In this document: positions 1 to 64,000 of the stretch, piece after piece | Numbering within the stretch: position 1 is the first letter of the stretch | Layout: the number at the start of each line of letters is the position of its first letter | Source: Escherichia phage CMS-2020a | Reading direction: 5' to 3' (one strand) | Length of the DNA: 64,000 nt | Sequence record: CP053388.1 | Notes under the pieces: generated by a model | The model's input: the letters and a program-made list of their open reading frames with translations, nothing else | Database searches by the model: none | What the model was told of the DNA's origin: nothing | Made by a program: the position numbers and the translations under genes

Positions 1-104
1 TGTGAAAAAGGATTTGGCGTTCGGTTTCTTCAGTCATTACATCATTATTGCTGATATAGATAGGCTCAGCCCCATCGCAGAACAACACGCTGGCTGTTTG
101 TGGT

Positions 105-356
105 TTAATGACGCACCCACTTATCATACAACTCACGATGAACGGCAGAAGCATCTTTCTGACGTATTTTACTGCTCGTCTCATTCACCACTTTCACTGT
201 GTTTTGAAGTCGTTTTCTGTCTTCCTGTTTTGCCTTCTCTTCCATTGCTCGTCGCGCCGCATTCCCGCCCATCGTGTAAGCGCCGACAAGAACGAAAAGA
301 ACGGCAGCCAGCGTAATCAAAGCAACTTTTAGCTTTGTCATCAGGCTGCCTAGCAT
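105..356 (-). CDS. hypothetical membrane protein (N-terminal TM helix, charged C-terminus; possible spanin-like lysis component)
   Basis: 83-aa ORF with hydrophobic segment VALITLAAVLFVLVGAY; last gene of the late operon. Confidence 0.35.
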   Translation of the reverse strand: MLGSLMTKLKVALITLAAVLFVLVGAYTMGGNAARRAMEEKAKQEDRKRLQNTVKVVNETSSKIRQKDASAVHRELYDKWVRH

Positions 357-357
357 A

Positions 358-1077
358 TTAGACCATCCCTTTCTGGTGTCTTCTTACCTGCGACCAGGCA
401 ATGAATCCGGCCACAACAATAGTGGCAATGCCGAAGATGATGCGTACTGTATCCCCGCTAGAGATATGACCTTGTGCCTTATCCATAGCAGCGGAAACCT
501 GCGGCATAACATCGGCCAGCTGCGCCAGACCAATACCTGCTGTAACAGTTGCGCCTGCGGTTTCTTTAGTTACAGGAACAGCCTTCACGGTTTTCACCGG
601 CTTAACAACGCCAGCTCGACGCAGACCTTCCTCAATAACTTCTGCCGCATACCAGGTGTTCAGCGTTTTTAGCGGGCCTCGGCCATTCTCGTGGCGAATG
701 ATTGCCTCAACCAAAGGTCGAAGGATGTCGTAATCATGCAGATCGATGATCATGTCTGCGGTTACACCAACGGCTTTAGACACCTCATTAATGTAGGCGT
801 CAGTATTGTTTTCATTCGGCGGTGCCCAGCGTTCAATAACTTCACGAATGGTATCGATACTTGTGCCGTCTTTTGCGCGACGTTTATCGTGGTAGGTAAT
901 TAGAGTCACCGCCAGCGCACGAATCCCCCAAACAGGGTCTTTAAACGTGCAAAAGCGCGGTTCGGCAGGGTTGTCGATTAGCCCCTGCCACGGCGAACCT
1001 TTGTCGAGGTTGCCAGGGTTGTTATTACGAATGCCTCTCGGAGTTTTCATCCTTGATCTCCTGTTATTGCAGTCCAT
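358..1077 (-). CDS. hypothetical protein with C-terminal TM anchor (possible lysis or virion-associated protein)
   Basis: 239-aa ORF; RGIRNNNPGNL motif; C-terminal hydrophobic helix; sits between two small membrane proteins after the fibre genes. Confidence 0.45.
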   Translation of the reverse strand: MDCNNRRSRMKTPRGIRNNNPGNLDKGSPWQGLIDNPAEPRFCTFKDPVWGIRALAVTLITYHDKRRAKDGTSIDTIREVIERWAPPNENNTDAYINEVSKAVGVTADMIIDLHDYDILRPLVEAIIRHENGRGPLKTLNTWYAAEVIEEGLRRAGVVKPVKTVKAVPVTKETAGATVTAGIGLAQLADVMPQVSAAMDKAQGHISSGDTVRIIFGIATIVVAGFIAWSQVRRHQKGMV

Positions 1078-1399
1078 TCTTCACGCCATAAGCGGCCAGA
1101 CCCAGCAGCAGCGCGGTAATCAGGAACGACGTTATCTTTGAGATAATGCCGCCAAAGAACCCGCTGGAGATGGCGTCTAGCCGATTAAGTAGTTTGTCCA
1201 GGTTGGAGTGCTGAATGCTGTGTTGCGAAGGCGTCATATCGCCAAAGTAGGTTTTGAGCTGGTCGTTGACCTCCTGGCCAATTTCCTCACGCAACTCCTT
1301 ACCTAATTTGCCGACAACTTCACGCGCAACGATAGCGGCAATGCGCTCTACCTGCTCTGGCGTTACGCCTGCCATCTCGTTCGACATTATTTCCTCCAT
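1064..1399 (-). CDS. hypothetical small membrane protein (C-terminal TM; holin-like candidate)
   Basis: 111-aa ORF, C-terminal hydrophobic helix; overlaps start of downstream gene. Confidence 0.4.
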   Translation of the reverse strand: MEEIMSNEMAGVTPEQVERIAAIVAREVVGKLGKELREEIGQEVNDQLKTYFGDMTPSQHSIQHSNLDKLLNRLDAISSGFFGGIISKITSFLITALLLGLAAYGVKNGLQ

Positions 1400-1450
1400 G
1401 AATCGTCAAATCGGGATGGCGGTTTTATATCATAAAACGCCCACACTTGG

Positions 1451-1465
1451 TAGGTAAGTACTTAC
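1451..1465. promoter_or_regulatory. motif B palindrome
   Basis: taggtaagtacttac. Confidence 0.45.
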
Positions 1466-2301
1466 ACATGAGCGCCGTAAATTGCCCCAGCTTTAGTCCA
1501 TGTAGGCGCGTTGCCAGTTACGGCTTTACCAGCTGCTCCGCCGTTATATTCTGTACCGTTACCTTGAGTATTACATCTTCCTCCAGCAGCACCGACATTA
1601 CCACCCGAACCGCCTGTATATGCACTAAGAGACCCCTCACCAACAGATCCTTTACCAGGAGCGGAAATAGTACCAGCAGTTGCACCGGAACTCATATGAG
1701 AGGAAGACCCACCAGCACCGAATGGGCGACCACCGCCACCACCAAATATTAGTTTACCCCTGTTACCGCCGCCACCGCCGCCGCCACCTCCAGCGATTGC
1801 ACCATTATTCGTAATACGCAAGCGTGTACCGATGCCATTATTAATTGCGTTACCACCAGCAGCACCGGCAGCGTTACTACCACCATTGCCACCGCGTCCA
1901 TAGACAGTCACACCTGCGTTGATTACAAGGCTGATATAAGAGTTGGTAAGTGAACTCGGGAAATCTAAACATGGCACGCCGCTACTGGACGACACCAGAT
2001 CCCCTGTAATGGTAACAACGACTGGCGTCGCCCCCTGGGATTTTAAATAGTTGATCAGTGTGTCTTTGTTGTAGTTATGATTCGCACCGATGCTGTAATG
2101 AATTTCCTTAGAACGACCTGCTAACTGAGACATATTCCCAGCAGCAGACAATTGCACCGCCGTTCGAGCTGCACTCATCCATCTCTGGCCTGTCACACTG
2201 ACAGCCGAAGACCCAATCCAACCGGGAACACCGACAATTGGCACATCTAATCTCCTTTTTGATGTGAATATCCTGAATTGGTGAGGGTGGCCCCTCACCA
2301 T
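1462..2301 (-). CDS. glycine-rich protein (poly-Gly tracts; candidate adhesin or tail-fibre accessory)
   Basis: 279 aa with runs such as GGGGGGGGGN and many GGxGG repeats, directly downstream of the tail fibre gene. Confidence 0.6.
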   Translation of the reverse strand: MVRGHPHQFRIFTSKRRLDVPIVGVPGWIGSSAVSVTGQRWMSAARTAVQLSAAGNMSQLAGRSKEIHYSIGANHNYNKDTLINYLKSQGATPVVVTITGDLVSSSSGVPCLDFPSSLTNSYISLVINAGVTVYGRGGNGGSNAAGAAGGNAINNGIGTRLRITNNGAIAGGGGGGGGGNRGKLIFGGGGGRPFGAGGSSSHMSSGATAGTISAPGKGSVGEGSLSAYTGGSGGNVGAAGGRCNTQGNGTEYNGGAAGKAVTGNAPTWTKAGAIYGAHV

Positions 2302-2310
2302 TCACCTTGA

Positions 2311-5300
2311 TTACATTTTTGCCTTCAGTTCGCGCACTTCCTCGCGCAGCTCTTTGACAGCCTCGACCAACATGCCGATAACGCCGTTGTAGTTAAGACG
2401 CAGACGAGGCTCTCCTGACTGATCGTTATGGTCAACCGTTACCAGTTCAGGCTGAACATTCTGGACGTCCTGAGCGATGAGGCCGCCAGACTGCTCATAC
2501 CGGTCACAGACCTGAATCTCGTACAGAACACCTTCGATCCGATCCAGCTTGTCGAGCGCTCGTTCAATCTTGCGAATATTGCGTTTGCTACGACGGTCAG
2601 AGCGGATATAAACGTCATTAAAGCTGCCATTACCGCCACAAACCCAAGTACCATCATTCTGGAGGTATGCGTTCGCATCCGTGCCGTTTGCGGTACGTGA
2701 GTTGTTGATCATGTAAAAACCAAACTGACTGTTTCCCAAGCCACCCAAGAAGAATTTGCGATCCGCGTGGTCTTGTCTCAACAACGCTTGTGCAGAGCTT
2801 GTACTTACAGCGTTCCTCCCGAAGATGACGTTCTGGTTACGCATATCTATCCACGCGCCAGAGCCGCTGTTGATGGAAAAACGGTTGGCGTAAACCCACG
2901 CACTTGACGTGATGTCACCCGTTACACTCAACGGCTTAAGGCTTTGCAGCGTGCTATTAACGAACCTAAAAACATGGGCGCTATTGGCGTAAACATCCAG
3001 AATGCCATCTCCGTTCTGTTTAAAGCCGGTGTCATTGTCACCCAGAACAATGGAATTACCGCCAAGAGCACTGGATGTACCGATGCCCAGTGCACCATTC
3101 AATTGACCTCCAGATAATGATAACGCCCCAACATCAGCAGCAGTCGGTTTAATGTGCGAACTGTAAATTACATATACAGTTCCATCTGTCAGGCCTGTTG
3201 GTTTATTCGCTGTATAAGTTGGTGATGTATGAATCGTTACGCTGGCGTTACTGGTATAATCCCACTGGATATTAACACCTGTGGCGTAATTACCTATTTC
3301 TACATAAATGTCATAGGTATCACCGGATGTATTCACCCATGCAAAATTAGTAAATCCAACCGAGGTCCGTCGCCATAATGCACCAGTAATACCTTTGGGG
3401 TTCCCATTTCCTGCACGCAGAACCAGCTCAGAGATGCCTGCTTGCTGCGGGGAGCCAACGTTAAACCCTGCGCCACCAATCAGGCTTATGTAAACCACGG
3501 AACTGGCTTGTGGCATGGTTACAGTTGCCAGCTTGAACCATCCGGCACCACCACTAAAAGACATTGTTGCTGAGTTGATCGTGCCTATAGACCTTGGAGT
3601 TAGCTCAATATTTTTAGAACCGTCAAACGACACCCCATTTATAGTTCTAGCGGTTTGTAACTTGGTCGCTGTCGCTGCATTACCGGTTGTGTTCTGGTTA
3701 CCAGCAATGTTTACACCCGGCAGGTTGATATTGGCGGAGCCATCGAATGACACGCCGCCTATTGTGCGTGCTGTTTGCAGTTTTGTTGCAGTTGCAGCAT
3801 TACCGTTCAAACTACCATTGATGCCGCCAGTAACATTGAGTCCATTACCGATCGTAACAGCACCGCTGGTATTATTAATTATAATAGGTCGCAAACCGTT
3901 CCATGAACCTAATGTGTCTCCTGATGCTGTTAGCATGAAATATGTGTTCGATCCATCATTACGGATAAAGAATCCATAGTTGCCATAGGCAATGCGCAGA
4001 CCATTCGCCGATTTTGAAATAATCTCGCCAGCAGCAGTTAATCCGCCAGTTAACGCTCCTCCAGAAAGCGATAATGCTCCTACATCAGAAGCTGTTGGTT
4101 TGTTTCTAGTGTTATAAGAACGACGCCAGCCTGGCGCGTAATCACTGCCATTGTACACATAAATAAATTCCGCATTGTTAACACCACCATGACCCGATGT
4201 TGTTGTCGTTGTAACACGAATAGTGTAGTGGCTTGTTGCCTTATTACTAAACACCTCAATCACGGAACCAGATAGATCGATCCTACCGCAACCAGTGTCG
4301 TCTATATAATTATTGTTGGCGTAAGTCCATGAGCACCGTGCGATCCAATGTTTGTTTGTAAATGCCCCCTGATTATTTAGCCAAGTTATAAATTGAGCAG
4401 TCGTAAATGCCGTTCCGTTACCACTATTTAACCATCCAGCGGCAGCGGTTGGCGCGTTTATATCAGCCGGCTGAGGCATAAATCCAGTCGTGTAAACCTG
4501 CTCCCAACCACTTTCAAAACCATAGCCATCTCTTGAGGAACGGTAGAACAGACCACCATTTTTATAGTGAGCTTTAATTTGAAGCGTACGGCAACTACCT
4601 AAACCGGTATAAAAGTTGGCAAGAATATAACTGTGGCCTGTTCTATTTACATTATAAGCACCAGATTCAGCATTCCACGGCACGCCACCATCAGCATCCG
4701 CATATGACCCTGTTGCCCTTCTTGCGAAAGCGGCAACATGCGCAGCGGTTAAAGTGATATCAGTAGAACCATCAAATGGAACACCGGATATTTTTCTTAC
4801 CGTCTGAAGTTTTGTAGCAGTTGCAGCATTACCAGTGGTGTTCTGATTACCCGTAGTGTTTACACCTGGAAGGTTAATATTTGCAGAACCGTCGAAAACA
4901 ACTCCACCGATAGATCTTGCCGTCTGCAATTTCGTGGCTGTACTTGCATTACCATTCAATGAACCAGTTAATCCACCTGTAACAGACAACGGACCTGAAA
5001 CTGTTCCTCCGGTTGTTGGCAGTGCTCCAATATCTAACGGCGTCGGTTTCTGATGTGTGCTATACATCGTATAAACAACACCATCGGTAACGCTGGAAGG
5101 CTTACTCGCTGAATATGTTGGCGATGTATAAATAGAAACTGTCGCATTTGCAGTACAATCCCAATGGATATTTACACGAGTCGCATAATTGCCAATCTCA
5201 ACGTAAATATCATATGTATCGCCGGATGTGTTGATCCAGGCGAAATTCGTTAACCCGACGGCTGTACGCTTCCACAAAGCCCCGGTAATTCCTTTGGGGT

Positions 5301-7041
5301 TTCCATTGCCTGCTCGTAGAACCAGTTCTGAAATGCCTGCCTGATGTGGGGAACCGACGTTGTAACCAGCGCCACCAATCAATGCGATGTAAACGATGGA
5401 ACTCGCTTGTGGCATGGTAACCGTAGCCAGTTTGAACCACCCAGCCCCGCCAGAGAAAGACATCGTTACTGAATTTAAAGTACCAATATCTTTCGGCGTT
5501 AATGTTATATCCGCAGTCAGTGCTTTTCCGTTAACTTTTCGGTTAGATGGCACCCTGCTATTCGCATTGTCATTGGCTGCTTTAACTGCTTTTGGCGTTG
5601 CGGCCAGCGATTCACTGGTGCTATCAACAGCACTGCTAAGTTTCACAACACCTTTAGTTGTAAGGCTTGCGTCTTCCATCGCAACTGCACCGGCAATCTC
5701 TTCAGCACGATCAGCAGCAGCTTCCGCACGGGTCGCAGCGGATTCAGCAGCAGTTTTGCTCTGAGATGCTGCCGTCGCACTGCCTGCCGCCTCTGTTGCT
5801 TTCGTGGATGCCGTCGTGGCGCTGCCCTTCGCTGCTGACGCCTGTCTGGTCGCCTCATCTTTTGAAGCAGACGCAGATGATGCCGATGACGCTGCCGAAC
5901 TGGCGGACGATGCGGCTGCCGTTTTTGAGGATTCTGCACGGGTTTCCGACGCTTTCGCGTTCGTTTCGGATGTCTTCGCTGCGGAAGCAGACCTCGCTGC
6001 TGCGCTGGCCTGTTCAGTGGCTTCGCCAGCCTTCGTTGTGGCTGTTGAAGCAGACGATGCGGCACTTTCTGCCGATTTTCCGGCGGCGGTGGCACTGGCT
6101 GAGGCCTGCCCGGCACTTGTTGACGCGGCACTGGCAGACGACGCAGCCGCTGTTTTTGAGCCTGCCGCAGCTGAGGCACTCTGTCCCGCTGCCGTTTCAG
6201 AAGACCTGGCGTTCGTCTCGGACGTTTTTGCCGCCTTCGCGGAATTGCCTGCCGCTGTTGCCGAGGAGGCTGCACTACTGGCGCTCGAGGCTGCGCTCGT
6301 TTCTGATGATTTTGCCGCCTCTTTTGAAGCCGACGCATCTCTGGCTGAGGTGGCAGCTTCTGACGCTTTCGTGGTCGCGGTGGATGCAGAAGTGGCTGCA
6401 GATTTTTGTGACGCTGCAGCATTCGTTTCAGATTTTTTCGCAGCAGTTGCACTCGCACTTGCGGCACTTTGTGAGGATGCCGCAGCGGATGCACTTTGAG
6501 ACGCTTGAGAGGCTTTTTCTCCAGCGATATTGGCGCTTTCTGCTGCTGCGGCAGCACTGGCCGCCGCCTCACGAGCTTTGTCGCCAGCAGCATCAATCGC
6601 GTCAGTGTTATTTTTATACCACTCAACGTTTTCGTTGTGCTCGTTGACGATCTGCATTAGCGGCTTAACGGTCACTTCTGTACCGTCTTCACGCTCGATT
6701 GTCACCTCATCCAGAGCAGTCAACCAACTGCGCATGGACTTGGAATCAGCCGACATACGCGACATTAGTGCTGTAAAGCGCGCGCTAAACTGTGTTAAGT
6801 CGCCTTCATAGGTCGTAATGATTCGGCACGGAACTTCAGACTGAGTTTCGCCGGTATAAGGTTCTGAGAGAACAATGTTCGTATCACTGGTTACGCGCTT
6901 GATCTCATACAGCTTATTGTCGGGGCCAATGACGATCATCCCCGGCAACACACCATTAGCTGTTACGTTCCAGGCTGTCCCTGCCCCAACCAGAGTATTG
7001 CTACCCTGTGTAAATGTGATAGTACCTTCCCTGTACCACAT
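2311..7041 (-). CDS. long tail fibre protein with Ala/Ser-rich stalk, duplicated receptor-binding-type modules and C-terminal intramolecular chaperone (S74-like) domain
   Basis: 1576 aa; repeated TIGGVxFDGSxNIxL and NAATATKLQTAR fibre repeats; two copies of the MSFSGGAGWFKLATVTMPQASS module; C-terminal SDRRSKRNI motif. Confidence 0.9.
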   Translation of the reverse strand: MWYREGTITFTQGSNTLVGAGTAWNVTANGVLPGMIVIGPDNKLYEIKRVTSDTNIVLSEPYTGETQSEVPCRIITTYEGDLTQFSARFTALMSRMSADSKSMRSWLTALDEVTIEREDGTEVTVKPLMQIVNEHNENVEWYKNNTDAIDAAGDKAREAAASAAAAAESANIAGEKASQASQSASAAASSQSAASASATAAKKSETNAAASQKSAATSASTATTKASEAATSARDASASKEAAKSSETSAASSASSAASSATAAGNSAKAAKTSETNARSSETAAGQSASAAAGSKTAAASSASAASTSAGQASASATAAGKSAESAASSASTATTKAGEATEQASAAARSASAAKTSETNAKASETRAESSKTAAASSASSAASSASSASASKDEATRQASAAKGSATTASTKATEAAGSATAASQSKTAAESAATRAEAAADRAEEIAGAVAMEDASLTTKGVVKLSSAVDSTSESLAATPKAVKAANDNANSRVPSNRKVNGKALTADITLTPKDIGTLNSVTMSFSGGAGWFKLATVTMPQASSIVYIALIGGAGYNVGSPHQAGISELVLRAGNGNPKGITGALWKRTAVGLTNFAWINTSGDTYDIYVEIGNYATRVNIHWDCTANATVSIYTSPTYSASKPSSVTDGVVYTMYSTHQKPTPLDIGALPTTGGTVSGPLSVTGGLTGSLNGNASTATKLQTARSIGGVVFDGSANINLPGVNTTGNQNTTGNAATATKLQTVRKISGVPFDGSTDITLTAAHVAAFARRATGSYADADGGVPWNAESGAYNVNRTGHSYILANFYTGLGSCRTLQIKAHYKNGGLFYRSSRDGYGFESGWEQVYTTGFMPQPADINAPTAAAGWLNSGNGTAFTTAQFITWLNNQGAFTNKHWIARCSWTYANNNYIDDTGCGRIDLSGSVIEVFSNKATSHYTIRVTTTTTSGHGGVNNAEFIYVYNGSDYAPGWRRSYNTRNKPTASDVGALSLSGGALTGGLTAAGEIISKSANGLRIAYGNYGFFIRNDGSNTYFMLTASGDTLGSWNGLRPIIINNTSGAVTIGNGLNVTGGINGSLNGNAATATKLQTARTIGGVSFDGSANINLPGVNIAGNQNTTGNAATATKLQTARTINGVSFDGSKNIELTPRSIGTINSATMSFSGGAGWFKLATVTMPQASSVVYISLIGGAGFNVGSPQQAGISELVLRAGNGNPKGITGALWRRTSVGFTNFAWVNTSGDTYDIYVEIGNYATGVNIQWDYTSNASVTIHTSPTYTANKPTGLTDGTVYVIYSSHIKPTAADVGALSLSGGQLNGALGIGTSSALGGNSIVLGDNDTGFKQNGDGILDVYANSAHVFRFVNSTLQSLKPLSVTGDITSSAWVYANRFSINSGSGAWIDMRNQNVIFGRNAVSTSSAQALLRQDHADRKFFLGGLGNSQFGFYMINNSRTANGTDANAYLQNDGTWVCGGNGSFNDVYIRSDRRSKRNIRKIERALDKLDRIEGVLYEIQVCDRYEQSGGLIAQDVQNVQPELVTVDHNDQSGEPRLRLNYNGVIGMLVEAVKELREEVRELKAKM
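3125..3840 (-). repeat. intragenic direct repeat block, copy 2 (module X2 plus fibre-repeat set 2) within tail fibre gene
   Basis: About 80-85% nucleotide identity to 4760-5470; antisense ORFs at 3515 and 5414 start with the same MVTVASLNHPAPP peptide. Confidence 0.75.
4760..5470 (-). repeat. intragenic direct repeat block, copy 1 (module X1 plus fibre-repeat set 1) within tail fibre gene
   Basis: Paralogous to 3125-3840 (offsets about 1.15 and 1.9 kb for the two sub-modules). Confidence 0.75.
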
Positions 7042-7083
7042 GTTGAATATGCTCCTTGATTTGGCGGGCTATCCTTGCCCGCC

Positions 7084-7104
7084 ATTAAGTAAATACTTAC
7101 CTAT
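7084..7104. promoter_or_regulatory. motif B palindrome
   Basis: attaagtaaatacttacctat between J and tail fibre genes. Confidence 0.5.
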
Positions 7105-7134
7105 TTTTACCGATATAAAATTTTTTTTCCACCA

Positions 7135-10100
7135 TCACAGACGGCCAATTCTTACTCGTAAGACGTTGTTATCGTCATAAACGTCAATCCGCTGACCATT
7201 TATAACCAATCGCCCATTGCCGCCGCTATTACCGTTGATCTCAAGCGTTCCATTTTTGCCGAACCGCCATCCAGATCTACCGCTAACAAAATTGGTAGAT
7301 TGCAGATCGCCTACTTTTGCATTGGTGATTGTGCCATCCTTGATATACGCTCCATTCATATAGGCGATACTGTTTTCGATAACAAATGGCGTTGTGATCT
7401 TCCCGTTAACAGAGTTGACCAAACCAAACCTGTCAGCCTGCACCAAAAACTGAGAAAGGCCAGTGGTGTCGATACCAAGCGCAATACCAGCAACATACTT
7501 CTGCCCTCCGCTCGTTGAAGTTTCCATTTTCAACGTCCACGCGGTTGACACTTTTTTGTTGGTATCAGCAATAGCTGTTGCCTGCTGTTGAATTGTCGCG
7601 GTATTTCCATCCACCTCTGCTTTCAGAGTATCGATTCGCCCACTCAGAGCATTATCTGCCTGCGTTCTCGCTGTCGTTTCAGTTGTTACCGCCGCGGAAA
7701 TGTTGGCTGCCGTTTGAGACTCTAAGTTTGTGATTTGAGTCGCCAATGCGGCATCTTGCTCTGTACGCGTTTTCGTTTCGGTTGCTACAGCCGCTTTAAT
7801 ATCCTCTTTGTATTGAGAGGTCAGCTTGGTGATCTGAGACGACAACGCCGAGTCAGCATCAGTTCGAGCCTGCGTTTCAACTGCAACGGCCGCACTAATA
7901 TCTTTCGCTGTCTGTGCTTTTAAACTTGAAACCTCTTTTGTTAAAGCGGTATCACCATCTGCACGAGCCGTTGTTTCTCTGGCAAGAGACGCCTCGAGAT
8001 CATTAGCTTTTGCTGTAAGAGACGTAATCTGGGTAGACAATGCACTATCGGCATCAGTCCTTGCTTTTGTCTCTACAGCAACCGCTGCGGCAATATCAGT
8101 TCCGGTTTGTGCTCGCAGGCTGTTAATTTCTCGTGAGAGCGCCTGGTCAGCACTTGCCCTGGCCTCCTGCTCCTGAGTGATGGCAGCGGATATATCACCG
8201 TCAACCTTTGACTGAAGCTGGTTTATTTGTTTGGCTAACGCAGAGTCCCCGCTTGCTCGAGCCTCCTGCTCACTACGTATTGCAGCAGAAATATCATCAT
8301 CAACCTTTGCCTGAAGTTGGGTGATCTGGCTTGCCAGAGCCGAATCTTCCGTTGCTCGGGCTTCTTGCTCTTCCTTAATAGCTGCGACGATATCGTTGCT
8401 TACTTTCGACTCAAGCTGAGTGATCTGTGTCGTCAGAGCTTCATCGGCAGATGTACGAGCCTCCTGCTCTGTACTAATCGCCGCGCTGATATCTCCTTCA
8501 AACTTAGATTGCAGCTGAGTGACACGCTTTGCCAACGCTTCATCGCCATCGGCACGAGCGGTGGACTCTTCCAGAATACTGGCCTTAATGTCTTCGCCAA
8601 TTTCTACGCGAATTTCCTCAACCTTCGTGGCTATTGCAGACATATCATCAGCAAAGGTTTTCTGTGTTGTTGCGATCTTCGCGTTATTGACCATCTGCTT
8701 GTGCTGGTCTTCATCTTGACGAAGAGCCAGGTCAATATTTGTTTTGGCTAACGCCTCAATGTTCGTAGTCAGTTCTGCACTGGCACGATCGACCTCTGCA
8801 ACCGTCTTTTTCATTTCTTCAACGGCAGCGGAGCTTTCCTCTACCGTTGACTGCAACACTTCCAGTTGTTTAGCGTTTGCAGCATCGCCTTCAACACGAG
8901 CCTCGCTTTCCTTAGCAATAAGAGCCGCCGCTTCATCTCTTGCAGCCTTTATTGCCTCGACTGTATTAGCGAGAGCTTTATCGTGTTCAGATACGGTGTT
9001 TTCGATTTCAACAATTGCAGCATCAGTAGCATCAATTTTTTCAAACGCTTCATTGACCTTGTCAATCGTTGCCGAAACCTCACCTTTAAGCTCGGTTTGT
9101 GCGTTCTCCAAAGCATCGCTACGCTCGTTGAATTTTATTTCAAAATCCGCGAGGTTATCGCTGAACTGCTTATCTAATTCAGCTATATCTTCCTTAACGT
9201 CGTTTACCGCCCCCTCCAAAGATTCGACGCTCTGGTTGATATGCTCATTTAACTCGTCAACTGCTTCTTGAGAGGCTTTGCTGTTGATGTCCTCAAGCAG
9301 AGCCTGACCAAGCTCGGAAGATGTAATTTTGCCAGTCAGGAACGACAGTACATCGCGAGTTGTCGCCTCTGTACCCAAGTTTGAGTTCGGAGGACTTAAC
9401 ATACCTCGCTTGTTCGATGCTCGAACCCAGTAATACCACGTTTCGCTATCCCCAAGACCAGCATGTGTAAAGGTGGTGCTTGCAGACTCTGCGATCAGTT
9501 TCGCCGTATCCAGATTGTTGGTCTGGGATGCGTAAACATTAATGTGATCAAGGTCTACCGAATCTGGATTAACCCAATTCAGTATCACATTACGATAGTC
9601 TCCAACGGCCGTTAATGACGTTGGGGAATCCGGCGGTGTCATTGTGCCCAACACCTGATAAACGGTACTGATAATCTCTGTTTTTTTACCGTTGAATGAA
9701 ACCGCATACAGCTGGAAGTCGTAGCGTCCATTCTCCGCGACATTAACGATTTCGTATTGCTCTTCGGTTACACGCGCCGATTGCCAGTTCGATACATTGT
9801 TTTCATCAGAACGTCGCCAACTGATCCAATACTCTGGAGATTTCCCTTCCCATGTTGCAGTCAGTTTTACTGACAGGTTGCCAGGGCTTGAGAGATAAGT
9901 CCCTTCGGTGATTTGCAAATTAGACGGCTTGGAGTAAGTCGGGTCCAATACCGTCGTATTCTGCGGGATAAGCGTTGCACCATTGTCGATTGCCTCATAT
10001 TTAGACGGATTGTTCTCAACAGCGGTGATGTCAAAGCTACCCGGCGTTTCCCCCTGCGCGATGTTAACGATGCGAACGCGCATAGGTTCGAGATCTGGTT

Positions 10101-11868
10101 CTGTAATTGTCCAGACACCGTTCAAAACAGGCGTTTCCGCTGACGACAGGGCTTTTGAAAACGTAACCTTTGTTATGTTTTCGCCAGTTTCAAGAACATC
10201 GCGTTCAACGATTTTGCCTTCCTGATTCAGTATTCGAATAAAGCAGCCGCCTTTGGCTAACGACACCGGCGCATCGAGTGTGACGCTGTTTTTGGTAAAC
10301 GCCACAATTCGACCTGAGTTACGTTTGCCTGCGCGATATTTGTTCTGAATCAGAACGGTTTCACCAGGCATCAGAAATGACGCGTCTAAGCCGGCAGTAA
10401 ATGTAATTACATCCGACTCCATTCTGGCGGTATATAAAAGCCACAAACCAACTCGGTGAGCCTGCCCTCGGCTTGTACAGCCAAATGCTACGACTTCTGT
10501 CTTACGCTCACCATAACGGCGCATTGCGTCCTGATCTTCAACGTACTCGATGTTTTGCTTATAACCGTCCTCCTTGTTGTTGTAGGTTACGAGCGCAACG
10601 GATGGGCGATCTTTACGCGCAGAACCTTTATAGGTAAACAATCCATCTTTGACGTTAGAGTTGGTAAACATCATTACCGGATCTGATGGGCTATCCTGCA
10701 TGATGTTAACCATGCCACCAGCCCAAAACACCATACCGCGGAATGCACCGGCAATATCCTGAATTAATCGGTATGCGTCCTGTCGACTGGTGATCTGCGT
10801 ATTGATTGCAAAGCGTTTCTCTTTACCACCAAAGCCATCATCAACCTCTTCGTCACAATATCGACCGATCTGGTATAGCTGGCCGAGGTCAATCATAGAT
10901 TCCGACACATACTGACCAAGGCCATATCGAGCATTGGTAAGCAAATCAAAGAGAATCCACGCGGGGTTTGAAGAAGACAACAGCTTAAAAGTGCCATCCC
11001 ATACACCATCATAAGTGTTGCTGGCCTCGTTGTAGTTTGACGGCACGCGAATTTTTAATCCACGTACCAAATACGAACGAGATGGCATGGTGCTACCAAA
11101 CTGCTCAGAATTAACCTTCAGACCCACCAGCACAGAGTTTGGGTAGTTCATCGGTGTATCTACAATCTCACCTATTGAGTCCACCCATGTATCGTTATAG
11201 AGATACTGGCTGCTGTTATCATCGGTAATACGGACTACACGAACCTTGTACGCGCGTCCAGGCTTAGGCAGCTTCAGCTCATAGCTACGGTAATAAACAC
11301 CTGTCTTCTTTGCTGTTAGCTTAATGCCAACGCTTTTTTCACCTTCTGCGACCACATCTACAAATGTTGAGTCGCCATTTGCTATCTGGAACTTGTACTC
11401 AACGGTTGTACCGTTCGTGTCACCAGTTTTTTTATCTATGCTTCGCAAAGAAGGAAACTTCATGATGACACGAACCCGATCAGCTTCATCGTTATCGATT
11501 GAAACCGTTACATAATGTGTTTTTTTTAACTGGATATTGACGGATTTAGGCGTTTCAACGAAATCAAAGCCAGACATTGGAGTCTGGTCTTGCGAACCGT
11601 CGCGAAAATCCCATGTGATTCCGCTGAAGTTGGAGGAACCGTCTTCATTTACAATCGGCAGATCGTCGACAAAAATAGATCTTGCGCCATTTACCAAGCC
11701 GCCAATTACACCTTCCCCAAGAAGATCGAGGATAGCGGCCATTGCACGAGAATTTACGGTATCGTCGGCTTCAACCGGTGTACGGCTAGAGCTTTTGCTG
11801 CTTTTTTTACCACCCGCACCTGCAATAAACAGCGGTAACTTTTTCTTCTTGAACTGTTCCATGTTCAA
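7135..11868 (-). CDS. tail tip / host specificity protein (lambda J-like) with inserted coiled-coil repeat stalk
   Basis: 1577 aa; N-terminal region alignable to lambda J; about 10 tandem ~37-aa repeats of the ITQLxSKVxxDIxAAIxxEQEARxxxDxAL type. Confidence 0.9.
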   Translation of the reverse strand: MNMEQFKKKKLPLFIAGAGGKKSSKSSSRTPVEADDTVNSRAMAAILDLLGEGVIGGLVNGARSIFVDDLPIVNEDGSSNFSGITWDFRDGSQDQTPMSGFDFVETPKSVNIQLKKTHYVTVSIDNDEADRVRVIMKFPSLRSIDKKTGDTNGTTVEYKFQIANGDSTFVDVVAEGEKSVGIKLTAKKTGVYYRSYELKLPKPGRAYKVRVVRITDDNSSQYLYNDTWVDSIGEIVDTPMNYPNSVLVGLKVNSEQFGSTMPSRSYLVRGLKIRVPSNYNEASNTYDGVWDGTFKLLSSSNPAWILFDLLTNARYGLGQYVSESMIDLGQLYQIGRYCDEEVDDGFGGKEKRFAINTQITSRQDAYRLIQDIAGAFRGMVFWAGGMVNIMQDSPSDPVMMFTNSNVKDGLFTYKGSARKDRPSVALVTYNNKEDGYKQNIEYVEDQDAMRRYGERKTEVVAFGCTSRGQAHRVGLWLLYTARMESDVITFTAGLDASFLMPGETVLIQNKYRAGKRNSGRIVAFTKNSVTLDAPVSLAKGGCFIRILNQEGKIVERDVLETGENITKVTFSKALSSAETPVLNGVWTITEPDLEPMRVRIVNIAQGETPGSFDITAVENNPSKYEAIDNGATLIPQNTTVLDPTYSKPSNLQITEGTYLSSPGNLSVKLTATWEGKSPEYWISWRRSDENNVSNWQSARVTEEQYEIVNVAENGRYDFQLYAVSFNGKKTEIISTVYQVLGTMTPPDSPTSLTAVGDYRNVILNWVNPDSVDLDHINVYASQTNNLDTAKLIAESASTTFTHAGLGDSETWYYWVRASNKRGMLSPPNSNLGTEATTRDVLSFLTGKITSSELGQALLEDINSKASQEAVDELNEHINQSVESLEGAVNDVKEDIAELDKQFSDNLADFEIKFNERSDALENAQTELKGEVSATIDKVNEAFEKIDATDAAIVEIENTVSEHDKALANTVEAIKAARDEAAALIAKESEARVEGDAANAKQLEVLQSTVEESSAAVEEMKKTVAEVDRASAELTTNIEALAKTNIDLALRQDEDQHKQMVNNAKIATTQKTFADDMSAIATKVEEIRVEIGEDIKASILEESTARADGDEALAKRVTQLQSKFEGDISAAISTEQEARTSADEALTTQITQLESKVSNDIVAAIKEEQEARATEDSALASQITQLQAKVDDDISAAIRSEQEARASGDSALAKQINQLQSKVDGDISAAITQEQEARASADQALSREINSLRAQTGTDIAAAVAVETKARTDADSALSTQITSLTAKANDLEASLARETTARADGDTALTKEVSSLKAQTAKDISAAVAVETQARTDADSALSSQITKLTSQYKEDIKAAVATETKTRTEQDAALATQITNLESQTAANISAAVTTETTARTQADNALSGRIDTLKAEVDGNTATIQQQATAIADTNKKVSTAWTLKMETSTSGGQKYVAGIALGIDTTGLSQFLVQADRFGLVNSVNGKITTPFVIENSIAYMNGAYIKDGTITNAKVGDLQSTNFVSGRSGWRFGKNGTLEINGNSGGNGRLVINGQRIDVYDDNNVLRVRIGRL
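7670..8750 (-). repeat. tandem ~111-bp coding repeats (coiled-coil heptad array) inside J-like gene
   Basis: Repeating gcctcctgctc... units visible in DNA; protein repeats EQEARA(S/T)xDxAL. Confidence 0.7.
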
Positions 11869-11880
11869 AAAAATCCTTGT

Positions 11881-12474
11881 TTACATTAGCTGGTCAATCG
11901 TGATTGAAGAACTCACAACCTGTGAGCCAACCAGAATTTCCTCGCCATAGATAAGTTGTACTGGGTTGCCCTGGTTTTCTGTATTTTGAGGGCCGTCGAA
12001 ATAATAAGAGTTCGAGTTATCTGCCTGTCTCACACTTTCGTTAGTGGCTTGCGGCGATATGATTTGTGATATGCCGCCCATCATCAGTGACAAACCGAGA
12101 GGTGCTAAAGCAGGCATCACTACCGCCGATACAACCAACAAAGCGGCCCCTACTACCGTCTGAAACCACCCAAAAGCAGATCCACCGCTTCCTCGCGGAA
12201 CAGGTGTAATGCGGATTTTGGCAATGTTGTCAGACTGCCCCATCATCTGATATTCACTTTCGTCAACAGACCACTTGTGGCCCTGTTTATTGGTGATCTG
12301 GATGTGGTAACGGTCATAGGTTTTGATATTGCGCTTCATCCATGCTTTAAACCCAGGCTTGTTGGCCTCAATTAAATCCAGAGCCTGTTTTGTATTGCGC
12401 ACCTTTAGATGCCAGTGGCGGCCAAAATGTTTGGCCATAGGGCCGCCAAGCTGCACATGAACTAACTCAGACAC
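11881..12474 (-). CDS. tail assembly protein (lambda I-like)
   Basis: 197 aa, C-terminal hydrophobic Gly-rich segment; position between K and J. Confidence 0.75.
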   Translation of the reverse strand: MSELVHVQLGGPMAKHFGRHWHLKVRNTKQALDLIEANKPGFKAWMKRNIKTYDRYHIQITNKQGHKWSVDESEYQMMGQSDNIAKIRITPVPRGSGGSAFGWFQTVVGAALLVVSAVVMPALAPLGLSLMMGGISQIISPQATNESVRQADNSNSYYFDGPQNTENQGNPVQLIYGEEILVGSQVVSSSITIDQLM

Positions 12475-13286
12475 GTCTCATCTCCCTTGAGCAAGTCTCT
12501 GTGACGCAAGTGATGCGTCGTATGTTTCTGATACATTCCGCCGTAATAAGCACGACAACTAAGGCGGTCGATCTGGTGATGAAGAATCATTCCATCGCCG
12601 ATATAAACCGCGCAGTGGTCAGGCATTTTCCCGTATTGGATAAAGAAGATGTCCCCACGTTGAGGCTCTGTTCCGGGAGCAAGACGCACCAATCCCTCGT
12701 TACGGTAGTTCTGATCGAGAATGTCGTTATCGCCGGTGTACCACGATGGAATATGCAGGTGTGCGTTCGGGTTTAGTTCGACGTTAAACTCACGCTTCAA
12801 ATAGTCCCGACACAACATCCAGCAATCGAATACGCCAAATACATACGGTCTGCCCAGGTATGGCATTTCGAAACCATCAGGTGTGATCACATTCATCTCG
12901 CTAAAATGGAAAGGGGCATCTCCCTCAACATTCTTGCGAATAGCCAGAATCATCCACGGAACTTCCGTCGCTTCGCAGCCTGCACGATCGGCATCAGATG
13001 CTTCTGCTGATTCATCAGTATGTGAATGCCAGATTGCGATAACATCACCCGCATCCTCTGCCGCCATAATGTCGTCAACGTGCATTACAAAAGTGTTCTG
13101 CGGGTTCTCCGAAACATTCCGCGCTTCCATAAAGCGATATTTGTCGCCATTAGTTCTAACCAGAAAGCCACACGCTTCATTAGGGTAGCGATTTATGGCG
13201 CAGAGATAGATTTGCTGCATAACGTCAGAGCCAAGCTCAGGGATTGCTTTATTACCCATACCGCGTAGCTCCAATAAATCCGCCAA
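12462..13286 (-). CDS. tail assembly protein (lambda K-like; MPN/JAMM plus NlpC/P60 domains)
   Basis: HSHTDESAEASDAD JAMM-like motif and Cys/His NlpC-P60 region; position between L and I. Confidence 0.85.
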   Translation of the reverse strand: MADLLELRGMGNKAIPELGSDVMQQIYLCAINRYPNEACGFLVRTNGDKYRFMEARNVSENPQNTFVMHVDDIMAAEDAGDVIAIWHSHTDESAEASDADRAGCEATEVPWMILAIRKNVEGDAPFHFSEMNVITPDGFEMPYLGRPYVFGVFDCWMLCRDYLKREFNVELNPNAHLHIPSWYTGDNDILDQNYRNEGLVRLAPGTEPQRGDIFFIQYGKMPDHCAVYIGDGMILHHQIDRLSCRAYYGGMYQKHTTHHLRHRDLLKGDETCLS

Positions 13287-13983
13287 AATGGATCACACCG
13301 TCGGCAAAATAATTCCGACGCGCATTACAGGCGTCATAACGTTTTGTGCAGTAATCCGCACCAGACATAGACGTCTGCTGGTTATTTTTGTCGAAATATG
13401 GACCGGTATAGCCGCATTCTGGCCCTCGGTATTTCCACGGGCAGGTGTTTTTAATGATCTGACGATACGGCAGTTGCACCCCCATCAAATCGAACACACT
13501 AGACAATTCAAACTCGACAACCTGATGAGTTTCGAGAGTTTTCTGTTCGATAAACCACATTTCATCCGGGAAATGTTGGTTTGGATCTGCTGTTGGGTTG
13601 CCGTCTTTAAAATTAACGGCATCGAGGAAGCGAGCCAGCGTCATCTTGCGAATAATGCGGCAGCCAACAAGATCGTCGTTTGCCTGAACTTCCGCAGAGA
13701 CAGTTCCGGCAAAGTTCGATACCTGAATTTTTGGACGTGGCAACGTTCCCTGGCCAGTTTTGTCAAAGCCTGATGCTTTGATTGGCCACGGCTCGTATGT
13801 CACTCCTTGCCAGACGACCGGTTGCATCAGTTCGTTTGTTCCGGCGTGGAAGAATAACTTCCCCCCTGAAGTTGTGTTCGACATATCCAGTACGAACAAC
13901 TCAATGAGTGCAGAGGGAGATAAGCTCTGAATATCAGCTTTAATTCCCATTGTTTCATCCTTGAAATAAGTAGGCGCTAACAT
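13252..13983 (-). CDS. minor tail protein (lambda L-like)
   Basis: 243 aa with C-terminal Cys cluster; gene order M-L-K-I-J. Confidence 0.8.
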   Translation of the reverse strand: MLAPTYFKDETMGIKADIQSLSPSALIELFVLDMSNTTSGGKLFFHAGTNELMQPVVWQGVTYEPWPIKASGFDKTGQGTLPRPKIQVSNFAGTVSAEVQANDDLVGCRIIRKMTLARFLDAVNFKDGNPTADPNQHFPDEMWFIEQKTLETHQVVEFELSSVFDLMGVQLPYRQIIKNTCPWKYRGPECGYTGPYFDKNNQQTSMSGADYCTKRYDACNARRNYFADGVIHFGGFIGATRYG

Positions 13984-14000
13984 CCTGTCAGCGCCACAAT

Positions 14001-14025
14001 GATAGTAAATTAGTACTTACTTATC
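14001..14025. promoter_or_regulatory. motif B palindrome
   Basis: gatagtaaattagtacttacttatc between M and L genes. Confidence 0.5.
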
Positions 14026-14032
14026 CAGATAC

Positions 14033-14368
14033 TTAAGCCTCAAATACTTGTCTGAATGTAGCAGTTAAGACACAGTACCCCTGATATCGCTTGACCGTAT
14101 GACTGTCACATACAACTACAATCCGTTTTCCTCTTGGATTAACCCAATAGAACGACTCAACGCCTGCTCGCTCAGTCAGGAAGTCATCGATTGCATTAAT
14201 TTCGTTGTATGATCTGGTAAAGGTTAACGACCATTCTTCTTTAATACGATTAAGACCTTGAGCCTGTCTCTGCTCGTAGTCATCACCAAAATTAAGTACC
14301 GTTACATTCGGTTTTACGCTCTTTTCAGATTCGTAATCTGGATACCAATTAAACGTTTGTCTTTCCAT
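14033..14368 (-). CDS. minor tail protein (lambda M-like)
   Basis: 111 aa, immediately downstream of the tape measure gene. Confidence 0.7.
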   Translation of the reverse strand: MERQTFNWYPDYESEKSVKPNVTVLNFGDDYEQRQAQGLNRIKEEWSLTFTRSYNEINAIDDFLTERAGVESFYWVNPRGKRIVVVCDSHTVKRYQGYCVLTATFRQVFEA

Positions 14369-14410
14369 CTCACATCCTTGTGAGACTGCCCCGGTCGGGG
14401 CAGTCGATAG

Positions 14411-17400
14411 TTAGTTACGTTGAGTGTTTGGGTTGAGTGATCCGCCAGGGCGTTTCTCTTGAGCGATAGTCTCAAGCGCGATTGCTTTCATCCGTTGAGC
14501 GGCATTGTTCCATATGCTTTCTGTATCGCCGGATTCAGTTGTGCTACCGTCACTATGGACGTTGATCTCAATTGATACCGGAGAAAGAACATTTCCTCCT
14601 CCACTCATACCATCGGTACTGAGCGTTACAGGGATTGTTCGACCATCAGGCAATGGAACATACGCCTCATTCATATCGCCTTCCCCAAACAACGCCAATT
14701 GAGGTGAGTTGGCGATACCGCCTTTCTGGTATGCCCGGAGCGGGATCACGCCGTCTTTTCCGAATATGCCACCATTTGCAAACTTCGGAATTGCAGGAAT
14801 ACCATTCGTGCCATCGGCAGCAGAACTGGTCAGATTGTTGAACCCGGAAGTTGAGCCAGAAGAACCGGACATCAATCCATCGAATCCACCACCAGCCCAT
14901 ACTGAAACCAAACCAGATGCAACTGTCGCGCCGAAATTCAACCACTTATTACCAGAGCCGGAAGCATTAGCTCCAAGCATTGCAAACGCGGCAGACAGAG
15001 CGCCGGTAACAGAGCTGAGGTTCTGCATCGAGAAGATGGAGTCCTTCACTGCTTTTGTCTCAGCATCTTTGGCTTCGGTGCTATCAAATAGCCCCGATAC
15101 CCAGCTACCAATCGCATTTGTTGCTGTGCCAATTGCGCTGGTGGTCTGCTGTGTTGTTTGCCCCAATCCAGTTACCGAACTGGACGTCTCCTTCGTGGCT
15201 TCTCCTACCGACTTGTCGCCATTAACAGTGTTGCCCATTCGTACACCTTGATTGGCAACGGCAGAAGCAACTCCAGTGAGCAAATTGCCACTCTGTGAAC
15301 TACCAGCTGCGGTGGTTCCCATCCCCAACATGTTCATTAGAGGCAGCGTGATTTGCGACTTCACGACCATATTGGTGATATCTTTCAAAATGGACTGAGA
15401 TAGGCTGGAGAAGCTCATCTTCCCGTTAATAACGAAATCAGTCAGGACATCAGTTAAGCCACTAAACAAATCAGTCCAGGTGCTTTCGATCTGCTCTGCC
15501 AAGTTTTCGTATTCCAGTGCCAACTTCTGCGTCGCAGTCCCCGTCTCTTTAATAAGCGCGGTATTGCCAGCAGCAATCAGTTGATTGATTTTCTTTGTAT
15601 AAAGCGCCACAACTTTAGGATCAGACGCCTTATCACGAAGTTCTATCAACGCTTTGAGATTGCGGTTGTAGGTGTCTTCGAAATCAGCAACTTTCTCTTC
15701 GCGAGACGGCGTATAGCCAGCACTAATAATGGAATCCGCCTCCGGTGCCCAAGTGGAGATCATCTGCTCAACATTGCGGCGATTAAACATCTCGCGATAT
15801 TCAGGTGTCGCATTTTTGAGGTCTTCAAGACGTTTTTTCGCCTTGTCGATCATCTCTTGAGTGATGAACTCGTTAGGTACCGCATTAGCCAAATCTGTCA
15901 GCGATTTCGTTGTATCGCGAAGAGACTGATCAAACGATACCGTAGCCTTAGAGCTTTCACCCATTTGCCCCATAAGCTGATCAGCTTTGTCCAGAGCCTT
16001 CTGGTATCCGGCTGCCAGTTTCTGTTGCGCTGCCTGTTCCTTCTTGGCCGCACGCTGCGAGGCGTTAGCTGATCGTTGGGCTGCTTTCTCGGCAGCTGCT
16101 GCATCCTGTTCACGAGCTTTAGTAAGTGCGGCAATGGCTGCGGCACGCTCTTCATCGCTCATTTTCTCCAGAGAGCTGGCACTGGATGCTTTCTGCAAAT
16201 TAAGCTGCGTCTTGAGTTGTTTAGGCCCAATAATCGGCTTACCTTCGAAGTCCATCATCGGAGTGCCGTCAGGCAAAGTACGCTGATAAGTCGCAGAATC
16301 CATCTGGTTTCGCATATATTGCGCCAACGCCTTCTGAGCAGCTTTATCAGTTGTACCTAACCCAAGAACAGTCCCCTGGTTTGACATTACGCCCTTACCA
16401 GTTTTGGCCGCGTTATCTCTCTCGAACTCTGCCTGAGTCAGCTCCTGAGCAACGGCTTCCAAATGCTCCTGATAACCACGAATACTGCCTTGCAGTTTCT
16501 GGATCTGCTCGGTATTTCCATCCTTTTTGGCTTTTTCAAGCTGATCATTAAGAGTCGCAATTTGCTTCTCGGTCGCATTCTTACGAGAAGAAAGTGAATC
16601 AACCAGTTTTTGCGCAGGCTCCAGATAGCTTTTGTTTACCGTTTCACGTAACGGTGCCAATAGCTTGTTCTTTTCGTCATCTGAAAGTGAACCGTCATCA
16701 TTGATTTTCTGGATCTTATCCAGAGCCTCTTGCCGGGCTTTCACGAATGTTGCCGCGAAAATCTGGTTTTCCGCTCGAATTTTCTCAATCTGAGATTCGG
16801 CAGCCTCTTTAGCCAAACGCTTTGCTACAGCGCCGTCACCAAGAGCTATCGTGCCGGTTATCTTTTGATACTCCTCCTGATTTTTTTTCAGGCGTGCTTC
16901 GATGTCAGCCTTCGACTCTTTGTGAGTAATAACACCGGCAGAGTTAGATACGTAATTAACACCCTCACCAGTTTTTAATGCTCGTTGATCAGCAAGAATC
17001 TGCTTTTCGAGCTTTTCTGCGCGGTCGGCCATTTGTGCACGTTTGGCCGCTGTCATCGCTTCTGGTATTTTCCTAATCTCGTCAACGACCTTTGAAGTTT
17101 CGCTGCGGAGCATGGTCATGTACGTGATTAGGCCAGCAACAGCTACAGTGGCAACTGTAAATGCTGCCCCTATAGGGTTTGCTGCAATGAACGCCGTTAA
17201 TCCAGCAAAAGCGCCTTTAAGCCCCGTAATCGCCCCACGGATGGCGAAAATAAGAGAGGGGATCGGAGCCAGCCCCATACGTGCCGCACGATTGAATCGA
17301 GTTACTGCTGTAGCGCCGAGGTTAAATGGAGTCTGTATGGCGGTCGCCATCGTGGCAAAGGTGCTAACCATCTGGCTCCCAGCGCCAACTACCCCCATGA

Positions 17401-19000
17401 TCCCTGCTCGCATCAGTTTGAACGCAACCATCGCGGCCACGACCTTACCGAGATTAATTACCAGCTCTTGGTTCTTTGCTAACCATTGAGCAAGCTGACG
17501 CAACCCATCGATTGCCGTTGTTAACCCCGAACCTAAAGAATTGGCAAACGAAATCCCTTCGGCGCTATTCATGATTGAAGCCAGTTCTTTCATCCCCTTC
17601 GATAGAGAATCCAGATATCCGGCCTGACCAACCCGATCAGCAAATAACGTGAATGACGTCTGAAGTTGCGCCAGCGCACCTGTGTAGGTTTGCATCATGT
17701 CTTTCGCTGCGTTCTCATTCTCCGCACGCAGACCAACAAACATCAGAGACAACGCCTGTTTTGCCTCAACCGTACCGCTGGCAACGGCTTTAGTCAGTTC
17801 CCCCATAGTGATGCCTGCGGCGTCTGCCATTGCCTGCATCGCGTTAGGAACGGCTTCACCTAATTGCTGACGTAGCTCTTCCATTGACACGACGCCCTTA
17901 CCGGACATCTGCTGAACGGCCACAGCCGCACGTTTCAACAGCTCACTATCACCACCAAAACGAGCAACGGAGTCCACCAGCGCCTTCAGAGAGCCATCGG
18001 TTGGATCTAAGCCAGCAGAACGAAACTTCACGAAGGAATCTGTTAACGCCTGCATCGCGAACGGCGCATTTTGAGCCATGTCTACGATGTACTTCATGTC
18101 ATCGGCGGCAGCCTGGCCAGGGTTAGACTTCTCCTTATTCAACCCACGAAGCATCACCCGCATACGTTCCATTTCGGCCGCAGCTTCAACAATAGGCTTC
18201 TGCCATCCAAACATGATGTCAGTAACCGTTCTGGCTGCATCTCCGATCTCGCCAAGCAGGAAAATGTTGCCACGAAGGCCAGAGAACATACCTCCTTCGT
18301 TACTTTTACCGCTATGGCCAGAGCCGCTACGCCGCCCGCTGCCACCATCGCCACTTCCAGATGTACGAACGCGTACCGGCTTGCTAATCAGTTGCTGACG
18401 TCCGATAACTTCGTCCATCTGCTCACGAACCTTTTTCAGTCCCTCGGCAGCCTGACTCGTTGTGACACCCCAATTACTGAGTCGCTTCGTCGTGGTATTA
18501 AGGCGCGTATTCATGCCACTCACGGACGCAGAGGCTTCTTTGACCTCCGTACCAAAGCGGCTTGCGCTTTTGCTTGCATAGGTCGCCCAATCAGAGAAAT
18601 CATTTAGCTCTGATTGCACTTTACGTAATGACGCGGTGAGTTTATCTACTGAAGAAGTTGTCGTATCGACGCGCTCAATCAGGGCTTTAAGACCAGAATT
18701 GAGGCTGGTGATGTTGCCACGCATTTTACGCGTAGCATCTGAAGCAAGCTCAAAACCGGCAGCTACATCCTGTAGTTTATCTGCCGTAGAATCGAGCTTG
18801 CTTTCCAGAACGCCAATGATACGGGCGACCGAACCCAAAGAGCGTTCAAAGGTTTGGATTTTTTGAGCAGGCTTTGTTACCTGCTCACCAAATCGAGTAA
18901 GCAGTTTCCCCGCACGATCGATTGACGCTGTAAACTGTTTGTCTTCCAGCGACAGGATAAACTCTACGTTTTGTGACATTCCCTTGTCATCCTCTGCCAA
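14411..19000 (-). CDS. tail tape measure protein
   Basis: 1529 aa, extended helical/coiled-coil composition with hydrophobic central segments; follows G/GT chaperones. Confidence 0.9.
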   Translation of the reverse strand: MAEDDKGMSQNVEFILSLEDKQFTASIDRAGKLLTRFGEQVTKPAQKIQTFERSLGSVARIIGVLESKLDSTADKLQDVAAGFELASDATRKMRGNITSLNSGLKALIERVDTTTSSVDKLTASLRKVQSELNDFSDWATYASKSASRFGTEVKEASASVSGMNTRLNTTTKRLSNWGVTTSQAAEGLKKVREQMDEVIGRQQLISKPVRVRTSGSGDGGSGRRSGSGHSGKSNEGGMFSGLRGNIFLLGEIGDAARTVTDIMFGWQKPIVEAAAEMERMRVMLRGLNKEKSNPGQAAADDMKYIVDMAQNAPFAMQALTDSFVKFRSAGLDPTDGSLKALVDSVARFGGDSELLKRAAVAVQQMSGKGVVSMEELRQQLGEAVPNAMQAMADAAGITMGELTKAVASGTVEAKQALSLMFVGLRAENENAAKDMMQTYTGALAQLQTSFTLFADRVGQAGYLDSLSKGMKELASIMNSAEGISFANSLGSGLTTAIDGLRQLAQWLAKNQELVINLGKVVAAMVAFKLMRAGIMGVVGAGSQMVSTFATMATAIQTPFNLGATAVTRFNRAARMGLAPIPSLIFAIRGAITGLKGAFAGLTAFIAANPIGAAFTVATVAVAGLITYMTMLRSETSKVVDEIRKIPEAMTAAKRAQMADRAEKLEKQILADQRALKTGEGVNYVSNSAGVITHKESKADIEARLKKNQEEYQKITGTIALGDGAVAKRLAKEAAESQIEKIRAENQIFAATFVKARQEALDKIQKINDDGSLSDDEKNKLLAPLRETVNKSYLEPAQKLVDSLSSRKNATEKQIATLNDQLEKAKKDGNTEQIQKLQGSIRGYQEHLEAVAQELTQAEFERDNAAKTGKGVMSNQGTVLGLGTTDKAAQKALAQYMRNQMDSATYQRTLPDGTPMMDFEGKPIIGPKQLKTQLNLQKASSASSLEKMSDEERAAAIAALTKAREQDAAAAEKAAQRSANASQRAAKKEQAAQQKLAAGYQKALDKADQLMGQMGESSKATVSFDQSLRDTTKSLTDLANAVPNEFITQEMIDKAKKRLEDLKNATPEYREMFNRRNVEQMISTWAPEADSIISAGYTPSREEKVADFEDTYNRNLKALIELRDKASDPKVVALYTKKINQLIAAGNTALIKETGTATQKLALEYENLAEQIESTWTDLFSGLTDVLTDFVINGKMSFSSLSQSILKDITNMVVKSQITLPLMNMLGMGTTAAGSSQSGNLLTGVASAVANQGVRMGNTVNGDKSVGEATKETSSSVTGLGQTTQQTTSAIGTATNAIGSWVSGLFDSTEAKDAETKAVKDSIFSMQNLSSVTGALSAAFAMLGANASGSGNKWLNFGATVASGLVSVWAGGGFDGLMSGSSGSTSGFNNLTSSAADGTNGIPAIPKFANGGIFGKDGVIPLRAYQKGGIANSPQLALFGEGDMNEAYVPLPDGRTIPVTLSTDGMSGGGNVLSPVSIEINVHSDGSTTESGDTESIWNNAAQRMKAIALETIAQEKRPGGSLNPNTQRN

Positions 19001-19256
19001 ATATTTGCATCAGTTGCTCTTTGGCGTCAGGGTCTGCCTTATCCTGGCTTGGATCGTAGACTTTATCTGTTACGACTGGTCTTCCAATCCTGAGTTGCAA
19101 ACCCTCCATGAACGCCTTCACAGCCTCGCCATCCGCCTGGGACGCACGAGCGACTTGTAAGTTGCGGACATCCTCTTCCGCACGCAGACGGTCTATATTG
19201 CGACTGAGCATCCAGAACATCGTGAGAGGAACGTTCAGTAGCTCTAATGGCGACAC
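18987..19256 (-). CDS. tail assembly chaperone T-frame segment (probable -1 frameshift product GT)
   Basis: -1 frame is open from the last ~12 codons of the G ORF through this ORF. Confidence 0.5.
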   Translation of the reverse strand: MSPLELLNVPLTMFWMLSRNIDRLRAEEDVRNLQVARASQADGEAVKAFMEGLQLRIGRPVVTDKVYDPSQDKADPDAKEQLMQIFGRG

Positions 19257-19336
19257 GGCGTAGTGAGCAACTACACGACTGAAATAGAATCCGAGATCTA
19301 TTGAGACGGTCCTTGTCCCGGATTCATCGCGGGAAA

Positions 19337-19654
19337 TTACTTTGCCCCTTCGCCAGCCGCTTTTTCGTTTTCTTCATCAATCACTTCCATAGCGAAGGTG
19401 AAGATCTGCTGGAGTTGCGGAACAGTCAGTTTTTCAAGAACTTCGTCAGGTACTGAAGGGATAACCTTACGAACCAGATCTGCATAAGCTGTCACTTGCT
19501 CAACAGGAGACATGTTCATGAGATCTTTGCCTTCCATCTGCTTGATGGAAACGAACAGACCTACCGTCATTTCAACGATGGGATATTCCTGACCGCCAAA
19601 TTTGATGCTTTTCTTCGGAGGCAGAATGGAATCGAGATCGAGTAATTTGGTCAT
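19337..19654 (-). CDS. tail assembly chaperone (lambda G-like)
   Basis: 105-aa acidic protein between major tail and tape measure genes. Confidence 0.6.
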   Translation of the reverse strand: MTKLLDLDSILPPKKSIKFGGQEYPIVEMTVGLFVSIKQMEGKDLMNMSPVEQVTAYADLVRKVIPSVPDEVLEKLTVPQLQQIFTFAMEVIDEENEKAAGEGAK

Positions 19655-19709
19655 TGGTTAAAATCCTTTTAAAAGAGAGGCCCATCCTGAGCCTCTGCTT
19701 AATTACTGA

Positions 19710-20456
19710 TTAATCTGCGGGGTTAATCGTTACTGACTTAGTTGCCTTCTTACCACCGCTATTGCTGGTGAAGGAGATATTTGTAGAACCCTGCGCCACA
19801 CCACGTACCAGACCCGTTTGATCTACCGTGGCCTTTTTCTGGTCTTCGGATTCCCAAACACCGGTTTTGTCTGCGGCATCAGCTGGAGTAATTTCGACTG
19901 TCAGTTGCACAGTCTCCCCTGCTTTTACAGTTGGAGATTCCTGTTTGATCGACACGGTTTTTACCGGTTTAGGACCGCTCATTTTGCCCAGAACGCCTTC
20001 ATCATCCGGGTATGCGCTGAACTGAACAGAGAACACACGAACATCATCAGACTGGTAGGTCATAGTGAAGTTGCCCGCGGTTGCCGCTTTCGGGATGGTC
20101 AACACATAGTCGGTGGTGTCCTGCGGAGTCAGAACCAGCTCCTTCGCCACATCAATCAGGTTAACGCCCTGTGCAGATGTGATCGTGACAGAGCTGTCAT
20201 CTTCGCTCAGAGTAGAACCAGGCATCAGGTCAACCATGTTTTGGAGTACAGACTCAGCCAGAGGCGCGGTGATGGTAATGTTGCGCCCCTGAACTAATTC
20301 GGAAATTACGGTCTGCCCCAACTGATCGACGGTGACTTTCAGCGTTTCAGTGGCTACTTCAACCTGAACACCACCTTTGGTGTAACCCAAATCCACACCA
20401 CCAAACGACACCTTACAGGCACCAAGTTTGATGTTTTTTACATGGGTATTAGACAT
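19710..20456 (-). CDS. major tail protein with C-terminal Ig-like (Big_2) domain
   Basis: Start ATG at 20456 with AAGGAG RBS; C-terminal Big_2-type repeat. Confidence 0.75.
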   Translation of the reverse strand: MSNTHVKNIKLGACKVSFGGVDLGYTKGGVQVEVATETLKVTVDQLGQTVISELVQGRNITITAPLAESVLQNMVDLMPGSTLSEDDSSVTITSAQGVNLIDVAKELVLTPQDTTDYVLTIPKAATAGNFTMTYQSDDVRVFSVQFSAYPDDEGVLGKMSGPKPVKTVSIKQESPTVKAGETVQLTVEITPADAADKTGVWESEDQKKATVDQTGLVRGVAQGSTNISFTSNSGGKKATKSVTINPAD

Positions 20457-20504
20457 TGATGGAAAACTCCTTTTTCCGTTAATTCTACGCATTCATTGCG
20501 CTAA

Positions 20505-20524
20505 TAGTAAGTATATACTTACCA
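20505..20524. promoter_or_regulatory. motif B palindrome
   Basis: tagtaagtatatacttacca upstream of major tail gene. Confidence 0.5.
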
Positions 20525-20530
20525 ATTGAG

Positions 20531-20914
20531 TTAATTCAATAAATAGCCAGCAAATTCAACAGGAATGCCTGCTTCTATTAATGCCCCATCATTTTTGGGA
20601 TAAATGATTGGCATCGCCATCGGTCGTACAAGTCGAAAATAAACACCACCAGATTCCGTTTCCTCTACTGGAAACATCTCAATGATTTTATTGGCTTTCT
20701 CAACCGTCGTAGTAATTGACGAACCACGCACAATGATTGTGAATGATTCGTGATAAAAGCCCTGTAGCTCATGATCGATGCTGATACCGGTATTTGGGTT
20801 AATAAGCAGGACGCCAGATTTCACATTGGCAGGCAAGTAGTGACAGAAAATGTCAGTCCCGACCGTGCCAATCTTTGCCTTCTGCATCAAACTTGCAAAC
20901 GCTTCAATAAACAC
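20531..20914 (-). CDS. tail completion / terminator-like protein (start uncertain)
   Basis: ORF between neck genes and major tail gene; candidate GTG start with AGAGG RBS. Confidence 0.4.
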   Translation of the reverse strand: MFIEAFASLMQKAKIGTVGTDIFCHYLPANVKSGVLLINPNTGISIDHELQGFYHESFTIIVRGSSITTTVEKANKIIEMFPVEETESGGVYFRLVRPMAMPIIYPKNDGALIEAGIPVEFAGYLLN

Positions 20915-20915
20915 A

Positions 20916-21389
20916 TTAACCTCTCGTAAATCCGGCTTTTCTGGCAGCCTCAAGAATCGCTTCTGAGAACTGCTTCTCGCTAATTTCCACCGCTCTTTCC
21001 AGAAAGTGTGGCCCAACACGGGGTTTAACACCGGCAATTGGTGGGTTTGTCACGTTCTTCATTCGAGAAAGATAACCGAGTCGGTATTTACCCAGCTCCA
21101 TGTACTTAGCATAGTCACCGACTTCTACGCCCGGATGCCCCTGACGTGGTTTTGCTCCAGACACAGAAAGCTCAATGCGCAGCCCTGAATAACCTTCTTT
21201 AATCACCCTGGCAAAGATGGCTGTCTCCAGAGATCCGGTTTCCAGCGGGGCCATTGCACGGCTGAGGCGCTCAACCAAACGCGCCAGCTTTTCCATGTCC
21301 CGAATAAGATATCGCTTAAATGCTTTCTGGCTGTTGTTGAGTCTATTCCCCGCACGTTTGAACTGATGCGCATCGTATTTCAGACCCAT
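20916..21389 (-). CDS. neck / tail-component protein (HK97 gp10-like)
   Basis: PLETGSLETAI and GDYAKYMELG segments resemble the HK97 gp10 family. Confidence 0.55.
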   Translation of the reverse strand: MGLKYDAHQFKRAGNRLNNSQKAFKRYLIRDMEKLARLVERLSRAMAPLETGSLETAIFARVIKEGYSGLRIELSVSGAKPRQGHPGVEVGDYAKYMELGKYRLGYLSRMKNVTNPPIAGVKPRVGPHFLERAVEISEKQFSEAILEAARKAGFTRG

Positions 21390-21820
21390 ATATTCGCCCC
21401 TACTTCAAGATGCCCAGGTCTTCCTCGTAGCCCCCAGCGGCGATGAACACTGGACGCCTTTAATTTTTGACCTTCAAGGATCAGTACATCATCAAGTTGT
21501 ACAGCCGCTTCTAAAGGGACTACTAACACAGCATCAAACAGCTCCAGACTCGCCTTACCACGACTACCAGAGCTATCAGCACGAACTGACGATTTCTCAT
21601 TACTCTGTTCGAACTTAACCACGCCGACATTCGTCTTCCTGACGAATTGTAATTGCGCCTCACCGTAAACGTTCTTTGCGCCAAAGCGGTAGATCGCAAT
21701 TTCTGTTTGCCATGAAATATTCATGCTCTCTCCCTGTTGTTGTCGGTCGCTCTCATTACTGGCCAAAAACCCTTTCGACCAAAAGTAAATAATGCGACTG
21801 GCGTTACGCACGGCGAACAA
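21380..21820 (-). CDS. head-tail connector-type protein (hypothetical)
   Basis: Position in neck gene block; start may be the internal MNISWQ. Confidence 0.4.
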   Translation of the reverse strand: MFAVRNASRIIYFWSKGFLASNESDRQQQGESMNISWQTEIAIYRFGAKNVYGEAQLQFVRKTNVGVVKFEQSNEKSSVRADSSGSRGKASLELFDAVLVVPLEAAVQLDDVLILEGQKLKASSVHRRWGLRGRPGHLEVGANIWV

Positions 21821-22637
21821 TCATACGGTTGTTGATGTAACTGACCAGCAAGCGCCAGGTACTACGAGCCACATGCACGTTTGCAGCTTTACCGGTACGG
21901 TACATGTTGGTTGTTTCACCGATGGACTCTGACAAAATGCCATCCTCTCGTGCTGCGGCTACATCATTGCCATTTGCGATCTCACACGCTTCGTTGACAA
22001 CGGCAAGCATCAACGCTTCTTTGAAGTAGTCAGGGAACTCTTCAAACTTCTCCTGCGTCATCTTTTCCCAATCGACTAAATCATGCCGGTACGCTCCATC
22101 TGCTCCCCACGGAATGTCATACACATTCAGCATATTTTGAGGGCGATCGTATCGGTCAAAGTCGATACGTAGAATTTTGCGGATTGAGAACGGTAAAGTT
22201 TTAATTCGTCTGGTAGCCTCAATGAGACGCTTGCGCATTAAGCCTTCACCATCCGACAGCAAAGTGTCCCCATTCAGCATATCGATCGCCTGCATTTGAG
22301 CATCAGCGACAGTTGCAAACGACTGTTCTGGTATCGACAGTTCAAAACTATTCAGCAGAACATACATTTGCCGCTCTTCATGCGTCAGACCCGATGCAAC
22401 AGCCTTCACAATGACGTACCGCAGATCTCGCTCTTTCTCAGAGAGCTGGTTATATTCAGCCGACACGACAACCGGAATCGACATTTGACCGCTGGTAATT
22501 TCTAGCGGCTCGCCATCAACGAGAATAGCCCCGGTGCTGTCCTTTACTGTGTAGGTAGCAGATTCGATATCCAGCACGTTGAAGGCAAATGAAAGAGAAA
22601 CAGCTTCACCGCTACGATACGAGTCGATCTGCGCCAT
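21804..22637 (-). CDS. hypothetical virion protein
   Basis: 277-aa ORF in head/neck block. Confidence 0.45.
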   Translation of the reverse strand: MAQIDSYRSGEAVSLSFAFNVLDIESATYTVKDSTGAILVDGEPLEITSGQMSIPVVVSAEYNQLSEKERDLRYVIVKAVASGLTHEERQMYVLLNSFELSIPEQSFATVADAQMQAIDMLNGDTLLSDGEGLMRKRLIEATRRIKTLPFSIRKILRIDFDRYDRPQNMLNVYDIPWGADGAYRHDLVDWEKMTQEKFEEFPDYFKEALMLAVVNEACEIANGNDVAAAREDGILSESIGETTNMYRTGKAANVHVARSTWRLLVSYINNRMIVRRA

Positions 22638-23071
22638 TACTCACCGCCTTGTGCTTTCAGGATGCCTTCAATCATCTCGACAATTCCTTTCGCTTTGACA
22701 CCAACCTGATTACCAATAACTCGTAGACCGGCAATACCTTCGTTGTCTGCAATGGACTCCAGCTCTTCTCGTGTGAAAGCCTGGATCTGTTTGGCCGGTT
22801 CATCTGGTGTTCCACGTTTCATTGGCACAATGTCAGGCGCTGCTGGCTCGGTAATCAGGTCTGCTGTCAATTCACCACGATCACTGTATGCGGCAGACGG
22901 AGAAACATTTTTGCCCTCTACTGTTGACGCTCGCATTGAAGCACAAATCCTCTGCTGATCGATAAAAGGCAACTCCGCTACGGATACCCCGTTCTCGAAC
23001 TGAACGCCGCACAGCATTCCCGAATAACCGGAAAATTGCGGTTCTAATAAAACAATTTTTGCTGGTTTCAT
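22637..23071 (-). CDS. hypothetical virion protein
   Basis: 144-aa ORF downstream of decoration gene. Confidence 0.45.
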   Translation of the reverse strand: MKPAKIVLLEPQFSGYSGMLCGVQFENGVSVAELPFIDQQRICASMRASTVEGKNVSPSAAYSDRGELTADLITEPAAPDIVPMKRGTPDEPAKQIQAFTREELESIADNEGIAGLRVIGNQVGVKAKGIVEMIEGILKAQGGE

Positions 23072-23115
23072 AACGCTTTCTCTCCTCTTGGGCGGCTTTC
23101 GCCGCCCAATGTCGG

Positions 23116-24036
23116 TTATTCCTGTGCGGCAGTGACCTCTACGGTCGCTGTCGCTTTGTGGCTACCATCTTGGGTAGTAACCTCGATTGTGGCAGTACCA
23201 GCCGCAACACCAGTTACAACACCGGTTTCGCTGTCCACCGTTGCAAACTCGGTATTTTTAGATTCCCAAGTAACGGTTTTATTTGTGGCTCCTGCCGGCT
23301 CGACATTTGCGGTCAGCTGAACAGTTTTGTTTGCCTCAACGGTTGTGCTATTTGGGTCGATTCCGACGCCGGTAACAGCCACAACAGGCGCAGTTACTTC
23401 CACCGTTGCAGTTGCCTTTTTGCTGCCATCTTGGGAAACGATCTCAATCGTCGCAGTGCCAACTTCTACACCAGTAACGTTCCCGCTCTGGTCTACCGTT
23501 GCCTTGTCTTCATTTTTGGAAGACCAGGTAACTGCCTTATTCGTCGCATTTGACGGCTGAACATTCGCTTTCAGACTGACTGATTTCCCTTTCTCAACAG
23601 AGGTTGAGTCTGGCGTTACCGTTACGGATTTAACGGCTACCGGATTTACGGTGACTTCCACTGACGCGGAAAGCTGGGTTTCCTGATCAGTTGCGGTAAT
23701 TTTCACTTTGCCTGGGGCTACGCCAGTTACTAATCCAGTGCCGTTAACGGTTGCAATTTGATCATTGGCTGACTTCCAGGTAAATGAACTGGCACTCTTA
23801 CCCATACTAATACCTGCACTAAGTTGAACAGTTTTCCCAACCAAAACTGATGGTGAAGCCGGAGTTATGTTTACGGATTGGGAGAAGGGAACCGCCTGCA
23901 AACAAGCAGATAGCTGACTTTGTTGCCGCTCGGTTAAAGGTTCATCGGAGATAGAATTGGTAAATCCGGCGCGGCACATATGCCCCGTAAAATCCGAAAA
24001 TGCCTCTTCCGTAATCTTCATCTTTTGTTCTGGCAT
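23116..24036 (-). CDS. Ig-like (Big_2) repeat protein, probable capsid decoration
   Basis: Four tandem Big_2-type repeats (VTV.P.S.....G..V.L.A.V.P..ATNK.VTW.S); immediately after capsid gene. Confidence 0.6.
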   Translation of the reverse strand: MPEQKMKITEEAFSDFTGHMCRAGFTNSISDEPLTERQQSQLSACLQAVPFSQSVNITPASPSVLVGKTVQLSAGISMGKSASSFTWKSANDQIATVNGTGLVTGVAPGKVKITATDQETQLSASVEVTVNPVAVKSVTVTPDSTSVEKGKSVSLKANVQPSNATNKAVTWSSKNEDKATVDQSGNVTGVEVGTATIEIVSQDGSKKATATVEVTAPVVAVTGVGIDPNSTTVEANKTVQLTANVEPAGATNKTVTWESKNTEFATVDSETGVVTGVAAGTATIEVTTQDGSHKATATVEVTAAQE

Positions 24037-24080
24037 TTCTTGCTCCTACAAAAAGGGTGGGCGTATAGCCCACCCTTAAA

Positions 24081-24100
24081 CATAGATAATTACTTATCTA
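24081..24100. promoter_or_regulatory. motif B-like palindrome
   Basis: catagataattacttatcta. Confidence 0.4.
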
Positions 24101-24109
24101 CAACACTGA

Positions 24110-24985
24110 TTAAATTTTTACATTGGTCAGTGCAGCGATAGCCTTATCGTGCTTATTCGCCAGAGAGCAGTACCACTTCACACGGGTACGTACTGCGTCT
24201 TTGTTCTGTACAGTACCAATGTTTTCAACAACGATACCTGCGTTGTCGCCGCCATACAGACCAGTAACGCCGTTCTCTTCTGACAGATGCAGGCAGTAGA
24301 TGCTTGCTTTGCCAGCATCGGTCGGAATGAAGTCGTTTACGATAAACGGAACGCCGTTATGGCACAGCATCGGACGACCGAAGTTCTCCATCATGATTTC
24401 AGACGGACCTACGTTTACTGTACGCAGCAGCGCACGGTAAGCACGCAGGTGCTCTGAACGCATCATGATGCAGTCAGCACCAAGATCTTTCACCGCATCG
24501 ACCAGTTCGTCGAACATGGAGAAAGTCATAGATGCACCGGCGATATCGATCTTCTGATCTGCGTGCATCAGGCGTGGAATGCCGTCAAACGCCTTGTTGT
24601 TAGTGGTGGAGTCGCCAACAATCAGATTGCGACGGAAGGCACGAGCCAGACCTTTGACTTTCTGACGAACCTGGATAGCCAGCTGGTTGTTGGTATCAGC
24701 CATAGTGGTAGCCAGGAATTTGTCGACGTCAACGTCGCCAGCCAGAATGCGCAGCTTCGCAACTTTCTCTTCGAAGGTTGCTGCACCTTCGGTGATGGTG
24801 TCGTTCACATCAATGAAAGTAGCTTCGCTCAGCGTTTTTTCACGGTTGTACAGATATGCCTTTGAATTAATTTTCATAAAAGGCAGGATGGCAAACAGGT
24901 CATCGCGATCGATGATAGTTTCGATCACACCCTGTTCAAGTTCGTTGTTAGACAGCTTTTCAGCTTCTTCACGCAGTAATGGCAT
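24110..24985 (-). CDS. major capsid protein (putative)
   Basis: 291-aa ORF after scaffold gene and before decoration gene; highly expressed-type codons. Confidence 0.55.
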   Translation of the reverse strand: MPLLREEAEKLSNNELEQGVIETIIDRDDLFAILPFMKINSKAYLYNREKTLSEATFIDVNDTITEGAATFEEKVAKLRILAGDVDVDKFLATTMADTNNQLAIQVRQKVKGLARAFRRNLIVGDSTTNNKAFDGIPRLMHADQKIDIAGASMTFSMFDELVDAVKDLGADCIMMRSEHLRAYRALLRTVNVGPSEIMMENFGRPMLCHNGVPFIVNDFIPTDAGKASIYCLHLSEENGVTGLYGGDNAGIVVENIGTVQNKDAVRTRVKWYCSLANKHDKAIAALTNVKI

Positions 24986-25010
24986 CTATCAATTCCCTTT
25001 GATTTAGATG

Positions 25011-25898
25011 TTACTTAAGTCCAATTTTCCCCAGACCGGAGGCCAACTTATCCATAGTCGACTTGTTCTTCGGTTGGGATATTGTGTAGGTCGATTTGGA
25101 ATGTGAGCCTACACCCTGCTTGGCTTCGCTACGCATCAATGCGTCAGCTTCCGGATCTGCCCGCACAATGCGTTCAATCGCGGATTCAAACGGCAACGGC
25201 TTACCTTCACCGTCAACCAGAACAGCTCGTTCTTTATGACCTGCCGGTTTGTCATAACCCACTACGCTACCGTCTTCACCCACTTCAAAATGAGAACCGT
25301 AGATCACGCGGGCTTTTGCCGGGGTCATCAGAACTTTGTCACGTAGGAAGAGAGAGTTACTGAAGGAAGCGCCCACGGTCATCTCGACTAATTGAGATTT
25401 CAGTGATGCGTTTTCACTTTCCAGTGCTGTATAACGTTCGTCACGCTGTGCCAGCTCTGCCTGGTGTGCTTCGATCATCTGTTTTTTAACAGCATCGAAC
25501 TCACCACGACGCTCCAGTTCAGCTTGCTCCGCCTCACGACGTGCATTTTCTGCGGCCTGTTCAGCTTCTAAAAGCTGGCGAGCACGCGCCGGGTCGATAT
25601 CACCGTACTGAGCAAGCTGATCGGCCAATGTGCGCTCTTTCTCTTTGCGCTTCATGTTCTCCTTCAGCAGTTCAGCACCAGCTTTCTTGGTTTTACGAAG
25701 TTCGGCCAGTAACTCTTCCTGAGTCATGCCAGCGTATTCGTCATCGCCCTTCGGCTGCTCTTTTTGTTCACCCTGTTTGTCAGGATCTTGTGTGCTCTGC
25801 TCATTATCAGCAGCTACACCGCCAGCGCCTCCACGCTCATGCGCTTCAGCGACATCCATCAGACCACGACGGGCCAAAAGCATTTGCCACAGATTCAT
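25011..25898 (-). CDS. scaffolding protein (putative)
   Basis: Acidic, coiled-coil-rich 295-aa protein between portal and capsid genes. Confidence 0.5.
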   Translation of the reverse strand: MNLWQMLLARRGLMDVAEAHERGGAGGVAADNEQSTQDPDKQGEQKEQPKGDDEYAGMTQEELLAELRKTKKAGAELLKENMKRKEKERTLADQLAQYGDIDPARARQLLEAEQAAENARREAEQAELERRGEFDAVKKQMIEAHQAELAQRDERYTALESENASLKSQLVEMTVGASFSNSLFLRDKVLMTPAKARVIYGSHFEVGEDGSVVGYDKPAGHKERAVLVDGEGKPLPFESAIERIVRADPEADALMRSEAKQGVGSHSKSTYTISQPKNKSTMDKLASGLGKIGLK

Positions 25899-25919
25899 AA
25901 AAATTCCTTTTGTTACTTA

Positions 25920-27494
25920 TCACTCGTTCTCTTGAGTAGATGAGTCCCCATTCCCTCGGGGTTGATCTTGCCCGCTTTCTTGGGCTGCACCACGATAATA
26001 AGTAAGTACTGACTTATTTTCAAGGGTATTTAGATCATTTTTTGGAGGAAAATTCAAGAGATCTTTATCAAATTCCTTTTTCATCGCCTCAGTAATGTTC
26101 GGGAAAATCTTCTCAATAAGCATTTCCATCTGGTGACGACGTACAGAGTCCGGTGCCTGAAGTAATGACAGTTTCTCGGCAACAGAAAATTCATCAGTAA
26201 GGCCACGAATATCGAAACTTTCTGGATACGCAATTAAAGAGTGGTCTTCGTCCAGATCTGCCCCCATCCATTTCGCAACCAGTAGCATGATTTGGCGTTC
26301 AGCCCTTTCCAGACGCTCTGCTTTTGTGACAAGCAAGCTATTTACACGCTGGAAGTCATACATTTTTGCGGCACCAGATGAATTATCGATTCCCTGTGCG
26401 TTGTCCTGCTTCGTTCGCTCACCAGCTACACCAACTGAATGGTAGATTTCGTTAATCACCGTCTTAATCGTAGTGATGATCATCTGAGCTTGTTTCGGGT
26501 CTGGTGACAGATAAAACGGCTGGTTTCCACCTTCAGAATCGTAGGTGAAGACTCGCTTTGTGCCCATTTCAAGCACTTTAGTGTGGTTTTCATCACCAGG
26601 TAAAAGCGACTGTACCGGTATAGCCAACTGGCTAAATGTCTGATCCTGAATAATGGCATCAAGGTTTGACAGATAGTTTGCAACCGCACGATCAAGATAA
26701 GCGATATCATCGATCAACGATGGGCTGAAATACGGTGATTCACTTTCTCCAATACAATCAACAGGAAACACAGGAACTACGCCGAGATTATGCTCACCGC
26801 TATCCTCTAAAATAACTTTTGCCTGACGGCGACCTGCTCCACCAGCGCCCTTCTTCACTTCCTCACGGAACAGATACCACTCGTTTTGTGTCCACAGACG
26901 ATAACGTTGGTATTCCTGACCTGTAGAAGTAAAAGGATCTGCGTCATCACGAGCGACTTCCACAATTAACGCCCACAACATATTCCCGTCGTCGTCCCAT
27001 GCCACATCCAGCATTTGCTGAGGTGAAATCCAGTAGGCGTAGGCGCGAGCATCTTTCTTTTTCTCGTCAGCTACTGACTCAACATCACCACTCATCGTGC
27101 TATCGACAACAACCCATATGCGACCGTAAATAGACGACTGCAAATCAATAGCGGCCATAAATGAGTCAATAGAGGCATTCTGGCGAGTCGCACGTTTCCA
27201 GAAATTGCGGATCTGCTCTGGTGCCTCTTCGATATTTCTATGAATGTCTTCTTTAAAGAGATATTTGTTGATGAGGTTTACCACCTCACGAGTGTGGTTG
27301 AAGCGATAAGCACGTTCAACTCGCTCCTTAAACTCCTGATCTCCCTCTTTAAAGTAACGAAAGATATTGTCTGTAAACCAACCACGCCCGCCAGCGTAAG
27401 TGCTGGCGAGGAAGTCCCAATGTTCTTTTTTCTTTTCGTATTCCGGGTGGCGTCGCGCCACCAGATCCTTAATTTGTTTGTCGTTCAATTCCAT
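25920..27494 (-). CDS. portal protein
   Basis: 524 aa, immediately downstream of terminase large subunit. Confidence 0.75.
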   Translation of the reverse strand: MELNDKQIKDLVARRHPEYEKKKEHWDFLASTYAGGRGWFTDNIFRYFKEGDQEFKERVERAYRFNHTREVVNLINKYLFKEDIHRNIEEAPEQIRNFWKRATRQNASIDSFMAAIDLQSSIYGRIWVVVDSTMSGDVESVADEKKKDARAYAYWISPQQMLDVAWDDDGNMLWALIVEVARDDADPFTSTGQEYQRYRLWTQNEWYLFREEVKKGAGGAGRRQAKVILEDSGEHNLGVVPVFPVDCIGESESPYFSPSLIDDIAYLDRAVANYLSNLDAIIQDQTFSQLAIPVQSLLPGDENHTKVLEMGTKRVFTYDSEGGNQPFYLSPDPKQAQMIITTIKTVINEIYHSVGVAGERTKQDNAQGIDNSSGAAKMYDFQRVNSLLVTKAERLERAERQIMLLVAKWMGADLDEDHSLIAYPESFDIRGLTDEFSVAEKLSLLQAPDSVRRHQMEMLIEKIFPNITEAMKKEFDKDLLNFPPKNDLNTLENKSVLTYYRGAAQESGQDQPRGNGDSSTQENE

Positions 27495-27505
27495 TTGAAT
27501 AACCT

Positions 27506-27528
27506 TAGATAACTACTTACCTATCGAG
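27506..27528. promoter_or_regulatory. motif B palindrome
   Basis: tagataactacttacctatcgag between terL and portal genes. Confidence 0.5.
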
Positions 27529-28777
27529 AACCACCAAGAATAACACGGTTTTTGACTGGATACCTACGATGTACTGGATAGCCCAATGCGTCTGCACTAT
27601 GCTCAATGCCACCTGTCTTATCCATATCTCGTGTTCCAGGCTTGTAGATGACTTTTTCCAGTGAATCAATCAAATGCTTGCACTTCGGATCGATATACAG
27701 CCGGATATCTCCAGATGCGGACATCAGCATTCGGTTAACAGCATTAACACGATCCGCAATTGGCGGGTGCTTTTTCGAATAATCGACACGTAAGAATCCC
27801 TTCTCTTTGAATATGTCTACGTCAGACTCCCCACGAGCATGTTGGCGATAAGCACCTGCCGGATCTGGAAATACCGTTACCTGTGATTTCCAGCGCCAGA
27901 AGCGTCTCTCAAGCTCATCACAAACTTCTGCCGTGTTAGAGGAAAAGAGCACCAATTCATCAATTGCCCATAGCTCACCATTTGGCTGAGGTTGCAAAAT
28001 TACTGAAGACATCGGGTCAATGTTGAAGTCCTGCCCTACCCATATAGGCAACCGAGGGTTGAACTGAAGCGGTTTTACATGCACGTTACGATCGAACGGG
28101 TAGTAAACGCGCCCGGACATGTTCTCAAAGCTGGCCAGGTACTCCTGAGCGAACGATTTGGGGTCCATATCGTTCTTAGCAGCTTCAATTTCCGCCGTAG
28201 GTACAAACGGAGAATCGGCAGTTACAAACTGCCAGCTCTTCCACTGTCCCTTTCTTTGCAGCTCTACGTTCTGGCCTATCGTCCACAGTTTGTGAAATTC
28301 CGAGAAGCCTTTTGGCGTACCAATGATCAGTGCACCGCCGCGTGTCGATGAAAGAGTAGGTCGTAACACCTTGTACCAGGTGTCAGCCTTCATATCCTGA
28401 AATTCATCAAGCACTACAAAATGCAACGCTACGCCGCGCAGAGTGTCAGGCTTATCAGCACCTTTGAGGGCGATCTCCGAACCGTTCTTCAACACGATTG
28501 TCATCGTGGTGTCGTTCTTTTTCCTAACCCACTTACGAGGCAGAACTTCCTGTAGATCGTCCCACAAAATCTGGCGAGCCATCTGGTAAGTAGGAGCGAC
28601 ATACCAGACCCTTTGCTTTTTTTCCTTTGCCGCCGCACGAATAATAGTGGAGATCGACAACCGGGATTTTCCCCAGCGTCGACCAGCACAAACAACTTTA
28701 AATCGATGCGGAGACTGGAAGACTTTCATCTGTCCAGAATGCAGTTGCACAAGACTGAGCGAGGACGGGATTGCCAT
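27521..28777 (-). CDS. terminase large subunit
   Basis: Walker A-like CAGRRWGKS, Walker B VVLDEF, C-terminal nuclease-type Asp motifs (DFNIDP, DPAG). Confidence 0.85.
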   Translation of the reverse strand: MAIPSSLSLVQLHSGQMKVFQSPHRFKVVCAGRRWGKSRLSISTIIRAAAKEKKQRVWYVAPTYQMARQILWDDLQEVLPRKWVRKKNDTTMTIVLKNGSEIALKGADKPDTLRGVALHFVVLDEFQDMKADTWYKVLRPTLSSTRGGALIIGTPKGFSEFHKLWTIGQNVELQRKGQWKSWQFVTADSPFVPTAEIEAAKNDMDPKSFAQEYLASFENMSGRVYYPFDRNVHVKPLQFNPRLPIWVGQDFNIDPMSSVILQPQPNGELWAIDELVLFSSNTAEVCDELERRFWRWKSQVTVFPDPAGAYRQHARGESDVDIFKEKGFLRVDYSKKHPPIADRVNAVNRMLMSASGDIRLYIDPKCKHLIDSLEKVIYKPGTRDMDKTGGIEHSADALGYPVHRRYPVKNRVILGGSR

Positions 28778-29409
28778 TATTCGTCCTCCCCTTCACTTCC
28801 ATCATCTGTCGCATCAAATTCGCTTAGAGCTTCTTCTTCCAACGTCTCAAGCAATTCGTCATCGATGATTTCAGGCTCGTCGTCTTCCTGACGTAATTTC
28901 GCCACCTGGGAAGGCGTAAGCTCACCAAATACCAGGTTCGGAATTTCTTCCTCGTCATTTTCCGCATGATCCATGCCCAATGCTTTGGACGAAACTTCAA
29001 AGCATTTTGCAAGGGTATTACTGGCTCTCTGTAAGCTCTTGAGAGAATCCTCAATCGCCCCTAAAGGCTTACCCTCACGTTTGGCCGTAGTGACTTCGAC
29101 CATCACCATCTGCCCCAACGCATACGCCCAGCCGTCATAACGTGTACGACGTTCTTCTATCTTTTCCGCACGGGCTTTAGCGCGAAGCTCTGCGTCAGAT
29201 TTAAGAGACTCACGAACCATCTTCCCAACAGAGTCCGCGCCTTTCTCTAATCCTCGCTTTTTGAAATGTCTGGAGAGTGTTTCACGACGAATGCCGTACT
29301 CTTCCTCCAGCTTTGAGAGTGTATATTCGCCTGACGTCCATTTGGCTTCAGCTTCGGCCCACTCCGCTGGTGTCAGGCGAGTTTTTACCTCGTCTTTTTC
29401 GACCGTCAT
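28777..29409 (-). CDS. terminase small subunit (putative, HTH plus acidic tail)
   Basis: N-terminal HTH-like region, acidic C-terminus, immediately upstream of terL. Confidence 0.6.
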   Translation of the reverse strand: MTVEKDEVKTRLTPAEWAEAEAKWTSGEYTLSKLEEEYGIRRETLSRHFKKRGLEKGADSVGKMVRESLKSDAELRAKARAEKIEERRTRYDGWAYALGQMVMVEVTTAKREGKPLGAIEDSLKSLQRASNTLAKCFEVSSKALGMDHAENDEEEIPNLVFGELTPSQVAKLRQEDDEPEIIDDELLETLEEEALSEFDATDDGSEGEDE

Positions 29410-29418
29410 AGATCCCTC

Positions 29419-29450
29419 TAAAACACACAGAGCGCGTCCATGCGCTCTAA
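29419..29450 (-). terminator. hairpin plus U-tract in terS leader (candidate regulated terminator)
   Basis: Minus strand reads AGAGCGCATGGACGCGCTCT followed by GTGTGTTTT, then GAGGG RBS and terS ATG. Confidence 0.5.
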
Positions 29451-29492
29451 AACAACTTGTTTACTGCATCTGCTAACCAACTTGTTTTCTGG
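29448..29492. promoter_or_regulatory. two copies of motif A (AAACAAnTTGTTT palindrome) upstream of terS
   Basis: aaaacaacttgtttac and aaccaacttgttttctgg. Confidence 0.55.
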
Positions 29493-29525
29493 GGTGTTTA
29501 ATTAGGTCTGGCATGTCTTACGAAG

Positions 29526-29580
29526 CCTGCTTCCGTATATATTTAATAAGTTACTTATTATTTATATATACAGAAGCAGG
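29526..29580. repeat. 55-bp near-palindrome, copy 1
   Basis: cctgcttccgtatatat ... atatatacagaagcagg arms with central AATAAGTtACTTATT palindrome; copy 2 at 59621-59677. Confidence 0.8.
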
Positions 29581-29604
29581 TCTTTAAATAAGCTCCCAGA
29601 CCGA

Positions 29605-29871
29605 TTACATCACCAGTAACTTCGCTTTGGCTCGACCTAAAGTAGTTAACCCAAGAGTTCGGCGGTGATAGCGATTGTCACTGCGTTGGCGCGTATGCCC
29701 TTTCTCCACCAGCCCCTTTTTTATCAGAGCGCGAATTGAGAACTGGATACTTTGCTTGGTTGTCTTGTACGGCAAAACTTCAAGCAATTCGTCCAGGTCA
29801 AGTAGATGACCTCGCTCATAACCGAGATTGAGCGTTTTGATGATGTCCTTTTGTTTATCGGTTAACGTCAT
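29605..29871 (-). CDS. small winged-helix DNA-binding protein (putative regulator)
   Basis: 88 aa; helix-turn-helix-like segment and basic C-terminus. Confidence 0.45.
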   Translation of the reverse strand: MTLTDKQKDIIKTLNLGYERGHLLDLDELLEVLPYKTTKQSIQFSIRALIKKGLVEKGHTRQRSDNRYHRRTLGLTTLGRAKAKLLVM

Positions 29872-29880
29872 GGCAAATCC

Positions 29881-30780
29881 TTATGCCGGTAAAGCAATTT
29901 CTAACGGTTTATCCAAAGGTTGTTTGTCGAATGCCAGCAGTGGCAGCGTGTCAGGCAGTCGACGACCAAAGTCAGGGTTTCGATACACACCATACAACGG
30001 AGACGTAAAGCTCAGGTTGTGAATGTCCTTGAGCAGCTTCACAATGCTGGCCTCGTCCACCAGACTGTCGGCAATGTCCTGAATCGTCGTGCCACGATTC
30101 CGCCCAGCTTTTGCCAGGGAACTGTTCTTGTGGTAGTCCGCCACCAGATCACGCAGTGCACGGCGACGACGAGACTCGCTCATAGCGAACAACTCTTTGA
30201 CGATCGCCTCGTTATCACCCGGGTCGGAGCGGAAATGGCGCTGGAACACACGCAGTGCACTTTCATAGCTCTTCGGTCGCTCAGGGCGGATGAACTTAAA
30301 CCCTGCTTTCATGGCGAAGGGATTGTATTTGCTCATCGATGACTGGATCTCAATGATTGGCCGGTCATGCATCCTGCTAACCAGGTTAATCATTCGATAA
30401 GAGACGCCTACGCCACGGTACTGAGTATCCACAACTGAGCGGCTGATCACCGCAAAGTTGTTATTCACGTACCGGCCCCAGTACTGGTTAGCCACGGTGG
30501 TATTGGTAGTTGGTTTCAACTTAGGAAACATGCGATGGCGAGGTGCCAGCAGAAGTTTCGGGTAAGCCATAACCACGACGCCCACCAGACGGTCATCCAG
30601 TTCGCAGCGATAGTATGTTGGCGCGAAAGGTTTGCCGTCTGTTTTGTAGTGAAGCGATTTAAGAGCGTGCCAGTCCTCTACAGTTCCCTTTGTGACAGTC
30701 ATTCGCTCCAGAAAGTCCAGATGACGCGGAAACTCTTCAGGGCGGTAGCGTTTGATGATGATATCTGCCATCTCGATCAC
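29881..30780 (-). CDS. GNAT-like acetyltransferase-fold protein (function unknown)
   Basis: VVDTQYRGVGVSYRMINL resembles the GNAT acetyl-CoA-binding motif. Confidence 0.45.
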   Translation of the reverse strand: MIEMADIIIKRYRPEEFPRHLDFLERMTVTKGTVEDWHALKSLHYKTDGKPFAPTYYRCELDDRLVGVVVMAYPKLLLAPRHRMFPKLKPTTNTTVANQYWGRYVNNNFAVISRSVVDTQYRGVGVSYRMINLVSRMHDRPIIEIQSSMSKYNPFAMKAGFKFIRPERPKSYESALRVFQRHFRSDPGDNEAIVKELFAMSESRRRRALRDLVADYHKNSSLAKAGRNRGTTIQDIADSLVDEASIVKLLKDIHNLSFTSPLYGVYRNPDFGRRLPDTLPLLAFDKQPLDKPLEIALPA

Positions 30781-31031
30781 CTGCGCTCGATATTGGCATT
30801 GATGAAATCCAGGCGAAGAGACTCCATCGCCCCTACCATGACATACGGGCGCCCGCCGTTATGCCAGCAATCAAGAACACTGCCGTCGTTGTTGATCATC
30901 AACAGCGCCAGGCTCTGGCTTTTTCCTTCTCTGGCGTGCTGAAGTGCTTCTTCCAGCAGGCGGATGACTTCCACGTTGTTGTTATCAGTCTCTTTCGATG
31001 GCTTCAGCTCTACGATCTTCAAATCAGGCAT
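30777..31031 (-). CDS. hypothetical protein
   Basis: 84-aa ORF translationally coupled to flanking genes. Confidence 0.4.
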   Translation of the reverse strand: MPDLKIVELKPSKETDNNNVEVIRLLEEALQHAREGKSQSLALLMINNDGSVLDCWHNGGRPYVMVGAMESLRLDFINANIERR

Positions 31032-31662
31032 ATTCCACCTTCACGCGTTCTTTGTAGTGCTTGGTGATCTGCATATCCGGGCGCAGCGCGTTCTTCAGGT
31101 CTTCGTGAGTCGTCGCCACCATTACCGTCGCACCAACCTTTCGAGCGGCACGCTGGAGGTTAGATGCCACAACCTGAGCGGTTACACGGTCGAGAACAGC
31201 GCCGAACTCGTCAGCAGCCCACACTTTAGCGCCTGACTCAATCAGTTTGGCAATCTTGAGACGATATTTCTGACCGTCTGACATTTCAGAAGGCTTGCGA
31301 ACAAACAGATATGCATCGTTCAGACCAGCCATAGATAACAACCCAAGCGCATCACTGGTAGTTTTGCCCAGTTGGTCAATGACGTTAACCTCATTATCGA
31401 AGGTAAAATCATCGATGGAGGCCACAGATAGCCCTTCATCCTTCATCTGGTGTTGCAGCTCGCGCAGCACAACGGATTTGCCGGAACCGGATTGGCCGGT
31501 AATGTACACCACATCGCCCTGCTTCACTTCCAGCTCCAGATTGTCGTAAAGCGTCCACTCTTTTTCGTCCAGGCCAAGCCCGAACGACTCAGCGATTTCC
31601 AACGTGCGCGTGGTTTTATTTACGCGTGTCTGAAACGATACGTTGATGATGTATTTGCTCAT
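31024..31662 (-). CDS. stand-alone ABC-type ATPase
   Basis: Walker A GQSGSGKS, signature-like MSDGQKYRL, Walker B VWAADE, H-loop TTHE. Confidence 0.7.
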   Translation of the reverse strand: MSKYIINVSFQTRVNKTTRTLEIAESFGLGLDEKEWTLYDNLELEVKQGDVVYITGQSGSGKSVVLRELQHQMKDEGLSVASIDDFTFDNEVNVIDQLGKTTSDALGLLSMAGLNDAYLFVRKPSEMSDGQKYRLKIAKLIESGAKVWAADEFGAVLDRVTAQVVASNLQRAARKVGATVMVATTHEDLKNALRPDMQITKHYKERVKVEYA

Positions 31663-32360
31663 GCAGCCATCTCCCCGGAAGAGATCTTCTCCGCATATGC
31701 CACAAATGCGTCTACCCCGCTTTCTCCCGTCATTTCTTCCATGTGGGCAAGCAAATCACCAACAACAATGGCAGAGCCAGCAGGGAGCGTTTTAAAGCCC
31801 AATACGTCGACAACACGTACTTCTTCCGCTGCAACTTCACGACTGATCTCGGTGTGTTCATCCTTCTGTCGTTTAGTTTCTTCGCCAAGATCGATAACTA
31901 GCGAGTCGGTGTCCATTTCTTCTGTCATACTGCCAACGAGAACATTCAACTCACGCTCTTCAAAGCCGAAAACCTCGATATCGTCCAGAACAAGCGACTC
32001 AAGCTCTTTCTGTAGCTTAATTGCATCGTAATCAATGCTGGCAAGTCGGTTATCTTCAAGGCGCTTCGCACGAACCTCGTCATCACTGAGATCATCGCGA
32101 ACAATAACCGGTACGCGCTCAAGTCCAGCAAAAATTGCAGCCTCACGGCGGCCGTGGCCAGTAATAATTACGTCGTTCTTATCGACCGTAATTGGCTGGT
32201 CAAATCCGCGCTTTTTAATGGCTGCGGCTAGATCTCGGATCTGCTGTTCATCATGCTTTTTGGCATTCATCTCATAGGGAATAAGATCTGCCGGGTCGCG
32301 ATATACGATTTCAAACTTTTTGGTCATTACATACGCTCCTTGTAGTAGTCGACCAGCCAT
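31659..32360 (-). CDS. ParB-like nuclease-domain protein
   Basis: ITGHGRREAAIFAG ParB/Srx-type motif. Confidence 0.65.
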   Translation of the reverse strand: MAGRLLQGAYVMTKKFEIVYRDPADLIPYEMNAKKHDEQQIRDLAAAIKKRGFDQPITVDKNDVIITGHGRREAAIFAGLERVPVIVRDDLSDDEVRAKRLEDNRLASIDYDAIKLQKELESLVLDDIEVFGFEERELNVLVGSMTEEMDTDSLVIDLGEETKRQKDEHTEISREVAAEEVRVVDVLGFKTLPAGSAIVVGDLLAHMEEMTGESGVDAFVAYAEKISSGEMAA

Positions 32361-33025
32361 ACCAGAGCCTCACCAGCGTTCTCCATTTCATTACCGGTGT
32401 TAATAGCCTGCTCTTTGATGATGTTTTTTATGGTTTCTGCAACACGATCTGACGCATCGAAAGTTACTTTGAAGCGCATGGTCTGATGTTCCGCACCCAC
32501 ACGTTCGGTTTTCTCTCGTTTGTCGGTATCGACAGGCTCATCACTACCACGAGACAACGCCTCCAGTGCTTCAAGGTCGATTGCCGCCTCTTTTGCTAAA
32601 ACCATCGAGATTTCGTCGTCATACGGGGCGATTTCAGACAGTTGATAGTCAAGTTCTGACTGAATTTCTTCAATGAAGCGTTGCAATGCGATTTGGTCGT
32701 CTTCACCGTATCGCTCGTTGTCCACCAGTGACATCTGTTTAGCTACGACATCGCTAATTTTGCCCACAGAAAGCACCGGAACCGTTGAAATTCCTTGCTC
32801 AATAGCAGCACGCCAGCGATGTTCGCCGCCGAGGATTTCAAAAAATCCATCTTCAAGTTCACGAGCCAAAATTGGCTTAAAAAAGCCCAATTTTTCGATA
32901 GAACCTTTCAGTTTTTCAAAATTCTGCGCACCAACCGAATTGGTGTTCCAGGTATTCGGGCGAAGGTTGGCAACATCAACCTGCAAAATCGTGATTTTTA
33001 CATCCATTTTATTGCTACAATCCAC
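32327..33025 (-). CDS. ParB-like nuclease-domain protein (second paralogue)
   Basis: ILGGEHRWRAAIEQG ParB/Srx-type motif. Confidence 0.65.
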   Translation of the reverse strand: MDCSNKMDVKITILQVDVANLRPNTWNTNSVGAQNFEKLKGSIEKLGFFKPILARELEDGFFEILGGEHRWRAAIEQGISTVPVLSVGKISDVVAKQMSLVDNERYGEDDQIALQRFIEEIQSELDYQLSEIAPYDDEISMVLAKEAAIDLEALEALSRGSDEPVDTDKREKTERVGAEHQTMRFKVTFDASDRVAETIKNIIKEQAINTGNEMENAGEALVWLVDYYKERM

Positions 33026-33045
33026 TAAGTAATCACTTACTTATT
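33025..33045. promoter_or_regulatory. motif B-type palindrome in divergent intergenic region
   Basis: ctaagtaatcacttacttatt between the ParB-like gene (-) and the helicase gene (+). Confidence 0.45.
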
Positions 33046-33089
33046 ATAATAGCCAAATAACATACAAAAGGCACTAAGGAAAGAGGTTT

Positions 33090-34649
33090 ATGACTGTTCG
33101 GATTGTATCTAACGCAGTAAATGCGCTTATTTCTGGCGCAGATGACAAGGTAAAGCAACTGGTGCAGCAAATGTTGAGCTACGAAGTCGAGACTGGCGAC
33201 TGGAAGGGCACAAGCACGATGTTCAACTGGAGTAAAAACTCGTTCCCTGCTGGCTTTGCCAAGCCTGTAGCGGCGAACTTGAACAAGGCGGGCATCAAAT
33301 GTGTTCATATCCGCAAAGACAAAGCCCCGGCGCTTGGTAAACCAAATCCGGCGGTTAACCCATTCCCATACAATCCTGATTATGCGTATCAGGATCAGAC
33401 TGTGGAAACACTGGTTCGAGAGGGAATGATGATTGCGCAGATCGCTACTGGTGGCGGGAAATCTAACGTTGCCTGCAAAGCAGCTGCACGTATCGGTCGA
33501 ATGACATTATTTTTAACAACTCGCTCTGTTCTGATGTTTCAAATGGCCGAAAACTTCCAGAGATCCATCGACTACCGCGCCGAAAATGGCGAACCGTGGT
33601 TAAAGGGCCAAAAGGTTGGAGTCATTGGCTCGGGTGAGTTCCAGGTATCACGACATATCAACGTCGCTACAGTTCAAACTCTGGCAAGTTTCCTTGAAGA
33701 ACCACCACGCGATGCAACACCAGATAAAAAGAGCTACCATCTCAAACGTCGGGAGTTGGTGAAACGCTTCCTTTCAAGTGTGTCTCTGCTTATTCTGGAA
33801 GAAGCGCATGAGTCTTCAGGCTCTAATTTCTATGACATTGCCAGATTATGTGTGAACGCAGACTATCGTCTGGCGCTTACAGCCACGCCGTTCATGAAGG
33901 ATTCGACGGAAGCCAACATGCGCCTGATGGCGGTGGCCGGGCGAATTGAAATTAAAGTCACAGAAAAGTACCTGATTGATCGAGGCATTCTGGCAAAGCC
34001 GTACTTCCTTTATCATAAAGTTGCCTACAAGCCAGACGAGGCCAGAATCAAGGCCGAACTTGCCAACAAACACCTCAATTTTAGAGTTGGTATGAGCACC
34101 GCCTACCAAAAGGCTTATCAGTTGGGGATCGTGTATAATTTGGGACGTAACGAGGCCATAGTGCGCGAGGCATTGCTTTATAAGCAACATTCACTCAACT
34201 GCATGACTCTGGTTCGTCTTAAACGCCACGGGCAAATCCTGATGGAGATGATGAAGGAGTCAGGTCTTAAAGTTGATTTCATCTATGGGGAATCTAACCA
34301 GACGACAAGGCAAGCAAAGCTGAATAGTTTAGCGTCTGGTGAAATAGATGTTTTAATAGGCTCGACTATTCTGGATGTTGGTGTTGATGTGCCAAGCGTT
34401 GGTGCGGTCATTCTTGCTGGTGGTGGGAAAGCAGAAGTTGAAATGAGACAGCGTGTCGGTCGTGGCTTACGAGCCAAAAAAAATCAGGCAAACGTGTGTT
34501 TTATCACTGATTTCATTGACATTAGCAACAAATACCTGTTGTCTCACTCTTATGAGCGAAAACACATCATCGACACCACACCTGGCTTTGCAGAAGGTGT
34601 ATTGCCTATTGATGGAGCATTCGATTTTGGAGTTCTGAAACGAGATTAG
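33090..34649 (+). CDS. SF2 (DEAD/DEAH-type) helicase
   Basis: Walker A ATGGGKS, DExH-like LEEAHE, C-terminal helicase domain motifs. Confidence 0.8.
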   Translation: MTVRIVSNAVNALISGADDKVKQLVQQMLSYEVETGDWKGTSTMFNWSKNSFPAGFAKPVAANLNKAGIKCVHIRKDKAPALGKPNPAVNPFPYNPDYAYQDQTVETLVREGMMIAQIATGGGKSNVACKAAARIGRMTLFLTTRSVLMFQMAENFQRSIDYRAENGEPWLKGQKVGVIGSGEFQVSRHINVATVQTLASFLEEPPRDATPDKKSYHLKRRELVKRFLSSVSLLILEEAHESSGSNFYDIARLCVNADYRLALTATPFMKDSTEANMRLMAVAGRIEIKVTEKYLIDRGILAKPYFLYHKVAYKPDEARIKAELANKHLNFRVGMSTAYQKAYQLGIVYNLGRNEAIVREALLYKQHSLNCMTLVRLKRHGQILMEMMKESGLKVDFIYGESNQTTRQAKLNSLASGEIDVLIGSTILDVGVDVPSVGAVILAGGGKAEVEMRQRVGRGLRAKKNQANVCFITDFIDISNKYLLSHSYERKHIIDTTPGFAEGVLPIDGAFDFGVLKRD

Positions 34650-34651
34650 TT

Positions 34652-34930
34652 ATGAGTGAAAAGAAAACAACTTACTGTCAGGTAGCATTGTCTGATAAGG
34701 CCAATGACAAACTTGGAAAGTTTCAAGTGAAACTAAAAGAAAAAAATATCAAAATGTCTAAGGCTGAAGTCATAAATACCATTCTGGAACAATTGACAAT
34801 GGCCGACTTTGACAAGGTTATATCTTCTGTCGGGGCTTCCGCTAAGACTCGTGAGAAAATCATGCGTATCTATGAGAACTCTAATATGACAAAGGAAGAT
34901 CTCGAAACGCTATTAAGCAGATTAAAATAA
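34652..34930 (+). CDS. hypothetical protein
   Basis: 92-aa ORF, Lys-rich. Confidence 0.45.
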   Translation: MSEKKTTYCQVALSDKANDKLGKFQVKLKEKNIKMSKAEVINTILEQLTMADFDKVISSVGASAKTREKIMRIYENSNMTKEDLETLLSRLK

Positions 34931-34956
34931 TCACGCTATCAATTAGGGAGACAAAG

Positions 34957-35421
34957 ATGAAGTCTCCCATACTGTTCACTTTCTGTTCTAAAACTATCAT
35001 GAAATACTCGCTTCTCCCTCTACTAACGTTACCAGTGTTGATGCTTACCGCGTGCCAATCACGCCCAATATCAATCCATGACGCCAAACCAGCACCGCAG
35101 GCCAAAGTGTTCAAGTATCAAAGCGCAGCGCCAGCTACGTTGGTGGTAATGAGAGACACAGGTTTTGTAGGAGCTGGATGTGATGCTTCCATTTTCATCA
35201 ACGGCGAAACTGTCGCAAAACTGGCTACAGGCGAAAAAGCGACTTTCCATTTAAATGCCGGAGTATTAATTGTGGGTGCATCTCTTGAAGGTGCAGGTTT
35301 ATGTGCTCTAAACCCCGCTCGTCAAGAGCGAGAAACGACTCTGAAGAATGGAGACACAAAAGCGTTCAGGGTGTTCACCAGCAATTCTGGTGACATCGAC
35401 ATTCTGCCAACAACTCTGTGA
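34957..35421 (+). CDS. putative lipoprotein
   Basis: GGGAG RBS; signal peptide with LTAC lipobox. Confidence 0.55.
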   Translation: MKSPILFTFCSKTIMKYSLLPLLTLPVLMLTACQSRPISIHDAKPAPQAKVFKYQSAAPATLVVMRDTGFVGAGCDASIFINGETVAKLATGEKATFHLNAGVLIVGASLEGAGLCALNPARQERETTLKNGDTKAFRVFTSNSGDIDILPTTL

Positions 35422-35425
35422 TGAC

Positions 35426-35950
35426 ATGACAACCAAAGATATTACCTACGGTATCCAAGCTGAACTCTGGCCGCGAGATTACACTAACGTTGAAAAACTA
35501 CTGATGTTCTGGCGCAGAGAACAAATTCCTGTAAGGGTCACTCTCGAAGATGGCCAGGCGTTTTGCATGTACGTTTATGGCCTCATGCCATCTCGTAACA
35601 AAGTTGACCTTTGCCCAGCCCCTTTTGACAAAGAAAATCGTATAAGGCTCCCACTTGAACGCATTAGTACAATTGAATCAGGTGTGGTTGACAGTATCGC
35701 TCACGATTTCAAAGGTCGACTAACAGTTCACCCTGATTATGTCGATAATCGGCCATCACGCCGCGATTTTTTTGCAATTTGCAACCAAGCCTACAAAGCA
35801 AACAAATCTATAAGGGTGTACATGGCGGATGGCCGTGAAATTGAGGGGGTGTCAGCAGGTGCAGATGCTTGTCAGGTTACACTACGTGTCGAGAACGGTA
35901 GAAAAATAGTTGTTTTGTTCGATTGGGTTGAACGAATTTTGCCTTTTTGA
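35426..35950 (+). CDS. hypothetical protein
   Basis: ORF starting MTTKDITYG after lipoprotein stop. Confidence 0.45.
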   Translation: MTTKDITYGIQAELWPRDYTNVEKLLMFWRREQIPVRVTLEDGQAFCMYVYGLMPSRNKVDLCPAPFDKENRIRLPLERISTIESGVVDSIAHDFKGRLTVHPDYVDNRPSRRDFFAICNQAYKANKSIRVYMADGREIEGVSAGADACQVTLRVENGRKIVVLFDWVERILPF

Positions 35951-35953
35951 GTT

Positions 35954-36262
35954 ATGAAATCGATATTGTTACCACCATTATTTTTACTTTGCTCAGTTGC
36001 AGCAAATGCAATGGACTATAAGCCTGTCATTCAGTCGCTGATGAATGACGTGTGCTCAACGTCTCAGAATGTATCAGTTTGCATGTATCAATTTTCGGCA
36101 GCCGTAAAAGCAGGAAAAGCGATAGGCGAGAATGTGGAACTGTGTAAGAAAGTGGCAAATGAAGAACGGGCAATGTTGGATTGCGAATCTAGCGAGTCAT
36201 CGGCACAGTTCGTTGATGCGCTATTTGACACCAATCGTAAGGCTGTAGAGTCTGTTCAATAA
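35954..36262 (+). CDS. small secreted Cys-containing protein
   Basis: N-terminal signal peptide, several Cys. Confidence 0.5.
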   Translation: MKSILLPPLFLLCSVAANAMDYKPVIQSLMNDVCSTSQNVSVCMYQFSAAVKAGKAIGENVELCKKVANEERAMLDCESSESSAQFVDALFDTNRKAVESVQ

Positions 36263-36274
36263 ATCTATAAGGTT

Positions 36275-36306
36275 AATAACCGGCTAAGTCCGGTTATTAT
36301 TTTTCA
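36275..36306 (+). terminator. rho-independent terminator
   Basis: aataaccggctaagtccggttatt followed by T-run. Confidence 0.7.
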
Positions 36307-36453
36307 CATCACTTCTTTATATCTACAAATCAAATAACCTAAATATATATAAGGTCTAAAGCCGCAATCGATTATTTATTTAGGGAACACCTTCGACGAT
36401 CTCGCTTTTATTTCTAGGACTTTCATCCCTGCAAAAAATTTTAAAAAAAACAC

Positions 36454-36481
36454 TTGCAATCTTTTTTCGTATATCGATAAT
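36454..36481 (+). promoter_or_regulatory. sigma70-type promoter candidate for 36547-37701 cassette
   Basis: TTGCAA, 16-bp spacer, GATAAT; A/T-rich upstream tract. Confidence 0.45.
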
Positions 36482-36546
36482 TGAACTCGTCGAAAGCGAA
36501 GACGCTAACGACAATAAATTTTAAATTTACATAAGGAAAAATCATC

Positions 36547-37197
36547 ATGGCTAACATTATCATTTCTAAAAAATCCATCGTTGAAGCTGCTTCCATTGTA
36601 TCCGATGAACTGCGCGAAAAAGCAGATCTGGCAACTCAAACATACAACGAACATTATAAAAATGGTACGCACACTAAAGCAGACAAAGCAAATATGCAAG
36701 CTGCGACCACTAAACTAGCTTACTTCATCAACAACGTTGTAAACGCTGTAGAAGACGAAAAATTGTGCTCTGTTTTCTACTATGCGATTAAAGCAAGCAA
36801 ACAAGCGCCAGAAGTATTTTTTCGTGATGCAATGACTAATAGTTATTCTCTGGAAAAACTGGTTTATCTGGTTAAATCAATTAAATCTGGTAAATGCATT
36901 TATTCCATCGCTGATATGTCTGGATCTCGTGTATTCGCTTTAATCGATATGATTAACGACGAGATCGACACGTTCACCAATGGCGCTGTTTTCGATTTAA
37001 TGAATGAAGCTAAAAAAGCGTGTGAAATTAAATTGGACGCTGGCTATACTCAAGCCAACCAGTTGATCAATCTTTGCGAACGTCTCGGACTTGTTGAAAA
37101 AGTCAAAGGAGCTGGGAGCGCCAAAGCTGGTACACAGCAATATCGCTTTATCAAGAATGATTTCTACAATTATTTAGCTGATGCTTTTAAAGCGTAA
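36547..37197 (+). CDS. hypothetical protein (cassette gene 1)
   Basis: 216 aa, strong RBS TAAGGAAAAA. Confidence 0.6.
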   Translation: MANIIISKKSIVEAASIVSDELREKADLATQTYNEHYKNGTHTKADKANMQAATTKLAYFINNVVNAVEDEKLCSVFYYAIKASKQAPEVFFRDAMTNSYSLEKLVYLVKSIKSGKCIYSIADMSGSRVFALIDMINDEIDTFTNGAVFDLMNEAKKACEIKLDAGYTQANQLINLCERLGLVEKVKGAGSAKAGTQQYRFIKNDFYNYLADAFKA

Positions 37198-37245
37198 TTA
37201 ATGGAATCAAGCGCCCACAATGGGCGCTTTAAAGGAGCTTTAAAG

Positions 37246-37449
37246 ATGGTCAGCTATGACAAGATCCGCGCAGAATATCGCGCAAATTATCGCGCTTATA
37301 AACTGGAATTAATCGACGATTTGATCGCGCAACGCGACCAATTAAATTTTACGTTTTCTGATTTGCTTAACAGCAAGCGAGATTGCAAGCGCAAACGTGA
37401 ATACTTACGCTTAAGCGCATTAATCGGAAAACTTCAAAATTCTATTTAA
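37246..37449 (+). CDS. hypothetical small protein (cassette gene 2)
   Basis: AAGGAG RBS, preceded by hairpin agcgcccacaatgggcgct. Confidence 0.45.
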   Translation: MVSYDKIRAEYRANYRAYKLELIDDLIAQRDQLNFTFSDLLNSKRDCKRKREYLRLSALIGKLQNSI

Positions 37450-37470
37450 TTTTTTTTAAGGAGCTTAATC

Positions 37471-37701
37471 ATGTTTGTTCTTATCGCTGGCGTTAACGTC
37501 CATAATGAATATTATGTTAATCGCATCGCTGGGATCGCTGGTTACGCTGGGCGCGTAGTCGAGCTTATAGACGAAACGACGCGCAAAATTGACTTATTGA
37601 GCGACCAGGAGCGAAAAAAAGCAGACGTGAACGACGCTGATATATTTTTAATGTTAAAAGCGTTCGTAGAAATGGGATTTAAAATCAGTTTACACAAATA
37701 A
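37471..37701 (+). CDS. hypothetical small protein (cassette gene 3)
   Basis: AAGGAG RBS; followed by terminator. Confidence 0.45.
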   Translation: MFVLIAGVNVHNEYYVNRIAGIAGYAGRVVELIDETTRKIDLLSDQERKKADVNDADIFLMLKAFVEMGFKISLHK

Positions 37702-37705
37702 AATC

Positions 37706-37731
37706 GAGCGCCCACTATGGGCGCTTTTTTC
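37706..37731 (+). terminator. rho-independent terminator
   Basis: agcgcccactatgggcgct plus TTTTTT. Confidence 0.75.
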
Positions 37732-37751
37732 GTTTCCAATACACCTACCAT

Positions 37752-37777
37752 AACGCGCCAATGATGGCGCGTTTTTA
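37752..37777 (+). terminator. second tandem terminator hairpin
   Basis: aacgcgccaatgatggcgcgttttt. Confidence 0.6.
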
Positions 37778-38317
37778 TTGTCTTTAACTCACTCCAACAA
37801 CATAAAAATAAGCGCCAAAATAACGCCATAGACGCGCTTTTATATCCTTACCAGTACATGCCCATTACTTAACACATTAACGCGCTTAAAACGCGTTATA
37901 TTGCGCTATAGAGTATGGTTAATCATTGGCTTTTAGTCTTGCTATGTGATCCGCGCTTATTTGTCGGTGCGGATCGGTATTTTGTTTTGTTCTGTATCCG
38001 CTCGCGTATTATGTGCGCGTGATTTTTCACTTAATCACACCACTTAATCACGTATGTGATTATGCTACGAAAGAAATCTGGATGTCTCAGGTGACGAAAG
38101 TCATCATAATTTTCCCCGCTCACCTGTCCGACAACCGCTGGTTGGATTCCACCAGCTTCCCGATGTTTTTTCTACACAAAGGCGAATGCAGCCGTTTCCC
38201 GAAAAAATCCTGGCCGTTCCCCCGTCGGCTCATGAATACGTTCCTCGCCGCTTCTGAAAATTTCCCTGCGGCAGCTGGTGGCTATAGAGAAAGGGCCGTT
38301 TCTGGCCCTCTTCTCAG

Positions 38318-38800
38318 TTACACGCCATCAAGGATGTGGATGCGGTTGCTTGCGTATACATTCAGCATAAAGTTAGCGCAAAACAGTTTCCATGTATCAA
38401 CGCCAGCGGTATACGTAATGTTTTTGCATTTAATCGCATTGTTGGCGATCCGCATCCCCTGCGATACTGCTTCATCGTCGGAAAATTTGAACGACGATTG
38501 AGTTTTAATCCAGACAGAAATCTGCGTAGCGAACTCAATCAGCTTGGACTGGCAGAATCGCCCGGAGCGCACCGGAAAGACGAACGTTCCGAATCCAGAA
38601 TTTACCACATATGCTTTCTCAAATACCCTCGAGTAACGACGATTGCCAATGATGTCGCGTGCAATAATGCATTTTTCTTGTGCTGACAGTTCTACCGTCT
38701 CATTGTCGCGCCATGCACCAAGTACTCGTTTTTCAATGTCAGAGAACGTTACAGCGATATTGCCATGTGCGGGTGCGTTTACAGTAGCGATAAAATTCAT
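38318..38800 (-). CDS. hypothetical protein
   Basis: 160-aa ORF with TAAGGAA RBS and motif A upstream. Confidence 0.5.
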   Translation of the reverse strand: MNFIATVNAPAHGNIAVTFSDIEKRVLGAWRDNETVELSAQEKCIIARDIIGNRRYSRVFEKAYVVNSGFGTFVFPVRSGRFCQSKLIEFATQISVWIKTQSSFKFSDDEAVSQGMRIANNAIKCKNITYTAGVDTWKLFCANFMLNVYASNRIHILDGV

Positions 38801-38821
38801 GATTAATTCCTTATCGTAAAT

Positions 38822-38842
38822 AACAAATTGTTTTCTTGTTGG
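38822..38842. promoter_or_regulatory. motif A
   Basis: aacaaattgttttcttgttgg about 20 nt upstream of ATG. Confidence 0.55.
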
Positions 38843-38882
38843 TGTTAATTATCGTTGTACGAATAAGGCGTCAAAGTGGAAA

Positions 38883-38955
38883 GTTGCGGTAGCCGGACGG
38901 GAACAGGTGGGTTTGTCGGTTGCCTGGAGGTAAGAGGTTGGTGTTTTTAGCCTGC
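38883..38955. repeat. ~75-bp GT-rich repeat, copy 1
   Basis: About 75% identical to 42055-42130 (cggtagcc..aggtgggt..tcggt.gcctg..aagaggttggt). Confidence 0.6.
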
Positions 38956-39002
38956 GGGAAACAAGATGGTCATTTAAGGCCACCAATGCTGATGGCCTTA
39001 AT

Positions 39003-39148
39003 AATTATCGCACGATTACGCTAAGGATCTTTTCCTCAACTGATTTGTTGTTGCGACTAAACTGCCTTGCGTATCTGATGACAGAAGAGGCGTTTTGCTT
39101 TCTGACCATCTCGGCTCTTTCCTTCAGGCGTTTCTTGAAATCGCCCAT
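39003..39148 (-). CDS. hypothetical small basic protein (not in ORF track)
   Basis: 47-aa ORF MGDFKKRLKERAEMVRKQNASSVIRYARQFSRNNKSVEEKILSVIVR. Confidence 0.25.
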
Positions 39149-39150
39149 AT

Positions 39151-39525
39151 TTACCACCAGGCGCAGAAGGTCAGTCTGTTATTGTGAAAGTCGTGGTTCT
39201 TAATCAGATCTTCCACAAGCTCTTTCAACTGCCCCACATCATGCCAGTAACCTTCATCGTACTCCTGACTGCCGAAGAAAAAACCTTCCCGGGTAGGCAA
39301 GTACTCTTCGCAATTACTTTCGTTTATGTGCATCAAATGAGCCTTCAGAAAACAAATGTCATTCATCGTTAATTCTAAAAGCTCACAATTTTCGACTTCA
39401 CCTACGTTGCGCTCCATCCACCCAACGAGCGCATTGAACTTACGGAAGTAAGCAACCTGCTTTCTGGATGCCTCGTTATTCAGATCGTTTTTAGGCTGTG
39501 TCTCGATATAGATATCAAGTCCCAT
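39151..39525 (-). CDS. hypothetical protein
   Basis: Start MGLDIY with AAGGAA RBS. Confidence 0.5.
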   Translation of the reverse strand: MGLDIYIETQPKNDLNNEASRKQVAYFRKFNALVGWMERNVGEVENCELLELTMNDICFLKAHLMHINESNCEEYLPTREGFFFGSQEYDEGYWHDVGQLKELVEDLIKNHDFHNNRLTFCAWW

Positions 39526-39582
39526 GATGGTTTCCTTATTAAGTTGCTTCAGTGAAATCATTTTCACAAATCAGATAAGGCA

Positions 39583-39600
39583 GAAAACAAATTGTTATCG
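39583..39600. promoter_or_regulatory. motif A
   Basis: gaaaacaaattgttatcg. Confidence 0.5.
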
Positions 39601-39634
39601 GGCTTAATAAAATGGCGCGGTTTACGCGCCATTT
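39601..39634 (-). terminator. rho-independent terminator
   Basis: GC hairpin ggcgcg..cgcgcc with flanking T-run on minus strand. Confidence 0.6.
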
Positions 39635-39642
39635 AAAGAGGA

Positions 39643-40038
39643 TTAAGCGAATACGCTTTCAGGGATTAAGGTGTCGGCAGGAATGCCAGAGGTAATGCGC
39701 AGGCCGTACTGACCAATCCAGGTAGTGTTGGTATTCAGGTTGGAGGCGAATACGGTGTTAACCATATTCATCATGGTTTCAAACACCTCTTCATCAACCT
39801 GGCGGAAGTAGTTCTCGATTTTCAGCAGCAGCGGGTCAGTTGCATCGAGAATGGACTGGTATTGAGTCGCGTACTCGCCGTCGGAGGCATCACCTTTACG
39901 CACGATCGTACTGGCCTGGACTTCGGCACCAGTTTCGGTGTTGTACGTAACAACGGTGATTTTTGCCACATTCTTACCTTCGGCGGTTTCAGAGGCATAG
40001 TAAACATCAACTGTCAGTTTTTCGCGTTTAACGGTCAT
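39643..40038 (-). CDS. hypothetical protein
   Basis: Start MTVKREK with GGAGAG RBS. Confidence 0.5.
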   Translation of the reverse strand: MTVKREKLTVDVYYASETAEGKNVAKITVVTYNTETGAEVQASTIVRKGDASDGEYATQYQSILDATDPLLLKIENYFRQVDEEVFETMMNMVNTVFASNLNTNTTWIGQYGLRITSGIPADTLIPESVFA

Positions 40039-40074
40039 TTCACTCTCCGTAGTGTTTTGGTTATTTTTATATTC

Positions 40075-40102
40075 TATGATAGTAAGTATGTACTTACAAT
40101 AC
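40075..40102. promoter_or_regulatory. motif B palindrome
   Basis: tatgatagtaagtatgtacttacaatac between terminator and RBS. Confidence 0.5.
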
Positions 40103-40131
40103 AAAAAAGCCCCGTAAGGATGGCGGGGCTG
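40101..40131 (-). terminator. rho-independent terminator
   Basis: agccccg..cggggct hairpin followed by TTTTTT on minus strand. Confidence 0.7.
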
Positions 40132-40164
40132 TCGTACTGTCGACTAATTGCCACTTGCACATTA

Positions 40165-40476
40165 TCAGGCTATTGCCATCACTGATGCTCTCTGAATCTC
40201 TTGCTGGGCCACGCGGTTAACTTCCATCAAAGCCAGTTCGAGCTGATGTTCCGGCCACATTCTTTGAAATGCCACCCAGCCTTTTCCACGCTGGCGACGA
40301 ACATTCATTACATAACGAGTAAAGGTGTTTTTATCGAAAGACACCGCTGTTTCACGGAACAGACGAATAGAGGTTCCATTGGCAACGATGTCCAGCAAAG
40401 TTAATTGAGCAACCAGCGCAGGCTTCTCTTTTCTCTTCTGGTCTTTGTCCAGACCAAGAACCAATGATTTTTTCAT
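40165..40476 (-). CDS. hypothetical protein
   Basis: Start MKKSLVLG with GGAG RBS. Confidence 0.5.
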   Translation of the reverse strand: MKKSLVLGLDKDQKRKEKPALVAQLTLLDIVANGTSIRLFRETAVSFDKNTFTRYVMNVRRQRGKGWVAFQRMWPEHQLELALMEVNRVAQQEIQRASVMAIA

Positions 40477-40486
40477 TACAACTCCG

Positions 40487-40509
40487 TAAACAACTTGTTT
40501 TCTCAATGG
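40487..40509. promoter_or_regulatory. motif A
   Basis: taaacaacttgttttctcaatgg. Confidence 0.55.
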
Positions 40510-40629
40510 CGTAAATAATACCAGTAAGAAAACGGCTACAAAGCATATTGATCAGGTGCATGAGCGATATGCAGGTTCTTCCCTGCGGCTATAGAGAAAT
40601 TAAGCCAGCATTGCTGGCTTTGGTTGGGG

Positions 40630-40959
40630 TTACTCGAATACTTCAAGAAACTCCTGAACGTCCCAATGCTGGACGAGGTGAAGATAGACCTTAGAAATCA
40701 CGTCATTTTCGCTATCGCATGTGAAGTAGTACTTCTGGCTGCGGTTGTATGTGTCCACACAAAATTCGCTCATATCCATAAAGTCAGCATCTTCACCCAG
40801 GTCGCTGATCATCAAAGCAGGTGCGTCATCACGAGTCATCAGTTCCAGCACCCATCTTGAATTGATCAGAGTGGAAGACCAACCTTCTAACTCATAAAAC
40901 TGATCAAACTCTTTTTGAGTTAATTTCTTGATTTGGTTGATGTCGATATTTGTAAACAT
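40630..40959 (-). CDS. hypothetical protein
   Basis: Start MFTNIDIN with AAGGA RBS. Confidence 0.5.
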   Translation of the reverse strand: MFTNIDINQIKKLTQKEFDQFYELEGWSSTLINSRWVLELMTRDDAPALMISDLGEDADFMDMSEFCVDTYNRSQKYYFTCDSENDVISKVYLHLVQHWDVQEFLEVFE

Positions 40960-40971
40960 AAAGCAATCCTT

Positions 40972-40993
40972 AAACATGTTGTTTTCTTGATGG
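40972..40993. promoter_or_regulatory. motif A
   Basis: aaacatgttgttttcttgatgg. Confidence 0.55.
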
Positions 40994-41317
40994 TGTTATT
41001 ATCGCAATAACACACAGGCGGAAAAGGATTTTATTCCGGTGAATGTGGTTTTGGCAGTGAGTTTTCAGGTTCAGTACCGAGTACACTTTTTACATTATTC
41101 TGATTTAGTGGCCGAAAGTGGCTGGTGGCAGAGTAATCCTCTCCCCAAAAACCTACTGAAATCGATTGTGCCCCGTTGGCTGTCTGGCACAATTACGCTG
41201 TAGCTGGGCATTCAGAGGGAATCCAGCGGTAAGCAAGTCCGCCTACGTGAGCGCCTCTCTTCTTCCCGCACATTACAGGTGGGTAGCCGCAACTCTCCCT
41301 CTCGCTATACCGGTACG

Positions 41318-41475
41318 CCACCGTTCCTGAACCGGCATCGAGCCTTCTCCCGAAATCCACACAGGCAACTCGACCGTTTCTCTGAAAACCTCCAGCCGTT
41401 CCCCGAAGGCAACCCAGCCGTTTCTGTAGCGGGATGCAGCCTTTTCCCTGTATGGACCGAAGGCTGACCGTAGGG
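41318..41475. repeat. iteron-like array (6-7 degenerate ~22-bp direct repeats)
   Basis: Units cagccgtt(c/t)c..gaa at 41318, 41340, 41371, 41394, 41415, 41437. Confidence 0.6.
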
Positions 41476-42054
41476 GTGTTACGGGGGGATAAAATCAGGA
41501 GTTGAATAAATACGAAAAAGGAGGCGACACCTCTCCTTCCCTCCCCACTTATACATACCTGGCTTCTTCGCTATACATGTTGTGTTTTCTTCGTGTTTTA
41601 TCTGTCTCAACCTCTCTATAGGCGTTAATGCTCACTCCTTCCAGAACGTTCTATACGGCGACTATTTCTGTTGGTGAATTGGGTGTGTTGTTTTCTCTGT
41701 CGGTGTATGTGGTTTCGTTCGTTTTGCGGTGGTTCTTCTAGGGGGTGTTCTCGTCGTTTTGGTGATTGTTCTTCTCCATGTATGGAGTAATGGCAGGTGG
41801 GCGATTCCTTTCGTTGTTGTGTTTGAGTTGTTTGTCTGGAGTGCGTGAAGGGCTTTTGTAGTTATTCGTGTATTGGGTAATGGCGTTTCCCGTGATTGTT
41901 ATGTTTCGTGTCTTTTGGGATTGAGAGAATCCTTGTGGTTACAGGCTTCGTTGGGGTTTCAGTGATTCTGGTGTTTCTTCGCTGTTTGGGTAATGGCCTG
42001 TCGTGGGTATCGCGCGTATGAATGTTTTCGGATTGCCTGTGAAAGTTAGGTTGG

Positions 42055-42130
42055 TTGTCCGGTAGCCTGGGGAGAAGAGGTGGGTCTTTTCGGTAGCCTG
42101 CCATAAAGAGGTTGGTTGTTTTTGGGAATG
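42055..42130. repeat. ~75-bp GT-rich repeat, copy 2
   Basis: Paralogous to 38883-38955. Confidence 0.6.
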
Positions 42131-42512
42131 GCATGTGTGTTATTTAGTTGTTTTGTTATACCTGAAAATGAGTTGTTTATATGGTTGTGTAACGCAACGG
42201 GAGCGATTTTGAGCGTGTGTTTTTGTTGGTAGTGTGTTGGGTCGTCTGTGGTGAAAATTGGACGCTGTGGCGCTGTCTGCTGCGTAGAGTTACGGGTATA
42301 AGAAGTGATGTGTGAAAACGTCAATTTTTTAGACCAAATCGGGTGAAAGCGTTGACGTTTCGTTGATCTGTTATTTAGTTGTTTTCTTATTTGTATAAAC
42401 AACCATAACCTATTGATATTTAAAGATATGATTGCAGCTATGGAAGGGGAGTAGTGGCGATCAACGGATTCTTATAGAAAAGAATCAAATTGTGACCGCC
42501 ATTATCAATGTT

Positions 42513-43247
42513 TTACATAGTTTTGTTTAGCAGAGAGAGAATTTCATCACTAATTTCACTCGCCTGTTTTATAGCCAATGCAGTTACCTCTTCTATGGTT
42601 GGTGACTGTTGATGCTCATGTTTGGTTTCAGTTATGACAATGTGTTCTTCACCTGAATTTGCGCATAGTGCCGCATTGACGATAAGGTTTGAGTAAGAAT
42701 TTAGCAGAGCACTGTTGATAAACGCTTTCACGGTATTACTGTCTGCACCAAATACATCTTTTCTGACCGCTTCAGCCTCACAGCGAACCCCTGCAGCAAC
42801 ATCGTGAAGAACATGTATGGCCTTGGGGCTTGTTTGTTCACAGTACTCAATCATTATTGTCGAATTGTTCTGTTCAACAAACGATCTGATGCCTGACGAT
42901 TCACCCATAGCATCGAAGGCAGCGTGACCCGCACTGGTAGAGATATCTTCATAGAGTTCTTCATCGCTATCTTTTTCTTCAGGTGTCGAGGTGTCTTCAT
43001 CGTCGTAATAGATATTGCCTTTAATCAGTGTTTTGGACACTTGATATAAACAATAAGAAACGAGATTTAAGCATTGGATTTTAGCTGTATTGTCCTTTGT
43101 CGCCTCGCTCTTCAGTTCTTTCGCTTCTTCAGTAAGGCTGTTGATAAGACTTTGTATTTTTTCCAACGCGTTAGGCGCACACTCCGCGTTGTCCATAAAG
43201 AATTTATAACCAGTCCCAGGGATTTCTAAACTTTTCAACTTTTTCAT
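42513..43247 (-). CDS. hypothetical protein
   Basis: 244-aa acidic ORF. Confidence 0.5.
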   Translation of the reverse strand: MKKLKSLEIPGTGYKFFMDNAECAPNALEKIQSLINSLTEEAKELKSEATKDNTAKIQCLNLVSYCLYQVSKTLIKGNIYYDDEDTSTPEEKDSDEELYEDISTSAGHAAFDAMGESSGIRSFVEQNNSTIMIEYCEQTSPKAIHVLHDVAAGVRCEAEAVRKDVFGADSNTVKAFINSALLNSYSNLIVNAALCANSGEEHIVITETKHEHQQSPTIEEVTALAIKQASEISDEILSLLNKTM

Positions 43248-43292
43248 TTCTTTGATAATCCTAAAAACAAACTACCAATGCTTTAATATCTG

Positions 43293-43592
43293 TTACCAGT
43301 TCCAGCACTCAAGCCCTTCAACGACTGGTGCTCCACAATCAAAATGTACAGAGTCAAAGCCTACATCAAGTACTTTCTGAATGTTAGCAATCGCGCCTTC
43401 GGATATACCATATCGACGCAAGTCGTCTTTCCAGACATCATCCTGTAACCCGGCGTGAACAATACAACCGCCATCAATTTGTGAAACCCAATCCAGCTCA
43501 TTGCTTGCGATCATGAATCGGCGAGCATCTTCCTCTGATGTATGAGATGAACTGATCAATGCCACCTGGTAGGCTTGGGTAATGTTCAACAT
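43293..43592 (-). CDS. hypothetical protein
   Basis: 99 aa; GGAG RBS; two motif A copies upstream. Confidence 0.5.
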   Translation of the reverse strand: MLNITQAYQVALISSSHTSEEDARRFMIASNELDWVSQIDGGCIVHAGLQDDVWKDDLRRYGISEGAIANIQKVLDVGFDSVHFDCGAPVVEGLECWNW

Positions 43593-43604
43593 TTCAACTA
43601 CTCC

Positions 43605-43629
43605 AAAACAAGTTGTTTTCTTATGTGGC
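43605..43629. promoter_or_regulatory. motif A
   Basis: aaaacaagttgttttcttatgtggc. Confidence 0.6.
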
Positions 43630-43646
43630 TTATTATCTCAATCAAC

Positions 43647-43675
43647 AAAAGGTAGAAAACAAATTGTTTTAGGGC
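43647..43675. promoter_or_regulatory. motif A variant
   Basis: aaaaggtagaaaacaaattgttttagggc; candidate -10 GATAAT lies between the two copies. Confidence 0.5.
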
Positions 43676-43704
43676 TTGTGTAAATCAGGAGGGATTGTGT
43701 CTAT

Positions 43705-43736
43705 ATGAAAATGCCCGGCGTGTTGCCGGGCATTGT
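43705..43736 (-). terminator. metG terminator hairpin
   Basis: aatgcccggc..gccgggcatt just after the metG stop. Confidence 0.5.
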
Positions 43737-43753
43737 GAAAAATGGTTGTTTAG

Positions 43754-45787
43754 TTACTTAACTTGGTGGCCTGGTTTAGCACCAGCATCCGGGCTTAACA
43801 GGAAGATATCTTTTCCGCCAGGGCCAGCAGCCATCACCATGCCTTCGGAGATACCGAAGCGCATTTTACGCGGTGCCAGGTTAGCCACCATAATGGTGTG
43901 ACGACCAATCAGTGCCTGTGGATCTGGATAAGCGGAACGAATGCCTGAGAAGACATTACGTTTTTCTCCGCCGAGATCCAGTGTCAGGCGCAGCAGTTTG
44001 TCAGAACCTTCGACAAACTCCGCGTTTTCAATCAGCGCCACACGCAGGTCAACTTTGGCGAAGTCGTCAAAGGTGATGGTTTCCTGAATCGGGGCGTCAG
44101 CCAGTGGGCCAGTTACCGGTGCAGCTGTGGCTTTCACTTCTTCTTTGGATGCTTCCACCAGTGCTTCCACCTGTTTCATATCGATACGGTTATACAGTGC
44201 CTTGAACGGATTCACTTTATGGCCCAGCAGCGGTTGCTGGATACCATCCCAGGTCAGTTCTGTATTCAGGAATGCTTCTGCACGTTCAGTCAGTTTCGGC
44301 AGTACCGGTTTCAGGTACGTCATCAGCACGCGGAACAGGTTAATGCCCATAGAGCAAATCGCCTGCAGATCGGCATCGCGTCCTTCCTGCTTCGCCACCA
44401 CCCACGGAGCCTGTTCATCAACATAGCGGTTAGCCAGGTCAGCCAGTGCCATGATTTCACGGATAGCTTTGCCAAATTCGCGGCTTTCCCATGCTTCGCC
44501 AATCACTTCAGCGGCATCAGTAAAGGTTTTGTACAGTTGCGGGTCAGCCAGTTCGCTTGCCAGCACGCCGTCAAAACGCTTGTTGATAAAGCCTGCATTA
44601 CGGGAGGCCAGGTTAACCACTTTGTTCACGATATCGGCATTCACGCGCTGAACGAAATCTTCCAGGTTGAGATCGATATCATCAATGCGCGAAGAGAGTT
44701 TCGCAGTGTAGTAGTAACGCAGGCTGTCGGCGTCAAAATGATTCAGCCAGGTGCTGGCTTTAATAAAGGTGCCGCGAGACTTGGACATCTTCGCACCGTT
44801 CACCGTCACATAGCCATGAACAAACAGGTTGGTCGGCTTGCGGAAGTTGCTGCCTTCTAGCATGGCAGGCCAGAACAGGCTGTGGAAGTAAACGATATCT
44901 TTGCCGATGAAGTGGTACAGCTCGGCGGTGGAGTCTTTCTTCCAGTATTCGTCGAAGCTGGTAGTGTCGCCGCGTTTGTCGCACAGATTCTTGAAGGAAC
45001 CCATGTAGCCAATCGGCGCGTCCAGCCAGACGTAGAAGTATTTGCCCGGTGCGTTCGGAATTTCAAAACCGAAGTAAGGTGCGTCACGGGAGATATCCCA
45101 CTGTTGCAGGCCAGATTCAAACCACTCCTGCATTTTGTTTGCCACCTGCTCCTGCAACGCACCGCTGCGGGTCCATGCCTGCAACATTTCGCTGAAAGAA
45201 GGCAGATCAAAGAAGAAGTGTTCGGAATCACGCATTACCGGTGTAGCGCCAGAAACTACCGATTTCGGCTCGATCAGTTCCGTCGGGCTGTATGTCGCGC
45301 CGCAGACTTCACAGTTATCGCCGTATTGATCCGGCGCTTTACATTTCGGGCATGTGCCTTTTACAAAACGGTCCGGCAGGAACATGCCTTTTTCCGGGTC
45401 GTACAGCTGAGAGATGGTGCGGTTTTTAATAAAACCGTTCTCTTTCAGGCGAGTGTAGATAAGCTCGGACAACTGACGGTTCTCTTCGCTGTGCGTCGAG
45501 TGATAGTTGTCATAGCTGATGTTAAAGCCTGCGAAATCAGTCTGATGTTCCTGACTCATTTCGCCAATCATCTGCTCCGGTGTGATACCAAGCTGCTGTG
45601 CTTTCAGCATGATCGGCGTACCGTGGGCATCGTCGGCACAGATGAAATTAACCTCGTGGCCGCGCATTCGCTGGTAACGAACCCAGACATCAGCCTGGAT
45701 GTGCTCCAGCATATGGCCGAGGTGGATTGAGCCGTTAGCGTACGGCAGCGCGCACGTCACCAGAATTTTCTTCGCGACTTGGGTCAT
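43754..45787 (-). CDS. metG: methionyl-tRNA synthetase
   Basis: Start [25 protein letters not shown] (HIGH motif), KMSKS motif, C-terminal tRNA-binding domain; matches enterobacterial MetG as recalled from memory. Confidence 0.97.
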
Positions 45788-45944
45788 AGTAGGCATTACT
45801 TCTTTGTAGTGAAAAGGGGCTTGATAGTAACAAAATGGCCTTATGTCTGCCATGTGATAACAGCATTTCTCATAAATGATTAAATGTCGTAGCTGGAGTA
45901 CACTACAAGGCGACAATTGCGCAAATTAAAATAAAGGAGACGGG

Positions 45945-47045
45945 ATGAGCGAGTCCAAATCGCCGGATGCCCTGAGAGCAATGGTAGCCGGTACGCTGGC
46001 TAATTTTCAGCACCCAACCCTGAAACACAACCTGACTACGCTTAAAGCGTTACACCATGTTGCGTTGATGGATGACACACTGCATGTCGAACTAATCATG
46101 CCTTTCGTGTGGAATAAGCCTTTTGAAGACCTGAAAGAGCAATGTAGTGGTGATCTGCTCCGTATCACTGGCGCAAAGGCTATTGACTGGAAGCTGTCGT
46201 ACAACATTGCCACGCTTAAGCGTGTCAAAAACCAACCAGGCATTAATGGCGTTAAGAACATTATCGCCGTCAGCTCAGGCAAGGGCGGCGTGGGTAAATC
46301 CTCCACGGCGGTAAACCTGGCACTGGCGTTGGCTGCTGAAGGTGCGAAAGTTGGTATTTTGGATGCCGATATCTATGGTCCATCAATTCCAACCATGCTG
46401 GGCGCGGAAAACCAACGTCCAACCTCACCTGACGGTACTCACATGGCACCTATCATGTCTCATGGCCTGGCAACCAACTCTATTGGTTATCTGGTCACCG
46501 ACGACAATGCAATGGTGTGGCGTGGACCGATGGCCAGCAAGGCGCTGATGCAGATGTTGCAGGAAACATTGTGGCCTGATCTGGACTATCTTGTTCTCGA
46601 TATGCCGCCGGGCACTGGTGATATTCAGTTGACGCTGGCGCAGAACATTCCTGTAACTGGTGCTGTTGTGGTAACTACGCCGCAAGACATCGCGCTGATC
46701 GATGCGAAGAAAGGCATTGTGATGTTCGAAAAAGTCGAAGTGCCGGTACTGGGTATCGTTGAAAACATGAGTGTGCATATTTGCAGTAACTGCGGTCATC
46801 ACGAGCCAATTTTTGGCACCGGTGGCGCACAGAAACTGGCCGAGAAATACAACACGCAGTTGTTAGGCCAAATGCCACTTCATATCTCTCTTCGTGAAGA
46901 TCTGGATAACGGAACACCAACCGTTATTAGTCGTCCAGATAGCGAATTTACAGCTATTTATCGTGACCTCGCAGATCGCGTTGCCGCCCAAATGTATTGG
47001 CAAGGTGAAGTAATACCTGGCGAAATCGCATTCCGCGCAGTGTGA
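45945..47045 (+). CDS. apbC: Fe-S cluster carrier ATPase ApbC/Mrp
   Basis: P-loop SGKGGVGKSS and CxxC motif; divergent from metG with AAGGAG RBS, the native enterobacterial arrangement. Confidence 0.95.
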   Translation: MSESKSPDALRAMVAGTLANFQHPTLKHNLTTLKALHHVALMDDTLHVELIMPFVWNKPFEDLKEQCSGDLLRITGAKAIDWKLSYNIATLKRVKNQPGINGVKNIIAVSSGKGGVGKSSTAVNLALALAAEGAKVGILDADIYGPSIPTMLGAENQRPTSPDGTHMAPIMSHGLATNSIGYLVTDDNAMVWRGPMASKALMQMLQETLWPDLDYLVLDMPPGTGDIQLTLAQNIPVTGAVVVTTPQDIALIDAKKGIVMFEKVEVPVLGIVENMSVHICSNCGHHEPIFGTGGAQKLAEKYNTQLLGQMPLHISLREDLDNGTPTVISRPDSEFTAIYRDLADRVAAQMYWQGEVIPGEIAFRAV

Positions 47046-47072
47046 TAAAAAGGCGGTGCATTGCACCGCCTA
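47046..47072. terminator. hairpin terminator at the apbC / UmuD'-like junction
   Basis: aaaaa + ggcggtgcattgcaccgcc; U-tract is on the minus-strand side. Confidence 0.55.
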
Positions 47073-47082
47073 ATCAGTTCTC

Positions 47083-47472
47083 CTACATCACGGGACAATC
47101 ATCAAACTCGCCACTTCTTGCGTCGTTGATAATGTGAGTGATCACACCAAACACGGCATTGCTGCCCGTGCATCCATCGTCATCCTTTGGCAATGCTTCC
47201 TTCTTACCGGTTCTTAAATCCTCCAGATGCTGACGTGGGTACTTCCGGTATCTTTTTACGCGATATTCCCCATCCAGAGCGCATACAAGCAGAGAACCAT
47301 CAACCGGGGTAAGTGAGGAATCGACCACCAGCAATGCACCCTGTAATATTCCCTCACGATGATGACTATCAGCTGCCCTCATGAAGTAGGTCGCTGAAGG
47401 ATGTCTAATTATCTGCTGATCAAGAGAAATACGGCTCTCAACATAATCCGCCGCAGGAGAAGGGAAGCCCAT
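47083..47472 (-). CDS. UmuD'-like S24 peptidase-family protein (N-terminally pre-truncated, HumD-like)
   Basis: GFPSPAADYVESRISLDQQIIRHPSATYF aligns with UmuD from its autocleavage-site region onward; no umuC. Confidence 0.85.
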   Translation of the reverse strand: MGFPSPAADYVESRISLDQQIIRHPSATYFMRAADSHHREGILQGALLVVDSSLTPVDGSLLVCALDGEYRVKRYRKYPRQHLEDLRTGKKEALPKDDDGCTGSNAVFGVITHIINDARSGEFDDCPVM

Positions 47473-47488
47473 AATACTCGCCTCTTAA

Positions 47489-47508
47489 TACTGTATACAC
47501 ATACAGTA
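47489..47508. promoter_or_regulatory. LexA (SOS) box overlapping the UmuD'-like promoter
   Basis: tactgtatacacatacagta = CTGT-N8-ACAG; -35 TTCAAA and -10 TATACT on minus strand. Confidence 0.85.
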
Positions 47509-47803
47509 TATATTGAAGCTATATATTTTTGAACTCTATCTCTTAAAAAAGATGTTAATAAGATGCTAACTATTGAAAGGCATAAATATATACAATTCAA
47601 ACAAACGTTATTTTTAACAAATTTTTTCTTCCCATTGACTTTTTCGAACGCCTTGTCCGGTCTAAAGTGCGCAGAAGTCACTTTTTCCTTCCTGAGTTAT
47701 CCACAGGCTTATGCACTTGCATGAAAAATCTATTCACACTATCTTAATTCGCAAGACACTGATGTTGCAGTATTGAGGGTATGTTGGGTTAAAAATAGAC
47801 ATT

Positions 47804-47836
47804 AAAAAGCCCAGTTGACTAGGCTGGGCTTTTTAA
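47804..47836. terminator. bidirectional terminator hairpin
   Basis: aaaaagcccagttgactaggctgggcttttt. Confidence 0.65.
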
Positions 47837-48229
47837 AAGGAAACAGAGTTTGCGGCTCTGTTCCTGAGCCATAAGTATCTGGCGACTGAGCTAAGATTAA
47901 CCGAATGTACTGGATTCATCAAGAAACGTTGAGTGGTCATACTAGGTAATAATGACCATTTACTAAACATCGTTGTTCTCAAAGAAGATTTAAGTCCAGG
48001 TTTTTGGTGACTCTAAAACCTTACCTTAACTCGAAATCGTGCCGTAAGTATCTGGCGACTACAGATATTGCAACTGCAAAGGCAAGCTCAAAGGTATTTG
48101 CAGCTAGGTGCGATAAAACTAAGTGAGGCCTATAGTGCTTAACTTACTTTTCAAAATCGTGCCGCCTATGTTCGCAATCATCGAAGCGATCATTGAGTAC
48201 GTCAACCAGCGCCCATAATGCTAGTTGTT

Positions 48230-48257
48230 ACCGGCCCCATCCAAATGGGGCCATTTT
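48230..48257 (+). terminator. plus-strand rho-independent terminator
   Basis: ggccccatccaaatggggcc followed by atttt. Confidence 0.55.
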
Positions 48258-48267
48258 ATTGTATTGA

Positions 48268-48900
48268 CTACATACTTTCTGATCTAATTGAGTTGTTCAC
48301 TGCTCTGGCAATCTTCTCCCGCAATTGCTGCGCTCCGTGGTACTGAACCGCAATATCCCGCAACTCGTTCACCAGTTCTCTAATCTGGTGATCTTTAAGC
48401 TCATTATTTGGGTGATGGGTAACAACTCTGGTTAATTCACCCTTGTCTTTTGCTCTTACGTATGCAGCTCTTGTGCATTCGACCCATGTATTACCGCCTA
48501 CATTAACTTCGTAGATTAGGCTGGACTTATCTGTCAATTCGGAACAAATACGGGCCGTGGTCTGGCAACTAGAGCATTCGCAGTTATCGCGGAAACCGTG
48601 ATCTACCGGTCGAGAAAGAGGTTTAACTTTTTCATCCAACTTCATCACAGCATCGTGATAAGCGTTCCAGCCGTCATCTTTACCAAGTTGATAAATCTCT
48701 GAAGGCTCCATGTAGTCTATATCGCAACCTTCTTCATCCGATCTATCTGGTCGCTTCCCTGGTAATCGCTCATAAAAACGTTTTCTGTCTCGACGTTCGG
48801 CTCTCAGAGCTAACGCAAGAAGTTGCTCAAGCGAGGTATTTGCACCAGCAATAATTTCATTGAGAATATCTTCTGTGAGATCTTTCGCTACCGTGCTCAT
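48268..48900 (-). CDS. hypothetical protein
   Basis: 210-aa ORF. Confidence 0.5.
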   Translation of the reverse strand: MSTVAKDLTEDILNEIIAGANTSLEQLLALALRAERRDRKRFYERLPGKRPDRSDEEGCDIDYMEPSEIYQLGKDDGWNAYHDAVMKLDEKVKPLSRPVDHGFRDNCECSSCQTTARICSELTDKSSLIYEVNVGGNTWVECTRAAYVRAKDKGELTRVVTHHPNNELKDHQIRELVNELRDIAVQYHGAQQLREKIARAVNNSIRSESM

Positions 48901-49280
48901 TTATCTCTCTCAGTATGTTGCGATGGCGTAAATTTGACGACATCAAATATTTTGGATGGCATCAACTTTATCCGCGAGCTTAGTTCGGCTCTTCTCTGTA
49001 ATGCGGTTAATAATGTTTTCGTTCTGACGCCTTCGTGTATCCTCATCCCTGGCACAAGAACTACATCGCAGGGGAGATGCTCAGGTGACAAATCATTTTG
49101 GGCATCGCTAATCAGTCGTGTAATCTCTCTTTCAAGCCGACCGCCTAGCTCTGTTTTAGTGCAATGTTCTGACCAATCGCCAGCCTCAAGCAGCGCGAGA
49201 ATGCTTAAAATATCGTCCAATAGAACGGTAGTATTATCGACTTCCTTCTGAAACTCACCGGCTACTGATTTATGCATCAT
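48897..49280 (-). CDS. hypothetical protein
   Basis: 127-aa ORF, coupled to neighbours. Confidence 0.45.
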   Translation of the reverse strand: MMHKSVAGEFQKEVDNTTVLLDDILSILALLEAGDWSEHCTKTELGGRLEREITRLISDAQNDLSPEHLPCDVVLVPGMRIHEGVRTKTLLTALQRRAELSSRIKLMPSKIFDVVKFTPSQHTERDK

Positions 49281-49930
49281 TCGTCATCCTCATCCGAGTC
49301 ATCCTCATCACAGGATGAGAGTAGTGGGTTAGTCATTCGCCCTACTTGAGTGGCGTAGCCACGCCGACAGAGATTGCGCAGCACACTGTATATTTCGAAC
49401 ATCTCGGTTCGTTCATCGCCAACATCAAGCTCAGATGCTATAGCGTGGCATTCAGTCGCGAGAGCCGATATTTTCTGAAATAACTCTGCATTATTCACTG
49501 TTCGACTCCTGCGGCGTTCTGGTAGTGACATCCAGTGTGTGACATTGCTAATCAGACCATATTCATTAGTTTGAGGATGGTTGCCGTTAGCGTCTCCGTA
49601 TTTAAGACTCTCCATAAAGCCATAATGCCTATCACCATTAACGCTCACAAAGCCGTAATAAGCAGGTATAACGCCGATCTCACACGTAACCAGTAAAGGA
49701 AAACTAGTTCTCCAATTTAGCTCGCCAATTACAGGCATTCGCTCACTACAGCTTATCCAACCATCCTTAGATGCGGCTGTATTGGCATAGGCCTTACGGT
49801 GCTTCTGTAGCTCTGCTGCAATCGCTCTCACGACTTCAACTGGTGCTCTTGCAGCAAACTCAATGTTGGTGATCAGCTCATTAAGATATTTCTCGCTTGG
49901 GTAGCATTTCTTATTGTTAACGGTGGTCAT
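49277..49930 (-). CDS. DUF551-like phage early protein
   Basis: GWISCSERMP ... VTHWMSLPERRR pattern. Confidence 0.55.
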   Translation of the reverse strand: MTTVNNKKCYPSEKYLNELITNIEFAARAPVEVVRAIAAELQKHRKAYANTAASKDGWISCSERMPVIGELNWRTSFPLLVTCEIGVIPAYYGFVSVNGDRHYGFMESLKYGDANGNHPQTNEYGLISNVTHWMSLPERRRSRTVNNAELFQKISALATECHAIASELDVGDERTEMFEIYSVLRNLCRRGYATQVGRMTNPLLSSCDEDDSDEDDE

Positions 49931-50115
49931 TAGGCAGCTCTCTCAACAACAAGCAATTCGTCGTAGTCATAATCAGTTTCGGAACCATCCGTACCGAACA
50001 GAGTCACTTTGTCATTTTCCATCCAAAAAGATTTAACCGCACATTGTTGACCTTTAGATGTTATGAGCACATCACCAGGGATTACGTCTTCAGCGCGAAC
50101 CTCTAGTGTTCTCAT
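49930..50115 (-). CDS. hypothetical small protein
   Basis: 61-aa ORF. Confidence 0.35.
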   Translation of the reverse strand: MRTLEVRAEDVIPGDVLITSKGQQCAVKSFWMENDKVTLFGTDGSETDYDYDELLVVERAA

Positions 50116-50642
50116 CGTGCTGCCCCCTCTTTGGTGAAAATGCCTGCTGCAATGCTGTTTATGATGCTGTCAGTGCATGGAGTAGAAAGCTGGGCATCTC
50201 CAGCAATTTTCATGACCTCAACATCCGCATATCGAATACCGAGGTGTATCAGACCGGCTATACCTGACTTAAGTCGAACATTTTCCATAAACAGATCTTT
50301 TTCCCGCTGTTTAGCGCCTTCCAACTCCATCGACAATTTTTCCAACTGCTCTTTATGCTTCTTGTATTCCTGATACGCGTGCCAAGACTGACCTTTGCGC
50401 ACACTATCAGTGATATCAGCAACCTGCTCTGGTGTTAGCGTGGTCAGTGGCTGTGCTGGAAAAATCATCACTTGCCCGGCATCCCAATCAAAACCCGCCT
50501 GAATTGACTGAACCTCAACTGATGGTGTTGAACCGATGCGACCAGGCGAATGAACAACGATCGTTACATCCATATCGCGACGATGGCTGTGGTTGTTGGA
50601 CAAAATACGATTCACCAACTCAGAAAATTTGGATAATTTCAT
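50112..50642 (-). CDS. hypothetical protein (start set at MKLSKF)
   Basis: ATG overlaps stop of upstream gene (ATGA). Confidence 0.45.
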
Positions 50643-50962
50643 GCTGATCTCTCTTTCTCTCCCCGGATAATTCTGTTGCACACATCCACACACTCGTCGC
50701 AGATGAAAACGGCGTCCCCAGCAATTAACTTTTTGACGGCGTACTGGGATTTGTTGCAGAAGCTGCAACAAAGTGTTCGCCTGACTGATAAGGATGGAGC
50801 GCCAGATGTCAGCCGCTCCATATCGTTCTTGCGACGCAATATCACACGGCTGAACTCAACCAGTTTCTCCGGGGATATCTCCTCCTCCGTAGCGAGCGTC
50901 TCTAGTCGTTCGAGTATGTTGAAGGCTTTTTCTTGGGTAATAGCAGAGTGCGATGTGGTCAT
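50639..50962 (-). CDS. ClpX-type C4 zinc-finger domain protein
   Basis: [35 protein letters not shown] closely parallels the ClpX N-terminal zinc-binding domain. Confidence 0.6.
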
Positions 50963-51360
50963 TTTCTTTCACCTTCAATGTTCGTGGCGCTGGCACGATT
51001 GTCCTTGCGAAGAAGAGCGGCTATGCGCTTACTTCCATCCGAGATAACGCCCTCGTAATACTCACGCTGCTCGTTGAGTTTTGATTTTGCCAACTCCAGT
51101 TGTTTTGTTAGTTCCGCAATACGGCAAACATCGTTGATACGCGTTTCCTCTAATGCGTTGATCTCATCCAGTAGTGCCAGCACGGTTTCTGGTCCGGCCA
51201 GAAATTTGAAGGCGTTGAGGGCATCAATATCAACACCGCTATCTTTAAGTTCCTGTTCGCATATCAGATCATCATCAACTGGCAACATTAACAGGCGTTC
51301 CATTGCCGGAATTGCACGCTCTGCCGCCTCACGCAGTGCCTGATAGTCAATCTTGCTCAC
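50959..51360 (-). CDS. hypothetical coiled-coil protein (Ea22-like?)
   Basis: 133-aa ORF. Confidence 0.4.
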
Positions 51361-51857
51361 TGGATGACTCCTTTACGAAGCTGTTCAGCAATACTTACGC
51401 ATATCTCTGCGCCTCTAATCAGCCCCGGAACGTTCTTGTTTGGCCCAACTTCACCATCAACAAAATCAATCATCGCGTTACGAGCCATATCCACGCCCTG
51501 CGCACGTACTTCAGCCAGAAAAGCATCGGTGGCTGGAGTCTCCGTCAATTCGCTAACCCAATTATCTCCGTGTTCCTCGGCACACATCGCATCGAATGCT
51601 CGCTCAGATTCTTTCAGGGCTGCATTCTCCGCCGCTAATGCGTCTCTTTGCGCCAGCAACTTCTCAATTTCGGCAGCCATGTAGTAACCAACCATAGCGA
51701 AGACGGCAAAAGAGTTATCTGCCTCATCAGGCGACACTGAGGCCATTAGCAGGCCATCGTAAAAATCGTGACTCCCATTGGTGATCGCCACCGCATAGGA
51801 GTCGTGGTTCTCGCGCTTGTGAATGAGAACTACGGGATTTTCGATTTTGTTACTCAT
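51357..51857 (-). CDS. hypothetical protein
   Basis: 166-aa ORF; motif A variant upstream. Confidence 0.5.
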   Translation of the reverse strand: MSNKIENPVVLIHKRENHDSYAVAITNGSHDFYDGLLMASVSPDEADNSFAVFAMVGYYMAAEIEKLLAQRDALAAENAALKESERAFDAMCAEEHGDNWVSELTETPATDAFLAEVRAQGVDMARNAMIDFVDGEVGPNKNVPGLIRGAEICVSIAEQLRKGVIQ

Positions 51858-51920
51858 GTGTTTTTCTCTTCTTTGCTGTTACATAAGCACTACCAAGTGC
51901 TGGTTTATTTTCACAAATAA

Positions 51921-51948
51921 GAAAAGGTAGAAAACAATTTATTTAAGG
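51921..51948. promoter_or_regulatory. motif A variant
   Basis: gaaaaggtagaaaacaatttatttaagg. Confidence 0.45.
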
Positions 51949-51995
51949 CCACAACTTATGGCCTTTATTTATTCATGCCGAAGGATTTGTAGCGT

Positions 51996-52376
51996 CTAAT
52001 TGCCGGATAAAATGGGGTGAGGTGCTTGCCAGTAGGCTCCACCGTTCCATGTGAACCCCATGCGAATAAGAGTGTTTATTGCGGCTTTGGTAGCCTCCGA
52101 TTCGACACTGGCTTTTCGAAACTCTTGAACCTCTTTCGCCAACTTGTATGTAATTGTGCAGGGGACGATTGCAGCCCAGCCTTTCTCATGACTGTTAATG
52201 ACCATCTGGATGTGACCATCCAGAATAGGTTGATTAGGCATGTTATTGAAAATGTCTGCCTGTTTTTGAATGTGAAGAAAAAGCCTTGCCAGCTCCATTT
52301 GCTCACTCCGAGACAAGGGATTATCAAGAGGGCTTTTTGCAAAAGCGGCTACACGCTGTGCGTCAATGCCAAACAT
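51996..52376 (-). CDS. hypothetical protein
   Basis: 126-aa ORF. Confidence 0.45.
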   Translation of the reverse strand: MFGIDAQRVAAFAKSPLDNPLSRSEQMELARLFLHIQKQADIFNNMPNQPILDGHIQMVINSHEKGWAAIVPCTITYKLAKEVQEFRKASVESEATKAAINTLIRMGFTWNGGAYWQAPHPILSGN

Positions 52377-53080
52377 CAGCGCACCTCACCATCTTTATGG
52401 CTGGAGTTAACTTCCGCCATTAAATGTCTGACGTAATCGACAAGAGAGCCACCTGGTGGAATCTGGCATTCCTCGACTAACTGGAAGTAGATATCCGCAG
52501 CATTACGTGTATTGCTACCCGCACATATTCTTTCTTCCCGAAGTGCATGAAGCTCGTTGATCAAACGGTCACACTCTCCGTTACGCTGATCCACAACGGC
52601 CTCAAGCTCTGCGACGCGTTCACCTGGCGTCTTACCTTCTTTGCGTTGGATGGTAACGACGAAATCGCCAATTTCCGGGACGTTGTAATCCAGCTCAAGG
52701 TAGTTTTTGGCACCGCTGCGGACGAACTCACCCGCGAACATGGTAGCGAACATCGCAGAGGCCACTTCGCCGTTGAAAAGTGACTCCAGATCTAACGGAG
52801 TACCGGCAGCAAGAGCCTCTTTTGCTGTATCCATTGCATCCATGAACCGATCAAACTCATTGGCGCGCTTTTCCAGGTTTTTCCATTGCTCGCTCCAACG
52901 TTTGGCAACGAAGTCTATGAATGTTTTCGCGGATTCATCAAAATTCCCCTCAAACTTAACGATGCCTTTATCAATAATGATCTGGCCTACCGCATCCTCT
53001 GCATAACCTTTCAATGTAAACTTGAAAGGAAAATCGGAATGGCCTGTGACGTTAAAATGCTCTAACTGGAGGTTGCTCAT
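52376..53080 (-). CDS. hypothetical protein
   Basis: 234-aa ORF. Confidence 0.5.
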   Translation of the reverse strand: MSNLQLEHFNVTGHSDFPFKFTLKGYAEDAVGQIIIDKGIVKFEGNFDESAKTFIDFVAKRWSEQWKNLEKRANEFDRFMDAMDTAKEALAAGTPLDLESLFNGEVASAMFATMFAGEFVRSGAKNYLELDYNVPEIGDFVVTIQRKEGKTPGERVAELEAVVDQRNGECDRLINELHALREERICAGSNTRNAADIYFQLVEECQIPPGGSLVDYVRHLMAEVNSSHKDGEVR

Positions 53081-53121
53081 GTGTTTTCTCTTATCGTTTA
53101 GTTACTACATTCTTACATAAA

Positions 53122-53142
53122 CTAAGTAAGTATTTACCTATC
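53122..53142. promoter_or_regulatory. motif B palindrome
   Basis: ctaagtaagtatttacctatc at the MTase gene stop. Confidence 0.5.
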
Positions 53143-54826
53143 ATTTAACGCGTTTGAAAACGTATACGCTGACTGTGATCCCTGTGTCTTCAAACTCGTT
53201 GGTAAACGACTTCCCTCTGGCATAAACGTAATTATCCATCGTCATCCAGTCCAGTATTGGCGCAGTGCCCGGCAATACTGCTACAAGACGCCCGCCGACT
53301 TTCAGATGCCCCAGCGCAGCCAGCGTGTGCTCTCTATGACGACCAAGCGAGTACGGCGGGTTCATAACGATTTTGTCGAACTGATAACCTACGTTGTCCT
53401 CAGACCACTTTATGAAGTCGCAGCAAATCGTGTTCGTATACCCTTTTCCGCGCAGGATATCAGCGAAGAGAGGTGCGATTTCTATGCAGGTAACATCTTC
53501 CAGATCGGCGTTGATATAGGCCAGAAGATCCCCACGTCCGGCTTGAGGCTCCAGCAGCTTCTCACCAGACTTCAATTCAGTGGCTCTGGCAACGTACTCA
53601 GCAATCAAGCGTGGGGTAGGGTAGAACTGGTGTGATTTTGTATCCGGTATTAATCCGGTAGCCACAATCGTATTTAGCGTATGGCCGATCTCATACGGGA
53701 ACTGCCAGTGTTTTTTCTCCTGCACGCCGCCAATGAAGCTCAGTGTGCGCTCAAGCTCTTCCACCTGCGACTTCTGGAGAGCTGAATCAGAGAAGTACCA
53801 TACGCCTTTGTCTTTGCTCAATCGCCCGTCACGAAGCGCAGTGCGAACCGGCACGGAGATCGTCTTCTGGATTAACCCGAACTGCTTTGGTGCCCGTGTT
53901 TTTGGCGCAGTTCGGCATGGCGCGGGGATTGCAGCAGGCATACTGTAAGCCAGCACCTCATTCAACTTCCAGGCCACGTCAGGATGTATTTCAAAGTGAA
54001 CGTTGCCGTTCTTGAACATCTTCACGCGCATCAGATTTCCATCGACGTTCATCCAGTCACCGGTCTGGCAGTCGTTTGCTCGATACGCAGCTGATAGCAC
54101 CTCAGCAGTGCGGTTGATGGTAATAAATTCTTTGTGCGCGAAGAAATGAAGCAAGACACGCAGATCGTCGATGTAGTCCTCTTTGCGATAGTTCACGCTA
54201 ACGCTGTCCCGCCAGAAATCAGAAATGCAGTCAGCGATTATCAGACGCTCGCTGAAACCGTTTGTCTTATTTGTCTTGTGCGCAGGACTCAGCGCCTTAA
54301 ACAAGCCATACACGCGCTCAGAGAGATATTTGTGCCTGTCATTCAGCAAATTAAGCATCGTGGGTATGACCGTTTCTGCTTTGAACTCCGGTACACCAAC
54401 GAACTCTTTAACCTTCATCTGGTAGCCGGTTCTGTCAGTTTTGATGACTTCCTGTTTGCCCTCTATAAACTGCTCGCGCCACTCATCTCGACGGGAAGCT
54501 GGCATGATCAGCAAAACGTTAGTCATGTCCGTGACCTTCCTCCAGTACTCGGCCCAAATATTCTGTTTCACCCATTCCAGATCGACTTTATCCAACCAAC
54601 CTCGATTTAAACGCGAGCGATCTTCATCTGGTCGATGGTTTAGTCTCAGCAGGCGATTAATCATGTTGTGGCGTTCGTCGCCATAAACGAAGTCGTGTAC
54701 CTGATACATGAAGGCGATCTCTTTCTCGCACTCGGCCACAATTTCGTGGATGACGTTCATTTCCTGCCGATAGTCGATAGCAGTGTTTGAGTTGGCATCG
54801 TCGATGATGGAAAGGGCTGTATTCAT
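53141..54826 (-). CDS. DNA methyltransferase (NPPY class) with ~380-aa N-terminal domain of unknown function
   Basis: C-terminal FYPTP, EPQAGRGDL (SAM-binding) and IVMNPPY motifs. Confidence 0.7.
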   Translation of the reverse strand: MNTALSIIDDANSNTAIDYRQEMNVIHEIVAECEKEIAFMYQVHDFVYGDERHNMINRLLRLNHRPDEDRSRLNRGWLDKVDLEWVKQNIWAEYWRKVTDMTNVLLIMPASRRDEWREQFIEGKQEVIKTDRTGYQMKVKEFVGVPEFKAETVIPTMLNLLNDRHKYLSERVYGLFKALSPAHKTNKTNGFSERLIIADCISDFWRDSVSVNYRKEDYIDDLRVLLHFFAHKEFITINRTAEVLSAAYRANDCQTGDWMNVDGNLMRVKMFKNGNVHFEIHPDVAWKLNEVLAYSMPAAIPAPCRTAPKTRAPKQFGLIQKTISVPVRTALRDGRLSKDKGVWYFSDSALQKSQVEELERTLSFIGGVQEKKHWQFPYEIGHTLNTIVATGLIPDTKSHQFYPTPRLIAEYVARATELKSGEKLLEPQAGRGDLLAYINADLEDVTCIEIAPLFADILRGKGYTNTICCDFIKWSEDNVGYQFDKIVMNPPYSLGRHREHTLAALGHLKVGGRLVAVLPGTAPILDWMTMDNYVYARGKSFTNEFEDTGITVSVYVFKRVK

Positions 54827-54929
54827 AATTGCACCATTAAGAAGTGATTTGTTTAATGGTGCAATTATTTCAAAAATGAAAAGGTACTAAATAGAAATAA
54901 ACAGGCAATCGTTCAAATAAAGGCATTGG

Positions 54930-55535
54930 CTAATCATACTTGGAGGTATTTATCACCAGAATTTTGTTTGTATAAATCTTCTTAATATCCCATGTGACAT
55001 TACCGGAATACCATTGACCGTTATATACTTGGTTTCCAGTTGCACCTGTCATTGTTACATAGACAGGTCTGTCGTAATCGGTTCGTCTATAGTTATATAC
55101 CCCAACCATAGCAGGCATTACCGCACATGGATACCCCATATCTATTGTAAATTGAGGGTCAGAAATAGTGATAAGTTTCGCATCAAGGGGCATCATCTCA
55201 CCGTGATACACCATTGCGCCTGCGCTGTTATACATGGCAATGCCATAGCCAGAATGTGGTAACACCATATCAGAAAAAGCATAAACTGTTATTGTTCCGG
55301 GGCTACCATTTACCTGATGCAATCTGAGAGCATTGTATCCGTTACTATGCTCATGAATAAACATCATGTTCGCCTTATTACTGCTTTTTATGAAGAAAAA
55401 GCATGATTTGTTTGATGGGATTGATGTTTGAAAAACAGAACCTTTAGATGTAGACATTGTCCCTTTATTAATCAGATTTTGCGGAGTAAATTCTGGACTC
55501 ATCCACAAACTTCCATCTGATTGAGTAATTGACAT
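54930..55535 (-). CDS. hypothetical protein (AT-rich cassette gene 2)
   Basis: Asn/Tyr/Gly-rich; start MSITQSDG. Confidence 0.45.
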   Translation of the reverse strand: MSITQSDGSLWMSPEFTPQNLINKGTMSTSKGSVFQTSIPSNKSCFFFIKSSNKANMMFIHEHSNGYNALRLHQVNGSPGTITVYAFSDMVLPHSGYGIAMYNSAGAMVYHGEMMPLDAKLITISDPQFTIDMGYPCAVMPAMVGVYNYRRTDYDRPVYVTMTGATGNQVYNGQWYSGNVTWDIKKIYTNKILVINTSKYD

Positions 55536-55546
55536 CCCGAACATAA

Positions 55547-55828
55547 TTATCCCCAGTATGTGTATATGTAAGAACCAAGCCCCGTATATAAATTTGACCA
55601 ACTAACCGTATTTCCATTAATAGTAACTGTTGGAACAGGTAAATTAATGTAGTTGTCGTTGTTAAGAGGCATCAATGACCACACGGCATGTAGCGATTTA
55701 CCCGGTGGCGGATTGGAGTACGTCTTAGAGCCTGATGACGCAGTAAATCGATCAAGAAAAAAAATAGGAGTAAGGAAGCCAGTAACGTTAATTCCTTTAT
55801 TGTTGTAAATCCCTGTACCGTATGACAT
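55547..55828 (-). CDS. hypothetical protein (AT-rich cassette gene 1)
   Basis: 93 aa, Asn/Tyr/Gly-rich. Confidence 0.45.
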   Translation of the reverse strand: MSYGTGIYNNKGINVTGFLTPIFFLDRFTASSGSKTYSNPPPGKSLHAVWSLMPLNNDNYINLPVPTVTINGNTVSWSNLYTGLGSYIYTYWG

Positions 55829-55882
55829 TTTTCACCCTTGTTTTTATCAACACAATATGGCCGATCATGCGGCCATATCAGA

Positions 55883-56452
55883 TCAATTAGAGCTTTGAAA
55901 GACTTTGTGTGGTTGTGTTGCGAGGTTATGTCGATGGCTTAACTCACGCATCATGTCTTCAAGCCGACTCTTTGTGTCGTCGAGTTGGTCGGCCATTGCT
56001 CCCAAAAGCTGACGAACGGCCATCGGATCATCGCTGTTTAGTGATGGCATTTTATAACCCGCCTGAGAAGACATAAGATTGAACGCAGACATCAACATCG
56101 TTAGAGAGGATTTAAGCCCAGCAATTTCACGATCTTTGCTGGCAATAATCGCCTCACTCTTGTTAGTGTCATCAGTTCGTTGAGTCTCGCTCACCATATC
56201 CAAAGTCGCCTGCAACTTATCAGCGCGCTCTTTTTCAGCAAGATAATGAACACCGAAATGATGTGCTAAAGCTACAACCTGAGTTGGCTCTTCAAAGGTG
56301 GACTCAAAATTAAGTGCTGTAACCACTCTCTCAAATATGGAAACGTCTTCTATTCCTCGAAGAATGGCTAACATTTTGACCAGTTCATTAGCATCCATTT
56401 CTTCGAATAAGGCGTTTTGTTCATCAGCTATCGCTTTGCATTTCTTGCACAT
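55883..56452 (-). CDS. hypothetical coiled-coil protein
   Basis: 189-aa ORF; motif A upstream. Confidence 0.5.
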   Translation of the reverse strand: MCKKCKAIADEQNALFEEMDANELVKMLAILRGIEDVSIFERVVTALNFESTFEEPTQVVALAHHFGVHYLAEKERADKLQATLDMVSETQRTDDTNKSEAIIASKDREIAGLKSSLTMLMSAFNLMSSQAGYKMPSLNSDDPMAVRQLLGAMADQLDDTKSRLEDMMRELSHRHNLATQPHKVFQSSN

Positions 56453-56468
56453 GTGTTTTTCCTAATGC

Positions 56469-56493
56469 TTAAACAAGTTGTTTTCTTATTGGC
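56469..56493. promoter_or_regulatory. motif A
   Basis: ttaaacaagttgttttcttattggc. Confidence 0.6.
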
Positions 56494-56559
56494 TTTATTG
56501 TGATGTGGCATAAAAGGGGAGCAAGCTAAACGTAAAGGTGCAAACTCTCTATTTCGGTC

Positions 56560-56590
56560 AACGAAACACAAGGGCCATTTGGCCCTTGTC
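56560..56590 (-). terminator. rho-independent terminator
   Basis: aagggccatttggccctt hairpin, T-rich tail on minus strand. Confidence 0.6.
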
Positions 56591-56749
56591 ATTAACACGT
56601 TGCTTTACGGACTAGCGGATAAGCGAAGTAGATCGCCAGACCAATGAGGACGCCATCAGAAATGACAGACATCATCTTTCCCGTAAAATCCACCAACACC
56701 GCCATCACCAGAAGAGCAATGACGATCACAAGCCGGAATCTCTCAAGCA

Positions 56750-57175
56750 TTAGAGATAAGCATCCAGTGACAACTGAAGCGCCTGGGCGATCTTTTTCAG
56801 TGCCTGCTCTTCTTGTTCACCAATGCCGTCCTGATCGGCAATATCAAGGCACAGACACAGAACATCGACCGCCTCTGGAGTACCCGCAATATCAGACAGC
56901 TCACGAATAGCCTGTGCATTAGCAGAACGAGGGGACGCTTCGTAACGAGCACGGATATTGGCGCTCATTTGGGCAATTTCACCAGCAAACGGAGAAAACG
57001 CAGGCAGAGCTGCAATTGTCTTCTCAAGAATGGCAATTTCTTTTGCGTCACATGTGCCGTCGGCATAGGAGATCATGTACGCGCCCCACACGGTGGCCTC
57101 AACCGCATCACGGTTCTCCATTTTTTTGACTTCGATAACAGCTTTACGAGTTTTCTTTTTGAAGAAACCTAACAT
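56750..57175 (-). CDS. TerB-like domain protein
   Basis: Tandem YADG / DIADQDG acidic motifs. Confidence 0.5.
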   Translation of the reverse strand: MLGFFKKKTRKAVIEVKKMENRDAVEATVWGAYMISYADGTCDAKEIAILEKTIAALPAFSPFAGEIAQMSANIRARYEASPRSANAQAIRELSDIAGTPEAVDVLCLCLDIADQDGIGEQEEQALKKIAQALQLSLDAYL

Positions 57176-57197
57176 GTGCTTTCCTTTTATTATTTGT

Positions 57198-57220
57198 CAA
57201 AACAAGTTGTTTTCTAATTA
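57198..57220. promoter_or_regulatory. motif A
   Basis: caaaacaagttgttttctaatta. Confidence 0.6.
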
Positions 57221-57268
57221 CATAAATTGCTTACGCAGAGATGGTCAATGCATATGCACTAACAGCCG

Positions 57269-57457
57269 TCAGAAATAACCAAGTACCGAACCAACTGGAA
57301 AAACAAAAATCCCAACAACACGAGCCAAGGTCATACCAGCCTGAAACTGGAGATCGCCAGAGCAAACAAGTTTTATAATGTTCGATACCCAACCGGCGGC
57401 CATGAGGGCAAGAATTGCCAGCCAAATTTTTCCAAAGTGATTTGAAAACCAGTTCAT
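57269..57457 (-). CDS. small two-TM membrane protein
   Basis: 62 aa with two hydrophobic helices; ATG overlaps upstream stop. Confidence 0.4.
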   Translation of the reverse strand: MNWFSNHFGKIWLAILALMAAGWVSNIIKLVCSGDLQFQAGMTLARVVGIFVFPVGSVLGYF

Positions 57458-57672
57458 ACAACCGCCTTAGTCACAGCATGATCCTGAGTAACTGGATGAA
57501 CTTGAGGTATCGCATCCACCGTCATCCCATCCAGAGTGACAGGACGCTCTACTGGAGTGGTGGTAATTGTCGTCGACGAAGGTGTGGTGGTGGATGAATC
57601 CGGCATCAAAAGGCTCTGACCGGCTGGAACGGCTACCGTCGCCAGTGAAACTATAATGAGAACGTAGGCCAT
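57454..57672 (-). CDS. small secreted Thr/Pro-rich protein
   Basis: Start MAYVLIIVSLATVAVPA with AAGAGG RBS; overlaps 57467-57961 in another frame. Confidence 0.4.
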   Translation of the reverse strand: MAYVLIIVSLATVAVPAGQSLLMPDSSTTTPSSTTITTTPVERPVTLDGMTVDAIPQVHPVTQDHAVTKAVV

Positions 57673-57961
57673 TGGTTTCAGCCTCTTTCTTTGAAAATTT
57701 TCCATTCGAACTGTCCTTGTTGTTTTTCTCCTTCACTAAAGGCCGTGCATTTTTCGCTTCGCGTGAAGAACCAGAGGCAACAATCGCCCCCACGTTCGCA
57801 ACAACTGACGCTTGATTATCTAAACGTTCATTCAGCAACCGAACGGTAGTCTCTAGTTCTTCAAGGCGTGACATAACACGACCGCTAAATAATTCGGCCA
57901 AAATTTGACGTAAAGAACGAGGGCGTTTAGTTACAGAAGTGAAATAGGTTTGACGTGCCAT
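57467..57961 (-). CDS. hypothetical protein (3' half doubtful)
   Basis: N-terminal 100 aa look protein-like, C-terminal part low-complexity. Confidence 0.35.
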   Translation of the reverse strand: MARQTYFTSVTKRPRSLRQILAELFSGRVMSRLEELETTVRLLNERLDNQASVVANVGAIVASGSSREAKNARPLVKEKNNKDSSNGKFSKKEAETNGLRSHYSFTGDGSRSSRSEPFDAGFIHHHTFVDDNYHHSSRASCHSGWDDGGCDTSSSSSYSGSCCD

Positions 57962-58089
57962 GTGGACTCCATCCAGTGTCAGAAAGAGTTGCGGCTGGCG
58001 ATTGCCAGCCGCCTTTCTCGTTCCATCCTGGAACTGTGTCTTACCGACACATTGTCATCCTGACGCCGATAAGATACATGATTTAAAAT

Positions 58090-58110
58090 GATAGGTAAAC
58101 ACTTACTTAC
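58090..58110. promoter_or_regulatory. motif B palindrome
   Basis: gataggtaaacacttacttac at RNase H stop. Confidence 0.5.
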
Positions 58111-58700
58111 TATTTATTATAAACAAAACCAATATCTTTCTTGTGAGGCATATCTGCTGCTGAAAAAGCTGCGATCTTCGCGAGTCGATCACATATTTCA
58201 TTTTCACGATGCCCGGCGTGACCTTTAACCCACTTCCAGCGAACATTATGTCGACTTGCGGCCTCATCCAGACGCTTCCACAGATCAACATTCTTTACCG
58301 GTTTTTTGTCAGAAGTCATCCATCCATTGCGTTTCCACCATTTCATCCACTGTGTCATGCCGTTTTTCAGATACTGGCTATCAGAGTGCAAAATAACGTT
58401 GCATGGATATTTCAAACGCTCCAGCCCGATAAGTGCCCCCATCATCTCCATGCGGTTATTGGTGGTGCTATGAAAACCATCTGAGAACTCGCGTTCCTCT
58501 CCACGATACTGAAGAACGATACCGTAACCGCCCGGGCCACCCGGATTTTTAAGGCAAGAGCCATCACTGAAGATTTTCACGGTTTTAAGCTGGGGATTGA
58601 ACTCTACGACAGGCGTTGTGGGATTGGTGCGGGGAGAATTTTTGTTTTTGGCTTTTTTGCGAGTTTTCGCTTGCGATCGGGCTGGTGTCTTCGTCGTCAT
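58110..58700 (-). CDS. ribonuclease HI
   Basis: [41 protein letters not shown] motifs; start MTTKTPARS with AGGAG RBS. Confidence 0.85.
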
Positions 58701-59283
58701 ATAAACTCCTGAATCAAGCGCCGCGCCGATTTTTCCTCGCGCGTGCGCACACGCGTGCGTGTTAATAATTATTAAAATAAACAAATTACTTCCCAGAACA
58801 GGTTTTTATAAACCTGAACTGAACGAACGAAGTGAGTGAAGTTCACCTCGAACGAAGTGAGAGGTTGTCTTTTCAGGTAATACTCTCCCAGGGAGGTGAG
58901 TATAAAAATCTCTCACCAACCTGGTCGTTTCATAACCTGAAAAGTTATGGTCTAAGTCTACTGCCAGCTTAGACTTGGGAAGTTATGGATGACAGCACCC
59001 CAGAACCGAGATCTTCCCACACTTTATGAAGGGGAGTACTGGATTCAACCTCTCGAAACACCCCAGACTCGACAATCATAAAGTGACCCTTGTCTCTGCT
59101 CACTTTGGTTCCCCCTTCCCCGACACCTAAACGGCACCAGTTCTACGCTGGTAGTGAGCTTTTTTTAAACCTGACGCCAGTGACGCTTACCCCCACCCAT
59201 CAGGTCGAGTCTCCAGTCTACGACTGGAAACTATCAGATCTTAGCACTTACAATTCACTTTATGAATAGTTTGTACTTATCTA

Positions 59284-59538
59284 TCATTGTGATTGATTAT
59301 TTTCTCTACCATGTAGTTGAACATTCAAGGCAAACACCTCATTGATCAACTCACCTAAAAGCTGTTCAACAAGTTCGCGATGCTCGCCAAGATGCAAGCA
59401 CTTAATTGCCCATTCGTACAAGTTGAAAGCCTGCTCACGATCTTTCATCATTTCACGAGCCTGGGCCAGAAAATCGCTCTCTACGAGCGCAACGACATTA
59501 GTCGGGTATGACATGTTGGTTTCCTTAAAGTGGTTCAT
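59284..59538 (-). CDS. hypothetical protein
   Basis: 84-aa ORF. Confidence 0.45.
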   Translation of the reverse strand: MNHFKETNMSYPTNVVALVESDFLAQAREMMKDREQAFNLYEWAIKCLHLGEHRELVEQLLGELINEVFALNVQLHGRENNQSQ

Positions 59539-59620
59539 AAAATCGATTTTAAAGCGTCTGGGAAGGGGTTCTAGTGGATTCTGTAGTGATGTTCAGGTCT
59601 GGAGTCTCTGATACAAAGCT

Positions 59621-59677
59621 GCCTGCTTCCGTATATTAATAATTAATATGTAGTTATTTATATATACAGAAGCAGGC
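59621..59677. repeat. 55-bp near-palindrome, copy 2
   Basis: gcctgcttccgtatat ... atatacagaagcaggc. Confidence 0.8.
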
Positions 59678-59699
59678 TAATTACAGACGCCAGAACAAA

Positions 59700-60293
59700 C
59701 TAAGCAGCCTTCTTTGATGGTCTTTTTTTCCTGATCACATTCGCAGGATCATACCCTCCCAGACTTTTCATGACGTCCAAAGGGATCTTGCTTATAGAGT
59801 GCCCAGCGTCCTGACAGAATCCTCGAAAAACAACGAGCATACTGCCACCTGGGTTGATGTTTACTTCTACCTGACCCAGATTTACGTCAGGCTCGACAAA
59901 CGCTACGCGGCCACCAGACAGAATAATCGTCTCATTCGCACACTCTGTTGCACGCTCATACCACTTTGTATCTAGGGATTGAGGAATTAGCATCACTGTT
60001 GTAACTCCACGAGCCTGCTCACGTATAGCCGCATCAATCCAGGGGGAGATTTTGGAGTAGGGTGGATTGAGGAAGGCAATTGTACCTGGCTGTCCCCATT
60101 CAGATTTCAAAGCATCACGCTCAACGCCTATGAAATTAGGCAGCTTTGCATTGTCCTTGTTGCAGGCAACGTCAACATCAAATGTCACTCCAAGATAACG
60201 TTGAATGGCAGAAAACAGCCAGTCAGGTGTTCTCCAGAGGTCACGAAGAGAGTTGTCGCGCTTTCGCTGTTTGATTTTTTCGGCTGCAATCAT
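59700..60293 (-). CDS. phage-type DNA N6-adenine methyltransferase (Dam family)
   Basis: WRTPDWLF, DVDVAC, FLNPPY motifs. Confidence 0.7.
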   Translation of the reverse strand: MIAAEKIKQRKRDNSLRDLWRTPDWLFSAIQRYLGVTFDVDVACNKDNAKLPNFIGVERDALKSEWGQPGTIAFLNPPYSKISPWIDAAIREQARGVTTVMLIPQSLDTKWYERATECANETIILSGGRVAFVEPDVNLGQVEVNINPGGSMLVVFRGFCQDAGHSISKIPLDVMKSLGGYDPANVIRKKRPSKKAA

Positions 60294-60303
60294 CTTCTTT
60301 CTC

Positions 60304-60324
60304 GATAGGTAAGTATATACCTAT
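60304..60324. promoter_or_regulatory. motif B palindrome
   Basis: gataggtaagtatatacctat. Confidence 0.5.
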
Positions 60325-60351
60325 TTTTGCATTTGATTTTATGTCTGGCAA

Positions 60352-60403
60352 TCAAATAAAACGCGCCAGAAATGCAAACGAGAAGCTCTCTGGCGCGTTT
60401 TTG
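60352..60403 (-). terminator. hairpin terminator
   Basis: acgcgccaga..tctggcgcgt with T-rich flank on minus strand. Confidence 0.5.
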
Positions 60404-60476
60404 TGGTGCTGGGTATGTGATTGGCTTACCCAGTACTATAAAGCTCTCTATGGGCTTTATTTTAAGTAGGGGAACG

Positions 60477-61286
60477 TCATCCAATAGTGTACTCCGCGAC
60501 AAACTTCTTAACGATCGGTGATTCTTCGTTCAATGTTAGATTTCCACCGTCTCTAACGGCAATTCCTGTCGCTGGAAATACAGCCATCATTTGCCCAGCC
60601 TGAGTTGACGCAGTATTAAGCGGATACGGTTTTTCTGGATTGCTCATTAAAGCAATCTTAATACTATTACTTGTAGCCTTCTTTTCTGTGAGAAGGTGTC
60701 TCATGGAAATTACCGTGTAAACACTAATATCTGGACCTCCGCTAAACCAATTAAGAAGGTTTAATATCTTATCCTTTGCTTTGACAGGCGCGTTATCGTA
60801 AGCGTCTAAGAAAATATCTTTTTCTAAGCCCGCTTTATTGAAAAACGAATCATCTTTATCACTTAAAGTAAAACGAGGACCTCTTGCAGTACGCGCTTTT
60901 TTATTTGTATTGCTATCATTTGACTGTTGAACTTTTAATTCATCATTAACCTCAACACACTCTTCAACCTCAATAAATCCCAATTGTTCTGGCTCGTTTT
61001 CGGCAGCTTCAACACTTTCAGCGTTAATTACGTTTATAGGCTCATGCGCTAACTCCAACTCATTTAAAGCAGAGCTGAAATCACCTGCTTTTTCTTCATT
61101 GAACAGTTCTTCGGCAACATCATCAGAACTCATGGCTACGCCAGCATCTAGGCCGAGCAGCAGATCGTCAATATCATCAGTATTTTCAACCTGTGCAGCT
61201 TTTTTTACTGGTTCATCAAGTGATTGCAACATGGCTGTCAGCTCGTCCAGATCAGCATTTGTCATTACATTTTCAACCGAACTCAT
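60477..61286 (-). CDS. hypothetical acidic protein
   Basis: 269-aa ORF. Confidence 0.45.
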   Translation of the reverse strand: MSSVENVMTNADLDELTAMLQSLDEPVKKAAQVENTDDIDDLLLGLDAGVAMSSDDVAEELFNEEKAGDFSSALNELELAHEPINVINAESVEAAENEPEQLGFIEVEECVEVNDELKVQQSNDSNTNKKARTARGPRFTLSDKDDSFFNKAGLEKDIFLDAYDNAPVKAKDKILNLLNWFSGGPDISVYTVISMRHLLTEKKATSNSIKIALMSNPEKPYPLNTASTQAGQMMAVFPATGIAVRDGGNLTLNEESPIVKKFVAEYTIG

Positions 61287-61444
61287 GTAAGTCTCCTTCT
61301 GTTTGGTTACATTTGCGTTTCGATGGCTGCATTTTGACTAAACCTATCAGGCGGAAAAGTATTAAATACAGGCAGGAAATGATTGAAAGGCGACTGTTCT
61401 TTAAAAAAAAGCCTACTTTAAACTTTTTAAAGTAGGCTTTTGTT

Positions 61445-62002
61445 TTACACAATTTCAGAGGGTAATTTAAAAAATCCGTACTTATTACGTGCCTTAAAGA
61501 AGCATTGCATCATTAAGTTTGTGTCATATAAGGCACTATGTGCTTTGGCATGATCGTATATAAAGCCAAGAGAGAAGGCCAACTCTTCAAGGCGGGGACG
61601 TTTACCGTCTTCTGTGGCCCACAATCCCGATAACATAGTATCTATAACAGGAACTTCTGGCAGTCTTACTCCATACCCTGAAAACTCGTGTCGAATAAAT
61701 GGTATATCAAATGCTTCGCCGTTATGAGCAACCCACACACTACATGCCCCCATATAAGCGCCAATTTCGCTGGCATGATTTGACAACAAAGGTTCAGCTG
61801 CGAGCTGTTCCAATGAAATGCCATGAACGGCTTGAGCTTTCGGATCTATGTTTCTGCGAGGGTTAAAACGCATCTCCAGACTATCAATATGTCTCTGTGT
61901 CTCCAGTTCATAGCGGGTAATTGCGATTTCAATAATTTTATGACCAGCAAGGAAATCCAGTCCCGTAGACTCGATATCGATGCCTGCAACAATCGTTGTC
62001 AT
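61445..62002 (-). CDS. DEDDh 3'-5' exonuclease (DnaQ-like)
   Basis: Exo I DIESTG, Exo II HNGEAFDIPF, Exo III HSALYDT. Confidence 0.75.
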   Translation of the reverse strand: MTTIVAGIDIESTGLDFLAGHKIIEIAITRYELETQRHIDSLEMRFNPRRNIDPKAQAVHGISLEQLAAEPLLSNHASEIGAYMGACSVWVAHNGEAFDIPFIRHEFSGYGVRLPEVPVIDTMLSGLWATEDGKRPRLEELAFSLGFIYDHAKAHSALYDTNLMMQCFFKARNKYGFFKLPSEIV

Positions 62003-62011
62003 CAGAACTCC

Positions 62012-62431
62012 TTACAACTTCTTAGCGCCCTTAAGTAGTGCGCTACGTACAAATTGAGCCGCTTTTTTCAAAGTTTCTTCACTGGTTTCACAGACAATCG
62101 GATCTTTCCACTTACCTGACACAGTGTTGAGAATATTGATTTGGTTGCTATCCAGACAAACAGAGATATAAAGCACCGTGCCACCAGCCAGCATCAAATG
62201 CATAGGAAACAGAGGCTTTTTACTGCCTTCACTGAACTGAGACATGGCGATGTTAATGGCTTCACCCACTTGTGTACCAACAAGCCCCTGCGCAGTTTCG
62301 AATATGGCACGAATAGCCAGACGAGCCTCTCGATCGCTCATAAGCGACCGGGAATGTTCGTCCGCTACACGAATCAAAGCCTCTGTTGTTTTCCGATCCA
62401 GTTCATCTTCAAGCAACATTTCACTAAACAT
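62012..62431 (-). CDS. hypothetical protein
   Basis: 139-aa ORF. Confidence 0.45.
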   Translation of the reverse strand: MFSEMLLEDELDRKTTEALIRVADEHSRSLMSDREARLAIRAIFETAQGLVGTQVGEAINIAMSQFSEGSKKPLFPMHLMLAGGTVLYISVCLDSNQINILNTVSGKWKDPIVCETSEETLKKAAQFVRSALLKGAKKL

Positions 62432-62492
62432 TTTTTATCCTTAACCCATTTTGAGAGTTTTATTGTCGCAATGTCGAAGAGGCGAACAATTT

Positions 62493-63137
62493 CTAATGAA
62501 CGGTCACTCGGCCACAGAACCGGTTTTCTATCTTTTCTACAGCGTTATCTAGCATTCTCATCACTGATCTGGCTCTTGCTTCAACCGTGCGATATCGGTT
62601 GGAAACGACGAAGGTTTGCAGATCTCCCCTTTGCGGATGCAGGTGAATTTTTGTCAGTTCCCCGCACATCAACGCATCAATACGAGCGACATACAGACGG
62701 TCTAATGATGCTCGTTGTGATCGCAAGTAATCTCGCTCTGAGAGAGCGACTCCCGGGCGTAAGCCAGCAATGGCGTTAAAGTTTGAAATAGCAGTTTTGT
62801 GGCAAAACTTTTCGATATCGAGGGCTAACTCAATACACCGATCTTCATTTGTATGGCCGACCAAATCCAACGTGTAGGCCATAACATCAGCAGGTGTGCG
62901 ATCGATAACAAAGCCTTCAACACCACGCGTAAGTAGCTCTATATGCTTTGCTATTTCCATTTGAATCTGAAGCCGCTCATATAGAGGCATAGAATCACCT
63001 ACTCGAACACCGAGGCGGCTCATCAAACTTCCGACACCAGCATCCACGTAAGGGATTCCGTAATGTTTGTCGATATATTTAGCCAGGGTTGTTTTCCCAC
63101 TGCCCTGAGCACCAGTGATCCCAATCCGGTAATCCAT
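62493..63137 (-). CDS. P-loop NTPase (putative nucleotide kinase)
   Basis: Walker A GAQGSGKTT near N-terminus. Confidence 0.55.
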   Translation of the reverse strand: MDYRIGITGAQGSGKTTLAKYIDKHYGIPYVDAGVGSLMSRLGVRVGDSMPLYERLQIQMEIAKHIELLTRGVEGFVIDRTPADVMAYTLDLVGHTNEDRCIELALDIEKFCHKTAISNFNAIAGLRPGVALSERDYLRSQRASLDRLYVARIDALMCGELTKIHLHPQRGDLQTFVVSNRYRTVEARARSVMRMLDNAVEKIENRFCGRVTVH

Positions 63138-63613
63138 TACGACCTTCTGTATACGATCTGCGAAAAGCCAGGCTCTTCCTCGCTGGCTCGTTGGGTATAA
63201 GCTGTTTCAACAGGCACAAAGCCTAAATTACGCATCATGCTTGCCGGGAAGAATGCATCGGCGTTTGGCACATCAACGCCGATGTGGGAGAGCCAAATCT
63301 CTTCAACATGCGGCATGAATAGCGAGTAAATTTGTTCCCCGCCAATCACCCACACAGGCTCTGGTAATCGCAACACATCATCCACACCAGCAGGGTAGAA
63401 TCCATTTGGTACAAAGCCATGAGAGCGCGTCAAAACGAGGTTATGACGCTCTGGAAGAGGGCGTTTGAGACTTTCCATCGTTTTACGCCCCATAACGACA
63501 GTGGCGTTTTTGGTGAGTCTCTTAAATAGCTTCAGATCGGTAGAACAACGCCAGGGCAGTTCGTTCGCTATGCCGATCTCATAGTTACGGCCAACAGCAG
63601 CTATCATCTTCAT
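63137..63613 (-). CDS. dihydrofolate reductase
   Basis: MIAAV..N..G..N.LPW, VVMGRKT, VIGGEQIY pattern typical of DHFR. Confidence 0.8.
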   Translation of the reverse strand: MKMIAAVGRNYEIGIANELPWRCSTDLKLFKRLTKNATVVMGRKTMESLKRPLPERHNLVLTRSHGFVPNGFYPAGVDDVLRLPEPVWVIGGEQIYSLFMPHVEEIWLSHIGVDVPNADAFFPASMMRNLGFVPVETAYTQRASEEEPGFSQIVYRRS

Positions 63614-64000
63614 TTGCTCACCTCATAGATGACCGGTCTATGATGAGAGTCAGCTAAAGCGGCACGGAGTCGAGGATCGTGCACCAGCGCAGCGATAAGC
63701 AGATCGCCTTTATGCTCCGCTAATGTGCGCTTAATATGCTTCTCATAACTGGTGCCATTCGGTACTAGATGAAGCCAGTCATAATCAACACCAAAATCTT
63801 TCAGCCATCGTTTAGTGGGCGCTTCAAGAGTTTCAGAGCGGCTACTGATAAGCACCACTTCAGCCCCTGAGCGAGCAAAACCACGCAACATACGGCTGGT
63901 GGGGAAAATGAGTTCATCACCGGCAATGAATTGGCCTGCATCCGAGTCAGATACAGATTTACGATGGCTGGTATTTGCCAGCACACCTTCAATTTCGCAT
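63610..64000 (-). CDS. hypothetical protein, 5' end beyond window
   Basis: ORF runs to the window edge; overlaps DHFR start. Confidence 0.35.
   Translation of the reverse strand, partial: CEIEGVLANTSHRKSVSDSDAGQFIAGDELIFPTSRMLRGFARSGAEVVLISSRSETLEAPTKRWLKDFGVDYDWLHLVPNGTSYEKHIKRTLAEHKGDLLIAALVHDPRLRAALADSHHRPVIYEVSK

Follow-up and report, generated by a model that had tools for sequence, protein, structure and literature searches.

The leader of the putative small terminase subunit gene (terS) carries a stem-loop that is a genuine, selected RNA structure. We analysed it in a 64,000-nt stretch of DNA (the window), which represents an SSU5/pHCM2/pMT1-type phage-plasmid. The stem-loop is a newly described, conserved example of an ordinary leader terminator or RBS-proximal hairpin, and as a terminator it is borderline and weak. 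A promoter-like region with 13-bp palindromes at its flanks lies a few tens of nucleotides upstream of it. Our preferred, tentative explanation is that the stem-loop may act as a leaky gate in the late-operon leader, not as a lambda-style switch, and perhaps also as a site of protein binding near the terS ribosome-binding site.

The terS leader and its hairpin

The putative terS ORF (28777..29409, minus strand; 210 aa; phrog_867) starts with ATG at 29409-29407 on the minus strand. Phage Cyrano, an expert-annotated close relative that is 98-100% identical in the leader region, lists this gene as 'Terminase small subunit'. The terS stop overlaps the start of terL (27521..28777; phrog_2/10250), and the portal gene is found at 25920..27494. 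terS is the first gene of a late operon of ~29 kb, ordered from terS through tail to lysis genes. The same leader was present on plasmids of 226-259 of 5,426 complete E. coli genomes, and PLSDB contained 830 plasmids with the leader, including pHCM2 (S. Typhi) and pMT1 (Y. pestis).

The hairpin (29428..29449, minus strand; dG -12.4 kcal/mol) consists of an 8-pair stem, which includes five G-C pairs and is closed by a U.G pair, and a 6-nt loop. On the minus strand, the 5' arm UAGAGCGC (29449-29442) is followed by the loop AUGGAC (29441-29436), with its GGA at 29439-29437, and by the 3' arm GCGCUCUG (29435-29428). An interrupted U-rich tail, UGUGUUUU (29420..29427, minus strand), with 6 U in 8 nt, lies directly 3' of the stem. 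The terS Shine-Dalgarno sequence (SD), AGAGGGA (29413..29419, minus strand), contains a second GGA at 29415-29413. The hairpin is 9 nt upstream of the SD, and 24 nt separate the loop GGA from the SD GGA downstream. A preliminary description of this DNA had placed a hairpin with a U-rich tail on the minus strand, between the two copies of a motif A and the terS ribosome-binding site, and both elements are present there.

A window search with a covariance model of the hairpin found a single copy, at the terS leader; the remaining matches were due to the palindrome part of the model. The terminator-like pattern by itself was not above chance. A terminator consensus scan gave 10 sites in 9 kb, compared with 9.1 ± 2.8 in shuffles, and the folding z-score of the 101-nt leader was only -1.84. 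The case for a real hairpin comes from its conservation.

Conservation of the stem and the loop

The hairpin was found in all 93 of the related leaders examined (93/93), which represent 14 distinct leaders from 4 clades. Its absence in close relatives had been named as a refutation and is not the case, although the U-run is absent in one clade, Klebsiella-B. The pair table was registered by hand, because MAFFT and CM alignments shift the Klebsiella-B 5' arm by one register (5-nt vs 6-nt loop), and the automatic pair count understates pairing. In the hand-registered table, the six inner pairs were paired in 81 of the 84 distinct-sequence cells, and at four pairs both sides had changed with pairing retained. 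Fifteen cells among the inner pairs were G.U, for which pairing is possible only in the sense RNA. Since pairing has been maintained in the relatives through compensatory and G.U changes, the stem is a selected sense-strand RNA structure.

The 3' flank was less constant. The tail becomes GAGUGUUUU, which is offset, in the pHCM2 clade. In Klebsiella-B, the half-site sequence is wholly replaced and the stem is retained by four compensatory pair changes, with no U-run following it. Termination can therefore not be the entire conserved function, and the hairpin must have a role at the ribosome-binding region that is independent of the U-run. In K. oxytoca, the GC hairpin is lost, and the leader has AAACA-GGA-UGUUU plus two more GGA motifs and no U-run. 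The Providencia loop, AAGGAA, doubles as the SD, and here too there is no U-run.

The loop GGA was invariant in 14/14 distinct leaders from the 4 clades while the stem varied, and the SD AGAGGGA was likewise invariant in 14/14. Loops across the clades were AUGGAC, AAGGAU, AAGGAA and AGGAA, always displaying A(N)GGA. The GGA-to-GGA spacing was 23-26 nt in every clade.

Terminator quality

Ordinary intrinsic terminators and leader attenuators of enterobacteria and phages resemble the window hairpin in their GC-rich 7-8 bp stem, 4-6 nt loop, U-rich 3' flank and 5'-leader site just before the SD. The hairpin has the stable, GC-rich, short-loop stem of an intrinsic terminator, and its UGUGUUUU tail passes a lenient terminator scan. 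In contrast to ordinary terminators, the U-tract is interrupted or, as GAGUGUUUU, offset, the stem covaries even in a clade without a U-run, and the loop is conserved in sequence, something not required of a terminator.

Terminators were scored by d, with a formula after d'Aubenton-Carafa 1990 / Lesnik 2001 that was calibrated internally only. By this formula, the window hairpin had a tail score T=3.40 and d=-0.7 and came 79th among 103 hairpins; genuine terminators in this phage genome reached d 25-58. This difference is consistent with leaky termination. The pHCM2 clade had d values from -12 to -27, the Klebsiella-A clade from -6 to -25. Within the late operon, a strong terminator (d=47; window 24075-24055) stands 3' of the capsid gene, and there are more.

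A hairpin with a U-run ends 18-28 nt before the terS start both in the window and in five distant lineages. The latter have canonical terminators before terS: Aeromonas (d +7.2), two plasmid types of Acinetobacter (d +24.7 and +0.8), and the Pseudomonas phages nickie (d +23.9) and hairong (d +11.5). The shared position indicates that a terS-proximal terminator is an old positional feature. Because 18-28 nt leave no room for a promoter downstream, read-through is obligatory in these five lineages. The earlier label of a terminator-like structure holds for the leader position, downstream of a promoter-like region, and for the canonical counterparts in the five lineages; it does not extend to strength, given the weak d of -0.7.

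Palindromes and a promoter-like region

Motif A copy 2 is the 13-bp palindrome AAACAAGTTGTTT (29450..29462), which abuts the hairpin. Copy 1, AAACAAGTTGGTT (29475..29487), has one mismatch, and its context TAATTAAACACCCCAGAAAACAAGTTGG is common to other promoters. The Klebsiella clades lack copy 1. A pairing of the two motif A copies with each other in the RNA was rejected as not conserved, since these clades have one copy only. In the Cyrano genome, 18 palindrome sites were counted (≤1 mismatch), compared with 0.57 in shuffles. The palindrome/promoter context is common to the terS leader and ~12 other transcription units, and no palindrome site lies inside the late operon; together, these two observations point to control at initiation. 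The 18 sites genome-wide likewise suggest promoter-level control.

A -10-like element, CCTAATTAAAC (29496..29506, minus strand), was placed by context alignment, not by mapping. It occupies the slot of GATAAT at other palindrome-bearing promoters and reads CCTAAT/TAATTA. A scan of 29400-29650 for sigma-70 consensus promoters gave none. The putative leader promoter, positioned from its sequence context, looks activator-type, as no -35 is recognisable.

Further upstream, a large AT-rich palindrome, CCTGCTTC...GAAGCAGG (29526..29580), is likely a terminator or insulator closing the upstream unit. Three copies occur per Cyrano genome, each ~25 nt past a stop codon, and a T-run follows 2/3 of them; the K. 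oxytoca palindrome is followed by U6. The origins of the SSU5 and Cyrano records lie inside the large palindrome, 134 nt upstream of terS. The small hairpin is unlikely to serve mainly to terminate the upstream operon, because the large palindrome, ~25 nt past the stop codon, is in a better position to do so and the promoter-like region separates the two elements.

The phage-plasmid P1 has a C1 repressor with many scattered operators, which confers dispersed-operator immunity. The arrangement here is similar in that a plasmid-prophage has copies of one short, operator-like sequence in many of its promoter regions (18 sites), one of which adjoins the hairpin. In contrast to P1, the 13-bp SSU5-type motif is perfectly palindromic and is situated just 3' of the -10 element, and the parA promoter, which is well expressed, and the putative late promoter itself have it too.

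The upstream protein, antitermination searches and transcription

Directly upstream of the leader is the gene of an 88-aa winged-helix protein (29605..29871, minus strand; phrog_900), the homologue of CYRAN_123. The protein had a weak Pfam match to LexA_DNA_bind (E=0.072). Its AF2 model (pLDDT 72.5) comprised an HTH plus a wing, and the top Foldseek match was the LexA DNA-binding domain (prob 0.99, E 0.14). A Q-family match was not obtained in Pfam at E≤0.1, nor was a Q-like fold by Pfam, PDB sequence search, AF2 or Foldseek. The protein is a candidate late regulator that is not Q-like.

No Q-, N- or RinA-type antiterminator is annotated in Cyrano. Rfam gave nothing relevant for the terS-leader region at E≤10 or for the whole window at the gathering threshold, with only chance-level matches of miRNA models on the AT-rich palindrome. 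An antiterminator of the Q/N/RinA type was rejected, since the Cyrano annotation has none and the 88-aa protein is a winged helix.

Transcription was assessed with Cyrano RNA-seq data from LF82, the only data found in the literature on SSU5/pHCM2 transcriptomes. These are per-gene, steady-state values from mostly uninduced lysogens. RNA was 2.5-5-fold lower at terS than at CYRAN_123, a step to which the small hairpin, the large palindrome and a separate promoter could each contribute, as per-gene data do not tell them apart. CYRAN_123 RNA rose before and above that of terS. Past the strong capsid-gene terminator, Cyrano RNA was ~8-fold lower. A sister hairpin before CYRAN_13, of the same design and with a better U-run, was accompanied by an RNA drop of only ~1.7-fold in vivo. 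Genes just 5' of strong hairpins (capsid, major tail, CYRAN_123) accumulated RNA.

A possible leaky gate and its alternatives

If the leaky-gate explanation is correct, which we consider possible, the stem-loop, with its 8-bp stem and interrupted U-tract, would cause weak intrinsic termination or pausing. It would be a degenerate descendant of the canonical terminators found at the same spot in distant relatives. Its effect would be to trim the transcription entering terS, namely read-through past the large palindrome, which lies 80 nt upstream, as well as RNA initiated in the leader itself. The on/off control of the late genes would then sit at the palindrome-bearing promoter, not at a lambda Q-type antiterminator, and candidate regulators of this promoter are the 88-aa winged-helix protein, an HTH repressor and an S24 protein. 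The analysis shows the structure of the hairpin, its conservation, its geometry and its weakness as a terminator; that it terminates in part, where the promoter lies and that control is exerted at initiation are what we infer. The negative d in the pHCM2 and Klebsiella-A clades speaks against this explanation, as do the missing U-runs in Klebsiella-B, K. oxytoca and Providencia and the only ~1.7-fold drop at the CYRAN_13 hairpin despite its better U-run.

A regulatory role in translation is less probable. A dimer of host CsrA, or of an analogous protein, might bridge the A(N)GGA of the hairpin loop and the SD GGA 24 nt downstream. terS translation would then be repressed, late development would be tied to host physiology, and any terminator activity would be incidental. 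The known CsrA SELEX consensus is RUACARGGAUGU, with hairpin criteria and a GGA spacing of 10-63 nt, optimally >18 nt (PMC7652899). The window hairpin exposes a GGA in the unpaired loop, another GGA, within this range, overlaps the SD, and the spacing of 23-26 nt across clades allows bridging. The constancy of the loop GGA against a varying stem, the invariant SD GGA and the persistence of the hairpin where the U-run is gone all favour CsrA. So does the pHCM2-clade loop C-AAGGAU-G, identical to the SELEX hexaloop ARGGAU with its C-G closing pair. The Klebsiella-B loop region CAGGAAG and a tail-block hairpin with CAGGAUG/CAGGAAG correspond to the CsrB repeat CAGGA(U/A/C)G (PMC7652899). The K. 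oxytoca AAACA-GGA-UGUUU with its two further GGA motifs and the Providencia loop coinciding with the SD also fit, as does the ciprofloxacin inducibility of Cyrano.

Several observations weaken the CsrA explanation. The stem of 7-8 bp is stable, whereas SELEX hairpins mostly have ≤4 bp, and very stable structure may disfavour CsrA binding (PMC7652899). The window loop AUGGAC differs from ARGGAU at 2/6 positions, while the pHCM2 loop matches exactly. The sister tail hairpin has no GGA in 2/7 relatives (AUGAU, AUGAC), and the distant terminators at the terS position mostly have no GGA in the loop. The composite of a GGA-loop hairpin, then a GGA-containing SD, then a start codon was not rarer than in shuffles, and GGA-loop hairpins genome-wide were only mildly enriched (30 vs about 21); for these reasons, motif counts were left out as evidence. 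A tblastn search of Cyrano and the window with the E. coli CsrA sequence found no phage homologue of CsrA.

The closest parallel is the T1 stem-loop of the cel leader of ColE7, whose lysis gene is repressed by CsrA (Yang et al. 2010, PMC2896534). There, as here, a terminator-type stem-loop stands immediately upstream of the gene, with one GGA in the single-stranded loop and a second in the SD. ColE7 is also, like the Cyrano-type element, an SOS/DNA-damage-inducible extrachromosomal element of E. coli. In contrast to ColE7, the gene downstream is the first of a phage late operon and not a colicin lysis gene, the CsrA site is a predicted one only, and the window loop AUGGAC matches the SELEX consensus less well than AAGGAU of the pHCM2 clade. 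By this analogy, GGA-loop hairpins ~24 nt upstream of a GGA-containing SD might recur as CsrA sites at the terS leader and at sister tail-gene junctions, which we regard as no better than a minority prospect. A general gating by host CsrA of the translation of terminase and other late genes in the SSU5/pHCM2/pMT1 family through such hairpins is similarly speculative.

The preliminary description had likened the leader to lambda pR'-tR' and proposed that late transcription needs an antiterminator. In such a system, the leader promoter would fire, the hairpin would stop the RNA, and a phage antiterminator would give read-through of the 29-kb operon. We consider this unlikely here. It would be equally doubtful that the antiterminator is the 88-aa winged-helix protein or an unrecognised factor or RNA. 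The likeness stands for the gene order: a small DNA-binding protein, promoter region, hairpin and first late gene mimic Q-pR'-tR', with the same sequence of regulator, promoter, short leader, hairpin and late genes as in lambda pR'-6S RNA-tR' with Q. As in the lambda Q system, the late operon is long and has internal terminators, and the capsid-gene terminator (24075-24055, d=47) and others must be passed. The earlier and higher RNA of CYRAN_123 compared with terS also agrees with a lambda-like control, as does the obligatory read-through in the five distant lineages.

The analogy with a tight tR'-type terminator in need of an antiterminator fails. In contrast to lambda, d is borderline at -0.7 and the U-tract interrupted, the terminator is weaker still in sister clades, and Klebsiella-B has no U-run. 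A hairpin precedes the first late gene in the right position, 9 nt before the SD, but with a low predicted efficiency. No Q-family protein was found beside the late promoter, where the upstream protein is of the LexA winged-helix type without a Q-like fold, and neither a strong constitutive sigma-70 late promoter of consensus type nor a recognisable pause element was seen. The suggested search for Q-like or RNA-based antiterminators brought up nothing in the Cyrano annotation, Pfam, folds or Rfam. The first late gene is terS and not a lysis cassette as in lambda. The ~8-fold RNA drop past the capsid-gene terminator is not expected of fully terminator-resistant (Q-modified) transcription, although RNA stability differences could also account for it. 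Overall, the terminator-plus-antitermination proposal is partly supported.

A generic RNA-structural role is also improbable as the main explanation: the hairpin could stabilise the 5' side of the late mRNA or serve its processing, pause RNA polymerase so that ribosome loading and transcription are coupled, or offer an SD-like standby loop that increases the ribosome concentration nearby. Pairing persists whether or not there is a U-run, and similar stable hairpins with SD-like loops occur at late-operon junctions (19696-19676, 14386-14368, 13995-13973 and 7084-7062). The loop is the actual SD at one late-operon junction and in Providencia terS, and RNA builds up upstream of the strong hairpins of capsid, major tail and CYRAN_123. 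However, at least 17 nt of the putative transcript precede the hairpin, whereas 5' stabilisers usually stand at the very 5' end. A generic role also explains the invariant GGA and fixed SD spacing no better than CsrA does, and it leaves the canonical terminators at the same site in distant relatives unexplained.

Sites for packaging are often found close to terS or at it, dyad symmetries abound in the leader, and the SSU5 and Cyrano records begin within the large palindrome; a literature search on SSU5 cohesive ends brought up no publication. Still, it is highly improbable that the inverted repeat AGAGCGC-N6-GCGCTCT is a protein-binding palindrome or pac/cos region at the DNA level, mainly because the 15 G.U/U.G cells pair only in sense RNA and break the DNA dyad symmetry, and also given the Klebsiella-B half-site replacement with retained pairing.

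Significance

The finding is foremost a useful annotation, and it would be a surprise only if the CsrA link or a new antitermination factor were confirmed. If the CsrA link were true, CsrA would couple the lytic development of plasmid-prophages to the carbon or stress status of the host, as for the ColE7 lysis gene. The SSU5-type phage-plasmid family is very common and its regulation essentially uncharacterised. The leader marks the start of its late operon, which encodes packaging, virion and lysis functions. In it, a palindromic operator that recurs genome-wide is joined by a conserved RNA hairpin, a combination that bears on how virion genes are silenced and switched in these phage-plasmids.

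Genomic context and layout of the terS leader

The window is an SSU5/pHCM2-type phage-plasmid. Its relatives include Salmonella phage SSU5, S. Typhi pHCM2, Y. pestis pMT1 and many Klebsiella, Enterobacter and Citrobacter plasmids. Over the leader region, identity was 100% with E. coli plasmid NZ_CP031136 and 99% with phages CMS-2020a and Cyrano, and plasmids with the same leader occurred in 226-259 of 5,426 complete E. coli genomes. Cyrano, an annotated close relative carried by E. coli LF82, produces virions and responds to ciprofloxacin with a 39-fold induction (PMC9928086). A 29.6-kb contig labelled 'MAG: Bacillota bacterium' (JAEWTL010000044.1), with a pHCM2-clade terS (87% identity) and an identical leader, almost certainly comes from an enterobacterial phage-plasmid and was binned wrongly.

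The terS gene (28777..29409, minus strand; 210 aa; phrog_867), annotated as 'terminase small subunit' in Cyrano, overlaps the start of terL and is followed on the same strand by portal, capsid, tail and lysis genes. Its minus-strand leader reads ...AAACAAGUUGUUU-UAGAGCGC-AUGGAC-GCGCUCUG-UGUGUUUU-AGAGGGA-UCU-AUG, with a stem (29449-29442 pairing with 29435-29428), a loop (29441-29436), a U-rich tail (29427-29420), the SD (29419-29413) and the ATG (29409). The hairpin and tail reported ahead of the terS ribosome binding site in the preliminary description were present as described. Folded alone, the hairpin had an energy of -12.4 kcal/mol. The pattern by itself is unremarkable: the folding z-score of the leader was -1.84, and a consensus scan gave 10 terminator-like sites in 9 kb, versus 9.1 +/- 2.8 in shuffles. 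A covariance-model search revealed no second copy in the window.

Conservation and covariation of the hairpin

The comparison set comprised 93 related terS leaders, among which 37 upstream regions and 14 hairpin segments differed in sequence. The hairpin was AGAGCGC-AUGGAC-GCGCUCU in the E. coli clade, GGAGCGC-AAGGAU-GCGCUCU in the pHCM2/pMT1/Enterobacter clade, AGAGCGC-AAGGAA-GCGCUCU in Klebsiella-A and GGCGUC-AGGAA-GAUGCC in the distant Klebsiella-B clade (terS 53-61% identity). Changes within clades included a G-C to A-U double change (leaders L045 and L071), A-U to G.U and C-G to U.G. MAFFT and covariance-model alignments placed the Klebsiella-B arm one register off, and the register was then fixed by hand. 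In the automatic count, made on the misregistered alignment, 83% of cells were paired, and covariation exceeded that of all 500 shuffles and every slid control. In the hand-registered table, 81 of the 84 cells of the six inner pairs were paired, with both sides changed in four pairs; 15 cells held G.U or U.G, which pair only in sense-strand RNA. Together with the maintained pairing, these cells favour an RNA over a DNA palindrome or a packaging site, and a DNA-level role is very improbable. Judged by this comparison, the hairpin is a selected RNA structure.

Terminator strength in the window and its relatives

Hairpins and tails were scored with a terminator formula calibrated on the Cyrano genome, where canonical terminators, with a T-run directly after the stem, scored 25-58. 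The terS-leader hairpin scored -0.7 (rank 79 of 103). Scores were -12 to -27 in the pHCM2 clade (tail GAGUGUUUU) and -6 to -25 in Klebsiella-A, and Klebsiella-B kept the stem without the U-run (0-2 U in 8 nt). The low clade scores and the loss of the U-run indicate that the feature conserved among enterobacterial relatives is not a tight lambda tR'-like terminator.

Among distant terS homologues found by protein searches (24-49% identity), a hairpin with a U-run ended 18-28 nt before the start codon in five lineages (18 nt in the window): Aeromonas caviae (+7.2), two Acinetobacter plasmid types (+24.7 and +0.8), and Pseudomonas phages nickie (+23.9) and hairong (+11.5). No such element preceded terS in Providencia, K. 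oxytoca, a Rhizobium phage or a Stenotrophomonas phage. The five lineages point to a terminator directly before terS as an old positional theme, and the enterobacterial hairpin looks like its weakened descendant. The distant relatives thus back the proposed terminator in the leader more strongly than the window's sequence by itself.

A possible CsrA-type operator and sister hairpins

Every terS-leader hairpin had an A(N)GGA loop on a variable stem, the terS SD always contained GGA, and the two GGA motifs lay 23-26 nt apart in every clade. The sites that a CsrA dimer bridges are spaced by 10-63 nt, and spacings above 18 nt are optimal (PMC7652899). In the pHCM2 clade, the loop C-AAGGAU-G is identical to the hexaloop ARGGAU, with its C-G closure, from SELEX with CsrA, and CAGGAAG/CAGGAUG (Klebsiella-B terS hairpin, tail-block hairpin) equal the CsrB repeat CAGGA(U/A/C)G. 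The closest precedent is the SOS-induced plasmid ColE7, on which CsrA recognises both the T1 terminator stem-loop, through its loop, and the SD of the lysis gene cel (PMC2896534); the predicted CsrA site of the window likewise combines a loop GGA with an SD GGA.

The same design recurred in a sister hairpin, AGAGGCUC-AGGAU-GGGCCUCU-CUUUU (19696-19676, minus strand), between the major tail gene (19710..20492) and gene 19337..19654, with an SD (AAAGGA) 21 nt past the loop GGA. Its stem covaried among relatives (GGCUC/GAGCC, GGCCC/GGGCC, GGGUC/GACCC, GGGUUC/GAACCC), and 5 of the 7 lineages had GGA in its loop. Late-operon gene junctions carried other stable hairpins, with loops of the AAGGAU/AGGA kind (7084-7062, 13995-13973 and 14386-14368, all minus strand). 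One precedes a tail-fibre gene and is followed by the SD AAGGAG, another has a loop AGGA doubling as the SD of a minor-tail gene, and a third holds the next gene's start codon within its loop. Cyrano had 16 sense-strand GGA-loop hairpins, 11 of them within the 28-kb late region.

A two-site CsrA-type translational operator as the main conserved function is a possible but doubtful reading. The constant loop, SD and spacing favour it, and it would explain why the hairpin is kept where the U-run is lost. Against it stand the long stem, the imperfect window loop (AUGGAC), the two relatives whose sister hairpin lacks GGA, the absence of loop GGA from most distant terS-proximal terminators, and a composite motif that is not statistically rare.

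Antiterminator search and late-operon expression

The hairpin had been likened to lambda pR'-tR', with the late operon under antitermination control. A true module of this kind is unlikely: the terminator is weak in the window and its enterobacterial relatives, the expert annotation of Cyrano contains no Q/N/RinA-type protein, and no Rfam family matched the hairpin. The 88-aa protein directly upstream of the leader (29605-29871, minus strand) had a weak LexA_DNA_bind match and no other; its model is a winged helix (pLDDT 72.5) with LexA DNA-binding domains as best fold matches, and it is not Q-like. It is nevertheless plausible as a late regulator: RNA of its Cyrano homologue, CYRAN_123, rose earlier and higher than terS in LF82, independently of the preceding gene. 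A separate 129-aa protein (47083-47472, minus strand) consists of an S24 peptidase domain alone (Pfam E=1.5e-9, from profile position 8), and its gene ranks with the Cyrano genes expressed most strongly in lysogens (7-12 log2 units). The two appear to form a 'split LexA'.

Per-gene Cyrano RNA-seq values (log2(FPKM+5), most induced condition; PMC9928086, S1 Table) were 3.6 for CYRAN_122, 6.6 for CYRAN_123, 5.2 for terS, 4.1 for terL, 7.6 for capsid, 4.6 for the next gene, 8.4 for major tail, 7.6 for CYRAN_13 and 5.1 for CYRAN_14. RNA dropped 2.5-5-fold from CYRAN_123 to terS, and only ~1.7-fold in LF82 across the sister hairpin before CYRAN_13. Within the late operon, the major capsid gene is immediately followed by a strong canonical terminator, GGGUGGGC-UAUAC-GCCCACCC-UUUUUG (24075-24055, minus strand; score 47). 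Past this terminator, steady-state RNA fell ~8-fold in LF82; it either has to be read through or determines the stoichiometry of the capsid. The data, being steady-state and from mostly uninduced cells, are suggestive only, and fit leaky gates with ordinary intra-operon termination better than terminator-resistant transcription.

Palindromes and promoter context

Motif A, present twice in the terS leader (29450-29462 and 29475-29487), is the 13-bp palindrome AAACAAsTTGTTT, with 18 sites in Cyrano (<=1 mismatch) versus 0.57 in shuffles. Other window sites were at 38821-38833, 39585-39597, 40488-40500, 40972-40984, 43606-43618, 43657-43669, 51932-51944, 56471-56483 and 57200-57212. Sites nearly always lay 15-35 nt 5' of a start codon, in the context (G)ATAAT-N10-AAGAAAACAAsTTGTTT; most were just 3' of a GATAAT-like -10, and a few overlapped the -35 position right after a terminator. 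They precede parA, helicase, cobT, RNR-beta, about eight small genes and terS, with no copy inside the late operon. Since parA is well expressed in lysogens, the palindrome does not act simply as an operator that shuts genes off in lysogens. The terS leader shows the usual context but a poor -10 (CCTAAT/TAATTA) and no -35, and a sigma-70 scan gave no promoter there; from the poor -10 and absent -35 we infer a promoter of the activator-dependent type. In K. oxytoca plasmid CP056499, the GC hairpin is absent, and the operator-like palindrome ~45 nt 5' of terS is AAACA-GGA-TGTTT. As RNA it would fold into a GGA-loop hairpin of 5 bp that nearly perfectly matches a CsrA-type site, and two further GGA motifs lie between it and the start codon.

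Each genome has three copies of a 55-bp AT-rich palindrome, CCTGCTTC-(AT-rich)-GAAGCAGG (29526-29580, 59622-59676 and, outside the window, Cyrano 31160), all ~25 nt after a stop codon; the copy at 29526-29580 lies upstream of the promoter-like context of the terS leader. Because T-runs follow two copies, and also the K. oxytoca homologue, it is probably a long-stem terminator or insulator. Compared with the terS-leader hairpin, it is the better candidate for ending the unit upstream, which contains ParB-like genes, an ABC ATPase gene and the gene of the 88-aa protein. The SSU5 and Cyrano GenBank records start and end inside the terS-proximal copy (window ~29543/29544), ~10 nt off centre; these ends may have been chosen arbitrarily or may coincide with a physical end. 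Weak copies were also found on unrelated E. coli and E. albertii plasmids.

Proposed role of the leader RNA

The original observation is right and its interpretation partly right. We tentatively read the conserved leader RNA as a leaky post-initiation gate on terS, combined with on/off control at the palindrome-bearing promoter. The hairpin would attenuate weakly, as the descendant of a terminator that lay close to terS in an ancestor. A generic role in RNA stability, pausing or standby seems improbable. The terS-leader hairpin is uncatalogued, but an ordinary kind of cis-regulatory hairpin, and of modest interest.

Follow-up and report, generated by a model that had tools for sequence, protein, structure and literature searches.

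The window analysed here is a 64,000-nucleotide stretch of sequence record CP053388.1. It belongs to an SSU5-like phage-plasmid with 99% identity to Escherichia phage CMS-2020a and 98% identity to PhiR41_1, and the replicon has relatives in Salmonella (SSU5) and Klebsiella. Two intergenic near-palindromes, referred to below as site 1 and site 2, lie between genes that are all encoded on the minus strand. The features surrounding them are, in order of position:

28777–29409, minus strand: gene for a TerS-like DNA-binding protein of 210 aa (terS), the first gene downstream of site 1, which abuts the TerL gene (27521–28777)
29428–29449, minus strand: canonical intrinsic-terminator hairpin with TGTGTTTT after its 8-bp GC-rich stem, in the stretch that separates site 1 from the terS ribosome-binding site
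29450–29487, no strand assigned: operator-like palindrome AAACAA-N-TTGTTT in two copies (29450–29462, perfect; 29475–29487, one mismatch), in the terS leader
29505–29511, no strand assigned: outer arm of site 1, GGTCTGG, whose partner is 29596–29602; in relatives it reads GGTCTGGGAG / CTCCCAGACC
29526–29580, minus strand: core of site 1, a 55-bp near-palindrome with arms CCTGCTTCYGTATATAT and centre AATAAGT-N-ACTTATT, in the terS/late operon leader
29596–29602, no strand assigned: outer arm of site 1, CCAGACC, the inverted-repeat partner of 29505–29511
29605–29871, minus strand: 88-aa gene (phrog_900), with its stop codon 24 nt before site 1; last gene of an operon that includes ParB/Srx and ABC-ATPase genes
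59284–59538, minus strand: 84-aa open reading frame (phrog_5343), the first gene downstream of site 2, preceding the RNase H gene
59596–59602, no strand assigned: outer repeat of site 2, GGTCTGG, whose partner is the degenerate CCAGAAC at 59690–59696
59621–59677, minus strand: core of site 2, a 57-bp near-palindrome with the site 1 arms and a different AT-rich centre
59690–59696, no strand assigned: outer repeat of site 2, CCAGAAC, one mismatch from CCAGACC
59700–60293, minus strand: Dam-type adenine methyltransferase gene, with its stop codon 23 nt before site 2

Copy 1 reads aagCCTGCTTCCGTATATATTTAATAAGTTACTTATTATTTATATATACAGAAGCAGGtct and copy 2, from 59622 to 59676, reads ctgCCTGCTTCCGTATATTAATAATTAATATGTAGTTATTTATATATACAGAAGCAGGcta; one further G/C pair widens the second repeat to 59621–59677, and both near-palindromes were thus recovered where an earlier, sequence-only reading of this DNA had placed them. 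The arms of both copies are 15–17 nt long and contain a single C/A mismatch on the plus strand, which becomes a G·U pair on the minus strand, the strand that is transcribed and that codes for all neighbouring genes. The AT-rich interior of copy 1 holds a 7+7 palindrome of its own, AATAAGT-T-ACTTATT, in keeping with the earlier description of paired arms around an AT-rich, internally palindromic core. An outer inverted repeat brackets both copies, pairing GGTCTGG with CCAGACC at site 1 and with CCAGAAC at site 2. The pattern CCTGCTTC-N39-GAAGCAGG is present at 29526–29580 and 59622–59676, and when the spacer is relaxed to N30–60 these remain the only two matches in the window, against none in 100 dinucleotide shuffles. 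A search of the whole window for the arms with up to three mismatches returned the four half-sites of the two copies and one chance match.

Both copies follow the last gene of one transcription unit and precede the next, as had been claimed from the letters alone, and the upstream stop codons end 23–24 nt before the hairpin begins. Downstream of site 1, 117 nt separate the element from terS, which is followed by TerL, portal and other structural genes. This leader holds the two operator-like palindromes and, beyond them, the canonical terminator, which lies about 70 nt past site 1, is separated by about 10 nt from the ribosome-binding site of terS, and is conserved in Salmonella, Klebsiella and Yersinia relatives. 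An AF2 model of the TerS-like protein (pLDDT 74) has an N-terminal helix-turn-helix (HTH) and a long helical hairpin, a plausible TerS-like architecture as modelled; a Foldseek search with the model gave no significant match (best E 0.96). Site 2 is the junction of the Dam methylase gene with the RNase H and accessory/plasmid block.

Three copies at three orthologous junctions

The sequence-only reading had named a search for further copies as its check, allowing that the two might prove to be the only ones. They are not. The complete CMS-2020a genome (109,272 bp) contains exactly three copies, at 30712, 61734 and 93248, spaced 31.0, 31.5 and 46.7 kb apart; the second corresponds to site 1 of the window, the third to site 2, and the first, here called site 3, lies about 1.5 kb past the left end of the window. 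Upstream of site 3 is the end of the tail-fibre, lysis and cargo region, with a KAP NTPase as the neighbour in CMS-2020a (its N-terminus is encoded by window positions 1–270), and downstream are a hypothetical gene and then the DnaB helicase and primase genes. Like the other two, this copy lies between co-directional genes. The gene context indicates that each copy stands at the head of a block: site 1 at that of the structural block, site 2 at that of the accessory/plasmid block and site 3 at that of the replication block.

The element is also conserved across genera. SSU5, Cyrano and PhiR41_1 each carry all three copies; E. coli-type genomes share one core sequence between sites 1 and 3, and in Klebsiella pJN2-26 site 3 has diverged. 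A scan of IMG/VR with a degenerate pattern found at least 120 loci, and all those listed fall, by homology of their flanks, at the same three junctions (among the matches listed, at least 59 at site 1, at least 44 at site 2 and at least 17 at site 3), so that the element appears restricted to three orthologous positions. The terS gene beside site 1 has matches in 955 PLSDB plasmids. Between lineages, conservation of the core is 0.92 at site 1 and 0.83 at site 2 versus 0.64–0.76 in the intergenic flanks, values in which the arms, though not the centre, partly reflect how the set was collected, since most sequences were gathered with a pattern that fixes 12 arm positions. A miniature inverted-repeat transposable element (MITE) or other mobile element was considered and rejected, as the copies have no target-site duplications and their positions are strictly orthologous. 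Rfam gave no family at its gathering threshold, only miRNA-hairpin noise at 18–24 bits against thresholds of at least 62 bits, and no description of the element was found in the literature on SSU5 packaging ends, pHCM2 palindromes or the arm sequence. The palindromes are therefore a real, conserved and previously undescribed three-copy boundary element of SSU5-like phage-plasmids.

The boundary character is clearest at site 3, where homology among relatives breaks off no more than about 6 nt from the edge of the palindrome and gives way to one of five different upstream neighbours. Whichever neighbour lies upstream, the palindrome accompanies the replication block downstream of it, and thus behaves as a boundary element. 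The same abrupt junction is what would be expected if the copies were short homology patches, or linkers, for module exchange among related phage-plasmids, with any transcriptional role secondary. Identity of the site 1 and site 3 cores within genomes, which is consistent with gene conversion, and the way in which arm variants such as CCTGCGTCTG change site from lineage to lineage fit such a role as well. However, an association with an indel or mosaic junction is found at site 3 only; sites 1 and 2 keep both flanks in every locus examined, and the site 3 junction is explained equally well by a hot spot for cargo where the tail module ends. Recombination between three direct copies would moreover delete 31–47 kb, so the repeats should be selected against unless they serve another function, and we regard exchange as a very unlikely primary purpose.

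A comparison with the PeSL cassettes of T4-type phages is instructive here. Those cassettes are numerous, occupy hyperplastic regions, carry a recognisable sigma-70 early promoter, and have been proposed as module-exchange patches (PMC2839356, PMC4122927). The present element resembles them as a repeated, conserved intergenic stem-loop motif at the edges of exchangeable blocks, site 3 being the mosaic junction, and differs from them in having only three copies, placed at the borders of core modules. No sigma-70 promoter was called on the coding strand at sites 1 and 2, and site 3 gave one match at chance level. In kind, the element is a conserved composite intergenic hairpin cassette.

A predicted hairpin in the transcribed strand

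Through their paired arms, inner palindrome and outer repeats, the 111-nt regions around the two window copies are predicted to fold into long interrupted hairpins; the minus-strand RNA energies are −48.4 kcal/mol (z = −9.0) for site 1 and −35.7 kcal/mol (z = −5.4) for site 2, with shuffles as the reference for z. The transcribed strand of these regions contains a stable stem-loop with a GC-rich base, as is characteristic of a terminator. Across relatives, RNAalifold returns a consensus stem of 15 bp with compensatory changes at five pairs, and in the transcribed orientation 92% of arm cells pair, against 26–57% in slid controls. Double changes occur at four arm pairs, a number reached in 7 of 500 shuffles, and wobble-type mismatches number 13 on the transcribed strand versus 5 on the opposite strand, although the covariation counts represent few independent events among related sequences. 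Particular cases illustrate the pattern. The site 2 arms in Klebsiella are CTTTCG/CGAAAG, those of site 3 are CCTGTTTC/GAAACAGG with CCTGCTT kept at sites 1 and 2 of the same genome, and site 3 of CMS-2020a contains two U·G pairs on the transcribed strand. A relative with 68% identity in TerS, together with Xenorhabdus hominickii, has lineage-specific complementary arms, CCGTTCTCCCA ... TGGGAGCACGG, about 95 nt apart. Some arm mismatches pair on neither strand, for example pair 6 of Klebsiella site 1.

These compensatory changes bear on whether the copies act as RNA structures or as DNA sites for a dedicated phage protein, a repressor serving as a roadblock, a late activator or antiterminator loading there, or a ParB/Srx protein using them as centromere-like sites. 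Several observations are in line with protein recognition. First, the whole 55 bp is conserved above its flanks, centre included. Second, each lineage has an arm motif common to all three junctions (GGAAGCAGG in SSU5, E. coli and Klebsiella; CCAGAGCAMGG in pCAV), and the cores are bordered by short repeats, GGTCTGGGAG / CCAGAC, of which Klebsiella site 2 has as many as four on its downstream side. Third, the centre resembles a small intergenic palindrome that recurs, as ATTATTAGTAAGCGCTTACTATAAT, at 22 or more places in an Acinetobacter phage-plasmid, including one immediately before terS, and at about 12 intergenic places in pCAV; its abundance in these relatives also suggests that the apical part may derive from a general intergenic motif of the phage supergroup. 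Finally, conserved DNA-binding candidates are encoded beside site 1, namely the TerS-like protein, the 88-aa protein and, 2 kb away, two ParB/Srx proteins.

Within one Klebsiella genome, however, each compensatory arm change belongs to one site only (sites 2 and 3 versus site 1), and such site-specific compensation fits selection for base pairing better than it fits altered recognition by a single protein. Distant lineages, furthermore, do not keep a fixed arm spacing, both ParB/Srx proteins are acidic in the C-terminal half and lack a recognised HTH domain, and exact GTCTGG/CCAGAC hexamers in the E. coli type show no clustering beyond one or two per site, so that an iteron-like arrangement, which was not significant there, was set aside. 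Binding by a dedicated protein, one of the functions offered by the sequence-only reading, is therefore kept in a weakened form, and we consider it unlikely.

The centromere version of this idea has a natural comparison in N15, which has four dispersed palindromic centromeres (Sop system), some near late genes, built from short SopB sites of about 16 bp. The two replicons are alike as phage-plasmids with a few scattered palindromes, here three, 31.0, 31.5 and 46.7 kb apart. Unlike the N15 sites, the present element is 55 bp long and no HTH-type cognate ParB was identified; the two ParB_N/Srx proteins match through the N-terminal domain only, and Cyrano encodes a MinD/ParA-like protein elsewhere. 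In addition, partition genes are variable in the SSU5-like group, whereas the palindromes are conserved.

We consider the best explanation, at a probability of roughly 0.4, to be that the copies are paralogous hairpin "punctuation" elements that would terminate or insulate transcription at module boundaries. The sequence following the hairpin agrees with this at two of the three sites. Counted in the direction of transcription, the 9 nt after the hairpin contain on average 5.1 T at site 2 and 4.8 at site 3, compared with 3.2 and 3.6 in the opposite direction; the tracts at these sites in relatives read CTTTTT, CTGTTTT, CTTTTCC or TCTTTT, and site 3 of Klebsiella pJN2-26 has T7. A T-tract is missing at site 1, where the count is 2.9 T per 9 nt and the sequence is CTTCGTAAG, and the window's own site 2 has a weak tract only, CAGCTTTGT. 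A terminator role in one direction thus accords with the T-tracts at sites 2 and 3 of relatives. The bidirectional action suggested earlier is unsupported, because neither window copy has a T-tract in the opposite direction. A consensus terminator scan called none of the three sites, since their interiors are 21–25 nt long and the scan expects a short loop of 3–8 nt.

More distant relatives point the same way. In K. oxytoca pCAV1099-111, whose TerS is 64% identical, the palindrome has decayed, yet each of the three junctions has a related form of the arm motif, ATCCAGAGCAMGG, beside ordinary terminator hairpins, one with T8; in Xenorhabdus, CTTTTA/TATTTT follows the terS-proximal arm. The T-tracts in relatives and the terminators of pCAV1099-111 together suggest that termination-type punctuation is a conserved theme at the three borders. 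With intrinsic terminators and long phage intergenic hairpins the element shares its GC-rich base, its position about 24 nt past a stop codon between co-directional genes, its compensated pairing and, at sites 2 and 3 of relatives, a T-tract transcriptionally downstream of the stem. It departs from them in its length of 55 nt with a structured AT-rich interior of 21–25 nt, in the lack of a T-tract at site 1, and in being almost identical in three paralogues and across genera. This near-identity, which includes the centre AAGTNACTT and is unlike simple terminators, points to a sequence-specific reader or to gene conversion.

The mechanism we propose is as follows. The selected feature would be a hairpin of the transcribed strand, with a stem of 15–17 bp that is GC-rich at its base, encloses an AT-rich interior with a small apical stem, and may be extended by an outer stem of 7 bp. 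It would stop or attenuate RNA polymerase arriving from the upstream block and possibly protect or process mRNA ends. Each block could then be controlled separately, site 1 heading the packaging and structural block, site 3 the DnaB/primase replication block and site 2 the RNase H, accessory and plasmid block, a separation that would matter in the plasmid state with the lytic modules silent. Site 1 would act within a longer and more complex terS/late-operon leader that includes the two operator-like palindromes and the separate canonical terminator. The sequences themselves establish the copy number, positions, conservation, compensated pairing and T-tracts; termination or insulation at the sites is our inference, and a phage factor such as an antiterminator may read them.

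Promoter readings of the same sequences were also considered. The late promoter of P1 that depends on Lpa consists of a −22 box, AAGTNACTT, followed after N4 by TAnnAT (NC_005856 annotation). The exact box occurs at the centres of site 1 (29548–29556) and site 3, as in P1, and unlike a P1-type promoter set it is absent from site 2. TAnnAT is absent 4 nt downstream of the box, where the hexamers are AATATA and TTTATA, the box is not over-represented (3 found versus 2.4 expected), and tblastn with the first 103 aa of P1 Lpa against CMS, pCAV and Acinetobacter, a test of low sensitivity, gave a best E of 0.49. A P1-type late promoter was rejected on these three counts, and the failure of this test also weighs against the protein-site reading. 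In Xenorhabdus and Morganella the terS-proximal arm (TATGGGAGCA) resembles the 3' end of a T7/SP6 promoter; a T7-like promoter fails as an explanation because no single-subunit RNA polymerase was found among the large open reading frames scanned. A T4-type late promoter motif, TATAAATA, lies on the transcribed strand of E. coli-type cores, and was dismissed as it is absent at Klebsiella site 1 and its distance varies elsewhere.

Packaging and replication readings

Site 1 has a second possible meaning, as the core of a cos or pac site at which terminase, guided by the TerS-like protein, would cut in the AT-rich centre. Sites 2 and 3 would then be unused paralogues that lack the terS-proximal accessory repeats, or secondary pac sites in headful packaging. 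The element is adjacent to the terminase genes, lying 117 nt upstream of terS, itself abutting terL, and in lambda the position of cosN-cosB relative to Nu1 matches the placement of site 1 before terS. In its architecture, a dyad core bordered by short inverted repeats and placed just before the small terminase gene, the element resembles terminase recognition sites such as lambda-type cos and the pac sites of P1 and SPP1, and extra repeats (AAACAAGTTGKTT twice) follow site 1 only. The linear GenBank record of virion-derived SSU5, moreover, begins and ends inside site 1 (...ACTTATTA / AATATATAC). Joined, its ends match the sequence of circular relatives without a missing or repeated base; the break lies 18 nt from one edge, and a symmetric cut on the other strand would leave a 19-nt AT-rich overhang. 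Three copies would be compatible with headful packaging from several pac sites, or with cosB-like discrimination by the accessory repeats.

Against packaging, cos is normally unique, whereas there are three copies per genome, with the cores of sites 1 and 3 identical in the E. coli type, and packaging gives no reason for the fixed, conserved positions of sites 2 and 3. In Xenorhabdus the arms stand about 95 nt apart instead of 25, a variation that fits poorly with nicking at a fixed geometry and sets the element apart from the cos and pac sites just named. TerL is 24–41% identical to terminases of phages with various packaging modes, and the SSU5 record carries no cos annotation. Other record and contig ends were rejected as physical ends. 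The start of Cyrano inside the element was set by its authors to follow SSU5, Cyrano being plasmid pLF82 re-annotated; the p4727 record starts at the ATG of a gene; and a Logan contig ends exactly k−1 = 30 nt inside the palindrome, an assembly artefact of the three-copy repeat. As these are convention or artefact, the SSU5 record is the only record-end evidence. The packaging role raised by the sequence-only reading thus holds some ground at site 1, near terS and with the SSU5 record opening inside it, and loses it to the three identical-core copies if a simple cos is meant; on balance we think it rather unlikely.

A telomere-resolution site like N15 telRL was rejected because the plasmid and phage records are circular. 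No protelomerase was found among the large CMS-2020a open reading frames scanned outside the window (Pol III alpha, CobT, SASA esterase, NrdA, SbcC and KAP NTPase).

Replication offers another reading, in which the copies would be origins of lytic replication, with an AT-rich unwinding region and inverted recognition arms, for the phage DnaB, primase and Pol III alpha, or hairpin or cruciform sites cut by an SbcCD-like nuclease to start recombination-dependent replication. An AT-rich centre of variable length between conserved inverted arms, the several dispersed copies, and the position of site 3 immediately ahead of the replication block, with its genes for a hypothetical protein, DnaB and primase, are consistent with this; the genome also encodes Pol III alpha and SbcC-like proteins, and the equivalent junction of the Acinetobacter relative has an iteron array beside a replication protein gene. 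Yet the three sites have neither iterons nor DnaA boxes, sites 1 and 2 have no tie to replication genes, and the T-tracts and fixed distance to the stop codon are left unexplained. Palindromes known to provoke SbcCD cleavage in E. coli are, moreover, considerably longer than 55 bp. An origin function is accordingly quite improbable in our estimate.

These ideas could be combined, with the copies forming one class of nucleoprotein site read by the packaging or replication machinery. The dyad would be cut by terminase at site 1 to produce the virion ends, and at the other two borders it would be a programmed hairpin or cruciform site, perhaps acting as a secondary pac site or admitting the SbcCD-like nuclease and recombination-dependent replication. 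We give this little credence; if it were true, a single signal would be common to genome punctuation, replication and packaging in a phage-plasmid. Transcription punctuation and the four alternatives of packaging, protein binding, replication and module exchange are not all mutually exclusive.

Significance for SSU5-like phage-plasmids

SSU5-like phage-plasmids (pHCM2, pMT1, pKpn and pLF82/Cyrano types) are very common and carry resistance and virulence cargo. As they are clinically relevant and mechanistically unexplored, the element is of moderate interest. Its three copies explain why short-read assemblies of SSU5-like plasmids break at three fixed places, and site 3 marks the junction where host-range and defence cargo swaps. 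The element also provides a concrete handle on the silencing of lytic modules in the plasmid state and on DNA packaging, both essentially unstudied in this group.

Between site 1 and terS

Three copies of a hairpin-forming palindrome of about 55 bp (sites 1-3) stand at gene-module borders, and the first of these, site 1, lies upstream of the TerS-like gene terS. The features around it and related motif copies in the window are as follows.

29428-29449, minus strand: canonical intrinsic terminator
29450-29462 and 29475-29487: AAACAA-N-TTGTTT copies in the terS leader
29605-33025, minus strand: conserved operon directly upstream of site 1
38821, 39585, 40488, 40972, 43606, 43657, 51932, 56471 and 57200: AAACAA-N-TTGTTT copies elsewhere

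Because the terS ribosome-binding site begins approximately 10 nt past the end of the terminator, leaving no space for a promoter, expression of the late operon seems to require either read-through or antitermination. The interval between site 1 and terS also contains two copies of the 13-bp palindrome AAACAA-N-TTGTTT, which occurs in the window as six perfect and five one-mismatch copies, and in perfect form nine times in CMS-2020a and 12 times in the more distant K. oxytoca relative pCAV1099-111. This palindrome looks like an operator for a phage regulator.

The operon upstream of site 1 encodes two ParB/Srx-domain proteins, an ABC-type ATPase, an 84-aa ORF, a 299-aa protein (phrog_886), and an 88-aa protein; in related records, the homologue of the phrog_886 protein is annotated as a fusion between an ABC-type ATPase and an acetyltransferase domain. 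Relatives in K. oxytoca and A. baumannii share the terS-proximal order of ParB/Srx and ABC-ATPase genes, accompanied by additional or different small genes. A role of this operon in DNA modification or anti-defence is possible.

Equivalent junctions in relatives and the cargo flank

The pCAV1099-111 junctions orthologous to sites 1-3 contain a 45-nt direct repeat (CCCCTTAATTAAAAGATTTTAAAAAGAGCTTTAAATACTATC) that terminates in an arm-like motif, YRGAGCMAGG, and at site 3 an ordinary terminator is flanked by the two arm types in reversed order. In A. baumannii pORAB01-1 (CP015484), at least 22 copies of the palindrome ATTATTAGTAAGCGCTTACTATAAT are mainly intergenic, approximately 20 nt past stop codons and 25-70 nt ahead of the next start codons, and about 14 iterons (TTTTAACGGTACAAAAAYTCCG) occupy the lysis/replication module junction, which is the site 3 equivalent.

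pCAV1099-111 20690-20760, 56290-56420 and 108520-108580: orthologous junctions
CMS-2020a 30767-32478 and window 1-270: right flank of site 3

This flank is a cargo hot spot: five unrelated neighbours, differing among relatives, abut the palindrome edge, the one in CMS-2020a and the window being a 567-aa KAP-family P-loop NTPase.

Assembly breaks at the palindrome

De Bruijn assemblies are broken at fixed points by the three-copy repeat. The Logan ERR3333567 short-read contig of this phage-plasmid opens within the palindrome, at a depth of exactly 30 nt (k-1; contig positions 1-30). Such fixed breaks could be misread as physical genome ends.

Follow-up and report, generated by a model that had tools for sequence, protein, structure and literature searches.

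Conserved ParB and split ABC-GNAT genes upstream of the terminase genes of an SSU5-like phage-plasmid, with a possible role in acylation of phage DNA

The window (the whole stretch of 64,000 nucleotides of sequence record CP053388.1 that was analysed) belongs to an SSU5-like phage-plasmid, and shows upstream of terS a minus-strand run of six genes (33025-29605) whose five core members form a module that is widespread in tailed phages, yet uncharacterised. Sequence comparison shows that its ABC and GNAT genes are the two halves of one predicted ATP-dependent acyl-CoA transferase, which in many other phages and proviruses is a single polypeptide (ABC-GNAT). ABC-GNAT regularly has a ParB2-type protein as its partner upstream and a large terminase gene as its neighbour downstream. 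We tentatively propose, as a possibility that stops short of being probable, that the module performs a ParB-assisted, ATP-dependent acylation of phage DNA, or of a DNA-bound target, before packaging; the acylation step is what we infer from the evidence described below.

Table 1. Features of the module and of the adjacent packaging region in the window.
Feature	Position	Strand	Description
Portal	25920-27494	-	Synteny with SPP1_portal or portal-annotated genes of relatives
terL	27521-28777	-	Terminase_6N/6C; PHROG terminase families
terS	28777-29409	-	phrog_867; PHROG terminase families
Intergenic region	29410..29604	-	Candidate cos or regulatory site
wHTH	29605..29871	-	88 aa; small basic winged-helix protein
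GNAT-fold acyltransferase half	29881..30780	-	299 aa
84-aa accessory gene	30777..31031	-	phrog_796
ABC ATPase	31024..31662	-	212 aa; minimal nucleotide-binding domain
ParB2	31659..32327	-	222 aa; second ParB/Srx-fold protein
ParB1	32327..33025	-	232 aa; ParB/Srx-fold protein
DEAD/ResIII helicase	33090..34649	+	Divergent from the operon

The initial annotation had described a six-gene operon upstream of the packaging genes, and all six ORFs were found where it had placed them. Adjacent genes overlap by 1 nt (ParB1/ParB2, TAATG), 4 nt (ParB2/ABC, ATGA), 8 nt (ABC/84-aa gene) and 4 nt (84-aa gene/GNAT, GTGA), while GNAT and wHTH are separated by a gap of 9 nt that contains AAGGA. Each of the six matches a populated PHROG family and they are far removed from chance ORFs. 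The 195 nt between wHTH and terS hold a 55-nt palindrome (29526-29580) and a terminator-like hairpin (29428-29449), and therefore terS is uncoupled from the operon. Among relatives, the palindrome covaries between T-A and C-G, and the linear records deposited for SSU5 and Cyrano have their ends at the place that corresponds to 29543-29544. The portal gene also matches Planctomycetota locus L100, and the helicase is located beside ParB1 throughout the lineage.

The ABC protein matches ABC_tran (E 6e-13) and has a complete catalytic set: Walker A GQSGSGKS, signature MSDGQ, Walker B VWAADE and an H-switch. No permease partner was found nearby. Its full length aligns with the N-terminal domain of ABC-GNAT fusions of 450-500 aa (40-50% identity, E 1e-44 to 2e-68), whose C-terminal half matches the GNAT profile (hhalign 99.7%). 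In the product of the GNAT gene, the GNAT domain is N-terminal, measures about 165 aa and includes the acyl-CoA loop YRGVGVSYR; the C-terminal domain behind it is helical and conserved. The initial annotation was right in calling this protein GNAT-like but did not recognise ABC and GNAT as halves of a single split enzyme. Records give the Cyrano GNAT gene and GNAT-gene homologues a name of the COG2401/MK0520 type, 'ABC-type ATPase fused to a predicted acetyltransferase domain'. Both halves are homologous to this uncharacterised family, at the identity and profile values given above, although in the module they are two genes with an accessory gene between them; membership of such a family explains little.

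The 84-aa gene is inserted where ABC and GNAT are split. Of 80 close relatives, 38 carry it, and Cyrano lacks it; relatives without it start GNAT at an ATG three codons inside the GTG used here. Other lineages show other small genes in this slot (Phage_gp49_66, RyR and DUF2829). It is an accessory insert in a variable slot, outside the module core, so that of the six genes of the initial set, all of them real, only five are core. The wHTH protein matches phrog_900 (E 2e-45) and, by profile, the MarR-family protein ST1710 (E 8e-4), which supports its earlier assignment; an alignment shows its position to be kept throughout the SSU5/Nickie/RHEph10 lineage.

Both ParB-like proteins, recognised as such from the start, match ParB_N (E 3e-13 for ParB1 and 1.5e-8 for ParB2). 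ParB1 also matches phrog_723 (E 2e-79) and, in its N-terminal domain only, Spo0J/ParB/Noc structures (E 3e-9 to 1e-5). Translation may instead begin with the ATG at 33007, the start annotated in phage Cyrano, which would give 226 aa. Alignment of orthologues shows a Box II GGEHR and a conserved C-terminal segment, HQ.MRFKV...NAG.ALVWL. ParB2 matches phrog_930 (E 1e-112), phrog_498 (ParB-MTase, E 5e-32) and, in its N-terminal part only, PADLOC MTase_II (E 3e-17); its mechanical ORF extends to 32360, and the PHROG and orthologue alignments begin at M12. Its aligned motifs are PYE.NAK.H, GHGRR and DNR. The NTP-binding motifs are partly kept: Box I QPR is missing from ParB1, and in ParB2 a H replaces the catalytic E. 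No HTH was detectable in either protein. ParB2 is of the ParB type that occurs in fusions with phage DNA methyltransferases and, in other phages, directly upstream of ABC-GNAT; Orf23 of Lactococcus P335 matches the ParB2 profile with 99.7% probability.

Purifying selection on the five core genes is strong, with dN/dS values against SSU5 of 0.015-0.054 (0.016 for ABC), and the conservation of ABC and GNAT equals that of TerL. The order divergent helicase, ParB1, ParB2, ABC, a variable gene, GNAT, wHTH, terS, terL and portal is kept at about 40-45% identity in marine, Ectothiorhodospira and Piscirickettsiaceae contigs, in Nickievirus, and in Rhizobium and Stenotrophomonas phages, apparently virulent relatives among them; no homology to any characterised protein was found for the module. 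Fused ABC-GNAT adjoins ParB and/or TerL in Planctomycetota, Gemmataceae, Alcaligenaceae and Bathyarchaeia, as well as in S. pyogenes 315.4, Lactococcus P335, Leptospira LE4, Gordonia AnClar and Jace. In Bathyarchaeia the ABC-GNAT and TerL pair is present, and in one of these loci (L106) the two genes overlap by 4 nt. Among 80 diverse IMG/VR loci, ParB is directly upstream of ABC-GNAT in 56, TerL lies no more than 3.5 kb downstream in 41 and upstream in none; at least three TerL Pfam families are represented among ABC-GNAT loci. The order ParB, ABC-GNAT, terminase thus recurs across bacterial phyla. The initial annotation had rightly left the function open between partition, packaging and exclusion or defence; this recurrence favours a packaging-associated role among them.

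Some neighbours of ABC-GNAT bear on its chemistry. PanD and CoA-transferase genes are found in Jace and two further loci (L190 and L212), a Formyl_trans_N gene behind the tail genes of phiE255 and of a Porphyromonas phage (in the latter at the end of the record), and an ASCH/DUF3850 gene in 315.4, as the first downstream ORF in 4/78 and as the second once. These neighbours suggest acyl-donor or nucleobase chemistry. Coupling of an NTPase to a GNAT domain is known from TmcA/NAT10, RNA cytidine N4-acetyltransferases in which ATP hydrolysis drives the acetyl-CoA-dependent acetylation of cytosine. The likeness seen to the module is one of architecture (a P-loop NTPase coupled to GNAT): their NTPase is of helicase type instead of ABC, and their substrate is tRNA/rRNA. 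Mom of phage Mu is a GNAT-fold enzyme that modifies DNA adenine (PDB 8bv8); its similarity to the module is no stronger than that of generic GNATs, and it differs in having no ABC or ParB partner.

ParB-dependent DNA-modifying enzymes have been published. Phage thymine dioxygenases have ParB-like proteins that lack a DNA-binding domain as their activators on dsDNA, and ParB176 is required for the action of 5mYOX176 on double-stranded DNA (PMC13229309). As in the module, a short phage ParB-fold protein is there encoded beside the enzyme, with a nucleotide-binding domain, a C-terminal domain and no obvious DNA-binding domain; the module differs in that the partner is the predicted ABC-GNAT acyltransferase and not an Fe/2-oxoglutarate dioxygenase, and in having two ParB paralogues and an additional wHTH. 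The ParB fold has also been found fused with DNA methyltransferases, PUA-like DUF3850 and acetyltransferases (PMC12704722). The ParB domain of the prophage methyltransferase fusions (PF02195 and PF01555; phrog_498), phage-encoded like the module, is the one matched by ParB2, although the module has no methyltransferase domain and encodes its enzyme, an acyltransferase, separately. The ASCH protein YqfB hydrolyses N4-acylcytosines (PMC6972931). The PanD/CoA-transferase, formyltransferase and ASCH neighbours, together with these ParB-dependent enzymes, point to ParB-assisted DNA acylation; the matches of ParB2 to ParB-MTase families, the contrast in charge between ParB1 and ParB2 (pI 4.6 and 4.5) and GNAT and wHTH (pI 9.8 and 10.2), the recurrent gene order and the purifying selection were also counted in its favour.

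In the proposed mechanism, the acidic ParB-fold proteins would serve late in infection as adaptors or activators that are gated by a nucleotide and act on phage DNA once it has been replicated, and the basic wHTH would aid DNA targeting. ATP-driven dimerisation of the ABC domains would position the basic GNAT domain, which would acylate the bases of phage DNA (or perhaps a target bound to DNA) before or during packaging by the terminase. The donor would be acetyl-CoA in SSU5-like phages, and a custom donor such as beta-alanyl-CoA in phages with PanD and CoA-transferase. Several points stand against acylation. No chemical evidence for it was found in SSU5-like phages, Nickievirus, P335 or other carriers, whose genomes are routinely sequenced; an enzyme to supply the donor, an ASCH protein and a formyltransferase are all missing from the SSU5-type module itself; the informative neighbours occur in a minority of loci; no sigma-70-like promoter was found; and the NTP-binding motifs of both ParB proteins are incomplete.

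The tight linkage to TerL could equally fit control of the terminase or of packaging, and a somewhat unlikely alternative is that the module helps the terminase to start or control packaging at cos/pac without modifying DNA. The ParB-fold proteins and wHTH would mark or nick the packaging site, like the HNH proteins of some cos phages, and ABC-GNAT would acetylate a protein such as TerS, TerL, portal or a host nucleoid protein and so switch packaging on or off. In many lineages TerL or terS directly follows ABC-GNAT, the candidate cos palindrome abuts the module, the ParB/Srx fold includes nucleases, and the row in AnClar is ParB, cos, HNH, ABC-GNAT and terminase. Proteins, moreover, are the acetylation target of most characterised GNATs. 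HNH endonuclease genes directly beside cos and terminase genes are an established pattern (PMC3592412); they differ in fold, and the ParB-fold proteins here have no established nuclease motif. On the other side, a regulator that acetylates proteins is not expected to recruit PanD and CoA-transferase, formyltransferase or ASCH, and in phiE255 and Porphyromonas phages ABC-GNAT comes behind the tail genes, and the stretch examined contains no terminase gene. At least three unrelated TerL families are associated, and a specific protein-protein partnership with TerL is therefore less likely than a shared time and place of action.

It is distinctly unlikely that the module serves anti-defence or host takeover through an enzyme whose target is a small molecule, or RNA or protein of the host (for instance by acylation of an immune signalling nucleotide, a polyamine or an aminoacyl-tRNA), and that its proximity to the terminase is incidental. 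The slot within the module does gather small accessory genes, among them the RHEph10 gene for a protein of DUF2829, the Tad2 anti-Thoeris family, and an 'acr candidate' is annotated beside the ABC-GNAT gene in Porphyromonas phage records. Such genes are usually variable, whereas the five core genes are fixed and conserved like TerL; a basic wHTH and a ParB protein as regular partner suggest action on DNA, and the gene order counted in the IMG/VR loci is hardly incidental.

Superinfection exclusion, or anti-phage or anti-plasmid defence by an ABC ATPase with a nuclease, as had been considered initially, is very improbable. Pairs of this kind are common among defence systems, and weak PADLOC matches to mad3/mad8 and PtuA were obtained, but these span only the generic P-loop/ABC core. 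The bare nucleotide-binding domain differs from the long ABC ATPase typical of defence, TOPRIM, HNH and OLD-type nucleases are all absent, and the genes are core, syntenic with the packaging genes across phyla, present in phages reported as lytic and subject to strong purifying selection.

The least probable reading, also raised at first, is plasmid partition or maintenance, with two ParB proteins binding a centromere and the ABC ATPase replacing ParA: the element is a phage-plasmid, the ParB N-terminal fold is that of ParABS, the two genes are recorded as 'ParB-like partition protein' and a gene called parB serves as SSU5 marker in a screening scheme, but no ParA adjoins the pair, a ParA-like gene with a small downstream partner lies about 30 kb away in SSU5, and the ParB proteins do not reach the NCBIfam ParB cut-off (43 versus 58.45 bits), show no HTH and, inspected by eye, do not contain the ParA-binding motif LG[KR]GL. 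Furthermore, the module is kept in relatives with no plasmid-maintenance genes detected: the whole of it, in the same order, is found in Nickievirus, in which homologues of the SSU5 ParA and of the SSU5_069 replication protein are absent and of which one member is reported as lytic and psageB1 showed no temperate behaviour, and it is also found in the integrating prophages S. pyogenes 315.4 and Lactococcus P335.

If phage DNA is acylated as we tentatively propose, the pay-off for the phage would be an incoming genome shielded from host nucleases, and/or effects on charge and packaging.

The region of the window shares 98% identity with Escherichia phages CMS-2020a, PhiR41_1 and Cyrano, 86% with Salmonella phage SSU5 and 81-82% with Klebsiella phage-plasmids; the window therefore belongs to a phage-plasmid of the SSU5-like type, about 108 kb long. 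ORF calling found an operon that encodes, in order, two ParB-fold proteins (ParB1 and ParB2), an ABC ATPase, an 84-aa protein, a GNAT protein and a winged helix-turn-helix (wHTH) protein. Its genes meet in turn at TAATG, at ATGA, in an overlap of 8 nt and at GTGA; the last two are separated by 9 nt, in which an AAGGA ribosome-binding site lies. The mechanical start of the ParB2 ORF is at 32360 and the PHROG and orthologue alignments start at its M12, so that the gene overlaps ParB1 by 1 nt at 32327. The six genes belong to PHROG families 723, 930, 293, 796, 886 and 900, all of them populated, their dN/dS ratios against SSU5 range between 0.015 and 0.054, and the conservation of ABC and GNAT equals that of TerL. 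Five genes are present in 80 of 80 close IMG/VR loci and, contig-end cuts aside, are full length nearly throughout; the exceptions are an in-frame stop in three loci and a partial ParB1 match in one. The 84-aa gene is absent from Cyrano and from 42 of the 80 relatives, some of which have otherwise identical proteins. The coupled six-gene operon described in the initial annotation is thus upheld by its ORFs, junctions, populated families and low dN/dS, but the 84-aa gene is accessory, not core.

Positions of the module, its neighbouring features and selected related gene groups
Feature	Record	Coordinates	Strand	Description
Six-ORF operon	Window	33025-29605	minus	ORF calling
ABC gene	Window	31024-31662	minus	212 aa
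84-aa gene (phrog_796)	Window	30777-31031	minus	At the ABC/GNAT split; found in 38/80 close relatives
GNAT gene	Window	29881-30780	minus	299 aa
wHTH gene	Window	29605-29871	minus	88 aa
Near-perfect palindrome	Window	29526-29580		55 nt, CCTGCTTCTGTATATAT-N21-ATATATACGGAAGCAGG; wHTH-terS gap
Terminator-like hairpin	Window	29428-29449	minus	8-bp stem, 5 G-C pairs, then TGTGTTTTAG; 19 nt upstream of terS start codon
terS	Window	28777-29409		195 nt past wHTH; joined to terL by TAATG
Motif ATAATAAGTAA	Window	25995, 29551, 33037, 58103		Four copies (one mismatched) against 0.93 expected
SSU5_121 homologue	Window	35504-35947	plus	82% identity; SSU5_121 named 'transcriptional repressor'
gp85-gp88	Phage Jace (locus L175)	5947-8712		ParB, ABC-GNAT fusion, PanD (aspartate 1-decarboxylase, E 2e-33), CoA-transferase
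gp29-gp30	Burkholderia phage phiE255 (locus L178)	4456-6188		ABC-GNAT, then Formyl_trans_N formyltransferase
ABC-GNAT and formyltransferase	Porphyromonas phage (locus L180)	3501-5101		Formyl_trans_N formyltransferase after ABC-GNAT
TerL and ABC-GNAT fusion	Bathyarchaeia MAG (locus L106)	6433-9389		Adjacent pair, 4-nt overlap

Synonymous divergence from SSU5 across 29605-33025 is uneven, with dS of 0.34-0.63 for ABC, the 84-aa gene and GNAT and 1.35-1.55 for ParB1, ParB2 and wHTH, which suggests recombination (mosaicism) within the operon or added constraint on the central genes. In the composition profile, the GC skew changes at about 33-34 kb from negative to about zero or positive, which coincides with the point where ParB1 and the helicase diverge and the coding strand turns from minus to plus. 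The SSU5_121 homologue lies on this divergent arm, about 2.5 kb from the module.

The ABC protein is a bare nucleotide-binding domain with all catalytic motifs (Walker A GQSGSGKS, signature MSDGQ, Walker B VWAADE, H-switch TTHED and a Q-loop; ABC_tran E 6e-13). It shares these ATPase motifs with ABC transporter subunits; no permease or membrane subunit is encoded in the operon, and all NCBIfam transporter models score far under their cut-offs. The GNAT protein shows no significant Pfam match, and its family profile has no match among PDB sequences even at E 10. Its AlphaFold model was unusable from the single sequence (pLDDT 41) and reached a pLDDT of 91.3 with a 97-sequence alignment; the protein has a GNAT fold, for which Foldseek found only generic GNATs in BFVD. 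The acyl-CoA pyrophosphate-binding loop (R/Q-x-x-G-x-G/A) corresponds to R122-G-V-G125-V-S, with R122 and G125 invariant in the 97 sequences. Furthermore, its pI is basic (9.8), and its C-terminal domain is helical and conserved.

The GNAT-family profile, run against 1.84 billion representative proteins, gave 987 matches, many of them proteins of 450-500 aa matched over approximately residues 200-480 and carrying an ABC domain N-terminally. In these ABC-GNAT fusions the acyl-CoA loop reads RG.GLG. The alignment of the SSU5-type GNAT family with the fusion family by hhalign has a probability of 99.7% (E 1.7e-26, columns 9-264), and the ABC protein is 40-50% identical to the N-terminal domain of the fusions over its full length (190-218 residues, E 1e-44 to 2e-68). 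On the basis of these matches, the two genes encode one enzyme, the split form of the ABC-GNAT fusion, whose halves are parted in the window by the 84-aa gene and are not one polypeptide. Two viral contigs (L216 and L250) have the fused form together with an SSU5-like wHTH and terS and two ParB genes upstream. In the source records, the Cyrano GNAT gene and its homologues are named 'ABC-type ATPase fused to a predicted acetyltransferase domain', the COG2401/MK0520 type; COG2401 is a descriptive name that databases have long used for the fusion.

The small genes found precisely at the split point are variable, and this point is a hotspot for accessory genes. The same slot is seen in five other loci (L003, L004, L006, L170 and L171), and it holds Phage_gp49_66 and RyR-domain genes in Ectothiorhodospira and a DUF2829 gene, of the Tad2 anti-Thoeris family, in Rhizobium phage RHEph10. 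Unusual architectures were found in three representative proteins (P0191, P0175 and P0155): a 1260-aa protein that combines a family B DNA polymerase with ABC and GNAT, an intein with a LAGLIDADG endonuclease within the ABC domain, and an ABC-GNAT with a C-terminal TFIIB repeat.

The gene order divergent helicase-ParB1-ParB2-ABC-(variable)-GNAT-wHTH-gap-terS-terL-portal recurs in many lineages, with protein identities of about 40-45%. It was found in Ectothiorhodospira, marine and Piscirickettsiaceae contigs and in isolated phages of Pseudomonas syringae (Nickievirus), Rhizobium (RHEph10 and relatives), Stenotrophomonas and Xanthomonas. The fused form adjoins ParB and/or TerL in Planctomycetota (fusion-ParB-HTH-TerL-portal in locus L100), Gemmataceae, Alcaligenaceae and Bathyarchaeia. 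Three Bathyarchaeia MAGs (L106, L091 and L093) show TerL and the fusion as an adjacent pair. The flanks of the L106 pair are cellular, with PmbA/TldD downstream and an EamA transporter about 3 kb upstream, and the pair could be a provirus edge or a domesticated two-gene unit. The neighbours in the archaeal loci L092 and L093 are mostly unannotatable.

Searching by tblastn with the Jace fusion retrieved 81 phage records. The gene orders inspected are ParB-ABC-GNAT-ASCH-x-TerL-portal in S. pyogenes 315.4, Alt-Orf23-ABC-Orf25-Orf26-terS-terL in Lactococcus P335, where Orf23 is a ParB2-type protein (99.7% probability), ParB-fusion-three small genes-TerL in Leptospira LE4, ParB-cos-HNH-fusion-MTase-terminase in Gordonia AnClar, and ParB-fusion-PanD-CoA-transferase in Jace, where terS lies 3 kb downstream. 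Relatives of the fusion alignment are encoded by at least 567 viral contigs of IMG/VR, and 373 contigs were retrieved when the SSU5-type GNAT alignment was scanned separately. Neighbours were counted at the 80 most similar but mutually diverse IMG/VR loci: 56 have a ParB-fold ORF immediately upstream and on the same strand, 41 have TerL within 3.5 kb downstream (none has it upstream), 33 have both and 15 neither. The composition of the module and its genomic coupling are seen directly. The TerL proteins at these loci fall into three or more Pfam families (Terminase_6, Terminase_3 and TerL_ATPase), in addition to GpA, and therefore the linkage is not simple co-inheritance with one packaging module.

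Both ParB proteins have the ParB N-terminal (CTPase) fold (PF02195, E 3e-13 for ParB1 and 1.5e-8 for ParB2), and solved Spo0J/ParB/Noc structures match them over this N-terminal domain only. Their TIGR00180 (NCBIfam) scores, 43.3 and 43.0 bits, are below the cut-off of 58.45. No HTH family was found in either at E ≤ 0.1, and the ParA-binding motif (L/F/I)G(K/R)G(L/F/I), read by eye, is absent from both sequences. In relation to the canonical CTP-site motifs (QPR, GERR and ENxxR), ParB1 keeps GGEHR and DNER and lacks the Box I QPR; ParB2 shows PYE.NAK.H, GHGRR and DNR and lacks the catalytic E. ParB2 has the same signature as the ParB domain found in fusions with phage DNA methyltransferases (phrog_498, E 5e-32), and its match to the PADLOC MTase_II model (E 3e-17) covers the N-terminal, ParB part only. 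The conserved C-terminus of ParB1 was considered as a ribbon-helix-helix DNA-binding domain and found no support in a PDB profile search or in Pfam. Both proteins are strongly acidic (pI 4.5 overall, 4.2-4.4 in the C-terminal halves).

The wHTH protein has a basic pI of 10.2; in a profile comparison it matches a MarR-family regulator across the recognition helix and wing (E 8e-4). The gap between its gene and terS contains a palindrome whose symmetry is kept in relatives by paired T-A versus C-G changes, and the linear SSU5 and Cyrano records were deposited with ends that correspond to 29543-29544, on the inner edge of one palindrome arm. The palindrome is a candidate cos or operator site; no similar palindrome was found in relatives at ≤75% identity. 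Given the terminator-like hairpin in the same gap, terS may be transcribed apart from the module or with attenuation. A consensus scan found no sigma-70 promoter upstream of ParB1. The motif ATAATAAGTAA has two of its copies in the regions that precede ParB1 and terS; as a shared late-promoter motif it was rejected, one copy being within the portal gene and the copies too few to interpret.

A minority of the phages carry further enzymes beside the module. PanD and CoA-transferase genes are neighbours in Jace and in two IMG/VR contigs (L190 and L212), and this cluster points to a phage-made unusual acyl-CoA donor, such as beta-alanyl-CoA. The ABC-GNAT and formyltransferase genes of phiE255 and the Porphyromonas phage lie after tail genes, without a ParB gene and, in the latter, at the end of the record; in Mu-like phiE255 this is the position where Mu carries mom. 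ASCH/DUF3850 proteins are encoded in 315.4, by four of 78 first downstream ORFs and by one second downstream ORF. The ASCH protein YqfB hydrolyses N4-acylcytosines (PMC6972931).

The ABC-GNAT is predicted to transfer acyl groups, and we infer that the acceptor would be DNA or a DNA-bound target. A reading as nucleic-acid modification draws on the precedents for ParB adaptors, on the informative neighbours and on the logic of NTPase-GNAT enzymes. The RNA cytosine acetyltransferase TmcA/NAT10 couples an NTPase to a GNAT, and Mom is a GNAT fold able to modify DNA. ParB-like proteins without a DNA-binding domain are needed by a subclass of phage thymine dioxygenases on dsDNA (PMC13229309), and a survey of the ParB-CTPase fold reported that phage fusions to DNA methyltransferases and to PUA-like DUF3850 are frequent, and also a bacterial fusion to an acetyltransferase (PMC12704722). 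The module resembles these ParB-dependent 5mYOX and ParB-methyltransferase systems in having a short ParB without a DNA-binding domain beside an enzyme, and it may be classed with the ParB-assisted enzymes acting on DNA in phages. In addition, the charge pattern of acidic ParB proteins, basic GNAT and basic wHTH fits a complex assembled on DNA.

Our leading proposal, held tentatively and at somewhat less than even confidence, is that ParB proteins assist an ATP-gated transfer of acyl groups onto phage DNA, or onto a target bound to DNA, ahead of packaging. In a narrower version, which we regard as rather unlikely, ABC-GNAT would be an N-acyltransferase of DNA bases making, for example, N4-acetyl- or N4-aminoacyl-cytosine. 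In that version the ParB-fold proteins would load or activate ABC-GNAT on replicated phage DNA just before packaging, PanD and CoA-transferase would supply phage-specific acyl donors, the formyltransferase would further tailor the mark, and the ASCH/PUA-like proteins would be its readers or erasers. The search found no chemical evidence that any carrier phage has acylated DNA. As the main rival we see a packaging accessory whose role would be to acetylate a protein or aid cos recognition, and this too we regard as rather unlikely.

The initial annotation had left the function open between a partition or packaging module and an exclusion or defence module. Plasmid partition was rejected. The ParB proteins share the N-terminal fold of canonical ParABS but lack its adjacent ParA, a detectable HTH and its ParA-binding motif, and their TIGR00180 scores are below cut-off. 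SSU5 carries its ParA-like gene elsewhere, at 30.5 kb with a small gene after it and about 30 kb from the module; homologues of this ParA and of the SSU5_069 replication protein were not found within the 64-kb window, and the ParA position would fall just outside it. Furthermore, the module is carried by integrating prophages and by Nickievirus genomes, which are collinear with SSU5 and in which tblastn gave no match to SSU5 ParA or SSU5_069 and no repressor or integrase is annotated. Nickievirus psageB1 is reported to be lytic, with no temperate behaviour observed (PMC8537276). The defence option fares no better: PADLOC gave partial, generic matches to P-loop/ABC cores only (mad3, mad8, PtuA and BrxD) and no match to a system-specific model of the PARIS, Gabija or Septu type (long ATPase with a TOPRIM/HNH/OLD nuclease), NCBIfam had nothing specific for the module proteins, the ABC protein has only 212 aa, and the genes are core, with ABC and GNAT conserved like TerL.

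In the literature searched, we found no description of the ParB/ABC-GNAT/terminase three-part module or its function. No study was found under COG2401/MK0520, under ABC ATPase with GNAT and ParB or under N4-acyl phage DNA, and nothing was found on PanD in hypermodification; an earlier computational mention of the module elsewhere is possible. The genes themselves are already present in many deposited genomes, under misleading names.

Hundreds of phages and prophages carry genes under the names 'ParB-like partition protein' and 'ABC transporter' that appear to form one functional unit. Its carriers include model and clinically relevant elements, such as the SSU5/pHCM2-type phage-plasmids of Enterobacteriaceae, prophages of S. 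pyogenes and Lactococcus P335. Whichever acceptor is right, the partition and ABC-transporter annotations mislead and give no basis for inferring plasmid maintenance. If packaging proteins are acetylated, the module would be an unrecognised regulatory layer of terminase function. If DNA is acylated, this would be a new chemical class of phage DNA modification and a categorically new system, with the first enzyme family for N-acyl DNA marks, and it would extend the recent finding that enzymes which modify DNA have the ParB fold as an adaptor; the N-acyl mark would then be a widespread, undescribed modification in tailed phages of bacteria and archaea.
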